A stretch of DNA of 62,245 bases, filler included, from Sphacelaria rigidula (taxonomy: Eukaryota): the NCBI GenBank assembly GCA_964200075.2. It is 9 parts of 9 records of this genome, joined end to end, with 100 filler letters (N's around TTAATTAATTAA, not from the genome) between each part and the next. Parts side by side here need not be neighbours in the genome. Positions count along the whole stretch, not along the records: positions 55,419 to 62,245 come from CAXNAA020017885.1; 8 more parts are not named here. One strand, 5' to 3'. Numbering within the stretch: position 1 is the stretch's first letter; the number at the start of each line of letters is the position of its first letter. The notes beneath the pieces were generated by a model. That model saw nothing but the letters and a program-made list of their open reading frames with translations. It was not told where the DNA came from and did not search any database. Positions 1 to 62,245 of the stretch are shown piece after piece. The position numbers and the translations under genes are program-made.

Positions 1-769
1 TGATATGCTTACATCGGGGTCATTCGGGAAACTGGGGAAGCTGTGGTGTGATCAAGTTTTAGCAGCTTTTACGCTGGCCCAGCCCGTAGGGGGCACAGGA
101 ATACAGTGTGAAGATGGCCTCTCGAGGCGACATGTACATGAATAAGTCCTGAGGAGCACCGTTTTTGTTCGAAGGTAGGACAAGTCGATCAGGGGTGACG
201 TTTAGTAAATGGGCGAGGGAGGCCAGGGTGGGTACGACTGCCATGTACACCATATATATATAGCTCGCATACCACCGCTAGTCGTCCTCAACAGGACGGA
301 GCGAGAGAGCGGGGAGGGGGAGGCGGATGCTGATATCTTCACTCGAGATCGAAAGCTTCCGTAACCTCCGCTGCGGGTTCATTGGCACATCGTCTTCGAG
401 AGGACAGGAAATAGGGGAGCGGGGCAATCACCATGCGTTGTGTACTTCCACTGTAAGGTTACCGATCGATCATCCTCGAGGGGAGGTAGCACAGGAGGAG
501 ATGGAGGCGTACTGGGGAGCCTGATCGCCGTCGCGATTCCCAGTGGAATACGGCTGCCTTGTGCAGGGAGAATTGGTATCAGAAAGCACACACCTGTCCG
601 TCTTTTGGGGAATTCCAATTTCACAAAGTGAAGTTGGTTTCTGTTGCGGGTAAAAATTAGACTAACTGGTTTCTTGCGACTCCGTTTTTGCGTCGGGGTT
701 CTTGCGATCGGATCCTTGCGATACTTTTTTCCCTAGATTTTTCGAGTCTAAAACCCTTATCCATTTCGG

Positions 770-1510
770 TTTCTTGGGGATAACTCCGTCAAACGGACAC
801 CAAACGCATCCTGCTCCGAGGGGTACCTGGGCACACACCAGTTGCCGCTGCCTCCCTAGTATCATCCTCCGAATCGAAGTCTTGAGTGAGAAGCCCAGCG
901 TTTGGTGCCCATGTACAACGATGATCTACATCTACCATCATACTCAAAATCGAGGTGACTTGACCACTTGGTAGTTGACAGATATTTCTCGGAAATTTAT
1001 GGTTTGCGCAGGTGCTGATGCATTTCGGAAAACACTAATCCTAACCCCAACCTCAAGGAAGACATACCGAGAACCCTCGAGCAGGGGGTGCAACGTGTTC
1101 CCTAGGCGAAGTGTGCGATGCCAAACCTCAAATCGGCGCCTTTCGACGAAAACGCGTTCTACGCACGCCATTATAGGAGCACGCCAGGAGCAGCGTAGTC
1201 CATCTGGATCACGCATAATTTTTTCAAGTGAATATTGATGCTGGTTCAGCAGGTGACATACCCTCCGGGTCAAAGGGTTCAAGATCCGGATTTCGGTGTC
1301 TACACTATAATTCAATACTGCACCTGTCCACAAGCGGTAAATTAAACCCCTTTCGATTTCGTTTTTTGGGGGATAACTTCATCAAACGGACACCAAACGC
1401 ATCCTGTTCCAAGGGGCACCTGGACACACAGCAGTTGCCGCTGCCTACCTGGTATCATCTTCCAAATCGAAGTCTTGAGTGAAAAGCCCAGCGTTTCGTT
1501 CCCATGTACA
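770..1510 (+). repeat. Diverged ~150-bp direct repeat pair (~770-920 and ~1365-1510)
   Basis: Both copies read GGATAACT..TCAAACGGACACCAAACGCATCCTG..CAGTTGCCGCTGCCT..ATCGAAGTCTTGAGTGA.AAGCCCAGCGTTT..CCCATGTACAA. Confidence 0.85.
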
Positions 1511-1809
1511 AGAAAAGGTGATCTTATTCTAGCATCATGCTCCAAAACTTACCTGACAAGGGGGCAATACCCCCGTACAGACAGTAGCAATGCTAGCAGA
1601 TTCTACGTCCTGACAGTCTGTGACAGTCTGGCAGCCGGCAAGGTGGTTATGGTAGTGTCCTTCTAGCGATGTCAAGTTACAGCAGTGCGCTGGAGCAGAG
1701 TTTGCAGGTGAATATTTCGGCGATTGCGCCTCACCTACAGTTCGCCCAGATATTGTGGATTTTTCTCGATATCACCGAGTAACATTATTACACACATGTG
1801 CCTGTACAG

Positions 1810-3254
1810 TAGAGTTCGGTATTTGGTCGAAAACATATTGCCCCCAATACACATAGGATATTTATATTTTCCAAGCGTGTGTTTTGGGCCCTGGAAGATT
1901 TTTTGGCCAATCTTATGCGAGAAAATATCCCCCAAAATTACCCAATTATTGTTGTTGTCGTTGTCTTTACATTAAAAACCCTTTCCGATATTTGCGTGGT
2001 ACATTGGTACTGGGCATCTTATTATGCGGACGCCTTCCGTGGCCACAGGCACCCAATATATCCGCATATTCTCGCATAGATATTCCGATATGACATATAT
2101 TGCCCAAATATATCCGATATACCGAATGTATGTGGGATATAGGCGCGGATATCACGCGATAGAGCTCTATGTCTTCTCAACCTTTTTGGAATTCATTGAT
2201 GATTTTCGTTTTTGTGAATCGGCATCGTTTTCAGTCATTTTCAAGTCAAAATGATGCCGATTCACAAAAACAAGAATCGCCAGTAGATTCCAAAAAAAGG
2301 GTTAAATACCAGTATACGCCCTATTGCGTTGTCTCCAGACCCCAGATCCCTGGTGCGCAATCAACAGTCGTGTCTTACTATGTTGTTCCCAGACCCCAGA
2401 TTCCTGGTGAGCAGATAACAGTGGTGTCAACGCACCACACTCGTGCACACAAAAACAACCACTTCACACTCCACAGCACCACACATGTGCGATGAGCAAT
2501 TCCCGGTCGACACCCGCAGCCAACAGCACTACATTTGGACGGCGAGCAGTAATGAAGCAGTGGTAGTTTATAGAAGATGTACGCCCGCCTAGTTTATAGT
2601 CCTTTGCGGTGTGAAGAGTGGAGATGACTGGATTTGTGACAAAATGTTTACAGGGTGTTGCCAGGTGGTGGGGGTTTAGACGTTAGTCGGGATGGCAGCA
2701 CGGAGACAGGGGGAGTGTTGCAGGTAGACGCATGGATTTAAGTCGTGGTTTAAAAGGCTTCTCGGTTACCGTGAGAAAGACGAATATTTGGCGCGGTACG
2801 CGCCAACAAATATTATTGAAAAACAAACACCAACTACCGCCACTCGAAGTCGTGTCTTGTTTCTACTTGTTTGCTCTGCTTCTTGGCGTTTGAGCATTTG
2901 GGCGCGTCGTCCCTCTAGCGCTGTCGTGTGTGCCTCTATGCAGTATGCCCGGCACGTGCATAACTTTATGCAGCTCACTGATTATGCACGTAACTCGTCA
3001 CTCGTTACACACGCATGAATAACATATATATACCACACCCTTGGAGTAAATCTGTATAATCTGGACGAACCGTTCCTATATCCAGAGATATCTGGAGGGA
3101 TATCGGGTGCAATCTCGGATACGCATAGGTATAGGATAGTCCAAATATCCGGATATGATATTTCTTGGGCGAGCTTGCAGATATATGCGAGAATTTTTTA
3201 CCCGAAACATCTATATTCTATTGGGGCTATTTTCAGACCCAATACCGAACTCTA
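1810..3254. mobile_element. Non-autonomous hAT-like DNA transposon
   Basis: TIR TAGAGTTCGGTATT (1810) / AATACCGAACTCTA (3241-3254), with inverted similarity continuing inward. Flanking 8-mers CTGTACAG (1802-1809) and TTGCACAG (3255-3262) match 6/8. GATAT-rich subterminal repeats at both ends. Confidence 0.65.
2181..2301. mobile_element. ~120-bp palindromic MITE, piggyBac-like; second copy at 12514-12627
   Basis: Hairpin core TTGTGAATCGGCATCGTTTT...AAAATGATGCCGATTCACAA in both copies. Ends CC(C)TT...AAGGG, followed by TTAA and preceded by TCAA or CTAA. Confidence 0.65.
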
Positions 3255-5423
3255 TTGCACAGGTGGGAACATAACAAACCCTCCGTCACACTATAAGTCG
3301 AGATGGTACCAGACCTTGAATCATATATGGAAATATACGCAACCGTGGACAAAAGATTTCTACAGTCAATACGAACACGATGTTGGAATTGTAATGCATA
3401 CAGTGTGTTGTGCGTGTTGTCGTCCCATTTGTTCTGCACGCCCGTCTCCACCTTTCGGTATATGTGGGCGCAACAGCGGCGGCTTTGTTACCATTTAGCT
3501 TCGCCCAAGATACAGGCAGCCATTACCGCGGCGGAGGCGGCCTTTCACTCCTGCGTGCGCCACCTGGGGCAAACGCACGCTGTAGCTGCAACACGGACAG
3601 CTTTACAAAATGTAACGTAGCGATATACAGTAGCGCGTGGCGTGATATGCCACCTACACGTCTGCCGCAGATACAAGCGGCTGCGTTCATGATGTGGCGA
3701 ACTGCACAGGACAACGCGAAATTAATGCAGGACAGGATTAGGCTAAGGATGTCATGTCCTGCGGTGTGCTCTGTCACCCTGCACCCTACCGCTGTGCAGT
3801 GAGCAGGTGGTAGCGCCGAATGCCTCACGATGCGGTTGGTACACAGTAGTGTCGGCTCCACACCCAAAGGGTAACCTCTGCATTGAATTCAATAAAACCC
3901 ATTGAATTAAATTACACGCGCGGAGCGCGTTATTTTCGAGCAGCACACGCGCTAGCGTTTTCCGTTTTGTCGACATCGTGCCAGCGCGCTTGTGCACTAA
4001 AGCGCTGTACTTCCCTGTGGCAGCCCGTCACGGTAGTGCTCCTCATGTTTCATCACGCTTTATTCGAAAACACTCAGAAGAGATGCCAGCGAGTCCATCG
4101 TTGTTGCGCTTGGATTGTGGTGAACCAATTGTCTTTCGATAGAACCCCCGCATGCTGTGTGTTGTACCAAATAGTATATACCGTACCAGTTAAAAAATGG
4201 ATATGCATTATATGTACGCCACCGACATGCTCTGGTTAGCATGAACTGTGTACGAGGCGCGGGAAGCGTAATTTTTGTCATGGAATGCAAGGACGCAACC
4301 ATACTGCAGTACAGGTAGTATGAAACACGTGATTCAAACGAGACACAAGATAAAACATTTACATTATGACAAATACCTGGGCGTTTTGGTACTGAAACGA
4401 GCCCACCAGTCCCTCCACTACCTACCGTACAAAGACAGCAAGGGTTGGACGAATCAATGATTCGTCCGGAAATCATTCAATTTTTAGTGTGATTGATTCG
4501 TACCGTACGAATCAATCCTTAGGCTTTGTCTTCAGCGTTGCAACCCAGGTGCGCGTAGCCCAGGCACGTGGAATGGTGCAAAAGTTGCATGAAGACGTGT
4601 TTGATCAGCGGTCGACTTTTTTCTCCCTTTCGAGCGATCAGACCTGAAAAATCGTGGATTTGGTGATTCGAATCGGCGATGATTTGTCCGAACCGTGGAA
4701 GATAGATACCACGTGTAAATTCCACAATGAGTGAAGGGCAGACCTTTTGACGTTAGAGTAGATGCCCAGCCGAGACCACTCCGGTTTCACCGCCGAAATC
4801 CGAGACGGCAACGTCACGAACACCGAAATAAATTGAAATTGGAAGCGCCCTGGACACAGGGCAATCTATATACGTCAGACTAAATCAGAGGTAGCTACGA
4901 CGTTTTCAGAGCTACCGGTAGAATCGTGCCTACATGTTGATAAATCGCATCAATGCCTGATCGAGGTTTAGCGCCGACTATGATTCGTTCCCCTCGGAAG
5001 CTTTGTGGGTAAGACTGGTGTGTGAAATAGGTATTTCACAGGGAATACGTCCCGGTTCCGTGCTGTCGGGAGAAATTCGGGGAGAAAAGCACCTCAGGGC
5101 GGTGTCCATTTCCGTATCTTGATATGAAATCGTTGGCTGTGGGCGGTATGATAGCGCAAAGAATTGCATCGCACTGAAATATCCGAAGCTGTAGGAAAAG
5201 TTGGGGGCAAGATTACCCAAGATAGATTCGATCAACCAAAAATATCACAGCTTCGGAACCTGGCGCAGGGGGCGCTCGGGAAGCCCGATGAGCAGTAAGT
5301 CCATAGTGTAATCAATATTGTTGGAGAAAAGGCGTCTTCTCAGGATTTTTTCGGCGCTATTTTCTCTCTTCAAATTTCGGGATCAAAATTCGACCGTGAC
5401 GGGTCACGATACGGTGGAAAATC

Positions 5424-5980
5424 CAAAATTGTGTTCTGCAGGGTACGGGTTTTTGTTTTCCCGGGGTACTTTCCCGGGCATTTACCGTACCCGACCCTTT
5501 CATACCGGTACCCGACAGTTCCGTAAAGTCTGTAAGACTTTCATACCTTTACCCGATAATTTTGTGAGTTCTGTGAGCCTCTTGTACCGATACCGGGGGC
5601 ACGGGTATGCTCTTGATATAATACGCAGTTGCGGGTACGGTTTTCCGTGCAGCCTTCATACCCTGCCCGACACTCTCTGTGAGGTTAGTACGCCTCCCAT
5701 ACCCTTGCCCGGCAGTTCTGTGAGCTCTGTACAGAATGTATGCCCGTACCCGGAGCGCGGGTATGCCTTTAAAGAAATACCCAATTGCCGGTACGGTTTT
5801 CTGTGAGCCTCCCGTACCGTACGCGACAAGTTCTGTATTTTCTTTAAGACTTTCAAACCAGTACCCCACAGTTGTGTAATTTCTGTGAGACTTTCATACC
5901 GGTACCCGATATTCCTGTAAGTTCTGTACGGAATCCCATACCCTACAAAATATACCCGTACCTTACAGAACACAACCTTG
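5424..5980 (-). mobile_element. Minisatellite-filled MITE, copy 1 (hAT-like CAAGG termini)
   Basis: TIR (CAAGG)TTGTGTTCTGTAGGGTACGG / CCGTACCTTACAGAACACAACCTTG. Interior built from GGGTA..TATGAAAGTCTTACAGAA.TCACAGAACTGTC units. Reverse orientation relative to copies 2 and 3. Confidence 0.8.
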
Positions 5981-6499
5981 AAAAAACCTGTAGTCTGCGG
6001 GAGGGACGTCCTGAATGGTGTCTCACGTGTTCCGTCGCCGAAAATCACATGATTGAGCTTGGTCCAATGCTGTGATCGGAGGCCTTCAGCAGATCAAAAC
6101 AGTTCTGTCTAGGTAAGTGAAAGATGGTCCGACATGCGGAAACCCAAACGTGAAATTTGTCCACAACCGGTGTTTTGTCCGATTTCGGGACAGCTCTGAA
6201 CTCCATAGCCAGCAAAATTCGGTTTTATTGCGAGCCTATGACTACAGCTTTCGAACACGCCGACCCACTTTGTTGGAGACGACGGAATACGTGACATGTA
6301 TTCGCAGCGTCTCTCCTCCCGCTAGAATCACCCAAATGCCGCACTCCTCACTGACTCTGAGCAAACAGTTTGAACACGCTCTTCCATACGGCAAGTGAGA
6401 ACCACTACTTGCAAGTTCTTGTACACGTGCTCCGCGATTATACTCACAGAGTGCACTCCGTACATGTAGGGATTATATGGGGGAAGTTGGGGGCATCGG

Positions 6500-6739
6500 C
6501 GGGAATCTGACGGATTTGGTCGAAACCCTGCTGTGGCAGAGACCGGCCATTTCGTTTCTTATATTTTCTTTTTCTGTTTTCGTTTCATGTCTTAGCCTAT
6601 GTTGTTCTGTTCTGCCTTCTCTGTTTATTTATTTTTCTTCAACGAGTGTTTCAGTTTTGTTTTGTCTCGGGTGCGTCTATCATGTGACCACAGCTGGATC
6701 CCTGGGGGATCAGTCAAAGTGCGACAATCAATCAATCAA
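6500..6739 (+). mobile_element. LINE 3' end with (TCAA)n tail; related ends at 11867-12115 (-) and 28765-28800 (-)
   Basis: T-rich 3' UTR, then TGTGACCACAGCTGGATC..GGGGGATCAG..AAGTGCGACAATCAATCAATCAA. The reverse complement of this ending occurs at 11867-11960. Short tandem tails are typical of RTE-clade LINEs. Confidence 0.65.
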
Positions 6740-6828
6740 GAGTGATTTTACGGCAGGAGTCCGAATGGCCACCTGCGGCACCGGATCTTCTGAGGTTAGC
6801 CATATGTACTCCCTTTCTTCTTTATCAT

Positions 6829-6928
6829 NNNNNNNNNNNNNNNNNNNNNNNNNNNNNNNNNNNNNNNNNNNNTTAATTAATTAANNNNNNNNNNNNNNNN
6901 NNNNNNNNNNNNNNNNNNNNNNNNNNNN
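6829..6928. other. Artificial contig spacer, first of eight (others: 13757-13856, 20684-20783, 27611-27710, 34538-34637, 41465-41564, 48392-48491, 55319-55418)
   Basis: Each is 44 N + TTAATTAATTAA (stops in all six frames) + 44 N. The segments between them are all 6827-6828 bp, as expected for size-sorted concatenated contigs. Confidence 0.97.
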
Positions 6929-7029
6929 TATAGTAGGTTAAATAAAAAGGAGGGCTAGCTTCTGTATTTCATGTCTATGTCCGGGCTGTGTTATAGTAGG
7001 TGGTGGGGGTGAGGGGGGGGGGGGTGAAG

Positions 7030-7440
7030 GAGGTACTCATGACATCGCATGCCGTAGTCACATGGCCATTGACCTCGCATCCGTACAAAGCCAGGATGGG
7101 GCACGCCGGGTTTCGCCGGACCAGGCTCGCACTCAATCACCGAAGCACGAAGCGCCGTGATGTGCTCGACGAGTCGCATGAAGGATGAGCTGCATCCTGC
7201 TAAGATCATTTGGCCCGACGCGTACCGATTATCTTGCACATGGATGACAGCCTCCAATGAGTTGCTTTATTTTCTGGTATCGCCACTTGCAGAGACAGTC
7301 ACGGGTAGCACACTTCCTCATGGGTGTCTCACCACGTAAACACTACTCAGTGCGATCATCCCCTTTGTGCGGAGTTGAGGTTCTCCCACCCCGCACAATA
7401 TGGTCTAGCTCGACCACCATCATGATTACCGCGAAAACAA
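7030..7440 (+). mobile_element. LTR-like unit of an abundant TRIM/LARD-type repeat; other copies at 10591-11163, 13270-13756, 21398-21696; fragments at 11849, 22539, 34640 and 59780-59935 (-)
   Basis: Shared sequence TACTCATGA.CATGCATGCCGTAGTC..GACCATTGACCTCGCATCC..AAAGCCGGGACGG.GCACGCCGGG..GAGCTGCATCCTGCTAAG..GACAGCCTCCAATGAGTTGC..AGCTCGACCACCATC, found on several contigs. Confidence 0.8.
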
Positions 7441-7491
7441 ATACTCAACGGTGGGGTGATGGGGGGGGCGACAATAGGTGTATGAGGATTC

Positions 7492-7661
7492 CACACCTTG
7501 GACAATATATGGTCAATAGATGCAATAGACGAAAAGTGTACAACATGAAGCATAGGCATATTGCAACTATTGTCGGTCGGCAATAGTTGCAATAGGCCTA
7601 TACTTTATGCAGTACATTTATTGTCTATTGCAACTATTGACCATATATTGTCCAAGGTGTG
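7492..7661. mobile_element. 170-bp palindromic hAT-like MITE; relative at ~12847-13017
   Basis: CACACCTTGGACAATATATGGTCAATAG / CTATTGACCATATATTGTCCAAGGTGTG. 8-bp flanks GAGGATTC (7484-7491) and GAGAATTC (7662-7669) match 7/8. Confidence 0.8.
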
Positions 7662-8460
7662 GAGAATTCACACGAGTTCACCGTGTGAGAGGATGACGCG
7701 GTATCATACGACCAGCGAGCGCCCCGACATACAGGCAACAGCAAAAAGTCATACTCTACAAGGGCCAAGAAAACTTCAATGAGAGTACAGGGGTTGGAGA
7801 ATGACATGGTGGCGGGGGGAAGGCGTATCAGTTCGTGCAATACAAGACAAATCTTATCGATCAGCCGACCGGTCAATTTTATCGGAACCACACAGATCAC
7901 GAGGGCTTGCGATGCAAAGAGCAGTCAAAGCAGCAGTGAACACGGGCCCGCTTTTATAGAAAAAAAACGAAATGATCGATACACCCAGCCATCGTACAGC
8001 TGGCTAGGTCATTCAAGAACAGTATTTATCTGTCTCAACGTTCTGCCAACGTTTTTTCCTTGTGCATGTGAAGCTCTGTGAAAGCTAGCAGTCACCCGTG
8101 CGACAAACTCCAGGAGAAGGAAGTTCTTTGATAATGGAGATCCCACAAAGCTATCAAGCCGGCCATGCAGTCATAGTCCAATATCTAGGTGATTAATTCA
8201 AGCAGAAAGTGTGGAGGCTATGACTGCGTGCGACCACTCTTCTCCGCATAAGAGTGACGCCGCGATAGCCTCCCCCCCGCCCCCCACACACCAGCCCCAG
8301 AACTGCCACGAAGAAAATGGTCTTACAGCTCATGAAGCTCGTTTCAGACTCTGCATAAATCGCCTTACGTGGGTAACATTGGTGGAAACGATCTCAAGGG
8401 TGAGAGATCCCAGGTGCCCCGTGTGCTCGGCTTTTGCCAGTTCGATTCGCGTGAAGATTT

Positions 8461-9088
8461 CAAAGTTGTGTTCTGTAGGGTACGGGTGGGTATGTTCTGT
8501 AGGGTATGAGATTCCTTACAAAACTTACAGAAATATCGGGTACTGGTATGACAATCTCACAGAAATTACAAAACAGTCGAGTACCGGTACTGGATGAAAG
8601 TCTTACAGAAATTACAGAACTGTCAGGTACGGTAAAGGATCCGTACAGAAACACCGTACGGGCAATCGGGTATTTCTTCAGAAACATACCCACGCTCCAG
8701 GTGCGGGTAAACATTCTGTACAGAACCCACAGAACTGTCGGGTTAGGGTATGGGATGCTTACAGAACTCACAGAAACTGTCGGGTAGGGTAATGAGGTTA
8801 CACAGAATACCGTACCCGCAACCGGGTATCTCATCAAGAGCGTACCCGTGCCCCCCGATAACGTTACGGGAGTCTTACAGAGATTACAGCGGTATCGGGT
8901 AAGGGTATGAAAGTCTTACAGAGATCACAGAACTGCCGGGTACGTGTATGAAAGTCTTACAGAGATCACAGAACTGTCGGGTACCGGTATGAAAGTCTTC
9001 CAGAAATCACAGAACTGTCGGGTACGGTAAATACCCGGCAAAATACACCATGTGTACAGAAAACCGTACCCTACAAAGCACAACCTTG
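8461..9088 (+). mobile_element. Minisatellite-filled MITE, copy 2
   Basis: Starts CAAAGTTGTGTTCTGTAGGGTACGG and ends CCGTACCCTACAAAGCACAACCTTG. Same internal ACAGAA/GGGTA units. No clean TSD. Confidence 0.85.
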
Positions 9089-9694
9089 GTATTAATATCA
9101 TCGCCCCTGTGGTGGGACCTACGTCACTACAACAGTGGCGAACTACAGATGACAGTTCGCGAAAACTCTGAACGGCTTCACGGGGTTGATAGAGAAAGAC
9201 TCACGAACAATCGCAGTAGTATATGTGCACGGGTTTATCAGCATATATCGGCTTCACGTACACTCCTAGAGAGTACATGAAGGAGCATTGACGGCTGCCC
9301 GCTCTCTACTGGAAGCCCTTCGGCACACGGCAATTTCGCGGACAGCCTTGACGGCTTTCGGTGGCAGCTCATACTCCATGCTGTGCTTGTCGATAACGAC
9401 TTGGGGCTGGGTGACCACGACACAACCACCACCTACATCGATGACGTGCGTCTTGCTACTTGATCCCCTGGTGGCGCAGATGAACCGCCCCCGCTCGAGC
9501 CACCATTCGAGTCTGGGGGTGATCCATCATGACGGTCTGCAGTGCTGTTGATGTTTCGTGTTTCCACTCAACGGTACCCTGTATCCCGTCAGATTCTAAA
9601 CTACAGAACTTTCCAACATTGAATTTTTGTTGGTGTGCAGTTTTGAGTGAAGGAGTTGGGTGGGTTGATCGATGGGAGGTACATGTTCAGGTCA

Positions 9695-10307
9695 TGAGGT
9701 TGTGTTCGGATCAAACCTATATCCGTACCTCTCCAGGGTACATACCTATGCTCATACCTGCAATCGGGTACATCTATAACGGTATATCCTAACCCCGGGT
9801 AGAGATACGGGAAGCTTACAGAGCTCACAGAACCGTCAGGTACCGGCACTGGATGAAAGTCTTACAGAAATTACACAACTTGTCGGGTATGGTATAGGAG
9901 CCTTACAGAAACACCGTACGGGCAATCGGGTCTTTCTTCAGAAGCATACCCGCGCTCCAGCTACGGGTAAACATTCTGTACAGAACTCACAGAACTGTCG
10001 GGTTAGGGTATGGGAGGCTTACAGAACTCACAGAAACTGTCGGGTAGGGTATGGAGGTCGCACAGAAAACCGTACCCGCAACCGGGTATCTCATCAAGAG
10101 CGTACCCGTGCCCCCCGATAACGGTACGAGAGCCTTATAAAGATAACAGAAGTATCGGGTAAGGGTATGAAAGTCTTACAGAGATCACAGAACTGTCGGG
10201 TACCGGTATGAAAGTCTTACAGAAATCACAGAACTGTCGGTTACGGTAAATACCCGGCAAAATGCCTCGGGTATACAAAAAACCGTACTCTACAAAACAC
10301 AACCTTG
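9695..10307 (+). mobile_element. Minisatellite-filled MITE, copy 3
   Basis: 9840-10307 is collinear with 8580-9088 and ends ACACAACCTTG. Confidence 0.85.
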
Positions 10308-13269
10308 GAAAAAATTGTCTCCTCAAAACCAGCCACTTTTCTGAGGGGTGGTGGGGGACTATCGCGGCATCACTCACAATGCGGTCTACTTCAACCCACT
10401 CCCGCGATAGCTACACGTGGCTGTCCAGCACCGTCAAACGAGTAGCATTATCGTCCTTCAGGACAAGCGTCTGCGAGAGCTGGTCCACAAGTCTCAGGGT
10501 TGCACAATTGCTCATAGTGTTCAAATCTAAAGGCTAGCCCCAACCTCAACAACAACCCGAGACACTACCAAGACCTCGGGCAGGGGGGGGGTTACTCGTC
10601 CTCCTGCATGCCGCAGTCGTATGACCATTGACCTCGCATTCCTACAAAGCCGGGACGGGGCACGCCGGGTTTTCGCCTGAGCAGGCTCGCAATCAATCAC
10701 CAAGCGCGAAGCACCGTGATGTGTTAGGCAAGTCGGATGAAGGGTGAGCTGCATCCTGCCAACAGTGTTCTGTTCGGCGCGAAGCGAACCGACTATCTGG
10801 CGTTTGGGTGACAACCTCCAATGAGTTGCTCCATTTTCTGGTACCGCCACTTCCACAGACAGGCGCGGCTTACGCACTGCCTCATGGGTGTCTCACCATT
10901 TACAAACTACGTAGTATCACCATTGCCTTTGCGCGGGATTGAAGTTCTTCCACCCCGCAAAATATGATCTAGCTCGACCACCATCATGTTTACCGCAACA
11001 ACAAAAAAAGCGTAAGCGCGCAAAACAAAACGGTAACCTGGTTGCCTAGCTTACGGAGTGAGTGGCGTGCTTTACAGCGTCACTGCCAACCGGCACCAAC
11101 CTCATGAGGGTTCCGTCCCTACAAAGCCGGGACGGAGCACGCCGGCTTTTCGCCGGACCAGGGAAGGGAATGGGAGGCAAATATGATGATAATAGGTGGG
11201 GGCACTGGCTCATGATTATGAGCGATGGCGTGGCTCAAAATAGCGCATGGGTACAATACGTGATATCGAGGTTACTGGGCGAGGATTTTCCGGCAATACC
11301 ACGGAAAATTGGGGCGCTTCCCATGACCCTGTGCTATTATCTCTTGTCGAATAAACTGCGGGAAGTAGTTCAAAATGACGGTTTAAAATGACGGTCCAGT
11401 TTTTGCTGGGTAGCAGGTGATGTGATCCTTGCCCGTGAGGGCCATTAAGCATCAACCTAGGCGAAGCGTGCGCTGGCAGAGCCTGGATAAAATCGCCCGG
11501 TGGGCAACCGGGACTGTCAGCGCCCGAAAGATCCGAATGTGACATATATAGTCTACACCAAAATCAAGTACTTGTTCAGTCATTGATTTTCTGTCGACCG
11601 GCTCCCGTAAACTCCATGGTACTGTGCTCAAGTGTAATAAACTGCTCTTGTTAACTCCTGAGCGTAAGGACGGTGAGTAGATAAAAAAAGAGTTTGTTCG
11701 ACTGAGTTTGTTTGGCAAGAGTCGACGCGCGGTCCGGGAGTGCTGATACACTCCGAGAGACCAAAATGCAAGGCGTCGACCGGCGGGGGAGAGATGGGTT
11801 GATGCCTTGGATTGAGGCCACGAACTCGCCCCGAGGAAGAGGAGGGGGTGTACTCATGACCATGCGTGATTGATTGATTGATTAGTTGTCGCACCTTAGC
11901 TGACCCCCCAGGGGTCATGATCCAGCCGTGGTTTCATGATAGACGTACCCGAGAAAACACGAAACTGGAACACGCTCTGAAAAAAATAAGGAACATGAAA
12001 AAAAAGAAAAAAACGTCGAACAGAACGACATAGCAGACTAAGTCTTAACAAAAAAAAAAGTAATAAAAAGTCAACAGTGACAGGAGATTGAAAAAAATAA
12101 GAAAATAAAACGTTTTTTCAACAGCATATCTGGACACTTCGGATCTTGTTTGTTGAATATTGTCGCACGTCGGTCAAGACCCGCAGTGTCCTAGCCAGCA
12201 AACATACAAAAATTGATAAGAAAAAGGAACGCCGGACTAGGGTAGAAAAAGCACGGGCCCTTGTAAGAGCAACGTTGTATGTATATGTGTATGTACGTAT
12301 GCCCACCGAATGGAACATGACCGTCGACATGGGAGAGTTACGCCACGGTAGGGGTTGCACATTCGGGCCCGTATATTTATTTTTGAGGGCTTCCTGAAGT
12401 TAGTAGGAGCTATACAAAAATGTGGGCCCGGACATCCCCCTTTTCGAAACTCATTCGAGATATCTCTAGCCCTTTGACACGCTAACCGTGGCGTGCTCTC
12501 GCATATTTCCTAACCCTTGGGGGACCCAGTGCTAGTTTTTCTTGTGAATCGGCATCGTTTTGACTTGAAAATGACGGAAAATGATGCCGATTCACAAGAA
12601 AAAGAAAAGATCTGGGTTCTCAAAGGGTTAAGTCGCTTTTTGGATGAAACCGAAGGACTCCTCATGATTCGAACCTGAGGAAGCTCTTCTGTATCCCCTA
12701 CCGTAGCGCCATTGTCTATTTCGACATCAAATCATGAACGTACATCGTGCGCGCGCGTGCGCGCGTGTGTGTGCATAGCGACTTTACACCGTGTACTACT
12801 AACAGTACATCAGCACTCACTGTTTCTGCTCTTCGACATGTCGCAACCCCCCCTGGACAATAGGATACGTTGGCAAACAAACAAAAAAGTGTGCTGCGTG
12901 GACAGTATGGAATCTATTGTCTACAGTTTTGCAATAAACGTAGTAAAAGCCGATACTCTACGCAGTAGTACACTTTTTTCTTTTCAAATGCGATCTATTG
13001 CCATTGTCCAGGGTGTGAAATTTTGGGAATTTTCGCAGAAATGCGCGTATCAGAAGTACCTACCTCGTCTGGGAAGTACTCCGGCCAAAAGCTGCTGATC
13101 ACACGGAATTCATCTCGGTCTAATAGAGGCCCTCGCGGTCGGCCGCCATTACCACCTCCGCTACTGCTGCCACCTCCGCTACTGCTGCCACCTCCGCCAC
13201 CGCTTCCGCGCCCTCCCGGAGTGGGTCTGTTCATGGCCTAAACGTACCGGCCAGAGAACCGGGGGGGGG

Positions 13270-13756
13270 TGCTACTCATTATCTTGCATGTCGTAGTCAT
13301 ATGACCATTGACCTCGCATCCCCAAAAAGCCGGGACGGAGCACGCAGGGTGAGCTGCATCCTGCTAAGGTTGCAGATGGATGACAGCCTCCAATGGGTTG
13401 CTTCCTTCCTTTTCTGGTGTCGACCCTTCCAGGGACAATCATGGGTCACACACTGTCTCACCATTGAAACACTACGAAGTATGATCATACCCCTCGTACC
13501 ATTTGAACACTACGTAGTATGATCATCTCCTTTGCGCGGAGCTGAGGTTCTCTCACCCCCGCACAACATGATTGAGCTCGACCACCATCGTTGTTATCGC
13601 GAAAAAAAAACGCAAGCACAAAGTGAATCGGTAACCTGGTTGCCTAACTTACCCAGTTAGTGGCATGTTTTACAGCGTCATTGCGGACCAACGCCAATCC
13701 CACGGGGGGAGGGGGGTGTACTCATGATCATGCATGCCATAGTCATAAGACCATTG
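13270..13756 (+). mobile_element. TRIM-like arrangement: LTR (13270-13636), ~80-bp internal part, second LTR from 13717 cut by the contig end
   Basis: The LTR unit is followed by TGGTTGCCTA (PBS-like, 13637), then a purine tract GGGGGGAGGGGGG (13704-13716), then TGTACTCATGATCATGCATGCC, which restarts the same unit. The same internal sequence follows the 10591 copy (11038-11110). Confidence 0.6.
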
Positions 13757-14099
13757 NNNNNNNNNNNNNNNNNNNNNNNNNNNNNNNNNNNNNNNNNNNN
13801 TTAATTAATTAANNNNNNNNNNNNNNNNNNNNNNNNNNNNNNNNNNNNNNNNNNNNCAATAACCGAAATGTTGGGGTCCTACGGGAAAATCCAATTTCAG
13901 GGTATTTCGGCGATCCGAGATGTAGTGTGGATACGAAGATTTTAATGCTCCGGGTTCTCATCCTCAATGAAAAGCACCACCCTCAACATAGATGATCGGC
14001 TGTTCCAGGCATGACTATCCCACTTCGTTCAGTGGTTGTCAGTGGTGGTTTCAGCATGTGTGTGTTATGTGTGAGTGGGCGAATACGAGAGTGAATTAA

Positions 14100-15352
14100 T
14101 TACATGAATGATACCTTGTCTCAACTGGCCATGGCAGGCCTACAACTTCCCGCGACAATGCACCCGGTGCATGAGGCTTTCTATCAGCCAGGCATTGCCT
14201 TTGCCGGGTCCTGGTCGATGGCAGGCGAAGGACAGTCGCGATACCGGGTCGTGTATCCGACCGCAAGAGGAACATGTGTTGCATACATCGTCGACGATGG
14301 GGAGCTGGATGCCACACACATCGTGACACATCTGCTCATGTCCCTTACCCCTCCTCATACTACTAACCGCGGTAGACCCTGCCGGCGCAGAATACACCCT
14401 GCTGCAGCTATCACGACTGCCAGCGGGACCTTGAGAGCTACTGCGTAGCGTCGATGTCCTCCCTCTTTCACCGCGCGTGCGATGTTCACCACGATCAGTG
14501 TCGGGGGGTGGTGTCCGGCGGTCGGGATGCCTCATTAGCTCACTGGCAACGCCGTTCGTAGGCGCCGGCGCTACCTGCTCTTGTTCCGAAGCCGCTCAAG
14601 TTGAACTGCGACACCTTCAACTCGACACCGGTCGACCCCAGGGGCGGTAACACATGTAGCCTTCTTTTTCTGCTTCGATTTTGACGCGGACGCGCATGCT
14701 GGAGTTGTTTGCGAGGTGCATGATCAGCCTGCTCGCTTGTTACGGTATCCCGACGTCGTGAAAAATCCCCTCGGTGACCCTCGATGAGGACCCCGTCTCT
14801 TGCATTGTAGGGGGATGTGGATATCCGTGCTGCCTCTGGAGAGTGTATCGCCAGAAGCTGAACTTCATTCACTCCGTTTCTGTGCTGCAACACAGCTTTC
14901 TGTTGTTTATGCCATGCTTCCAATGCACTGTCAACCTCCGGGTGATTTGTCGCGGTCCTCTTCCGTCTCGATGTACGTATGTGAGCATGCAGGGGTGTGC
15001 CTCCGCCGGAGTTGGGCGGGATACGTCTTTTCTTGCCCTTGGCTGACGGAGTTGAAGTATGCACCTCCACGACTTTACCACCGGCAGCTCTCCCGCTTGC
15101 AGGGAGTGTTACCCACTTCCCTGAAAAGCACTGTCGGCGGATTCCATGGCGACACCTCCCGTGTATTGTTGTCCGTCGCCGAGGTAGTGAAAATTTCACA
15201 AGTCGTGCCTTCTCCGTCCGATCAAAATTTGAAATTGTTACGTTCTGCGCTCGGACGGTCGTTGCATCCCTCCCACCCCTGTTTTTGTACAGATGCGCAA
15301 TCAGTGGACGCCATGGACGCCTCAGATGCACTGAACAACGCACTCGCCGCAT
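14100..15352 (-). pseudogene. Degenerate pogo/Tigger-like (CENP-B HTH + DDE_1) transposase remnant
   Basis: Minus-strand peptides in the expected order: RRKRTATNHPEVDSALEAWHKQQKA (HTH_Tnp_Tc5-like), KRRLHVLPPLGSTGVELK (resembles RLTVLLC..G..KL), GKGNAWLIESL (AWMT-like), QLRQGIIHV (QPxDQGII-like). Interrupted by stops and frameshifts. Confidence 0.5.
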
Positions 15353-15385
15353 CGTTTCCGTACGAAGGGGGGCTCAGCCACTTTT

Positions 15386-15810
15386 AACAGGGGGTTCTAT
15401 AAAATGAGGTTCATCAATGAAATGAGGTTCGAGCTTAAAACAGTACTTTCTCCACGCTGTCAGCGATGGTGCCCAATGACTCCCAATGACTTTCTTGTCG
15501 GCCTAATGCCCCTCGATCGCGTCGATACTTCTTCAGCGCATTTTATCGACTCTGTGAGCTTACAGCGCTGTCCGAAACCGCCATTTCTATTTTTTTTTAG
15601 GGGGGGGTGATGTCAGGGAAAACAGCAGTTTCGGTCAGCGCTGTAATCTCTCAGAGTCGGTAAAATGCGCTGAAAAAGTATCTACACGATCGAGGGGCAT
15701 TAGGCCGACAAAAACGTCATTGAGTACCATCGCTGAAAGCGTGGAGAAAGTACTGTTTTGGGCTCGAACCTCATTTCATTGATGAACCTCATTTTATAGA
15801 ATCCTCTGTT
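15386..15810. mobile_element. ~425-bp fold-back MITE
   Basis: AACAGGGGGTTCTATAAAATGAGGTTCATCAATGAAATGAGGTTCGAGC pairs with GCTCGAACCTCATTTCATTGATGAACCTCATTTTATAGAATCCTCTGTT. Arms pair for nearly 200 bp. Confidence 0.9.
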
Positions 15811-16014
15811 TTTTGCGATTTGAACCCTTCGCCAGCATGACCCTCGGCGATGTCCCTCAGATTTTCCACCGGCGCTGTACGTTCGGAGTGTGTGAGTGGA
15901 GATCTGCTTTCAACCGCGGATGTGGCATGTGTCGGACGTGATGTTGGCGACGGTGGTGTAGGCACTACATATTACCTGTCCGGAAGAGACGAAAAAACCA
16001 TAGATGGGCACAAC

Positions 16015-16225
16015 TGTAATGCGTGAGAGGACCGCGTGCTTAGAGGACCGCGCGGTTGTTCAAAATACCCTAAGATCGACGTTTTCCAAAACCAATCGGG
16101 TCAGTTCCTGCAGGTACCACGCCCCTGAGCCTAACTCCGACACTAACACTAACCCTAACCCGAACCATAAGGGCGTTCAAATTCCGATGCGGTCCTCTAA
16201 GCACGCGGTCCTCTCACGCATTACA
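16015..16225. mobile_element. 211-bp TGT...ACA TIR element with perfect 5-bp TSD and internal telomere-like hexamers
   Basis: TIR TGTAATGCGTGAGAGGACCGCGTGCTTAGAGGACCGC with its exact reverse complement at the right end. ACAAC at 16010-16014 and 16226-16230. CCTAAC/CACTAA/CCCTAA run at ~16123-16170. Confidence 0.85.
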
Positions 16226-17199
16226 ACAACGTCGCAGCCATGTGGTCTAGTTTTTGAGATTGTAAAGGGTCGGGGGTTCGTGTGAAAGGATGATACCCCG
16301 AAATGTAGGCATCCTCAACTTCGTTCAAAAGTCACAATCACCAGCGGGAACAAGGGGAAAGCAGTCGGATGTGTGGGATCTTCAGCACTTTTACTTTGCG
16401 CGGCATGAGTGTACGAGGGATGTTGTGGTGCTCTTATATCGAGACCGATTGCGATATCGTATCTCACGTTCGGTCTGCCCCGGCCGACGTCCCAGAAGTG
16501 CTTCAGACGTTGCATCCCAACTGTGAGTCTTGGTGTTCTTCCACATGTACGGTTAACGAATGTGCCGGGGAGTGGATGGTGGATGCGTGTGGGATTGTGC
16601 GTCAATACATTTGATCCCAGGTGTCTTCAATCGTGCGATTATCATGCTGTGCCGTCCAACGATAACGTGGTTTTGGTTGCCGCTCCATCTAAATATCATG
16701 GTCACTGCATGCGATCGTCGTACTGTTTTTTTGTTCAACTTCAGTGCTCAAAATCTACAGTATGTCGACGTACGCTCGGATTATCTCGCTCCACGTAGGG
16801 GGGTCGTTGGAACTCGGGTGCATGTTCCCAACATGCGCTCCTCGCGCAAAAAAAGGCACCAGGTGGGATTAATATTTTCCTTTATGGAGTACGTAACCCG
16901 CAGAATTACACATAACCCACGGCCGCATTTTGCGCATCGTGAATCCTGACGGCTTCGGCATGTCCGTCACATACGCACTACAGCAGGACTGTACAGTATG
17001 TTATTTCTTCCTGCAGTTGGCGCTCTTCATACCCGAGCACTACACTTTACAGACTGTACAACACTCTGTGCTGCACTGCACTTGACTGAACGAAGCCGTG
17101 CAGTTCTGTACTACACTAGGATGCACGGTATTGTGCTGCACGGGCCTGTACTGTACTGGGATGAACAGCTTGTAGAGCAGGAAGGGGGCTTCCCACGGC

Positions 17200-18905
17200 A
17201 TCCATGTGCTGGTGCGGAGCAAAATTTAAACTTTCAATTTTCAGTCACGTCGTTAATTTTGCGACACCGATGGATATAAGTGAATCCTTTTGCGACAGAA
17301 AGGTTACTTTGTCTACATGGTGAAATATTTCTCTCTATTTCTATTGGTGATGTAGGCCGAGCGCCGTAACACCGGAGGTCAGGTTTCACGAGGGGAGGTG
17401 GTGTTCACCCTGGGCCGCACGGATTCTGCCCTAACTCGTTCCATACAGCACTGTTGCCATTGCAATCTGCGACACGAACTGCCTGTCTATATATAACACA
17501 CCTTGCTCGTCCACACATGAGCTCCTTCCGCCTGAGCGACGCTGTCCGCTACTGCATGCACAGCTGGTGCGGACCGTCTTTGTGAAATCGGGATATTTGC
17601 CATCATCCACAGTTTTCCACAGTTTTCCACCGTTTTTCGCGGAGGCGTTTAAAAGACTATTGAAAAAACAAATCCACGGCGCAACACTGGTCCACACAAG
17701 GTCCACATGGGCCAGTGTTGCGCCCAGGGAAAATTTATTCATTATGGTAGGGATTCCAACGCCTACGCGAAAAACGGTGGGTGAGGGGAAATGTCCCGGT
17801 TTCGCAAGGACGGTCCGCACGTGCTGTGCATGCACCAGTGACCCGAACAACATCGCTCAGGAGAAAGGAGGAGACACATGAACAACCAAGGTGCGTTCAT
17901 ATATAGACAGACAGTTCCTCTCGCAGATTGCAACGGCTACAGTGCTGTGCACAACGAACTATGGCAGAATCCGTGCAGCGTAGGGTGAACACCATCCCCC
18001 CGTGTGAAATCTGACCTCCGGTGCTATGGGAGAGCACCGCCTTCGACCTACACCACTGACAGAGACACGGATGAGATTTTCTTCCTCTGCACACAAAATC
18101 CTCGCTATTTAAAAAAGATTTGCCGAAATCCATACATGCCGCAGAATAAACGAGGTCGCTAAAGTTTGAAAAGTTTCAACTTTGCTGCACACCAGTACAT
18201 GGAAGCTCCGGAGTGCCTGGTGTAATACTGTAATACGATCAGTACAAAACACTATAGTACAGCCCCCAGGTGAAACAAGAAGACGCATGAACCATCAGCG
18301 GGTATTGATATATAGCCAGATAGTTTCTGTCGCAAATTGCAACGGCAACGGTGCGGTGTGTAACGGCCTACGTACGACCTGTATGGCAGAACCCGTGCAG
18401 CGTAAGGTGAACATCACCCCCTCCCTGTAAAACCTGACCTCCGGTGTTAGACGAGAGCACGGCGCTCGACCGACACCACTGGCAGAGAGGTGGAGGGAAG
18501 CTCCACCTTCTTCACTACAAACAAATTCCACTACAAGAAGGTTTGCTGAAATCCATTTATGCCACAAATTAATCGACTTCCCTGAAGTATGAAAATCTTA
18601 AACTTTGGTCTATTCCCGTACACGGGATCTCCGGAGTGCCTGATGTGCCTTAATAAAATCTGTAAACAACCGTATAGCACAGCCCCCAAGTGGAAGGAGC
18701 ACCAGGATGAACGAATAAGATGTGTTGATATATAGTCAGACAGCTCCTCTCGCAACCCCCCCCCCTTCCCTTGTGAAACCTAACCTTCGGTGTTATGGGG
18801 GAGCACCGCGCTAGAGTCACACCACCGGCAGAGACACGGAGGGGGGTTTCGCCTTCTACACCAAAATAAAATCCATTACACGGGCGTTTGCTGAAATCCA
18901 TCCAT
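17200..18905. repeat. Compound repeat: one inverted and three tandem copies of a ~410-bp unit, with a small TIR element (17553-17834) in the loop
   Basis: 17200-17503 is the reverse complement of ~17890-18203. The unit (ATATATAG.CAGA.AGTT..TCGCA..CTGACCTCCGGTG..GAAATCCAT) recurs at ~18300 and ~18720. Inner TIR GCATGCACAGC..GTGCGGACCGTC / GACGGTCCGCACGTGCTGTGCATGC. Confidence 0.75.
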
Positions 18906-20030
18906 GTGTGAGGAAGGCGTATCGCCAGGGTAAACAGACTAAGGAGGAGGCTGTCTTGGGAGATGTCGTCGTGATGCCGAAGGTACTCCGAAGCTGGCGA
19001 TGATTTCCTCTTGTATATGTAGACAAGAAGTTGGGTCAGACGAGAAGTGGTCGCCTGGGGCGACCAGTCTCTCGGGGGATGTTGGACCGTCCTAATATCA
19101 GGCTCTTCTTGGCATCACCCCGAGTTGTCTAGTTTCGTTGGCATTACAGGGTCCTCGGTAATCTGGTCCTTCCGGACCATCCCTACCTTGTACCTGCTTG
19201 CGCTGGTTCTTCATACATGTGTGGCACCAGTCTCTGATATGTCACTGCAAAGAAGTGTCTTCCACATTTCTTCCCCCTTTATGCGCCTCAAGCTCATCAG
19301 GACTGTAGTTGGTGGGACGAGGCGGTCATCAGCTTTGCTGATGATACAATCGTGGAAGTGCCTTTGAGTGACAATCGTTGATTGAGTCACGCCACCGATA
19401 ATCCCAAAGGCAGACCTTCTCTATACTGTGGTATTGAGTAAACACCCCCAGAAAATTCTAGCTACCTGTGGTCAGTAACAGCGCATGTATTGCAAAGCCT
19501 TTAATTTTGGTTTCTTTTGTCATGTAGCTGTGTCATGTTTGACATGCTTCCATCAAATGCATTTGCACTTGGGTGCTGGTTACATCTGCTGGCATGAATG
19601 ACTGGGCACTGGGGCACTGATCGGTCCACGGGCGCCTGGGTTATTCCTGCCCGGGTTCTGGGAAGCCTTCGGTTCTGCTGACACCGGCGGTGGATATGAT
19701 GCTTTCAGCCTATGAGCATTGTGCTCTTTTGCCCTTGCTTTTTGTCAACAGCTACCCCCATTGCTGAGAGGCTATCTTCCTTGGGAAATTGCACCCCCGT
19801 TACCGCTGACATTTTAGACATTCTTCCGTTCATGTCTGTATTGTTCTAACGTCGTTACTTGATTATTTTTTTCATCTTTTTATTTATTTACTCTCATTGA
19901 TCTCCAAATTGTGACCCCAGGCTACTGCTCAACCCTTGAGCGTTTTGCTAGGAAGCTCGAACAGTTTGTTGAGCAGTCATATCCGTTTCCGTTTCCCGGT
20001 AGTTTTGGATTTTGAGCCCGGATGTGAACA

Positions 20031-20610
20031 CTATGATAACCCATTTCCATGACGGTATGTATCGATGAGATATTTATATTGTGATATTGCGTCCGCCCGA
20101 TAGGTCAGGTCAGCTGCTGGGCCGTAGCCCTTGAGTTTCAACCGATATTTATAGTTATGAAGACTTCTCCGACCTGGGCCTGGCGCGTGACCTACCACAT
20201 TTTCGACGGTGTGACGTTCTATTGTAGGCAACGTGTCGTCTGGTTGGTCTATCTCCGGTAGAGGTATCCGTCTGCCTAGGAACAACTCACTCAACTTGTC
20301 GAAGTCCGGTGCTGGCGCTGTTTGCCTCGGATGATAATTGTTCAAATGAGCGAGATGTACTGACACTTCTCTAAAGTCGTCGCCTATTTTGATGCTGCAC
20401 ACAGCCGGCGATCGTCTCTCGGTTATCGTGAAAGATCCTCTCCATGGTAAATGGAGTTTCGGGTTCGGCCCTTCTGAATCCTGGTATGGTCGATACAGAA
20501 GTACTTCTTGACCAGGTTTGAACACTGGGAACGGTTTTCATTTGTTCTTGTTTTCTTGCTCGCGCGCTCTTTCTCGTAGAGCTTGTCTCGCAATTTCAAA
20601 TCCAAACTGA
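20031..20610 (-). mobile_element. Ty3/Gypsy chromovirus pol 3' fragment (integrase C-terminal GPY/F region + chromodomain)
   Basis: FKPGQEVLLY..PKLHLPWRGSFTI..VHLAHL fits the GPY/F SH3-like module. VENVVGH..YKYRLKLKGYGPAADLTY fits a chromodomain. Frameshift near 20525; upstream part interrupted by a TIR element. Confidence 0.85.
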
Positions 20611-21050
20611 AGGTTTTGACACTTTCTACGATAGCCCCCCCCCCCCAAAAGTGCATGGTTTTGGGAGGCAAAATCTTCACCTANNNNNNNNNNNNNNNNN
20701 NNNNNNNNNNNNNNNNNNNNNNNNNNNTTAATTAATTAANNNNNNNNNNNNNNNNNNNNNNNNNNNNNNNNNNNNNNNNNNNNGATCCCTTGAGACCACG
20801 GACTCATCCCGAGGAAGGGGAGGGTTCAAATTGTGAGGGAAATAAATAAATCAAGCGATCGAACCATTATCAGCCCCCTTTTTTTCGGGCCAAACTAAAG
20901 GCATATCTCAAGGGCCAGGAGAACGTCAGCATAGAGGCAAGACGAACACTGACATCCTCGACTGGTTTCCATAACGCGTCCAACAAGTTTCACGCGGGAG
21001 TTGCGGCAAGCTGGGGCTAAAAATATTCCATTTCCTGCAGGACTACTCAC

Positions 21051-21307
21051 CCCTTCTTTGACCAACCCGAATGATCCATGGCCCAGCTCATCGCCTGGAA
21101 TGTAGTCTGTCTGCACATCGCACTGGATCACTTTTGCAACTATCGTGCAGTCGCCGGTCGACAAATCGGAGAACTTGTAGCTGCACGAAGTAATACCGGG
21201 GTCGTCGGTGCAGTAGTGGCCAACGTCGTCCCAGTAGCAGTGATGGTCATCGTTCGAGGCGCAAAAGCAGAGGTGGGCGAACACATTATTGTCATCAGCC
21301 ACACCAT
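21051..21307 (-). pseudogene. Probable first exon of a Ser/Thr protein kinase with a plastid-targeting-like leader, frameshifted
   Basis: DYIPGDELGHGSFGLVKEG (Gly-rich loop) ends exactly at a GTGAGT donor (21050-21045). An adjacent frame gives MVWLMTIMCSPTSAFAP plus a Thr/Ala-rich stretch and stops at 21140. Confidence 0.55.
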
Positions 21308-22694
21308 CTCATGATGAAGCCAACAAACCCTACCATTGATACATTCACGCGGGGAGGGCGACGGCGGAGGGTGAGGAGGGCAGGGGGTAGCGAGGGGTGC
21401 ACTCATGATCTTGCATGCCCTAGTCGAATGACATTTGACCTCGCATCCCTTCGAGGCCGGGACGGAGCATGCCAGGCTTTCGCCCGACCAGGCTCGCAAT
21501 CAATCACCAAGCGCGAAGCACCGTCATATGTGCGGCGAATCGCATGAAGGGTGAGCTGCATCCTGCTAAGCTTGTTCGGCCCGAAGCGCACTGAAGTTTT
21601 TGCTTTTTGGATGACAGCCTCCAATGAGTTGCTTCATTTTCTGGTATCGCCACCTCCAGAGACGGCCACGGGTTACACGCTGCCTCATTGGTGTCTAGCG
21701 GCGGGTGGGAGACGTGGTCAAAATCTTCGTCTCCCGTGGCCATAGGGGAAAATGCTTGAAAACGTAAATAACGAGAAAACGCCAATGTCAGGATGATAGG
21801 CTTAGTCCGAGATATCACCAATCTCAGACGCGGCGAGGACTGTAATAGAAAGTTTTGAACCCTTGCGCCCTACTGCGCTTCAAACGCGTGTGCTGTAGTC
21901 CTCACGTGTGCGGCGCGATTGAACATAATAGTGATTACGGGATTTGATTCAGCTGTGTCATTCGACGAGGACAACAGTTCTCGCACATGGAGTACGTGCG
22001 ACGCATCTAGTGACGACGACGAGGAGGAGGAGCAGAAGCAGGAGGAGGGGCATGAAAAAGATGGCTGCCTTGTGAAGGGTCAGTCAGGACAACTTCTTTC
22101 CGCTGAGGTGTAGGTCACATTTGATCATACAGCCCGTAGTGTCCAGTGTACATACGACCGCTGTCTCGCTGTGCCCTTGGGTGGGTCGCTCGATAGTATG
22201 GCAATGCCCTTGGGTGTATCGCCGGAGAGCGGCGAAAAGTAATCGAGAATATAGGCCGGAGGCAATCCGCGGCATCGAGCTCATGGTTTGCGGTTGTTTA
22301 TGCAAAGCTGCAGCTCGTGCGCTACACAGTGGAACTTCTGGGATGCTTCCTGCTCGAGACGCTACTGTAGGGTGCAAAATACCTCTCCGTGTGTCACAAT
22401 TGGATTTGGAATGCACGTTAAGGTAAGGCAGTAAACGAAAGCAAAATTTAATGACTGCTCCCCCCCCCGCCCCCGCCCCGAGAAGTGCACACTCGGAATT
22501 TGGGGTCGCAACACGTCGACACTCGTGTCGCGGAAGGGTGTACTCATGATCATGCATGCCATAGTCGTGCCGCAGAAGGGGAAGACATATCACGACAGCA
22601 CAACATATTTCACCTGAGGGAGACATGCAGACAGGATATACATGCACCATTCCCTTGACGCTTGATGTTCCCAAGAAATCGTACTCTGGGCAAT

Positions 22695-25446
22695 AGACAA
22701 AGGGGCGTACAGTCCCCCATATTTCAGCCGAAATGTAGGTACAGATAGCCGCACAGGTTGGAGCTGTCCGCGCCAGGCCCAAACCACCCAAACATCAATG
22801 CCCACGTGAACGCAAGGCGCCCACAGCACATGCAAAGCGTGTGCACCAACGTTCGCGAAAAAAGAGCGCGGTTTGATGGCGAAGCAGCGCCGCGGGAAGA
22901 AAGGGCCATGCAGTGTATCCCGCTATGTCCGACAACGGGGTAGGTAAACCCTGCGAACACTACCCAATTTATCTTGTACCGCATCCTGTCATTTGCTGTC
23001 TCATATTATGTCCAACGTGTACCTCTATTTGACCAATATGGGCCTTCCACAGCCCCCGTCCAGTTCCGCGCGCGGGAGAACATCGACTGGACGTCAGACG
23101 TCTCCAATCCTTCTTTTTGCCGTTTTTTACCTCTTTCTACGACGCGGAGACGCAACAGCCCACGCATTCACCTCTTTCTACGGCACGGAAACGCAACAGC
23201 CTACGCATACTTGTACCTCTCTGTACGAACTGGTTGGGTCGAGACCTCTGCCGGGTGATTGACACCCCGCGCCACGGGACTGTTGGCAGCCGGCACGGCA
23301 AGCTGCCAAAAAAGCTGCGCAAAAGAGAATACGAAGAGAGAAACAAAGTATGGAATACAATGGCTGAGCCGCTCGGTCCCTCAGCCGTGGCTTTCGCCCC
23401 CCACCGCAAGTGCAGACAACTTCCCTACGTGGCGGCGGAAACATGGCGAACGCTGCCTCACCGCCGGCGGCAATCTCGGCGAGACAAATTGCAGTCGGCG
23501 ACGTGTTTCAGATCGCAAAAGAGTTGGAAGTGAGCTTCGAGAGACTGATGTATTATGCCGGTCGCCAGGGCCGGGTGAACAAGGGGGTCACAGGCGGGCG
23601 GAGCAAGCGCCGTAGGTATCGTGGCGCGCTCATTGTAGAGGTGGTTATGGGGGGGGCGTGGTTATAGGGGCAAGAGGGTGCCCGGTGTTGGTTCGGGCAT
23701 GCCAACACGCTACGAAGGAGTGGTACGTAACCGAGGCCATTCTAGATCACATCCAGTGCTCTGGATAAGCTGGCGACAAAGGTAAGAAAGCCTGCCGGAG
23801 GTCGGTGGAGGCGGAGCCTTCGAAACAAATTGAACCAAACAGCAAAATATCATCGCCGGCTCTGGCAAGAACGCTGAAGTCGACTCGTGGGGTCGAGATA
23901 TCGGAGTGTACCGCCAACCGCGTGCGATCCGACGTCCTCGGGAGAGACTCAGAATCGCTGCCAAGAGAATATCAGGTGTTGGACATTTACTGCCGTATGC
24001 TCGGTAAAGGCCCGAGCAACATCGTGGAATGCTCGGTAAGTACCTTGCTGGGTCTGCAAGTGTTATCCTCAGATCAGGAGTGCGTGAGCACCTGGTACTC
24101 TTTTGCCAGCGCATGTCCGTCTCGTCCGAGCACGTCGGATCGCACGCGGTTGGCCGTACGCTCCGATATCTCAACGGCACAAGTTGTCTTCAGCGTCCTT
24201 GCTAACGCCGGTGATGATACTTTACTCTTTGCGTGCATCAGCTTGGAAGCCTCCGCCTCCGACCACCTCCGACAGGCCTTTTTCACCTTCTCCCCAGCTT
24301 GTCCAGAGCACTGGACATGATCTAAGATGGCCTCGGTCACGTGCCACTCCTTCCTCTAGTGTTGGCCTGCCCGCACCAACACCTGGCACTCCTTTGCCCC
24401 CTTGACCCCATCTACAATCACCGCCCCATTGCACCGATGGAGCTTGCTCCTCCCGCCTCCCACCCGCTTTCTTGTCCAGCCGGCTCTGGCGAACGGCAGA
24501 CAGAATCATTGTCTCCAAGCTCATATTTTACTCTTTCTAGTTTTCAACCACGTCACTGATTGCAATCGTTCTCGCCGAGATTGTCGCCGGCGGTGCGGCA
24601 GCGTTCGCCATATTGCCGGCGCCGGCAGGGCAAGTTGTCTGGACCTGGTCCCGCTGGATACCAAACGATGACTGAGCGATACCAAGCGATGACTGAGCGA
24701 CGGAGGGGTTCAGCCATCGTATTCCGTGATTTCTGCCGTCTGCGTCCTGTTCCATTCTTGGCAACTTGTGCCGTGTGCCAACGGTAGTGGGGTGTGTCAA
24801 ACACTCCACAGAAATATCGAGTCTCCACGCCGTAGAAAGAGGAAAAAATGAGCGTGGACTCTTGCGTCTCGTAGAAGGAGGTAAAAGTAAGCGTGGGCTC
24901 TTGTGTCTCGAGGCCGTAGAAAGAAGTAAAAAAAAGCGTGGGCTCTCGCCGTCTCCAGGACGTAGAAAGGGGTGAAAGTAAGCGTGGGCTCTTGTGTCTC
25001 CAGGACCGTAGAACGAGGTTAAAGAAGGATTGGAGAAGTCCTTCGTCCATCCGATTGTGTGCCGTACGCTGGATCGGACGGCGGCTGTGGAAGGGCCATA
25101 TTGATCAAAGAGAGGTACACCTTGGACATAAAATGAGATATCATAAGGCAAAATAAGGTACAAAATGAACTTGGTAGCTCTTGCTGGGTACACCTACCTC
25201 ATCTCGGACACCATAGGGTACTCTGCAAGGCTCTTGTTTCCCGCGTTGTTAGCCCGTAAAACCGCGCTTTTTTTCCCGCGAAAGTTGGCGTACATGCTTT
25301 GCATGGGCTGTGGGCACCTTGCCTTCGCGCGGGGATTGATTTTTGAGTGGTTTGGATCTAGCACGGACAGCTCTGCTCTCTAACTTGCGCGGTTACCTGT
25401 ACCTTCGTTTTGGCTGAAATGGGGTGGATTGTACCCACGTTTGCCT
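22695..25446. mobile_element. Inverted duplication of the 5' part of a Mutator/MULE element (two converging truncated transposase fragments)
   Basis: 22695-23995 aligns with the reverse complement of 24072-25446. Left arm from ATG 23443 reads IAVGDVFQIAKEL, GCPVLVRAC..EWYVTEAILDHIQC (MuDR-type Zn finger) and GVEISECTANRVRSDVLG..EYQVL, ending at a GTAAGT donor (24036). The right arm carries the homologous peptide from ATG 24611. Confidence 0.75.
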
Positions 25447-25993
25447 TTCGTCCTTGTAACGTTTGCAATCCTAATGCTCTATGTTGTTCTTGTCACGACA
25501 CAATTCCCATCCCGACGTCGGATGGGAAGATCTTTGAAGCCCATACCCGCTGCAGCATCTGGTCCGTCGCTCCCCACAACTCATCATTGAGCAGAGTTAG
25601 AAAGACCATGAAACCAGACGGAGGAAGGACGCGCAGCAACCAACATCGAGAGACGCTAGGCGGACTGGGATGGGATTTAAACCTCTGACCGCCAAGGTGG
25701 GTCATCTGGGCCTTACTTTCACTTTTCAAGTGACAAGTAGAGCAAAGGATTGACACTGGCCCAACGTATGTTGCACACCGTATCCACTTAGATTCACCCG
25801 CATTTTCAAGTCATGATGCCCGCACATCGTTAACGATGACTGGAGCGCGGTCTAAGGCAACCGTAACTGTCCTCTGTAGCTGATCCGTCAAAGCTACAAC
25901 CTCCTCTAGTCCCGTCATGATGGACTCCTCGTATAGTGATGTAGCCGATTAAACGGCTGAGCTAAAATAATAATCACATTTCTGTCAACGTTG

Positions 25994-26457
25994 CAAGGGC
26001 AGGTCGAGTACAGTATACTCAATACTCAGTATTTTCGAAGAGTCATACTTTTAGTACTCAAATTGTTGAGTAGCGTATTTGAGGTCGTACTCAATCTACT
26101 CAAAATTTTGAGGAGACTATTTGAGATCATACTCAATCCACTCAAAATTTGAGTAGAGTATTAAGGTCATACTCAGGTGATACTCTATACTCAAGTATTA
26201 CTGAGAGTGCTTACTCAATACTCGAGTAAAGTATTTGAAGTCGTGCTCGATCTGCTCAATATCTTATTAGAGTATTTGAGGTCATACTTAACCTACCCAA
26301 ACGTTTGAGTAGAGTATTCGAGGCCGTACTCGACCTACTCAAAATTTGAGTTGAGTATCTGAGGCCGTAATCGATCTACTCAAACTTTGAGTAGAGTAAA
26401 TATTCAAGTATTTCACTCGAGTGCTCAGAAGTACATAATCTACTCGACCTGCCCTTG
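25994..26457. mobile_element. hAT-like MITE filled with TACTCAA/TTGAGTA repeats
   Basis: TIR CAAGGGCAGGTCGAGTA / TACTCGACCTGCCCTTG. 8-bp flanks CAACGTTG and GAACGTTG match 7/8. Confidence 0.85.
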
Positions 26458-27399
26458 GAACGTTGCGTAATTTCGAGTGATACCGGACGTGATGGTCTAA
26501 CGGCATCCATCCGCTGATGGGGGATGCTTTCATGTGCCGTTTCTCAGTGCATGGTCGACAGTGCAGCATGAGTCCTGAGTCGAAGAAAGTTGTGCAAGGC
26601 AGAATGGATGATGACTTTTGAATTTGCACAAAAATGTCAATGATATGCCACCTTAGCAAGTCACCTGTGTTGCACACGCCGTGATAGAGAATGCTTGTGT
26701 GTACCGTCTAGTGCACGGTCGACAGTACAGCGTGAATCCTGGGTCGAACCACAGGACCCTACCAACTGCAGGTCAGGAGACAAGCCCCACTGTGTAGGAC
26801 GAGCTCATTATGGGCGAGGCTGAGGGGGGGGTCGGGGGGGGGGGGGGTTTCGGGGGTGGATATCTCTTGAAAATCATGAACAATAGCCATAATAAGAGAT
26901 GTGAACTGCCTGGTCATTACACGAAACACAGTGCGGTGGCCCAATCCCGCATCCTACCGAAACTAAGCAGTTATAGACCACACTGGTCAGTAGTTATTGA
27001 CTACACTGGAACCAGTTAGTTCGCGCATCAACTGAAACCAGGTAATTCTTGATGACACTGGATCCAACTATAATAATTATGGAAGACACTGAATACAGAA
27101 ATGAAGAGGAGGCCAGCCGACAACGTGCGATTAGACGGGAGACCAACGAAGCCCAAATAGCACGGCAATGAAGACGGTCCAGAGAAGGGGGGGGTGGGGG
27201 GTGAACCCCCCCGATGAGAGGTGTCGTTATGTCATGCAGTGCTTGTCTTCGTGCACCAGGTATGCTTGTACGTATGGCTGTCGCTCGAGAGGCCGAAATA
27301 TGGAACGTTGCGATTCTTACTTCTTTGGTTGGCGGTATTTGGGGCCGTGAGTCACGCCCGTAGTCGGACCCTGTGTTCATTTCTACTTGGCGTCGCGCG

Positions 27400-27610
27400 T
27401 CGAGTTGGAAAGCCGGGTGCCACCCCCTGAAGTCCAAATGGCCACCTGCGGCACCGGATCTTCTGAGGTTAGCCATACGTACTGTCTTTCCTCTTCAATA
27501 TTTATTCCTGTTTTGCTTGTATCGCGTTTTGTGAGTTTTAATCTGGGTCTAACTTGTTTTTTGTTTTTTTGCTAGCCTGTGACCACGGAAGGCGTCCGCA
27601 TCAGATGCCC
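27400..27610 (+). mobile_element. LINE 3' region of a second family; related pieces at 6758-6828 and 49120-49358, the latter with a (CAA)n tail
   Basis: ATGGCCACCTGCGGCACCGGATCTTCTGAGGTTAGCCATA is shared with 6766-6803. GCCTGTGACCACGGAAG.CGTCCG..TCAGATGCCC is shared with 49261-49296, which ends GACGACAACAACAACAAC. Confidence 0.65.
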
Positions 27611-27710
27611 NNNNNNNNNNNNNNNNNNNNNNNNNNNNNNNNNNNNNNNNNNNNTTAATTAATTAANNNNNNNNNNNNNNNNNNNNNNNNNNNNNNNNNN
27701 NNNNNNNNNN

Positions 27711-27753
<43 letters not shown>

Positions 27754-29469
27754 AATCTCACGCGAAAGTACCGAAATGACTTTTTTCAACTGAAAATGCA
27801 ATGTGCGGTATAAAAAAATCACCCAAACGACGAAAACCAGGTTGTGCCAAAAAAAAAGTCAGGTCGGGATTTGAACTCGTGACCTCCGTAACTGGAGAAT
27901 CTTGCATCTGTTAGACCAGCGGGGCGCAGCGGTGTCACACAAAAAGTTCCATGTGCAGCCAAATTTTTATTTTCCCTGTAGTCGAAAGTTTATAAAGATC
28001 TTCTGCGCGCGAGTGAAAAATTCGTGATTTAAGCTACCCTGGTGGTATTGCTCTCTCGATAGACTAGAGCTCCGAAGACATTATCTAGCTTTAGTTTTAG
28101 TTTATACTGAAATTTCAAGTTGCTCCAACTGTTTTTTTTTTTTCTTGTTTAGGTAACTCGAGAAAAAAGTCGCTTGTTGATAATATAGATGTGTCAAAAT
28201 TTCCAGCGCCTAAATCCTTCAATGAAGCCGCACATCACCAATCAAGCGAGAAAAAAAACCGTTGGCAGCCCAAGCTCGTCGTATTTCGCGATTTTATGAT
28301 GGTGACAACCGACAGGTACTGGTACCAATACACAGCCCTTAGTTTGGAAGCGTTGTGGGGGAAAGCAAAGGTGCAGGTGAATCGGTTCGAAGTGTTTCGA
28401 CAGCTTCGTCGTGAAGCAAAAGTTCGCCAATCAATATCAACGGCATTTTTTTTCTCTTCTTTCTGTTCCATACTGTATGAAACTCGCTCACCCGCGCGAA
28501 TTGGGGTTTCAGTGCAGCGGTATCACGCTATAGTACACGTACAACACGGTTGCAGCTTGCGTTCATACAGCAGTGTATGTACGCATGCCACCGCCCTCCC
28601 CCCTGGAGTAGGAAGGTATGTTGCCGTTCCGATATATTTTTTTCGCAAAATTCTTCCGAAAGGGGTGCGTCTTTCAAGTGCAACGGTGCCGCGAAGTTTC
28701 CAACCGTATGTTTCTGATTGGCCAAGTATTCCTTGCCGTCCATGGGGAGATAACCGTGCGGATTGATAATTGATTGATTGTCGCACTTTAACTAACCCCT
28801 CAGCGGAGTGAAGTAAATTAGTCCGTTTATTCACTTGCTTGCGGTCATAACTGTCATCATCATTTCAATAAAAAGTTCGACGGTGCGGCGCGACAATCAT
28901 ACCCCAATTGAGTGTAATCAATTCGAGTGACGGAGTAAAAATATCTCATCAAATGGAAAGATTTGCGGTAAATGCTAAGGAATCCAGCCATGGTCGCAAA
29001 AAAAAAAAAAACTGTGCCCGAGAGTTAAAGGAAAAAAACATTTAAAAAAAATGGAAAGGGGAAGGGTTTAAGGGAAAAGAATCGAGAAGGAGGCCAATTC
29101 TTACGGCAAGCAAAAAGAGTTTTAGTAACTCGCTTGTCGAGATTTTTTGTGTGACCAAATCTTAAACTAACTCTTACGGGACCCGTGCAAAATCAATATC
29201 GCGCCCGGCTTTGAACGGCTGGCAAAAGAAACACTCTTATGGAACAAAGTCAGAGAGGCTTTCGAGCAAAACAGGGCCCTGCAATTTCAAAACGGGTCCC
29301 CATTTTAGCCGGGCGTTCAAGATCGGTTGCCGAGTTTGGACGACGGGCCCAAATTGAGGACCCATTTTACATCGGCCGGCGTATATCTGCCCGTACAGGC
29401 TGATTTGCAGAACCTGCCTGTACCGTAGAACCAGTTCCACAGTACGTTTGAGCAGATCCGCCAGTCTAA

Positions 29470-30421
29470 GAACGAACACATTTTTGAATTCACCCACCAC
29501 CCTCGAAAGAGACGACGCATGATAATGCGAACAGACCACGACATGTACACGCACAGTACTACAAGCCGCACACACTCACGCACAGAGAGAGACGAACCTC
29601 ACCAGCATCCCTTCAACTCATCGTACACACATGGCAAGCAGGCAATACATGTGCTTTTGTATATACAGATTGGTTGTTTTTTGGTGAATACTTCTCAGAG
29701 AGTCAGTACAGCACTACTATACTGCTGTAAACATTGTTCGCAACACAGACTATTATAATGCGAATACGGTAGATACTTTAATGCATTGCGATGACTCCAG
29801 CGTGTGTTGTCCACAAAGCCCTCAACGAGATAAGTTTTACCGTCTTCGCAGATGTAGGATAAAATAACTCCCACTGCTCTTCTTTTTGTATCTATTACAA
29901 CTGCTGCACCCGGGTGGTCGAAGTGTCATGGCAGGACAATTCAGTCATGGAGGCCATGAGGTCCAGTTCCGACGGATAGAGTGTGCTAAACCATCTATTT
30001 GTGTGTGTACAAATTTGTTTCCGGTACATAATACATGCTCCTCAGACGTTACATGCCTCGACACAACAGTTGTGGGTGTGTGGGGAGGGCTGGCACGGTT
30101 GTCGAAAACACGACATCGGGTGCAGCGATGGTGATAGATACAAAAAGAAGAGCAGTGCGAGTTATTTTATCCTGCATCTACGCAGACGGTAAAGTTTGTG
30201 TCGTTTGGGGCTTTGCGGACAACACACGCTGGAGTCATCGCAATACATTCAAGTATCCACCGTATGCGTTTTAGTCTGTACTGTATCGCGAACAATTTTT
30301 GCAGCAGTATAATAGTGCTGTACTGACTCTCTGAGGAGTATTTACCAAAAACAACCAATCTGTACATACAAGAGGTGGATTGCCTGCCTGTCAAGGGTGT
30401 ACGATGAGTTGAAGGGGTGCT

Positions 30422-30460
<39 letters not shown>

Positions 30461-30553
30461 CTTGTAGTATTGTGCGTGTACATGTGGTCTGTTCGCATTA
30501 CCATGCGTCGTCTCTTTCGAGGGTGGTGGGTGAATTCAAAAATGTGTTCGTTC
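29470..30553. mobile_element. 1.08-kb fold-back element with ~440-bp TIRs, Kolobok-like
   Basis: GAACGAACACATTTTTGAATTCACCCACCACCCTCGAAAGAGACGACGCATG has an exact reverse complement ending at 30553. Arms 29470-29912 and 30117-30553. Flanks CTAA/TTAT resemble a degenerate TTAA. Confidence 0.85.
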
Positions 30554-30562
30554 TTATTTTAC

Positions 30563-32139
30563 ATTAGGCGAAGGACCAAACTATGAGACATGTCATGTTC
30601 TACTGCACGACTGCATGAACACACTCAAGCCCTCTCTTGTGTGCTGTAGCTGTCACTGTACTGTGGTGTGTTCTAGACCTTGCGAAGACGGTCTGGTCAC
30701 CGCTGGGATTGCCTGAGCTGCGTCACTGGTGTCAAGTTTTTACTCTGTACAAACTGTTGCCGGTACGCAGCGCCGTCTTGTTCAAGCTGAAAACGCCACG
30801 ACTTGTTTCGCGGCAAACAAGGCGCTGGGTGCCCAGACCCACCATCCCTGTGCGGTGGATGACACTGCACTACATACAGTACGGTGCGTTTTGGATCCTG
30901 TGAACACGGTTTGAACTCCGCTGGGGATTGATTGCCTGGACTGCTGCACTACCACCGTGTCCCGGTCGGTACGGAAACTTTTAACCGACACGCGGTACTG
31001 TCTTATAAAAGTTGAAAGAGTCACGTATGGTTGTTGTATCGTCTACACAACGAACGACGCGCTTCGTGCCCACGCTCATCGTTTTCAAGCTGTAGTCGTC
31101 GCTGTAGTATGGTGTGTTTTGAACGCTAGGGACACAGTTTGGTCTGAGCTGGAGATTGCCTGAGCTGCTGTGTTCCGGTCCGAACAGGAACGGAGGCGGA
31201 ACACAAGTGCTACCTACATAGGGTGCTGTTGTACAGGTGCGGAGCTCCCAGATAACGCCAACTTCATGTGTGCCACTCTGCCCTTGTGGCACAAGACATG
31301 TTTTTTTTCGTCTTCGCTCAAATCGCGGCAGAAAACACGACGTTCAAAATCGGCCAAAAACTGGGCACAACGCCAATACATGGGGGGAGATTTTTGTACT
31401 GAAATGTAAAATTCGACCAATCAGAGGCCCCTCAGTGAGGAATCGGCGGAATCTAGTGAAAATGAAATGCGACCTGCGTAGTGATTGATGTAAATTAGTG
31501 AAAAATGCTTGTGATTGGCTCGCACACTCGAGTCACACCTGTAGTGTACGTACTACAGTACAGGAGTAAGCAGTAGCGCCGAGATGGATAGAGCAGCAGC
31601 AGAGAAATGAAGCTGCAACCAGACAAGCAGAAAGTGAGAGGTACTTTGCCACCGCAGGGGGTCGTTGCGATGCTCGTGTATCGGTATACCCCCATCTTAG
31701 TATGGCTGGTTGTGTCTTTCCGTGGCCGTCGGCGCCAGTGCTGGCGCCGATGCCAGCGGCTGCAATGCTGTGGGCCGCTCTTTTCATCGGAGCATGGGGT
31801 CTGGCCCAGCCGGTTGAGCGGTGTATACCGGCGCTAGTTGTGTGTCTTTACCTAGCCATGTTCGGCACCGCGCAAATGATGGGTGTGGGTAACATGAAGT
31901 TTCCAAGAGTCAAGTGTGTAGACAGCACTTCGTCCCGACTGATACTAAATGTTACAGAGACGAACACAACGATACAGTAGCCCAGGCAATCTCAGCGGAT
32001 ACCAAACCGTCTTCGCAAGGTCTACAATAAACACACCACAAAACAGTGATAGCTACAGCACATGAGAGCGGACATGAGTGTGTTTGTGCTGCAGTGCAGT
32101 GAAACAGGACATATCCCATGTTTAGTTCTTCGCCTGATT
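30563..32139. mobile_element. 1.6-kb non-autonomous TIR element with ~160-bp diverged TIRs and internal subterminal repeats
   Basis: ATTAGGCGAAGGACCAAAC..AGACCTTGCGAAGACGGT..GATTGCCTG pairs with CAGGCAATCTC..ACCGTCTTCGCAAGGTCT..TTCTTCGCCTGATT, followed by TTAA. The GATTGCCTG unit recurs at ~30930 and ~31155. Confidence 0.7.
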
Positions 32140-32156
32140 TTAAATGGGTCGTTGAA

Positions 32157-32450
32157 CAACGTTTTCGTGAGATTGAGAGTAGAGCGCTGATTGAGAGTGG
32201 CTTTGATCATTCGCTGTAACGTAGCCAAATTTTCACTCCGTGTGTGCTTTTTTTTTGCCTCCATCGCTGGCGTATGCTTACAGCTACACGTCGATATCCT
32301 ACTCAGGGATATCAGGGGCCTCAGTGGCAAGCTACCTCAGAAAGCATATCGGGCCTCGTGTGGAGGGGCATTTCGGAACTGAAACGGTTCATTCCCTAGT
32401 TGACCATTTTTCACTCTCATTCTTATCCTCTACGCTCGATCACGGGAACT
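32157..32450 (+). mobile_element. Abundant ~290-bp MITE family with CAGTGTTTTCGTGAGATTGAGAG TIR; copies at 41332-41464, 41565-41638, 48492-48557, 49920-50636 (-), 58428-58721
   Basis: Shared core GATTGAGAGTGGCTTTGATCATTCGCT..ACAGCTACACGT.GATATCC.ACTCAGGG. Three contig ends fall inside it, consistent with very high copy number. Confidence 0.85.
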
Positions 32451-32601
32451 GGCACATCAAAATGACGTCAAAGTTACTTCATCAATGCAGAAAACCGCAT
32501 CGCTGGCGGTAACCGTTTTCAAAATATACGCACAAGTAAAAAAACGCGTACAAAATGAGCGAAAATAAACTCAAAGCGGTATTCCAAAGCTCCTTGCTCA
32601 C

Positions 32602-33987
32602 CTAGCTTCCAGCAAATCCCCCACCAGGGCCTCTGTTCGCCGATCCTCCGCCTCCGCCAACCCCCGAGCCTGCAGCCCCGCAGCCGACAAGACGGCGGCC
32701 CGCGCAGCGCTCGACGCCGTTGTCGTCTGACTCCCGTCGTTCGTCGAACCGCCCCCTCCCCCCCTCCTCCACTGGCCAGAGTCTCGTGTTGGTGACGGAA
32801 AAGAAAAATTCTCTCCGTTCGCCCCGTCTCCGCTCCGCCGCCCGTTAACCTCCAGCTGCTTTGGTACCGCATACGCGCCCGAGGTCGGCGCAACGGAATT
32901 TCGCATCTCGACGTCACCATCCCCTTCGTGTCTGTACGCGTACCCGCGTGTATTCGAGTGTGATGGTCCAGGAGAGGACCGCGTGCCCAGGTCCTGGCCT
33001 GAGCTATTATTCCCGGGTGTAGACACAGCGTCCCTCGACGAGGATGCCGCTCCCACCGCGGATCGGCGAGCAAGATCTTCGGCGGCCGCCGAGGCAGCCG
33101 CCATTGCTGCCTTGAGGACCTCCGGGTGGACGTTTGATATGAGGGAAGACGCCAGCACCAGCGCAGGTGACGCCGGACCGAGGTGTATCGGTAGGTCGTC
33201 CACGCCGCTGTCTCGAATACCCGGCCGAGTCAACGCCTCGCCGCCTTTCCTGGCAGCTTTCACGTCCAAAGTCTCAGGATGTGACCCGCTCATATTTTTC
33301 CGCCGCGGCTGCTGCTGCTCCTGATGTTGCTGCTGCTGCTTTCCAGACCCCGTACTACTCGCACACGTGACCGTGGAGCCAGAAGCAGTGCCATCCCCAC
33401 CACCGTCAGCGGCTGCTGAAGACTCTGGCGGCGGCCGCTGTGCGACGTCATCAACATCCGAAGGCACTCCTGCGTTCATCGTATTTTCCGGCAGCTCCGC
33501 ACGCCGTCGCGGCGGCGGTGACATCCGGAAAGACCCTCGTGATTCTTCATCCGTCTCCTGGGGTAACTCGGCAGCAAGAGTCTCCTCCACGGCCAGATTG
33601 AGGAACTGACGCATGCAGGCAACCGGCGACCGACCGCCACCTACCCTCTGAGCCACAACGTCCCATTGGTCGGGCGTTGCGACTGCCGCCTCCATTAACC
33701 GCATCAGCTCCTGTGTATCCCATCTCTCCACACCAGCCCCTTCTGGCGCCTCCCCGTCGCCCGTTGGATCACCAACAGTATCGCCGCCGCCGCTGCCTGC
33801 TCCTCCCCTCGCTCCATCTCTGCTGCCATGATGTTGTGCGGTGCCGCCTCTTGCACCCCCTCCCGAGGTTGCAGCAGAAGAGTTACCCCGCAATTGCAAG
33901 GGGCTCGGAGACACGGGATAGGAAGGAGGTCGCCGCCCCCCCGTGCGAGTATTGATAAGCCCAAATCGATCAAGAAAGTCGTGGATC
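32602..33987 (-). CDS. SWI3: Internal exon (1386 nt) of a SWI3/SMARCC-type SWI/SNF chromatin-remodelling subunit
   Basis: RIHDFLDRFGLIN (end of SWIRM domain), WDTQELMRLMEA..WDVVAQRVGGGRSPVACMRQFLNL (SANT), AAVLSAAGLQARGLAEAEDRRTEALVGDLLEAR (C-terminal coiled region). CAG acceptor at 33990-33988, GTGAG donor at 32601, same phase at both ends. Confidence 0.9.
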
Positions 33988-34323
33988 CTGATCATCGGGT
34001 ATTTTGTTGTTGTTGCGTTTTTACAGAAAAAGCGGGGCCATGTGAGAGGAAGGGCACGAGTTATTTCTATGAATGTACTACTTTTACCAATTTCCAGCCT
34101 TTCCAGCCTTTGGACAGCTAGCTGGGCCTCTCCTCAGTGAACGATAAATAGGAACCATGTTTCAGCTTCAGCCAAACACTACTACGGATGGGGATCCCTG
34201 TATGGTACAGCAAGGTGATAGATCGGCATAATGATCACGCTACGGTGAAATCCCGCACTAAACTGGCATAAGTTCAAATATGTAATGATGGTACAACGGG
34301 TCGGACTTGTGACAGCGATGGTC

Positions 34324-34359
<36 letters not shown>

Positions 34360-35022
34360 ACGTACTTCCGTTTCCATCATCTGGCCAGATGCGTTCATCA
34401 AAATGTTGGCCCTAACTTGACGGGGGAGGGAGAAGAGGAGGAGGAGGGGGGGGGGGGGGGGGGGTTTTTTTTAAATCTCCCCCTCCTTCAGGTGTTTTTT
34501 TTTTAACAATTTTTTTTTGTTTGGGAGAGAACCGTCTNNNNNNNNNNNNNNNNNNNNNNNNNNNNNNNNNNNNNNNNNNNNTTAATTAATTAANNNNNNN
34601 NNNNNNNNNNNNNNNNNNNNNNNNNNNNNNNNNNNNNGGTCCGCCCCTACAAAGCCGGGACGGAGCACGCCGGGTTCTCACCGGACCAGGCTGAGGGGGG
34701 GAGGGGGGGATGAGTCAAGGCTGTGCAGGATAAGGATGACGATGGAGTCAGCTGGTTTTGCGTTCCGAAAGGTCGCAGCAGGCCGTACAAGAAGGCACGA
34801 AGTCTCAGCCAAGCCTGACTTTCGAAGCGCTGCAGACACTACAGCGCCTCGTTGTGATATCATCTTCTCCTCACACGCACGACGAAGTATTCAAGGAACG
34901 GTATCATCGGAGGTTGGGTTTGGTGGTTGGAATCGCGTGTAAAAAATGCTTCGTCACACCTCACTGAAAATTCTACAAATCCTGGCAGCACCTCGTCAGG
35001 AAACACACACACACACGCAAAC

Positions 35023-35182
35023 CTGGTACACATCTCGCCGGGTGCCAAAGGGCAGGGTAGCCGCCGAGCCCTTGGCGCGTTGATAGACGATAGACCGTTG
35101 CAGCCTCGAAAAGGGCGCGCTCTCGCTGTCCGATTCTATAAGGTACTGACGGATCTCTGGGCGGATAGACTCGATTATGAAC
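35023..35182 (-). CDS. FMN-binding glutamate synthase family protein, downstream exon
   Basis: (R)FIIESIRPEIRQYLIESDSESAPFSRLQRSIVYQRAKG..LPFGTRRDVYQ matches the conserved N-terminal region of this family. TAG acceptor at 35185-35183, GT donor at 35022. Confidence 0.9.
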
Positions 35183-35709
35183 CTAAAATCATGGAATTGG
35201 GAAAGAACCGGGGCAATGCACACAGGTCACCATTCCGTCGCAACCGGTTGACGGAAAAGTACGTGTACTTCAGGATAACGACGCCGACCACGAGAAATCT
35301 TTTATAAACAAAATTGTAGTCAAACAAGGTCAACACTATCAGTAGAACCCGCGATAAGGAGCACAGGTGAGATACGGAGCAGCGGCGAAAATCGCGCGTG
35401 CGCGTTTGCGGTTACAATCCATGCTTTGTGCAAAAACAAACGTCAGCCCAACCGTGCCCAGGGAGTCACGCGGCGGACATGTCACAGTAGTACGACATGT
35501 ATTCAAATCGGCACAATCCAACCGAACGATGCAGCACACCACAAATATGGTATCGAAACACACGCTTAAACACATGCCTCAATCAAAAACCAACTATATA
35601 AATACCCTGTATCTATTACCGGCGAGAACCTCCACACTACCGTACAAAAATGAAAAACACACGCACAGCAGCGATAAACAACATCACCAAACTGTACGGC
35701 ACTCCTCGC

Positions 35710-35948
35710 CTGGCGTGAGCAAGGACGGGGAAATTTCGTCGCAGCGTCTGGGACTCCTGCTTCATGTCCTGCAGCCCCGTCCACCAGTACAGCCCCACCG
35801 GCACCGCCATCATTGCCCCAGCCATCGGACTGCCAAGTGCTCCCATCGCTACAGTACCCGCCGCCATGCCGTAGCCAAGCTTGCGGAACACAACTGGGTT
35901 CCACTTCTCGATCCAATCCGGCATAGAACCATCAACCCTAGCAGCCAT
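35710..35948 (-). CDS. FMN-binding glutamate synthase family protein, upstream exon (5' boundary uncertain)
   Basis: Hydrophobic segment then GLQDMKQESQTLRRNFPVLAHAR, matching the family motif G..D..Q..H.I.RNYP..GH.R. Splices in frame to 35182 through a GC donor. Confidence 0.85.
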
Positions 35949-36639
35949 ACCCTCTGCTTTCTGTCCACTCTTGTTTCAGGATAGAGAGGGTTGTGGGATG
36001 CGTTGGGGGGGGGGTACGATGACGAGGAGCAAGGCTGACGCACGAGCGGGAGGTCTTGAGGCTTTGCACTTCCAACGTATAGAAATGAACATGCTCTTGA
36101 AATTACAAATGAGCCTGTTATTGTACACACTGCGATGGGCACAGAGAGCAACAATCCTCTCGCGCCAACTGCGTACTTCACTCGTTTCACTCCGACCTGT
36201 CACGCAAAGCTTCATGGCTGATCACTGCTTGTTGTCAAACCCTCGCGGTACCTATTTACCCTACATTCAAAAAACCTGAAACAAAGCGAGAAGCTTCCAG
36301 CAAGCGAGGGTTCAGAGGATGCCCTACTGTAGGTAATTTGTCCGTTACAAATCAGCGCTTGCCTGACGCCGTCAATGAGAGCACAAACGCGTGCTGGGGA
36401 GCGCATGGGACTATCAACTATCTGAAGATACGACTGTCAAGTGTTTACGCTAGAACCAAGGACGCCATGAATTGTTAGCGCTGGCTCGGGCGGGGTAAAC
36501 TCAGCCGGCATAGGGGAGGGATACATGACGGTGAGGAATATTTCGGATTTGTAATTTCATCTTCCCCGAGGGGGCGTTTTCCTAGGAAAGGGTTGATGGG
36601 ACCAGAGCTCTACAATTGATACTAGAAAAAAACGGAGTG

Positions 36640-37004
36640 TTGTGTGCTGTCATCCCAAATATTCTGGACGCCAGTCAACACATTTCGGTATATGGGGGCG
36701 CATCAGCCGGGGTCGCGCAGGAGGAAAGGCCAGCACAGGAGCTTTGATTTATTATTTTTGTTCTAGCACTCCACCTTACTCCTGCGGTACTTGCCTCTCT
36801 TTTTTAACCGCGAGAGGGGTTCGGCTACCTCGCGCCGTCGTCGACCGTGAAGTCGAACTTTGTGTACCCGCGATCATGTCGCTCTCCATTGTTGGACATG
36901 ATGTGAGAAAAAATCCAAGATCGTGTGACTGTACCAGGATTCGAACCCACGTGCCAACCGTTAGCAGGATTCGAGGTTACCGACTGAGCCACCGTGGGGG
37001 CAGG
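36640..37004 (-). mobile_element. tRNA-derived SINE; 5'-truncated copies at 51658-51885 and 3405-3480
   Basis: Pol III A box TGGCTCAGTCGG (36991-36980) and B box GGTTCGAATCC (36947-36937), followed by a ~290-bp body whose 3' end recurs on two other contigs. Confidence 0.8.
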
Positions 37005-38550
37005 TAGTGTGGCTACGCTTAAACGATGCATACTAATACAGTAGAGGCGAGCATCCTCCAACCTATGGTACCTGCACGTACAGATTTAGCTGGCGCGGCG
37101 CACGGCTCCGTGTGTCCGAGCGCGAGAAGAGGGCGCGCAGAGCCATGGACGCTCCGACGCAAACAACCCTGCACAGTTGACATTTTTGGTCACACGAAGA
37201 CATATGCAAGTGCAAAAGCTTAACCAAGTAACGGGTCATCGGGGGCCCAGTGAGTGTGTGACCTCTCTGCGTGTTGAACCGTGAAACGGCATATTTATAT
37301 GTTTATCGCACGATATCACGACACCCAAGGCAGGTAGGACAGAGCAAGTTTCCCCGTTCCAGATATTTGATCAGTAACAAGTCATGTTCGACATCAACAG
37401 ACTTCCTATCAAGGTTTGGGAAAGTATTTTTTCATTCCAGAATACCCAACGGCGTTTTGGGAAACTTGAACTGGTAGAATTATGGCAACAGTGTTCCGAA
37501 CTCCTGACCTGCTCTCATTCTGTCATGTGTTGTTGAACCGCTGGGAGTGGAGTAGGGGTACCCCGTATCCCTGACAACGATTCGAGCAGCGATTCAAAGC
37601 GAGTTATCCACTGACGTCGAACATCAATATTCAAATATTTACGCCAGAGTAGGTGATGATTTGGAATTACACAAATCGATATATCTGCTAGGTCACCATG
37701 GCGAAAGTGTCCATCACCAGTTTACGCGCTTCAGTGGCTAAAACCGAGTTGGATTCCTTCGGCGACTTCGCCAGAAAGGTGGTGTTTACCACGGAACCAC
37801 ATGCTTTGCGATTACTTTAGGGGGACATTTCACCAAATTTTGAAGCAACATAACCCATGGAAGTGTCGAAATTCGATTTTGGGGAGGGAGAGGTACATTG
37901 GTAGAGGGGGGGGGGGGGAAGTTGGCTAAGCAACTTTAGTCTAGTGTAGTATCAGCAATAAGTTTCAGTGTGCCTGACTTGCGTGTGATGTCAAAAACAA
38001 CTGAGACTCCGTATGTTGTTCAAAACTACTTGATATGATAATATTGTGACGTCCAGAACTACTTATTTTGGTGCAGCGATGGCAGCAAGGTAATACAAAA
38101 CGTGAGATACAAAAAATCGAGCAGCGCGGGCTGCAGACGGCGAAGTGAGGATTTTTCCTTGACATTAATAATGTCTCCTCAAACAACACCGCGCACAAGA
38201 GAAGGGCCAACCAACTCTAGGTAACAGACCGGGCAAATACCGCATGAGAGTTCTTCTCTCTTGGTCTCGGGATAGGTACTCGTCTCACCAGGGCCAACCG
38301 AGTACAGGTGAGGCTCCAACTCCACCCCAGTACGGCCACAATACCTTGACTATTTGTTTTGCAGTCTAGCAAAGTCACGGGGCAAATTGCTGGCTTCAAC
38401 ACATCGTGACCCCTTTAGCGCGCGCGGCCTGCTGTGGCTCATGACAATCCCGAGGAGCATGGCGATATTGTAGACGCGGAAAAGCGACCACAGCAGAACG
38501 CTCGGTCGCTAGAACGATTTCACGTATATTCTTTTTTTATCGTTAAATAA

Positions 38551-39477
38551 GACCGTCTTGTGTGGCAACCAATCCGTATTTGTACAAATATGAGGATTTC
38601 AGCCCGTGTACATCCGATTTTCTTCCGTGGATTGATTTTTCGGACCCCAGTCCACTGGGCAATGTTTTTCGCCTAGCTCTGAGGGAACCAGATCAATTCT
38701 CCGATCCTCTGGACGCTGACTTCTGGTGTATCACCTTTCTGCTCAGATCGGGAGACTCCCGCATCTACCCCGAGATTTGGGGTAGATGCGGGAGTCTCCC
38801 GATCTGAGCAGAAAGGTGATACACCAGAAGTCAGCGTCCAGAGAATCGGAAAATTGATCTGGTTTCCTTAGGCCGCTCCTTCTAACAGGCAAAAATAAAA
38901 ATCTGGAAAATGCCTTTTTGGAGCTTCCCCGTCGTTTTTCTCCCCAAAAGAGAGCTAGGCGGATTTTGACACCTTAGAATGACTTGCTCTACTAATTGAG
39001 GCGGTTCCAGGACACCTTTCCGTTTTCCCGTGGCCGCCGTTTTGGTTTTGGCCAAACAAGATTTTTGTCCAAGAACGGTAAAAAACAGTCAAGTCCAGAA
39101 AAAATCGTCACTTTTCTCTGGACTTGACTGTTTTTTACTGTTCTTGGGCAAAAATTCTTGTTCGGCCAAAACCGAAACTGCGGCCACCGGAAAACGGGAA
39201 GATGTCCTGGAACCGCCTCAACCAGTAGAGCAAGTCATTCCAAGGTGTCAACGTCCGCCTAGCTCTCTTTTAGGGCGTAAAACGACATAAAAGCTCCAAA
39301 AAGGCCCTTTTCCAGACTTTGATTTTTTCTGCTATGAGAAGCGGCCTTAGAGCTTGGCGAAAAACATTGCCCACCGGACTGGGGTCCGAAAATCAATCCA
39401 CAGGAGAAAATCGGATGTACACGGGCTGAAATCCTCATGTTTGTACAAATACGGATTGGTTGTCATACAAGACGATC
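38551..39477. mobile_element. Palindromic PIF/Harbinger-type MITE (TAA TSD), interrupted by a second MITE
   Basis: TAA|GACCGTCTTG...CAAGACGATC|TAA. Near-perfect hairpin centred at ~38775. An uninterrupted relative lies at 49958-50388. Confidence 0.9.
38871..39346. mobile_element. Nested palindromic PIF/Harbinger (Tourist-like) MITE with TTA TSD
   Basis: TTA|GGCCGCT...AGCGGCC|TTA. Self-complementary around ~39110. Removing it and one TTA restores the outer hairpin arm. Confidence 0.9.
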
Positions 39478-42400
39478 TAAAGATCGCAGCGTCTTAACGT
39501 GGCGACGCAGCGAACTTTTTTTTTGTGCAGTCTAGCTTGTGTTTGTGCACACAGCAAGCAGGATGAGCTGCGCCCTGTATACCTTCGTATCACGCTAGCA
39601 TTGCGGTTGACGCTTACACAGCAGCGAAGACGTATGAATGCGCGACTCCAGAGCAGCAACTGGCAGTGTGCAAACATAGAACATTAGGAAGGCAGGGTAA
39701 ATGCAGTACACTTGCGAGGCATTGGACTACTGTATCGGGCCCGGAGCCCGTTACAATATCCACATAGCACGCGTTGCCTCTTCGGTCGAAACCAGAGGAA
39801 TAAAAGCTGCCTAGCGGCGCATGGGCTCCACAGGGGTCATGTAGCGACCTTGATCACCACTACAGGATGGGGGCGGTATAAATTTGCTACCTGTACAGTC
39901 CGGACCACGTTCCGGTTGGGATGAAAATTTATATTTTTGTCCGGAATTCGTTAGCATACCAGGCATTCTACTCTCATACCTCCCCCTTACCCTATAGTAG
40001 AGGGGGCTGGCGTGGGGTGGGATCGGTCCATCTGCTCTTAGCATCATGTCCCCTGGTGAGTCGCATAATCGATTCTGTTGGCTCCACCGCTCTCCGAGCC
40101 TCCCCTTCTCCGCGCGCGCGCAGGGGGGGGGAGGGGTGTTAAAACCGTGACACTAACCAGGCGCGACACTACTGTTGCTCATCACGCTACCAGAGATTGC
40201 AGACACTCCTACAACAGTGCGACCAATTTAGAATGTTAATGTTGTGCCGAGCTCAACTTGGTCGCTCATACCTTACACGATTTGTACTGCACTGTTTAGA
40301 CATGAAAATAACAGGAGCAATTCCGGTGCAGCTCACCGCGATGATGTTCCTGCCGCGAGTACTACCTTGTTCACCGCGTACACGCCCCTCCACGTAGGCA
40401 CGACCCGTAGAGGCACCAGGCCTTCGCAGCAGAATCATGACCCTCATATCGCGAAATTGTGTAGCATATGCGTGATACGTATAATAGAGATTTCATACAG
40501 TCCTGCTGTCACTTGCTGTCACAGTGGCCCGGCATATTTGAACACGATCCATCACATTGGCCCGGCATATTTTCAGTTCCGGGCTGTCGAGGCAGAACTC
40601 CGTAGAGGTACAGGGAGTAAGGAGTAAGGAGTATATACTGGAAGTGAGAATTCAGTCTACAGTCAATGTGTAAGCAGTGGTGTGATTCAGCTTGTATTCT
40701 TCCTGATGACGCCCATTACTGCTGCTGCAGAAGCCTTTTCTATGCCCTTCATGCACCTATAGGTTGACCTCAATTTCTTATGCTTCGAGTGCGTCGGGCA
40801 GCTCGCTTCATCGTACCATATCACATGTGTAATGTGTACCGTTTGTTTCGTGCCGACGTGATGGCAGAGCAGAGAAGGAATTGATCAACGATCTGCAGAT
40901 CCAGTTATTTCCGTTCTGTTTGCACATGGTCATATGCTGCCTCCGCCACAATACAACCAGCGACGGACAATGAGCGTTTAGAACAGCCCCGGATGCCAAT
41001 GCATAGCCAAAACGTGACGTACTCACCTTCAAAGAGCTCTGGTGTTCAGAGTTGCGTCGTCAACAACGAAGTGGTCGTCATCACACACACAGCACCAGTT
41101 TGTGGTGAACCAGCTATCGCCCGAACTCCGCGTTTTCGATTCTCGTGAGTTTCCCAGCAAATTGATCCGCTGAACCAACGGTGGAGCGAGGTGAGTGAAA
41201 GCAAGCATGCAAGTTCAATACCTGCTGCAGTAACACAGGCGGCTGACAGGCCCTTGGTGGTGTACGTACTGTGTATTTGTGCATTATGGGAGAAATGACA
41301 CGCCACTGGATGAATGAGCATATTATGTATAACAGTGTTTTCGTGAGATTGAGAGTGGATGATACGATTGAGAGTGGCTTTGATCTTTCGCTTTAAGTGA
41401 GTCATTTTTTTATTCCAGGTGTGTTTTTCTTTACCTCCATCACTTGCGTGTGGTTACAGCTACANNNNNNNNNNNNNNNNNNNNNNNNNNNNNNNNNNNN
41501 NNNNNNNNTTAATTAATTAANNNNNNNNNNNNNNNNNNNNNNNNNNNNNNNNNNNNNNNNNNNNAACGATTCATTCACTGATTGCCCGCTTTTCACTCTC
41601 AATCGTGTCAGCTACTCTCAATCTCACGAGAACACTGTTTCATGTGGGCGACATTGCTGCAAAACGAGCCCAACAGTGAGATCGCAGCGGGTTTGTCGGA
41701 CGGTCTCCAGTGCACGTTTTGTGGGGGGCTATCTCAGCATTAGTCAATATACTGTATGGAGAAACCCATACTCTCTGCATTTTACGGTCTGTTGGCTCAG
41801 GCTAAATGGTCCGATTAACAACCACCCCTACTTCCTTGGGCTATCGGTTCCATTGCACGGCATCGAGAGCCACGCGAACCGAGGAGACAAGGCCGAGATG
41901 AGTAGATGCTTCAGTGAAGTCCCTGCGTCCAAAGAGGCACACCCGGTCGAACATTCTCGTTTCCCAATACACATAGTACATTTGCTCCCTCGTTTCAGCG
42001 CGGCTGATCCACTTGTTACTCAGACATAATACCTGAATATTTCTAGCAAAGCGACGAGTTAAGCCCGCCGCGAGATACATACTTTTCCCGTTCAAACCGC
42101 TTGTCCTAACCAACATATATGCGAAAAAACATGCATACAATGTTGTTGAAAGGAATGGCACCTGGCCAAGATGAGTATAAGGACGGGCGAGGTATCCGTG
42201 TCCACTTCGGTCCTCCATTGCCGCCTCTACTGGAGAAAAATCGAGAAATGTTGGCACAGCGCGACCTGTGCCCGAGCACTTAGCGCGCAAGGGGGACGAA
42301 ACGCTATTGCAACCACACTGAATTAACTTGCTGGTCGAGGTCCGCCTCTCGGTATCAACCACCCCCACCCTCTTATCTTTGCGGACGAAATGTGCCTTTA

Positions 42401-43499
42401 TGGTCAAGGTGCGGCCGAGACACAATTGCTACCCAGCACCATTTTGTGGCACACTATGTATTCCGCTGTAAAAAACCACTCTCCCTGTTGATTTTGATTC
42501 ATCACACATATACGCAGTCAAATGCAGCAACCTTTCGTTTGAATAATCACCTGCTAAAGTGGAGCTTCCCAGCAATGCCAACCTTGGTAAAACAAAATAC
42601 AGTCTGGGCTCGGTAGTCGTTGAGTTTTCACCATCGACATGCATCTGCTTTCGTGCAATGTTGTTTTTTTCAGGGATACACGAACGCCTCAGTAAACCCT
42701 CATCCCCTCACGCCTAGAATCGTGCAAAATGAAGACGGGTTTCGTGATTCTTCACATGATAACAGCACTTAAAACCGATGCGATTTTTCGACGGTATTTT
42801 GTTCCGAGGAGGTATGGTCGAACGTCAATCGAAAATGAACAACCAAAATGAAACACGTATGAGAAAATGATCTCCCGATACTTTCATGTGAAGGAAATAA
42901 TGAGAAGAGGAGGTTTAGTAGAATAACACCAGGAAGAACGACCGAAAGCCCGGGGGGCCATAGAACCATGAATCGACTGCAGCAGCGACCTCAGCCACTC
43001 CGTATTCTTGTGCAGCTGGCGCAGGTCGAACACTGGACCTCGAGTGCCAGACCATGTGGTTCCATTAGTGGGCCGCTTGCGGGTACAGGTACATCTGCAT
43101 GGCAGCTCTGTTGCTGCAAGGCATACTCGCCAGAAAATCCACCGGCTAGTCCGAGAGATTAAGTAAACAGCAAGTGTATGACGCGCGCCGGCCCATACCA
43201 TACCGTCCTGCGTCGCTGCAGCAACTGATGTTCGGAGAAACCTTCAACCAGAAGATGGATTGGCGACATGACCTGCACCGCTGCAGCGGCTTGGACGCCG
43301 ATTCTACCGGCATTTCCAGGGGGTGAAGTGGCCCATGTCGCCGTAGCGATCGACGTTCGGACGACGAGACAACTCACCGGATATAAAGCTGTTAACGTTC
43401 AAAAGTGAAATCATTCAGGCAATCGAGGATGCGGTATCGCCTACTGTTTGCAGCAGTCTATATTCAGCAAGAAGCTTTGACATCCAAATTTTGCGGGAG

Positions 43500-45004
43500 T
43501 ACAACTTGTTGTTCCGTACGAGCTGACGCTGGGCAGAGACTCCACCCAGTCACACCCTCGATCGGATGGGAAGTATCTCCCGACCATCACCTCCGGCAGT
43601 GGCGCTAGCCACGCCACAATCTCGATCGGCTGGCCATGGCAACCTTCAATAGTCAGCTGAACCAGCGACGCATGTCACGCCATACCCTCCATCGGATGGG
43701 TGATGCACGCTCCGAATGTCTATTGCTGCGGCGAACGTCTCCACATCGCAATCTCACTCTGAGGATGGGGTTATCTTCGAACGTTGGTTCTCGCAGCGAG
43801 GCAGGCCATATCACACCTTCGATCCACTGGTGGAATGCTTTTCCGAACGTGAGTTCCTGCAGTGACGCAGGCCACGTCACACCCATGGTCGACTGGTTGA
43901 ACTTCGACGAAAACTTGAGTACCTGCAGCGAGGCAGGCCATATCACACCCTCAATCGGCTGGTTGAAATACGTTCCGAACTTCAGCTGCTGCAGTGACGC
44001 AGGCCATACCACACCCTCGATCGGCTGGTTGAACTTCGACGAAAACGTGAGCTGCTGCAGTGACGTAGGCCAGGCCACACTTTCAATCGGCTGGTCAAAG
44101 CTATCTCCGAACGCCAGTTGCTGCAGTGACGCCGGCCATGCTCCACCCTCGATCGGCTGGTCAAAGTCTTTTCCGAAACTCAGCTACTGCAGCAACGCAG
44201 GCCACACAACACCTTCGATCGGTTGGTTGAACATTCGCCCGAATTCTAGCTTCTCGAGTAACGGAGGCCACACAACACCCTCGACGAATTGGTTAAAGCA
44301 ACATCCGAACGTCAGCTGCTGCAGTAACACAGGCCACGCTACCCCTTCGACGGACTGGTTGAACTCCTCGCCGAATGTCAGCTCTTGCAGCGAAGCAGGC
44401 CACGAGACACCCACTATCGGCTGGTTGAACCTCCGCCCAAATTCCAGCTGCTGGAGAGACGCAGGCCACTCCACCCAAATGACGGCCTGATTGAACCTCT
44501 GGCCGAGTCTCAGCTCCTGCAGCGAAGCAGGCCAGACCACCTGCGTAATGGGTTTGTTGAACCCTGCTGGCATGGACCTACAGCCATCCTGAAACACAAT
44601 CTTCCTGAGCTGCTGGGGCCAGACCATTGAGTGCAGACTATGGTTGAACATGTGGTCAAAGTATATGTTTCGTACATCGGACAGGAGGATGGTCTCACGA
44701 GACATGATCTTCTCGTTAGCAGTGGATGTCCACACAACGCTACGTACTCGTAACGGAGGCACTCGAGATCCACGAGTGCGGCCTGTACCCCCTGTCATCG
44801 GACAACGAGATTTCTCGGCGGGATCGGCCCATAGCGTTCGCGGTGTAGACCAATCCAATTTCACTCTCATGGCGCCTGTGCTTCGACAAGCTATGCAGAG
44901 CTGCAGTGACGCCAACTGTAAGTGTTTTGTGGGAAAGCACGAGTCTCCCTGAGAGGACGCTTCGTCGAGGGCAACGGTGAAGGCCTTCAGACAAAGGTTG
45001 CTGC
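43500..45004 (-). pseudogene. FNIP-repeat (LRR-like) protein with an in-frame stop and a degenerate 3' end
   Basis: About 13 22-aa units FNQPIEGVVWPASLQQLxFGxx. ORFs 44184-45026 and 43653-44078 share a frame and are split by a TAG at 44186-44184 where the consensus has CAG. Pyrimidine tract and CAG acceptor at 45007-45005. Broken units below ~43770. Confidence 0.9.
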
Positions 45005-47546
45005 CTGGGACACAAAAAAAAGGCAAGCGCTTTAGTCGTTCAGTTCGTGGAGGACCATCAATAAAGCAAAAGGGTACAACCAGTTAGAGTCGGACGATAT
45101 TACGTCTCTAAACATTTCTCAGCAGCCTTACCACGGCGTACAAGACAATTGCAAAGCATCATTCCACCACCTGAGTGGCGGAAGGCCCAAAATTGGAAAC
45201 ATCGTTCGATCTTAACCACCAGCCCACAGTGACCCTGGACTACTCGTTTCAATTTCAGTAAAGACGGCTTTGTTCGAGTGCGGTAATGCAAATCCCAAGC
45301 GCTCACCACGTGGAATTGGGACGCCGCGACCTTTCAACTCTTTGCACCTGACCCTTGCTGTATGTCTCTCGTCAGGTAAGTAGATGCTAGGCGTGAGGCG
45401 CAGGTTGAGGTGCAAAACAATACGTTTTCAGGGATTATTTTGTTTCCGACGGTCGTACGATGCGCTGAGTTGTAGGTGTTGTGCCATAGTGTCCATTGCA
45501 CGCGTTACGCTCTCGATGGAGGTTAGACACTCTACCGCTCGTCATGGCACATTTCACCTGTTGCCGTATCCATAGCGTCCTCAGGGGTACCATTCCGTGC
45601 ACCTTTGGGAGCGTCGGTGGCTGATATTGTGCCGAACGTACGCGCCATCTTCAGCACTTCACACCAACCACTCTGTAATGAAGACATCAGGGCATTGAGC
45701 GCACGTGGAAATCCTACGTCACATGTTCTCGCATACCCAAGACCAGAGGCGTGGAGCTCGACAAATGTGCGTTTGATTTTCAGTTGATGTAGCATCGCAT
45801 ACCCATCGTTGTATATTCATTTCGCGGTTATCAACAAGTGGAGACACGTACGTGTGTTACGCTCTTCAACACCCTCGTCATTTTCACCTAGAATAATCTT
45901 TCGTTGACACCCCAGCTCCAGTATTCCGTCCCCTGCTCCCCTCCCGAAATTCGTGCAAGACTACCCAATATCAACACCCGTAGGAGCTGGTCCAGCCCAG
46001 AAACGCAACCGCACGCTGCGGGCGATTCAGCAGCTCAGCTTCGATGGTAGATTTGTCATTAAGGATCACGAGGGCATGCTTCAAACTTTACGCCATGACG
46101 GTGAGGCTTATTTTTAATCATTAACTTGGGGCAAAAAGCATCATTCAGTCTTCACGAAAAAGGTCCTTGACTCGTGATATACTCACGTACTTGGCGTAAT
46201 TTCTTCTGTCATACCCTTGTTATTCTCCGTACCAGATCGCAAAGCACAACTCTCAAATCTGGGCTGTTAGATGCACTTTCAGTACAGTGAGTCAATATTT
46301 TGGGTTTTGCATGGAGTCTTGTGCACGCCAGATGTCTCGATCGTTTAGCTATGCCCCGAAGAACTTTCGCCACAAACATCAGCTCTATCCGCTGATTGTA
46401 GCATGGCGGGGTTTCGCATAGACTCACGTATCGAGATATCTCCTTATGTCACCACGCGCGGCCATCCGATTGGCCTCGAAACTCCCCTACTGGATTTTCC
46501 CTCAGGTATCCCAATATTCCGTCCGGTTTGGAATCCCCACTAGAAGGTATTAGGTATGCGCAATCCTATAGAGACTTTTCAACATCGGAGCCTCCTTCCG
46601 AAGAATATTCGACATTGGTGTTCCTCGAGGACGAAACGGGTCAAGTCTTTCCAAGTTTGTGCACACAGCCGAAATCAGAACTTGCGAGCCTGAAGTCTCG
46701 AACAAAAATCGGCATCACCTGTCTATTTCTTATGTAGTAACTCCCCGTGCTGCACTGGGGCACATTTTATACGGGTATGATAAACACAACTCGACCGTAT
46801 GTCGTTAAAAGAACAGCACCTTGAAGTCCACGTTTTCCAACGCCAGTGCCAGGAGGGTTGAAGTCGAATCAGGACAAGAAATAACAGCGGATCCTGAAAA
46901 ATGGGGTCCATCTCAAAAATGAGGTTCAAATGGCATATCGTTTTTACAGGGATGACGCGAAACAGTAAAACAGAGCGAAACCATCTTTCCCCCCACAACT
47001 CTGCAACTGTGAATCAGTTGTTGCTAAATGCACCAAATGACGGCGGTGTACACGCGTGTCGATGACGATATCACCAGAAAGAGAAGCAACGACAAAGAGG
47101 AAGCTCCTCGTCCGTGTCCTTTGTGTGCCCTCGCTGGGCCATTTCCAATCGCTCGAGAGATTGGCATCATGCATTTTACCGGCACGTTCTAAACTTCTCA
47201 TGTGCCGGTAGATATCCCCGAAGAACATCGAACTTCGGAGAGATTTCGTCTCTTCTTGTCTCTGGAGGTCACCAATGCGAAGATCGATCTCTCTCTGCCT
47301 CTCCTTTTCGACAGGACGCGCTTCTGTGCACTGAGAAACAGAGCAATGTTCCCGTCACCGCTACTATTGTTCTCTGTCACATACATGCCAGCGAGGACGG
47401 TGCGGTGCGGCAAGAATAACAGATGATCCAATTTGGACTTGGGGGATGTGATTCATCGTTGATTCTACCCTGATATATCTGACCGTCATGATGCCCGACC
47501 ACGAGAGCCTGCCACAGGCCAGTTGGGGTGCGCGTGTGTGAGAGAT

Positions 47547-48391
47547 CAAGCACTTGTGAAGACCTTCTTGGCATGAGGAGTGGAACAGGATACCTGTGGT
47601 GGTGACCTAACTGTTGCTAGCGTGGCGCAGACGGGTCAGCCCATGCCGCAACCTTGATTTTTCGTTGCTCTACTCTACTGACTCCCGTCTGCAGAGCATC
47701 TGCCGAGAGCGGGTCACACACGGTAACAACATTTTGTTATGTACCCAAATTCGGAATGGCTATGAAAGCAAAACAGTTCGGTTTTTCAAAGTACGCCCAC
47801 ATGATTGAACTGACTCTTGTCACATGAGGAACTGCGGCTGCCCCGTACCCCCGCCAGGTATGAAAGAAGGGCGACAGAGGGTTTGGGAGTGCATGTAACG
47901 GCCACGGGGGAACACAGCGTTTCTCGTATATGAAAATCCCCGTTTTCCTACCTGCAAACAGTTTTACGCCCGCTGCTTTCCAATAAAAAGATTCAACTGT
48001 CAATTTGTGTTCCATTCTGTACCAATTGGCGGATGCCAATGCCAGCAAAGTTTGATAGTGCTGTTCGACAGTATCTTTGAACATTGGGACGCCGAAGCGG
48101 ACATTTTCCCTCGGATGACAAGAGTCAGTTCAATCATGTGGGCGTACTTTGAAAAACCGAACTGTTTTGCTTTCATAGCCATTCCGAATTTGGGTACATA
48201 ACAACATGTTGTTACCGTGTGTGACCCGCTCTCGGCAGATGCTCTGCAGACGGGAGTCAGTAGAGTAGAGCAACGAAAAATCCAGGTTGCGGCATGGGCT
48301 GACCCGTCTGCACCACGCTAGCAACAGTTAGGTCATCACCACAGGTATCCTGTTCCACTCCTCATGCCAAGAAGGTCTTCACAAGTGCTTG
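47547..48391. repeat. 276-bp near-identical inverted repeat (47547-47822 / 48116-48391) running into the contig end
   Basis: Arms are reverse complements with about four visible substitutions; spacer 293 bp. Confidence 0.9.
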
Positions 48392-48849
48392 NNNNNNNNN
48401 NNNNNNNNNNNNNNNNNNNNNNNNNNNNNNNNNNNTTAATTAATTAANNNNNNNNNNNNNNNNNNNNNNNNNNNNNNNNNNNNNNNNNNNNCTTAAAGCG
48501 AATGATCAAAGCCACTCTCAATCGTATCATCTACTCTCAATCTCACGAAAACACTGTTATAGGTCACATGCCAGGTCACACACGTCACATAGGCCAGAAA
48601 TCACGTTATAAATAGTATACAATATACCCCTATGTATCATATACCCCAAATATATCACATTCACAACGATATATGGAAAAATGCAGGGGACTTGACTACA
48701 AATATATCAACTTTCATGACATATCACCTTTTTCTGGAGGGGTGGATATGGATACACTATGAAGCTACTAACTACTGAGTCCGATGCACCCCTCCCTCCG
48801 AGGCGGTGGGCGGTGTCATGTGGCGCCCTTTGTGGTTTGCCTAGTTCAT

Positions 48850-49098
48850 GACATTTTCTACGATAGCCCCCCCCTCCCAAAAGTGCATGGTTTTGGGAGG
48901 CAAACTCTTCACGTAAATCGAAATGGGAAAAGCCCAGCACAACAAGCAGCTGGGAATTCCCATGTTTGGGTTCGTTCTAGCCAATGTCGCCAATATGAAG
49001 CGTTTCATGCAGCTTGAACCCAAACATAAGGCGCTGTATGGCCATTTTTCTCAAGACACTTTTGGGCTGGTTTGGGGGGGGGGCTATCGTAGACAGTG
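48850..49098. mobile_element. Small TIR element; left end also at 20618-20683
   Basis: TCTACGATAGCCCCCCC..CCAAAAGTGCATGGTTTTGGGAGGCAAA pairs with GGGGGGGCTATCGTAGA. Confidence 0.7.
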
Positions 49099-49609
49099 CT
49101 TCATGCATACGCATAGCTGTCCTCTTAGACCAAGGATAGGTTTCTTCTTTCTTTTCACCTTTCTTGTTCTTATTTTATTCATCTTGTATCGCGTCTGTGT
49201 GAATTTTTCGTGGGTCAGATTTTATTTCCTGATTTCAAGTCACGTCAACATGGGGTGATAGCCTGTGACCACGGAAGACGTCCGAGTCAGATGCCCAGTA
49301 CAACACTGCGCAGATACCGGAACGACTTTTTAATGTGAAGACGACAACAACAACAACTATATCTCAAAAAGTTGATATGATACCAGGCTCCACCATAGAA
49401 GCTATGGCCAACCATCGCCTCGGGTCATTGCGTGTTCATGTGTAAGGGGTATTGCCGTTGGTATCATGAGACCACTGTAGTGAGCAATCTATTTTTCAAA
49501 ATCTATCGTTAGCGTCACTGGCTGTCAATAGGAGCTCCGGAGAGCAATCGATTGCAGACGGCAATGTCCATACTGGTAAATACCAAAAAATGCATTTTTG
49601 GCGGCAGAG

Positions 49610-49800
49610 GCTACCGATAGAGGGCTCACCAAATCTTTTGATGGCGGCAACAAGTGTTGATGGATGACTCACCTAATCTAATGATGAGGGCAATGACCAT
49701 CGATGGATGACTCATTAAACCTTTTGATAACGGCAGTGACTATCGATGGATGGCTCACCAAACCTTTTGAATACGCCAGTGGCTATCGATGAATACCACG
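49610..49800 (+). repeat. Degenerate ~42-bp tandem repeat, 4-5 units
   Basis: Recurring ATCGATGGATG.CTCACCAAACCTTTTGAT..CGGCAGTGAC. Confidence 0.7.
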
Positions 49801-49957
49801 CGGAATCTATTGCGGTACACGATGTCCATTGTAGCGAGTGATCTTTCATCCATTATAAGTACCAAAGGCTATCGATCGACTTATGCAACATCCATTGTCC
49901 CTTACGAAACATATCAAACAAGTTTTTTGTGAAATTGAGAGTTGAAGGTAAGATTGA

Positions 49958-50388
49958 GACCCACTTTTATGGTAACGAATGTCGATTTGTACAAATATGA
50001 GGATTTCAGCCCATCTACAGACGATTTTCTCCCGGATTGATTTTTCGGACCCCAGTCCGTTGGGCGATGTTTGTCGGCTAGCTGTGAGCAAACCAGATCA
50101 ATTCTCCGCTTTTCTGGGCATTGACTTTCGATACATGACCACTCTGCTGAAATTGGGACACTCCCACATCTCCCCCGACTTTTTCTTACAATTTCAGCAG
50201 AGTAGTCATGTATCGAAAGTTAATGCCCAGAAAATCGGAGAATTGATCTGGTTTGCTCACAGCTAGCCGACAAACATTGCCCAACGGACTGGGGTCCGAA
50301 AAACCAATCCACAGGAGAAAATCGTCTGTAGACGGGCTGAAATCCTCATATTTGTACAAACCGACATTCGTTGCCATAAAGGTGGGTC
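49958..50388. mobile_element. Palindromic PIF/Harbinger-type MITE inserted into a CAGTG-family MITE
   Basis: TGA|GACCCACTTTTATGG...CCATAAAGGTGGGTC|TGA. Same family as 38551-39477. The flanks rejoin as GAT-TGA-GAGTGAAAA of the host element. Confidence 0.85.
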
Positions 50389-52894
50389 TGAGAGTGAAAA
50401 ACGATGAATATGTCGTTCACGTTCCGAAATGCACCTCCACCAGACCCAATATTCTTTCTGTAGTAGCTTGCCACTGAGGCCCTCGATACCCCTCAGTAGG
50501 ATATCAACGTGTAGCTGAAAGCACATGGCAGTGATGAGACGACGAAAAGCACACACAGAATGAAAAATTGGTCAAGTGAAAGCGAGTGATCAAAGCCACT
50601 CTCAATCTCCATCCAACTCTCAATCTCACGAAAACCTCGTCATCAATACATGTGTTTCACCACCTATCGTGTTCGATGATGGAGAGTTTCGGAAACACAA
50701 ATCAGAACTCAGGGATAAGGAAAAACTCAGGGATTATTTAGAAAGTTGGGAATTAAGGCCAGGATATGGCGAATTCCCCTAGGTGAACCCTGAGAAAAGA
50801 CATGGGCAGCAACTCAGGATTAATCTTCAATTTTCGAAAAAACCCTGAGTTGGTACACACCCCAAAGCATTGGTGCCAAACTCAGGGCTATGAAACGGAA
50901 TCGGACACCCTGCCCCATAACAACCAAGGTTACGGAACACAGCTGTAGGACATATATTATGAGAGAGGCGGTGGCGGATGTCGTAAACGCTCGCGACAGC
51001 ACTGGTGATGGCAGCTCGTTCACAAGGGTGACCAAAAACTACGAGGAACACTTGGAAGCGAACGGGGGAGCCGAGACACCAGTCGGCCTGGCTTGTGATG
51101 ATGCGAAAGGGCGGGAGTCGGTCGCTCAAGCAGCCATGAGAACTTCACGAAATGGCAACCCAACGTGAAGCATGCGTTAGCTTGCGCAGTTACACCACCG
51201 TTGGGTGGCCATTTTCTCGAGATCCCCGTAGCGGCTGCGTAGGTGGCCCAGTTCAGCCCATCCACGTCATATTTAGCCCGGTCGACAGGTGTGTCCGTTC
51301 CCCCTCTCGCTTCCACGCAGCTAGGATTACTGCGTGTGGTGAATCTTTATCGAGAACTACTGTAATTTCTCGAAGTATGCAAACGGACACACATAGGCAT
51401 GTGCACACTTGTACTACAGACAGTCTGAGTGGTACAGTACAGAACACTTCCTACCGAAAGTATACAAAACTGTCTACAGACAGTGCAACAGTACAGGAGT
51501 ATTACAACCCTCAACTGTCTCAACGCATTAGTGCTGTACCAGACACCGACATGTGCAGCACTTGTGAATGACTAGCGGGCGCCAAGGTGCACTGCCTGTG
51601 TGCTCAACGCTGGTCTACTGTGCCGGGTTGGTATCCGGAGGCTGTGTTTACGATACTGTGTGTGAGTTGTCGTCCCATCTATTTTGGACGCCGGTCTACA
51701 CCTTTCGGTATATGTGGGCGCACCAGTCGGGATCACACACGATGAACGTTAACCCAGGAGCTTTTTTCCTCATGTGTTCACGAACAACAGTACTCCACCT
51801 TTCTTCTCGGTGCTTGCCTTTGTATTTCATTGCGAGGGGTTCGGCAGCCCCCTTCCCTCGTCGACAGTTAAGTCGAATATCCTGCTGCCGCGTATTCAAC
51901 GAGACAGAGATAGCACAAAACATGAAAGTGATGCTAGGGTAGGACGGGGGGTATTTTGGTCCTTTGCTTGCACTAAATTCAACTTCGAATCGATTTTAGG
52001 AGCAACCATCTCCAGAACGCGTTACCGATAAAGAACGCTAATCCGTAAAGTACTTTACTGTTTGGGGCCGTTTTACCCAAATACAAACACGCGGCGAGTG
52101 AGTCAGGTTGTCCGGATCATCTATGAGACTTCCTTCCCTGGAATTCCGCACCTGACCTATCGTATAGCACGGCTTTGTACATGCTCTCCCGCGCCGTACG
52201 GGTAAAACCGCATGGGTAGGCGCAGAGTACAAGCGCAGAGAACCACGGCGCGGCTTGTACCTTCTCAACTCATGACATAGACCACGTGGCATTCGGAACA
52301 GAAAATACTAAACCCCATCAAGTTGGCCACGGTCCACCTGCAGCCAGTCGTTCTTGCTTTCATCTTTGAGTTCTGATTTTTTTTCCCGAAACTCCCTCAA
52401 CATATACATCGAGAGTGTGGAGAACTTTCTTCATTCCCAGGATGAGAAGCGGGCATGTTGTGTTTTTCCTCGCTATTTGAAAAATGGGAGCGGAAGAAAC
52501 GAACCGGAAGAGACAGCCCCGCTTCACTCCATTTTGGTTTTTGGTATACCCCAACTGCCAAGCGCCGAAAATACCAAGTACAGTAGAGTAGAGTATCTCG
52601 TATACGAAGTACGTGCAGTATCGACTGTCGCGGATCACCGTGTGGAGTACTCGTGTCCGACGGAGTATCGACCCCTTCAAGATATGGTAAAAGTACGCGC
52701 ACTCTCACCTCATGAGCATCGTGAAAACTTCCGCCCATGCTCCGTCAAATGACAGCATGAAAACATTGCTGCCGACACGCTCCTTGGACAACAAGTAGCC
52801 GCGTCAGGACCACTTCATGATCGCAAGCGATGTCAGCACGGGACACACAGCATGAACGTTGGACCGTGTCGTGAGGCGCGTTTTCTCTCCATCA

Positions 52895-52918
52895 GGGGTG
52901 GTGTTGAGTAAACACCAG
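52895..52918 (-). promoter_or_regulatory. Histone mRNA 3' stem-loop (H2A)
   Basis: Minus strand CTGGTGTT-TACTC-AACACCA-CCC, ~76 nt after the stop codon; differs from the H2B element at one base. Confidence 0.8.
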
Positions 52919-52993
52919 GGGTTTGTTCCGCACAGATGCCTTGCGGCACACCGAGTGTGAGTGGGCCGGGCCTCTAGCAAGCTGCCCCCCCGC

Positions 52994-53371
52994 TCAGTCT
53001 TTCTTCACGACCTTCTTGGGCAAAAGGACAGCGTGGATGTTGGGCAACACCCCGCCCGATGCGATCGTCACCTCGCCGAGCAATTTGTTGAGCTCCTCGT
53101 CGTTGCGAACTGCAAGCTGGATATGGCGGGGTACGATACGGGCTTTTTTATTGTCACGAGCGGCGTTGCCAGCCAGCTCCAGCACCTCGGCGGTCAGGTA
53201 CTCGAGCACAGCCGCCAGGTACACGGGGGCACCGGCCCCCACGCGGGCCGCGTACTTTCCCTTCTTGAGGAATCGACCGATACGACCAACGGGGAACTGC
53301 AGGCCGGCCTTCGCTGACCTGGTCACCGACTTCTTGCTCTCGCCGCGTCCGCCCTTTCCCTTGCCAGACAT
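52994..53371 (-). CDS. H2A: Histone H2A, canonical type, intronless
   Basis: [75 protein letters not shown]. No C-terminal SQ(E/D) motif of H2A.X. Confidence 0.99.
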
Positions 53372-53704
53372 GATTTATATGTGAAATTTGATGATATGTC
53401 GTAGGCTGTGATGGTTGGTGTGTGTGGTTGTGATAGGAGGAGGTGTTGTCTCGTTGCCTCGGGCGGCTGGAGGATCGAACCGCCAACAAGCCATGAGAAA
53501 GTTTTGGAATTTGAAAACTCAAGAACGCCTCTGGTGTGCAACATCGATGATTGGGCACAGAGAAATATGAGGTGCGAACAGGAACATTGAATAGACACGC
53601 CTCCTTGACGACCAAGTTTTAATCCAAGCCCCTGCACTGATTACCCCCACCACACACAATCACATCCTGTCGTAACCGACCCACAGGCAGCAACACCAAA
53701 CAAG
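53372..53704. promoter_or_regulatory. 333-bp bidirectional promoter and 5' UTR region of the H2A/H2B pair
   Basis: Lies between head-to-head start codons. Contains a reverse CCAAT (GATTGG, ~53549) and TTTGAA (~53509). Confidence 0.7.
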
Positions 53705-54055
53705 ATGGCCAAGACACCGTCGAAGAAGTCCGCAAAAGCCCCCAAGAAGGCAGGAGACAAGAAGAAAAAGGCCAAGAAGGTGGAGTCGTACTCATCGTAC
53801 ATCTACAAGGTGCTCAAGCAGGTGCACCCCGACACGGGTATCTCCAAGCGCGGCATGTCCATCATGAACTCGTTCATCAACGATGTTTTCGAGCGCGTAG
53901 CCGGTGAATCCGGCAAGCTGACCCGCTACAACAAGAAGTCCACCCTATCCTCTCGCGAGGTGCAGACGGCCGTGCGCCTCATGCTTCCCGGAGAGCTGGC
54001 GAAGCACGCTGTATCCGAAGGCACAAAGGCTGTCACCAAGTTCACCTCGTCCTGA
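53705..54055 (+). CDS. H2B: Histone H2B, intronless
   Basis: [76 protein letters not shown]. Confidence 0.99.
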
Positions 54056-54152
54056 AGTCACCCTGGCGTAGCGGGTCAGAGAGCAGTCACGTGCTTTCCC
54101 TGGTGGCAGTACTGTTTCAGGTACCTGCGTCACTTCAATCGACAAAAAAAAA

Positions 54153-54176
54153 CTGGTGTTCACTCAACACCACCCA
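54153..54176 (+). promoter_or_regulatory. Histone mRNA 3' stem-loop (H2B)
   Basis: A-run then CTGGTGTT-CACTC-AACACCA-CCCA, ~98 nt after the stop codon. Confidence 0.8.
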
Positions 54177-55419
54177 CTGCCCAGGAGGAAATGTATCATC
54201 GTCAGTGTGGTTGACCCGTGCACAATGAGGGAGATACTGAAGGACATCGTGGTATTCTGTACTGACGCTCCCGGTGAAGCCCCCGACATAACTATCGCGG
54301 GGTACTGTAGTCAAAAGCGTCGCTCACTCCGGATGCTCATGCATCGTGGAATTTTCATGAGGACTTCAAATGTGACTCGTCGCGCCCGCCACCGATCGCG
54401 TACTCCGTGGTATTTTGCATACTCAGACGGTTGCAATCGTACTACTAACTTATGCCTACTAACTTATGCCACGTGAATTTTTTGTTTGCGGTATTGCACA
54501 AACGGTCTGCTGCACACTTTGCTCCGCTTACGACGCGACTAAAACTGTTGTACCAAGAGGCAATCGGCTGGAGTAACGGTTGATATGTTCGATCCCTACT
54601 ATACCAGCAGCTACTGTGCGTGTGTGTGTGTGTTTGTGTGTGCCATCCCATCCATGCTGTACCTTCATGGGATTATTTACGCGTAGGTTTACCACAGGCT
54701 TGCCGCTGGTGGCACAAGCACAAAATGCAAATGATGACCAGTGGCACGCAGGCTAGATGATGTCCTCTGGTGTGCATATCCACAGGACTTTTTCGTGGAC
54801 TAAAAGACCCACTTTTATGGCAAACGAATCCCGATTTTTTTGGACACCGATTTTGAAAAAATCGGGGTGACCATTTTATGGCACAGACGGTAAGGTATCA
54901 CAGATTTGTGAAACGGTTCTGTACACAGACGGTCATTTTTTCATGAGTGTCATACTGCGTTCTCGTGCATGAGGCCGAAGAGCAGGCAGGCGGTAAACAA
55001 TCAATCCTTCGAGTACAGGGTCGTACCTTGATGCCTTCAATTAATACAGTGTAGTACACTTCATCAGTACAGTACATGATGATGCCTTGTGGTCGTACAT
55101 GGTGGTACAGGTATCGCGAGAACAGAGGACAAACAGTGCGCGAGCAGAGTTCAAAAGGCAGTGCCGCACACATCACCCCTCAAGCACAGCGACAACAGTT
55201 AGGAGAGTGCAATAGCGTTCGTTATAGTGATACACATGGCAGGGTGGCGCAGTATAAAATATTAATATCGCCGTAGGGTATGGCATCAGCACTTATTATC
55301 CGCTTGTCAAACCCCGTGNNNNNNNNNNNNNNNNNNNNNNNNNNNNNNNNNNNNNNNNNNNNTTAATTAATTAANNNNNNNNNNNNNNNNNNNNNNNNNN
55401 NNNNNNNNNNNNNNNNNNC

Positions 55420-57114
55420 GGCAGCAGGAAGGCGGAGTTCTGCGCGACACACGCCCGAGCGGGCATGGTCGATGTGGTCAACAGGCGGTGCGGCGAGAAG
55501 GGCTGCTCCACTCAACCGTCGTTCGGTGCAGCCGGCAGCAGGAAGACGGAGTTTTGCGCCGCACACGCCCGAGCGAGCATGGTCGATGTGAACAAAAGAC
55601 GGTGCGGCAAGAAGGGCTGCTCCACAATACCATCGTTCGGCGCAGCCGGCAGCAGGAAGACGGAGTTCTGCGCCGCACACGCCCGAGCAGGTATGGTCGA
55701 TGTGATCAGCAAGCGGTGCGGCAAGGAAGGCTGCTCCACAACACCGTCGTTCGGTGCAGCCGGCAGCAGGAAGGCGGAGTTCTGCGCCGCACACGCCCGA
55801 GCGGGCATGGTCGATGTGAAGAGCAGGCGGTGCGGCGAGAAGGGCTGCTCCACTCAACCGTCGTCCGGTGCAGCCGGCAGCAGAAGGGCGGAGTTCTGCG
55901 CGACACACGCCCGAGCGGGTATGGCCAATGTGGTCAGCAAGCGGTGCGGCAAGAAGGGCTGCTCCACAAGACCGTCGTTCGGTGCAGCCGGCAGCAAGAA
56001 GCCGGAGTTCTGCGCGACACACGCCCGAGCGGGTATGGTCAATGTGGTCAGCAAGCGGTGCGGCAAAAAGGGCTGCTCCACAAAACCGTCGTTCGGTGCA
56101 GCCGGCAGCAGGAAGGCGGAGTTCTGCGCCGCACACGCCCGAGCGGGCATGGTCGATGTGGTCAGCAGGCGGTGCGGCATAAAGGGCTGCTCCACTCAAC
56201 CTTCGCTCGGTGCAGCCGACAGCAGCAAGATGGAGTTCTGCGCGATGCACGTCCGAGCGGGCATGGTCGATGTGAAAAGCAGGCGGTGCGGCAAGGACGG
56301 CTTCTCCGCAATACCGTCGTCCGGTGCAGCCGGTAGCAGGAAGGCGGAGTTCTGCGCCGCACACGCCCGCGCAGGGATGATCTCCGTGAGTAGCGATGAA
56401 TGCGTCTCGCAGTATCATCCTAATCTGGTTCGGGAGCACGGGAACAGCTACCGTGGTGCTGCGCATGATTTGGTCGGATGGTCTGATCTCGTGGAACATA
56501 TCCGAGGAAAAACCCCATCGAGTGATGACTTCGTCACGGGAGAAACGGGCGTCAGTATTGAAAATAGATGTAAAAAATTCGGTCCTCCACCGAATGCCGG
56601 TCCCAATACCAACGATAACGGTCGTAACGCTCATACTCGTTGCAACCCGCGTGTCATCCGCGATAGGCAACGGGGTGTGAATTCCACGACCATGTCGCTT
56701 GCCCATTCGAGACAGCCCCCCGGCCCCGCGGCAGCAGGTAGGGTTACTATTGGTAGGGCAGAGATGCGCATGAAAATCAAAACGGAGGGGACTGTTGCGC
56801 CTGCGCGACATTTCGAGAGGATACGAAGTAGCAAACGAGTTATTGCGGGATCCAGCAGTTGCGACAGCATGGGCCTTGGCGCATCCAGCAGGACTACCAG
56901 AAGCAGAAGTTGTGCCAATAGCATCACCAATGGAAGGAAGGCGAAGCGGCTTCGCCGGATGGCCCAGTTGCAGCCGGCACTTGACGTAGCAGCCGGTGAT
57001 GATGTAATGTCCGAAAACGACGAAACCGACGTGAAGTTAGATCTAATCGTGTCCTCCACGTCTCGTCACTTGTCCGCGGCTTCATCCCGCTTGCGCAAGA
57101 AGCAAATTGAATGA
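55420..57114 (+). CDS. EsV-1-7 cysteine-rich repeat protein (5' end missing at contig edge)
   Basis: Eight 38-aa units MVDVVSKRCGKKGCSTxPSFGAAGSRKAEFCAAHARAG (C-x4-C-x16-C-x2-H) plus a partial unit from 55420. The C-terminal region has basic NLS-like RKAKRLRR and RLRKK. The frame is open to the contig start. Confidence 0.92.
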   Translation, partial: GSRKAEFCATHARAGMVDVVNRRCGEKGCSTQPSFGAAGSRKTEFCAAHARASMVDVNKRRCGKKGCSTIPSFGAAGSRKTEFCAAHARAGMVDVISKRCGKEGCSTTPSFGAAGSRKAEFCAAHARAGMVDVKSRRCGEKGCSTQPSSGAAGSRRAEFCATHARAGMANVVSKRCGKKGCSTRPSFGAAGSKKPEFCATHARAGMVNVVSKRCGKKGCSTKPSFGAAGSRKAEFCAAHARAGMVDVVSRRCGIKGCSTQPSLGAADSSKMEFCAMHVRAGMVDVKSRRCGKDGFSAIPSSGAAGSRKAEFCAAHARAGMISVSSDECVSQYHPNLVREHGNSYRGAAHDLVGWSDLVEHIRGKTPSSDDFVTGETGVSIENRCKKFGPPPNAGPNTNDNGRNAHTRCNPRVIRDRQRGVNSTTMSLAHSRQPPGPAAAGRVTIGRAEMRMKIKTEGTVAPARHFERIRSSKRVIAGSSSCDSMGLGASSRTTRSRSCANSITNGRKAKRLRRMAQLQPALDVAAGDDVMSENDETDVKLDLIVSSTSRHLSAASSRLRKKQIE

Positions 57115-58269
57115 AAAACTCGTGCACGCCTTTCCCCCCGCTGATGTTGGACACAGCGCTGTTTCACCGTATCTGTGGTACGCAGGTCATGATTCTGCTT
57201 TGACCTCCGCAATGCTCGTAAGTTGTTTCGTTTTGAGGTCAAAGCGGTAGCTGTGTTTGGTCGGTAGCCTGTGAGGGGGAGGCCGCTGAGCCATTCTCCT
57301 GGATGTATGTGTAGTGGCGCATCGTCTCCTACAATGGTTCCCGAAGCTTGGTGAGTTTGCTAGCTGCATCTTTTGATGGTTATGTCACTGCTTCCGGCAG
57401 GGAACCGCGCAGAAGAGTGCATTTGTAGCCATGTGCCATACAGCGGCGTCCCAGTGATGCAACGGGTTGATGCAGAATCGTTGAGGGCGAGAGGTTTTGG
57501 CTTGTGTGTCTGGTGGGTCGTTTTTCTCATGTGTATCTTACTTCTCTCTTTGAACGCGTGAGGGCATGAGTATCCGGGGATATCTGACAACAGCCGACAA
57601 GATGTGGGGGTGCTGACCCATTGGTGGTACCAAAATGTTCGGCATGCACCAGGGGAAAAATGGAGAATCCCTTGAGATTCCGATATCGTCCCGGGGAACG
57701 TGATCGGTTGGGAGTGACATGAAGAGAAAAACAGTCAATGCGCTGCTCGTCGCACCATTGTTTTCTTCGCGATACATAGGATCGGATACTTGTACCCAGC
57801 GGCAAGAGTGCGCAGCGAGGAGGTACGTCCCCGGTAAATAGCACGAGATCCCGAACTGCTTGGTAAAACTGACGTGAGGTGGCCACGTACAGCGTAGCAG
57901 CACGACGCACGTGCACCCTGTTGAACGATTTCGCGCAACTTCTCAACAATTGAGGATGTGCGACATCCGTGCTCGCCCGTACGCCTCGTGCCTGTGGGGA
58001 TATCGAATTTGTGGGTGCCGTGAACTTTAGGATTACCCAGACTAGAACCGAGTTCCAAACTGCAATGTAAGTGCTGAAACAGGACAGCTCGAGTAAACCC
58101 CTGCACGCAAACATCGAGGTTTTGGCAGCCGACACTGAGATCAAATAGTTTGAGCAGGGTCGGTACAAACCGATGCCGAGAGCGTTTTCCACACAGATTA
58201 GCTCTAGTGACTGATACCGGGTCGTTCGTGTTTTGTCCGATACCACGGGATCTTACAAATTGGAAAAGA

Positions 58270-58923
58270 GAAACCCGGAGAACTAAAATCTTCGTATCCA
58301 CACCAAATCTTCGGAATATGGTTCCATTTCTTGGCCTACTGATATCAGGTGACAACAACTACACGTCATACAAATTTGGATCTCGATACCCGAACTGTTG
58401 GAGTCCTAGGTGAAAAACTAGTTTCAACAACGTTTTTGTGAGATCGAGAGTAGAGCGCTGATTGAAAGTGGCTTTGATAATTCGCTGTAACTTAGCCAAT
58501 GTTTCCACTACGTGTGCTTTTTTTCACCTCCATCACTGGCGTGTGCTTACAGCTACACGTTGATATCCCACTCAGGGATATCAAGGGCATCAGTGTCAAG
58601 CTACTACGGAAAGCATATTGGCCCTCGGGGAGGGGCATTCGGAACTGAAACGATTCATTCACGAATTGACCACTTTCCACTCTCACTCGTATCCTCTCAT
58701 CTCAATCTCACGAAAACACTGTTTTTTGAGGAATTTCGGGTGTCCGAACGGACACCAAAATGGTTTCGAGATTGGTTCATCACCTAGGGCCGCAAACTTG
58801 TGGTGATCGAAATCCAAAATTCCATGGCGTGTAGCAGTTGTCAATATCCATCAGTACGTCAAGAAACGGAACCATATTTCGAAGATTTGGTGTGGATACA
58901 AAGGTTTCAATCCTCCGGGTTTT
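58270..58923. mobile_element. Diverged TIR element with a CAGTG-family MITE (58428-58721) nested inside; related fragment at ~13860-13960
   Basis: AAACCCGGAG..CTTCGTATCCACACCAAATCTTCGGAATATGGTTCC pairs with GGAACCATATTTCGAAGATTTGGTGTGGATAC..CTCCGGGTTT. Confidence 0.75.
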
Positions 58924-60886
58924 TGATCCCCAAGAAAAGATCCATCCCCAATTTGTAAGATGCCGTGTTCAATCGTGGCAAATTCAGTCGGATGTTCTGC
59001 GTTGTTCCCATCACAACTGTAATTCCTGCAACAGGCAGACGATCGATTCACACCCTCGCCGCCTTCAACTATTGGGCACGAGATGCCGCAAAACGACCCA
59101 AGATCTGCCCCCAGCGGATTATGCGACAATCAACAGCTTCAGCATGAATCAACTCGCTAAATGTCATGAGCAGGGGGTTGTGGACAAACCATTTCACAGA
59201 GCTTGTCATGGATGTATTGTTTTCATGGAAATGTCATCCTACGATAGGGGGTGGGTATTTGATTGCACGAGACATGGCGCACACATCCTGACTCTGTGCG
59301 CTGTTGACTGCACGGTGAAAACCGGTCGGCGATTCCCCGGTGTCCGGATCTATATTGATGCCCAGCATCCACATGAGGATAAAGGAGGCGTTTTGTGTAG
59401 CGACGGAAAAACCTTTTCTGAACCCCAAATGTGGCATATTCCAACTCAGTCCAGTTGAGGGGCGGTCGCTGTGTAGGGGTGAACAAAATCGACCCAACTA
59501 GTCGAGGAGATGGGCACTTTTTCCCTTGATCAGACGCTTGATATACGGTACGCGGATCATGCCCCACTAGAGGCGGCCAAGCTCGTATCGTGCTTGTGTT
59601 GGAGAGCTATCGGATGTGTTGCTCCAGAGGGCCGCCTTGTGTCCAAAACGGGTTGAGAAAATAACTGCACACAATGTATTTGCGCGTTCCCGTATGAGCA
59701 AGGTCTTATCTTGTCAGGCAGGCATCGTTGTCCTCCTTCCAGGCGTGTGGGAGATAATCAGTATGCTCGGGGCCGAATAATCCTATGATGCGGATCACCC
59801 TTCATACGACTCGCAGAACATATCACGGCGGTGATGCGGTTTGTGATATATTTCGAGCCTTGTCCGGCGAAAATCCGGGGTGCGCCGTCCCGGCTGTGAA
59901 GGGATGCGAGGTCAACGGTCACGATCACGAATACACACCGCTTCTTTGGCTACGCTCCCTTGAAGGGTTGGCGTTCGTTGGAAACGACACTGTGATACAC
60001 GCCACTCGCTGCAAAAGCTGGGCAACCAGCTCACCACTTCCCGCCTTCCCCCCCCGCTGTTATTAGGAGTAGGAACGGTGCTCCGTCTCGAAAGAGATTC
60101 GTGGTCAACGGTCAAACGACTAGGGCCGGCAACAAATGAGTATGCCCCCCCCCCCGCAAACATCGAATACTCCATTGGATTTGTTTCCACCAAATTCCCC
60201 CGGGCTCGGCCCCGAGCGCTGAGGCCGGATTGGATCGGCTGACGGCAGTGGGCCGAGGAAGGACACAGCTAATATGGAGAATCAGTGTTATGTACGGTCA
60301 AACTGCTCCGTACCATGTCCCTGCTGGAGCTGGGTGACTCCTGCTGTCAAAGTACCCCTGCACGCGCAAGGTGTATGGTGGTAAACATACGTGATACAGT
60401 CGATACTCTCCCCCGGTCGTACGCCCGAACTACCGTGACCGGGTTCAGGCCAGCAAAAACGGCGACCCCTGGAAGCGCATGACTCCGGCTTGTGCGCAGA
60501 GTAGCGTTTACCGCCTGACTGCTCTGCACCACAGAGATGGGGAATTGATTGCCCATCGCGCTGGCATTACTTCCTGCATTATACGTTCGTTTGCCCCCGT
60601 GACATTGCTGTTACATGGCTATGATACCGAAACACACCCTGCCTCAACTTGCGGGGGCCGCCAATCCAAGTGCTCCTCGCTGCCGCCGAAAACGTTGTCA
60701 CCGTAGCTCTGAGAGCAGACAGCGCCGTGCGTGCAAGCATAAATGTCGACTTGATGGAGATCAGCGTGCGTGGGGCCTGCTCAACTCCGCGCACGGACGA
60801 AGAGGCAAGGCCCGGCGTAGATAGAAAAGTGCGTGGAAACAGAGAGTAGCCTACATATGCCGGATCAAACGCCAACAGGAACAGAC

Positions 60887-62245
60887 ATGGCGGAAGGAAG
60901 AAAGAGGAGAAGGGGACGACTAGCTCGGGGAGCAGCCGAGGCTCAGGCTCACGTCAATCTTACTATCGCAAGGGCGGAGTCTCGATCGAAAGAGCTGGTA
61001 GTGGCGACTTGGAATGTACGCACCACGGCTGAAAGAGGTTTCAATGGCACGGGCCATGCAGACGACCTGCTGCTTTGTACATCTAAGTACAACGGTGACC
61101 TCGTCACTCTGCAAAGAAACCAGTCGCGATGGTCGAACAACATTCCATGCACCAGCAGCAGGCTATATCGTTTACTGCCGCCACCGCTGCCATGGAGACA
61201 GAGATAAACAGGGGGTGCTCGCAGTCGGCCTTGCCATCAAGGACTCTATCGCCAGCACATTGGACCCAGAAGACACCACCCCTATAGTCACGAGTGCCGG
61301 GATCCCCGAGATACAATTAGCTTCCAGGTATCGAGCTGTAGCAATCTGCATCCTAGGCTATCCCCCTATTCGAAACAGTTCAAGGTTATCAAAGAAACAA
61401 GCTCTGTGAAGCCCCCAGTAGTTACATCGCAGGAGTGCCTGCCAACGAGCATTTGTTGGTAATGGCTGATGCCAATGCTCAAACCGAAAAGAGAGAACGA
61501 GGAGGCATGGATGACGTTCGGGTATTTAGGAAAGTATGGCAGAGATACCAGGAATGATTATGGTAGACGTCGTTGAAAATGTGCTGCGGACTATTCAATG
61601 GACATCACCAACACATTTTTGCACACCATCTTGTGGGGAAAGCTCGACTGTATACACGTATGCGGCCGGTCAAACACCGCTGGCGCCTGGACAACTTCCT
61701 AGTACCGCAGCAAAATGGCAGGCTCATCCGAGGTGTCACCATGCACCCCGGGATGAATTCGGACCATCGTCTGGTCTCAGGCGTCATCCGTCTCCTCGGA
61801 CGGAACGCCCCCGACCGCCAACCGAAACCGCGAGGCGGGGATAGGGAACTGCGGTTTGACCGCAAAGCCATCACGTCTGACCGACGCTGGGGAGCGACTG
61901 TCTCACAGGTCATTGTCGCCAAGCTCCCGAATAACACCAATTGCCCCGCAGTAATGGACATCAACCGCAGGACATCAACCTTCGCCAGCGCCCAGCGACA
62001 GACGACCGCGGAGACACTCCCTCGATGCCCCAAGAAAACCCGAAGTAGAGGTTTCGGTGAGTTTACTCAAGCTTATGATCACTCCTAAAAGGCGTGGGAT
62101 CTCAGGCAAATAACATGGAAGAAATTGTGAGCAAACCCCAAGCCACTGTCGCGAAGAAGGCGCTGGAGGTGATGGACAAGGCGTTCGAACGGGTGAAGGA
62201 TGCTGAGTTGCAAAACTTCGTTCACGAGGTCACAGTCTGGACCGC
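60887..62245 (+). mobile_element. Degenerate non-LTR retrotransposon (RTE-like), apurinic-endonuclease region, cut by the window end
   Basis: ELVVATWNVRT, DLVTLQ/ET, AVGLAIK, LLVMADANAQT, YGRDTRNDYG, WRLDNFLV and NSDHRLV occur in the expected order across shifted frames. Confidence 0.9.

Follow-up and report, generated by a model that had tools for sequence, protein, structure and literature searches.

The locus described here raises the question of whether a tandem array of small cysteine- and histidine-containing modules, which resemble each other in all but a few residues, could be read as a modular recognition code. It lies in a 62,245-nt stretch of Sphacelaria rigidula DNA (hereafter the window). 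An initial annotation had likened its repeats, a fixed scaffold with a few diversified residues per unit, to TALE, PPR and C2H2 arrays and had proposed a programmable nucleic-acid-binding or antiviral recognition protein. The repeats are of the EsV-1-7 type. According to published accounts, this family is greatly expanded in brown algae, is shared with giant viruses and has an unknown biochemical function. One of these accounts describes the EsV-1-7 genes, which include the developmental regulator IMMEDIATE UPRIGHT (IMM), as the largest orthogroup across brown-algal genomes. The literature that we searched, which left the founding 2017 paper and bioRxiv supplements outside, gave no account of unit-specific or hypervariable positions, or of a binding surface, for EsV-1-7 repeats.

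The features of the locus are collected in Table 1. The open reading frame matches the Pfam family PF19114 (EsV_1_7_cys), for which the cut-off is 25 bits, with a score of 391.5 bits (E 5e-120). The match falls into nine stretches that are contiguous, i.e., in tandem arrangement, and the gene carries at least nine tandem modules. TRF describes the same region as a tandem repeat with a period of 114 nt and 8.3 copies (55419-56369, score 1315). All four metal ligands are present in seven of the eight full units, the exception being unit 8. The gene is the 3′ part of a further member of the EsV-1-7 family: it has the cysteine and histidine spacing and the 38-residue period known from IMM and from EsV-1 gene 7, to which it adds a C-terminal tail that, among the named matches, is found in S. 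rigidula only. The exact protein was absent from the searched collections, the best match being 52% identical overall and 76% identical over a tail fragment. The best relatives are brown-algal proteins (Sphacelaria rigidula, Ectocarpus, Pylaiella, Scytosiphon) and giant-virus proteins.

Table 1. Positions of the array, its variable codons and the tail, counted along the window.
Feature	Position	Strand	Remarks
Open reading frame, 565 codons including the stop	55420-57114	+	No stop before 57112-57114; PF19114 match
EsV-1-7 array: one 5′-cut, seven intact and one degenerate 38-aa unit	55420-56394	+	PF19114
Partial first unit, truncated at the piece boundary	55420-55488	+	Pfam positions 16-38; HMM i-E 1e-13
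Seven complete 114-nt (38-aa) units, C-x4-C-x16-C-x2-H intact	55489-56286	+	HMM 1-38, 76-83 bits each
Eighth complete unit, degenerate, merges into the tail	56287-56394	+	Second Cys replaced by Phe; HMM 1-36, 56.5 bits
Pfam position 9 codon (x of GCSTxPS), first full unit	55513-55515	+	Entropy 2.16 bits
Position 9 codon, 114-nt recurrences	55627, 55741, 55855, 55969, 56083, 56197, 56311	+	
Pfam positions 35-36 codons, every 114 nt	55477-55482	+	Between the GMVDV strand and the basic linker
Non-repeat tail, 239 aa, basic	56395-57111	+	K+R 39, D+E 25
IKTE, SUMO-like tetrapeptide	56776-56787	+	Conserved in 3 of 7 paralogues
Basic cluster RKAKRLRR, putatively NLS-like	56935-56958	+	K and one R invariant in 7 of 7 aligned paralogues
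VKLD, hydrophobic-K-x-acidic tetrapeptide	57031-57042	+	[VL]-K-x-[ED] in 7 of 7 aligned paralogues

The window consists of nine pieces of ∼6.8 kb separated by eight regular N44-linker-N44 spacers, the boundary upstream of the array being at 55319-55418. The 5′ end of the gene is missing because the window was built from joined pieces, and the start of the array is thus not a biological boundary. A sequence search for a longer, full-length form yielded eight matches, none of them near-identical, and did not recover the 5′ end. IMM is described as having a unique N-terminal domain followed by five repeats, and the IMM-specific domain is the criterion for orthologues in Denoeud et al. The N-terminus of the array gene is cut off by the window piece. 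We considered and dropped two other readings of the repeat. TRF also reports a 342-nt period at 88%, suggesting a three-unit higher-order repeat, but only units 1, 4 and 7 are close (7-9 nt differences); with 19-21 differing sites in the comparisons 2/5 and 5/8, this repeat is weak. The long antisense and +2 frames over the array are by-products of a stop-free repeat, and the sole frame with a Pfam match is the plus-strand frame from 55420.

Cutting the array into 114-nt units reproduced all residue and codon lists of the initial annotation. Over the eight units, the residue in GCSTxPS reads Q,I,T,Q,R,K,Q,I, encoded by CAA/ATA/ACA/CAA/AGA/AAA/CAA/ATA. The residues preceding the first Cys read VN,NK,IS,KS,VS,VS,VS,KS, and the pairs inside CGxxGC read EK,KK,KE,EK,KK,KK,IK,KD. 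The 114-nt repeat is real, but the description of its units as nearly invariant was overstated: they differ pairwise at 7-24 of 114 nt, and 38 of the 114 nucleotides and 16 of the 38 residue positions vary. Three further codons (5, 10 and 35 in the register of the initial annotation) vary that were absent from its lists. Position 9 is the most variable codon, with five residues among eight units. The second variable cluster corresponds to Pfam positions 35-36, i.e., codons 20 and 21 of the earlier register.

The occurrence of all four bases at the second position of the position 9 codon had been singled out in the initial annotation. All four are indeed present, but this is not improbable by itself, as a four-state site arose in 18% of simulations when 45 changes were spread evenly over 114 sites and in 10% with nonsynonymous events alone. 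According to these simulations, chance is exceeded by the clustering of nonsynonymous events and not by the four-state site: three codons named beforehand from other proteins (Pfam 9, 35 and 36) hold 9 of the 31 nonsynonymous events, where 2.65 would be expected (p 0.00085). Position 9 has four nonsynonymous and no synonymous events, and positions 35-36 have five nonsynonymous events. Relative to the synonymous rate, the 9 events in 7.4 sites amount to a 2.37-fold excess (p 0.04), which is borderline and based on 9 against 14 events. For the five codons named in the initial annotation, p is 0.056. Outside these five codons, the ratio of nonsynonymous to synonymous events is 0.47, indicating constraint on the scaffold. 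The pN/pS is 0.37 for units 1-7 and 0.78 for the whole array.

We used three comparison sets: 120 homologous proteins, 89 giant-virus arrays and 61 metagenome arrays. A search of viral contigs with a protein query detected no relative; a degenerate DNA pattern then recovered the giant-virus arrays, which are non-redundant and comprise 464 units. Positions 9, 35 and 36 are the most unit-specific positions in all three sets. Within-array entropy is highest at these positions (1.67, 1.59, and 1.58 bits, respectively, in 55 arrays from other proteins), and the same three lead in 14 Sphacelaria paralogue arrays. There, adjacent units agree little more often than randomly drawn ones: over 804 neighbouring pairs, identity is raised by 0.08 at position 9, by 0.16 at position 35, and by 0.12 at position 36, against 0.30–0.55 at the other variable positions. 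The few residues that distinguish the copies in the present array are the same that vary between copies throughout the family. The fixed scaffold with a few diversified residues per unit, as initially described, is real and extends beyond this gene to the family. The CGxxGC pair, which had been counted among the diversified sites, does not belong with them, as it has a ratio to the synonymous rate of 0.8–1.1 and a neighbour excess of 0.30–0.34 and behaves as array-specific. At position 9, R is found in 27–29% and Q in 22–24% of units, while Q makes up 2% overall.

The initial annotation implied diversity beyond the neutral expectation, and this holds for position 9 in viral and metagenome units, while within the present array alone it is borderline. 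Recently duplicated viral units were paired according to one half of their codons, with the synonymous rate estimated from the remaining half (31 arrays). The ratio to this rate, an uncorrected Nei-Gojobori proportion that codon bias, saturation and gene conversion can distort, was 1.58 (1.29–2.01) for position 9, 2.27 (1.84–2.81) for position 11 and 1.77 (1.38–2.21) for position 36. The 61 metagenome arrays served as a replicate, in which positions 9, 11, 36, and 35 were again the top four. Here, position 9 had a ratio of 1.40 (1.09–1.81) and position 11 of 1.25 (0.99–1.54), and positions 35 and 36 were near 0.9, i.e., neutral-like. For orthologous units, compared as 52 unit pairs from 10 independent collinear array pairs, the ratios were 0.45, 0.37, 0.21, and 0.09 at positions 9, 11, 35, and 36, and 0.22 overall; two further orthologous array pairs agree in direction. 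This evidence of selection comes from viral and metagenome arrays and not from brown-algal genes. Residues 9, 11, 35, and 36 thereby become candidate contact residues, as they change fast after duplication and are conserved between orthologues. With such a list, what has been an unknown cysteine-rich motif becomes open to mutagenesis and binding experiments.

AlphaFold2 models reached a pLDDT of 81.9 for a 345-aa array and 88.4 for two units. In these models, the strands predicted at positions 12-14 and 31-33 form only when both lie in the same unit, and the pairing is intra-unit. The coupling between positions 13 and 34 likewise ranks 35 and 43 of 2628 within units and 1502 between units. The variable positions 9/11 and 36/38 are spaced i/i+2. 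Only about 20 residues of the tail (322-342) were included in the folding, and they have low confidence.

Based on these observations, we tentatively favour, at somewhat less than even confidence, the view that the EsV-1-7 array is a scaffold of zinc modules with unit-specific contacts at residues 9, 35, and 36 and a nucleic acid or other polyanion as its target. Each module would most likely bind one zinc ion through C1, C6, C23, and H26, as the conservation of these ligands suggests, and is predicted to fold on its own into a small knuckle and a two-stranded unit. Most of the module would serve as a scaffold, on which purifying selection acts and which recent duplication or homogenisation keeps alike within an array. 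Residue 9, a neighbour of the conserved Pro10, and residues 35/36, immediately past the second strand, would be set unit by unit as the putative ligand-contacting positions, so that the array could read an extended target piecewise. The basic tail that follows the modules is probably disordered. The array has 58 K+R against 20 D+E, giving a net charge of about +38 across 325 residues. From this charge and the nuclear-type basic cluster in the tail we infer a nucleic acid or other polyanion in the nucleus as the most likely target.

The design can be compared with known modular readers. C2H2 arrays such as those of the KRAB-ZNF proteins also consist of tandem small zinc modules, in which duplication is followed by diversification at a few positions of each module, positions that are conserved between orthologues. 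The EsV-1-7 ligands, in contrast, are C, C, C, and H with a 16-residue spacer, and neither a C2H2 Pfam match nor a match to the beta-beta-alpha fold was obtained. TALEs likewise have tandem near-identical units in which neighbours differ at a few unit-specific residues, but no relation to the array in sequence or fold was found, and their units are near-perfect copies, whereas the units of the array are 79–94% identical at the nucleotide level and vary at 16 of 38 residue positions. No TALE, PPR or C2H2 family was found in Pfam at E up to 1 or among the rows of the fold searches, in which a family can go unlisted without being excluded. Of the modular-recognition reading, the design stands at the level of the family, and homology or fold likeness to these three classes was not found. 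A scaffold with unit-specific residues (9, 35, and 36, plus 11 in viral arrays) is present; diversification among units combined with conservation between orthologues is found in the relatives and is borderline in the present array. A bolder version, which we regard as decidedly unlikely, is that brown algae and giant viruses possess, in the EsV-1-7 arrays, an unrecognised class of programmable readers of polymers with a modular build. In such a class, every 38-residue zinc module would supply one set of contacts, made by residues 9 and 11 on either side of Pro10 and by residues 35, 36, and 38 behind the second strand. These would lie on one face of a two-stranded ribbon, unit duplication followed by change at these residues would give new specificities, and Q,I,T,Q,R,K,Q,I in the window would spell out a target sequence.

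Many small zinc modules, including RING, LIM and B-box domains, are protein-recognition scaffolds. The diversified residues could tune the choice of a protein partner, possibly in a host-virus conflict, rather than read nucleic acids; we consider this somewhat unlikely. The only structural matches, which are weak, point in this direction: RING modules at Z 2.1–2.7, with B-box and LIM in Foldseek at E above 5. The best structural rows for one unit are the RING modules of IDOL, BIRC7 and MDM2 (2yhn_A, Z 2.5, rmsd 3.1 Å, 40 residues). These scores are at noise level, and while RING modules hold two zinc ions in a cross-brace, each EsV-1-7 unit has four ligands only. Foldseek searches with the array and two-unit models gave no match at E up to 0.001, fold searches of solved structures gave a best Z of 2.5–2.7 and no solved relative, a sequence search of solved structures gave chance-level rows only, and the ESM Atlas gave no usable match.

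A partner-choice role would also agree with a family common to giant viruses and their hosts, a setting that favours diversification after duplication, and with the fact that no DNA-binding family has both a score above its Pfam cut-off and a stretch that is significant by itself. Matches to the plant DNA-binding domain SBP (PF03110), Zf_WRKY19 (PF24906) and zf-primase (PF09329), which start at the first Cys of a unit, are sub-threshold in this sense. The first zinc site of SBP has the same ligand spacing as EsV-1-7, and residues 252-288 align to positions 1-37 of the 75 in the SBP profile, but only this part of the profile aligns, and the score of 21.1 bits is below the cut-off of 27 with no single significant stretch. 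No SBP chain was found among solved structures in a profile search with the array, or in the fold-search rows. The zf-primase score (29.3 against 28.8) exceeds its cut-off only when all nine repeats are added up, none of the stretches being significant, and in two relatives the Zf_WRKY19 match coincides in part with the starts of units. Against a protein partner speak the strongly positive net charge of the array and the enrichment of R and Q at position 9, and the conservation between orthologous units speaks against a continuing arms race. Nucleic-acid contact also fits better with the presence of an EsV-1-7 domain at the N-terminus of a Tc1/mariner transposase of Ectocarpus, reported in PMC12477816.

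It is unlikely that the variable residues encode nothing, and that the array arose recently by tandem duplication within a decaying paralogue specific to its lineage, with variable codons that are simply the least constrained loop positions. Several observations favour this explanation. The excess in the array is borderline, its four-state site is reached by chance in 10–18% of simulations, its overall pN/pS is 0.78, and of the 15 differences listed when the window is compared with near-identical unitigs from public runs, 12 are nonsynonymous and 3 synonymous. A metal ligand is lost in 25 of the 69 units of 15 tail-sharing paralogues, the tail has merely 24 relatives among 1.84 billion representatives, and positions 35/36 are near 0.9 in the metagenome replicate. 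A tail-only word search gave no match, which we take as a limit of the word search, as clear tail matches were found elsewhere. Judged by its tail, common only to Sphacelaria rigidula paralogues among the named matches, the gene is a member of a putative Sphacelaria-restricted subfamily, and it is an ordinary, possibly weakly constrained, member of the EsV-1-7 family. Of the tail motifs that had been pointed out, IKTE, VKLD and the basic cluster all exist, but of the two tetrapeptides it is VKLD that is conserved among the paralogues. Unconstrained positions would, however, be expected to drift between orthologues at about the synonymous rate, where 0.09–0.45 was observed, and to be homogenised between neighbours like other variable positions, which is not seen at 9/35/36. 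Position 9 also lies above the held-out synonymous rate in two independent sets, and the gene retains a 565-codon open frame with all ligands in seven of eight full units.

Finally, it is highly improbable that the unit order or number, or some of the units, are assembly chimeras of paralogous arrays, with Q,I,T,Q,R,K,Q,I not belonging to one protein: in X1, a run with flat unitig depth over the flanks, summed unitig depth over the array is ∼5–100 times that over the tail (4,297–58,788 against 592–991), no contig from the runs spans the array, several joints skip whole units and the paralogue contigs are short (5.6–19 kb), but a 116-nt unitig is identical to 56159-56274 and another of 125 nt has two differences (unitigs this short leave unit order and number unconfirmed), units could be reshuffled but their codons not invented, and the family-level pattern is independent of the assembly.

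Downstream of the gene, a suspected retroelement fragment (ORFs at 60.8–62.1 kb) was dropped, as it had no Pfam match at E up to 0.01. A drop in unitig depth, which is not readable as a transcript end, is seen downstream of about 57.6–57.9 kb in three runs of unrecorded kind, whereas the depth stays flat in X1.

This gene adds a new member to the known EsV-1-7 family. The plus strand is open for 565 codons from 55420, with the stop at 57112–57114, and its translation (P0001) matches the Pfam model PF19114 (EsV-1-7 cysteine-rich motif) in nine stretches, scoring 391.5 bits where the cut-off is 25. The unit HMM gave nine contiguous matches in the array and none elsewhere in the window in all six frames, and Tandem Repeats Finder reported a period of 114 nt with 8.3 copies, 85% matches and a score of 1315. 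Complete units follow the pattern C-x4-C-x16-C-x2-H. Seven of the eight have all four ligands; in the last one the second Cys is replaced by Phe. The window consists of nine pieces of ~6.8 kb with eight regularly spaced, identical spacers (N44-TTAATTAATTAA-N44) between them; adjacent pieces may not adjoin in the genome, and features at piece ends are artificially cut. The last piece (55419–62245) begins within the array, so the 5′ part of the array is missing as an effect of window construction and not of an assembly gap.

Features of the EsV-1-7 array and its surroundings in the window
Feature	Position	Strand	Details
Partial unit	55420–55488	+	unit HMM
Seven complete units	55489–56286	+	unit HMM
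Eighth unit, complete but degenerate	56287–56394	+	unit HMM
Histone H2A/H2B gene pair, divergent	52994–53371, 53705–54055	−, +	Pfam Histone, Histone_H2A_C; preceding piece; confirms a eukaryotic source
Inverted repeat	58260–58440 and 58753–58933		arms 181 nt, 74% complementary, 312 nt apart
Degenerate tandem repeat	43774–44541		period 66 nt (also 132 and 198 nt), about 10 copies; another piece
41–46-nt tandem repeats, several families	5829–5928, 8719–9027, 9980–10248, 23129–23208, 24821–25023, 26055–26398		first four pieces
Spacers	6829–6928, 13757–13856, 20684–20783, 27611–27710, 34538–34637, 41465–41564, 48392–48491, 55319–55418

Cutting the array into units recovered all residue and codon lists of the initial annotation, and its observation of diversified residues in a repeated scaffold is confirmed. 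To call the units “nearly invariant” was generous, as they differ pairwise at 7–24 of 114 nt, and 38 of the 114 nt sites and 16 of the 38 residue positions vary. The variable positions it named do vary, but three further ones had been left out. All four bases do occur at one site, but this is not rare: it was seen by chance in 18% of simulations with 45 changes spread evenly and in 10% with nonsynonymous events alone.

So that the choice of sites would not depend on this array, we fixed the test codons beforehand as Pfam positions 9 (the x of GCSTxPS), 35 and 36 (before the linker), which have the top within-array entropy in other proteins, our own being excluded. For the array, a tree-free minimum count put the synonymous events at 14 (27.3 sites) and the nonsynonymous ones at 31 (86.7 sites). 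The synonymous rate is exceeded 2.37-fold at positions 9, 35 and 36, where nine nonsynonymous events fall in 7.4 sites (one-sided binomial p = 0.04); of the 31 events, 2.65 would be expected there (p = 0.00085). The five codons singled out originally exceed the synonymous rate 1.99-fold, with p = 0.056, and the remaining 33 codons evolve at 0.47 times that rate. In Nei-Gojobori pairwise comparisons, pN was 0.446 at positions 9, 35 and 36 versus an array pS of 0.156, and pN/pS was 0.37–0.56 in the rest of the array. Thus, purifying selection on the scaffold is moderate, and the variable codons clearly evolve faster than the scaffold; that they also outpace silent sites is only suggested.

For the family-wide comparison at the protein level, 636 domain hits in 121 proteins were reduced to 482 ungapped units (474 from outside the window) by dropping 154 gapped or cut hits. 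The per-site entropy check proposed with the initial annotation placed positions 9, 35 and 36 on top (means of 1.67, 1.59 and 1.58, the next positions reaching 1.24) in 55 arrays of at least five units each, and again in 14 paralogue arrays. Across 804 adjacent-unit pairs, the excess of neighbour identity over random partners was 0.30–0.55 at most variable positions and small at positions 9 (0.08), 33 (0.08), 36 (0.12) and 35 (0.16). This split is matched by direct-coupling analysis of 811 unit pairs, in which the top couplings join positions with their counterparts in the adjacent unit (28, 14, 26, 15, 17 and 25 among others) and do not include positions 9, 11, 35 and 36. Position 9 is mostly R (27–29%) or Q (22–24%); Q makes up 2% across unit residues. 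On this reading, the family has array-specific positions and unit-specific ones, the latter being 9, 35, 36 and, in viral arrays, 11. The CGxxGC pair (positions 3 and 4), listed initially among the diversified residues, is variable but groups with the array-specific positions.

Giant-virus contigs commonly carry EsV-1-7 arrays, with up to 12 units per locus among the matches listed. Unit spacing in the giant-virus (IMG/VR) and metagenome loci (L001–L248) is mostly 114 nt, and 108, 111 or 117 nt in some. The C..H...GMV[DN]V part of the unit, searched as a degenerate pattern, yielded at least 125 giant-virus loci, which gave 102 arrays with at least three ungapped units and 89 after dropping arrays sharing units (464 units, 1090 within-array pairs). 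As choosing low-divergence pairs by pS lowers pS, pairs were selected on half of the codons and pS was taken from the other half. The resulting pN/pS (31 arrays, bootstrap over arrays) was 1.58 (1.29–2.01) at position 9, 2.27 (1.84–2.81) at 11, 1.77 (1.38–2.21) at 36, 1.25 (0.88–1.68) at 35, 0.81 at 3 and 1.08 at 4. In a metagenome replicate (at least 123 loci, 101 with units, giving 68 arrays, 61 without overlaps and 377 units), positions 9, 11, 35 and 36 were again the top four with lower ratios: 1.40 (1.09–1.81), 1.25 (0.99–1.54), 0.88 and 0.91, respectively. The suggested dN/dS check therefore finds position 9 above the synonymous rate in both sets. Orthologous units behave differently. 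From 115 candidate array pairs we obtained 10 independent collinear pairs with 52 unit pairs, in which identity was 0.80–0.90 between arrays versus about 0.5 within arrays. Here the ratios were 0.45, 0.37, 0.21 and 0.09 at positions 9, 11, 35 and 36, and 0.22 overall; two metagenome orthologous pairs pointed in the same direction. These four positions are conserved between orthologous units, and on this reading the unit-specific positions change quickly after duplication and are kept afterwards. As a pattern of evolution, the proposed TALE-, PPR- or C2H2-like design has real support at the level of the family, and in this array the excess above silent sites is suggestive; a nucleic-acid code and an antiviral role are its putative biochemical content.

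AlphaFold2 with homologue alignments modelled the 345-residue array with a pTM of 0.49 and a mean pLDDT of 81.9 (pLDDT below 50 at the start of the tail), and two units with a pLDDT of 88.4. The predicted unit has short strands at 12–14 and 31–33, a bridge at 22 and a helical turn at 24–26. In the array model, segment 31–33 is not a strand in the cut first unit, which lacks positions 12–14, and in the two-unit model each end unit has both strands; these observations place the pairing inside the unit. The 13–34 coupling ranks 35 and 43 of 2628 within units and 1502 between units. An antiparallel arrangement of the strands, if present, would let positions 9/11 and 36/38 extend the 13–34 pair on one face. 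No solved structure was matched by Foldseek with E up to 0.001, or by VIA-align against 48,161 representatives (best Z 2.7 and 2.5, both RING domains); a second structural comparison gave a best Z of 2.7 to a coronavirus helicase zinc domain. Below the Pfam threshold, overlaps were seen with SBP, zf-primase and Zf_WRKY19; they are leads only. The first 37 positions of SBP, a plant DNA-binding domain, match P0001 252–288 (56173–56283), starting at the unit's first Cys, and a remote relationship of EsV-1-7 units to the first SBP zinc site is possible.

The best-supported reading is that the array would form beads on a string of small putative zinc modules, with residues 9 and 35/36 as unit-specific candidate contact points for a ligand. 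A polyanion such as nucleic acid is the most likely ligand, given the net charge (K+R 58 versus D+E 20), the preference of position 9 for R or Q, a basic cluster of nuclear type and a transposase fusion of the EsV-1-7 domain reported in a 2025 Genome Biology paper (PMC12477816). Protein recognition would account for these data almost equally well.

Of 8000 proteins scored in a word-indexed search, 155 had E up to 0.001, and the best 120 are described here. The closest are Sphacelaria rigidula proteins of at most 52% identity; next come proteins of other brown algae and of green algae, and many from metagenomes. Neither this search nor one among longer proteins recovered the exact protein. Among the matches listed, 15 of the 120 share the 239-aa tail, all from S. 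rigidula. Among 1.84 billion representatives searched exhaustively with HMMER, the tail has only 24 relatives. Species names were sought for 18 of these, and the 13 obtained, eight through the word-indexed search and five from ten look-ups, are all S. rigidula. The basic cluster of the tail is kept in 7/7 aligned tails, as is the second of the two hydrophobic-K-x-acidic motifs noted at the outset; the first is kept in 3/7. As the four ligands are intact in just 44 of 69 ungapped units of tail-sharing paralogues, much of this subfamily is degenerating. Public runs carry the stretch at about 98–100% identity as short unitigs, and the words of the array recur in many paralogous arrays, which raises its summed unitig depth far above that of the tail. 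No contig from public runs spans the array, and the unit order could, with low probability, reflect an assembly chimera; one 116-nt unitig matches 56159–56274 exactly. Twelve of the 15 coding differences listed are nonsynonymous, which hints at weak constraint on this gene copy. A purely neutral origin of the variable residues fits this one copy and is at odds with the family data.

Published work has established the viral link of EsV-1-7, the membership of IMM (IMMEDIATE UPRIGHT of Ectocarpus) and an expansion to 2018 genes in 31 genomes; sources include the 2024 Phaeoexplorer preprint, a 2026 multicellularity preprint, a 2026 EMBO J review and a 2020 EvoDevo review. In the literature searched on EsV-1-7, IMM and the Pfam family, no description of hypervariable or unit-specific positions was found; an earlier one may exist, for instance in the 2017 founding paper or the preprint supplements.

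In X1, a public run with flat unitig depth over the flanks, summed depth reaches 200,000–490,000 over the inverted repeat just downstream of the gene versus about 500–900 in the flanks, and the repeat looks like a very high-copy MITE-like element. The 41–46-nt tandem repeats are probably dispersed satellite or transposon-derived repeats.
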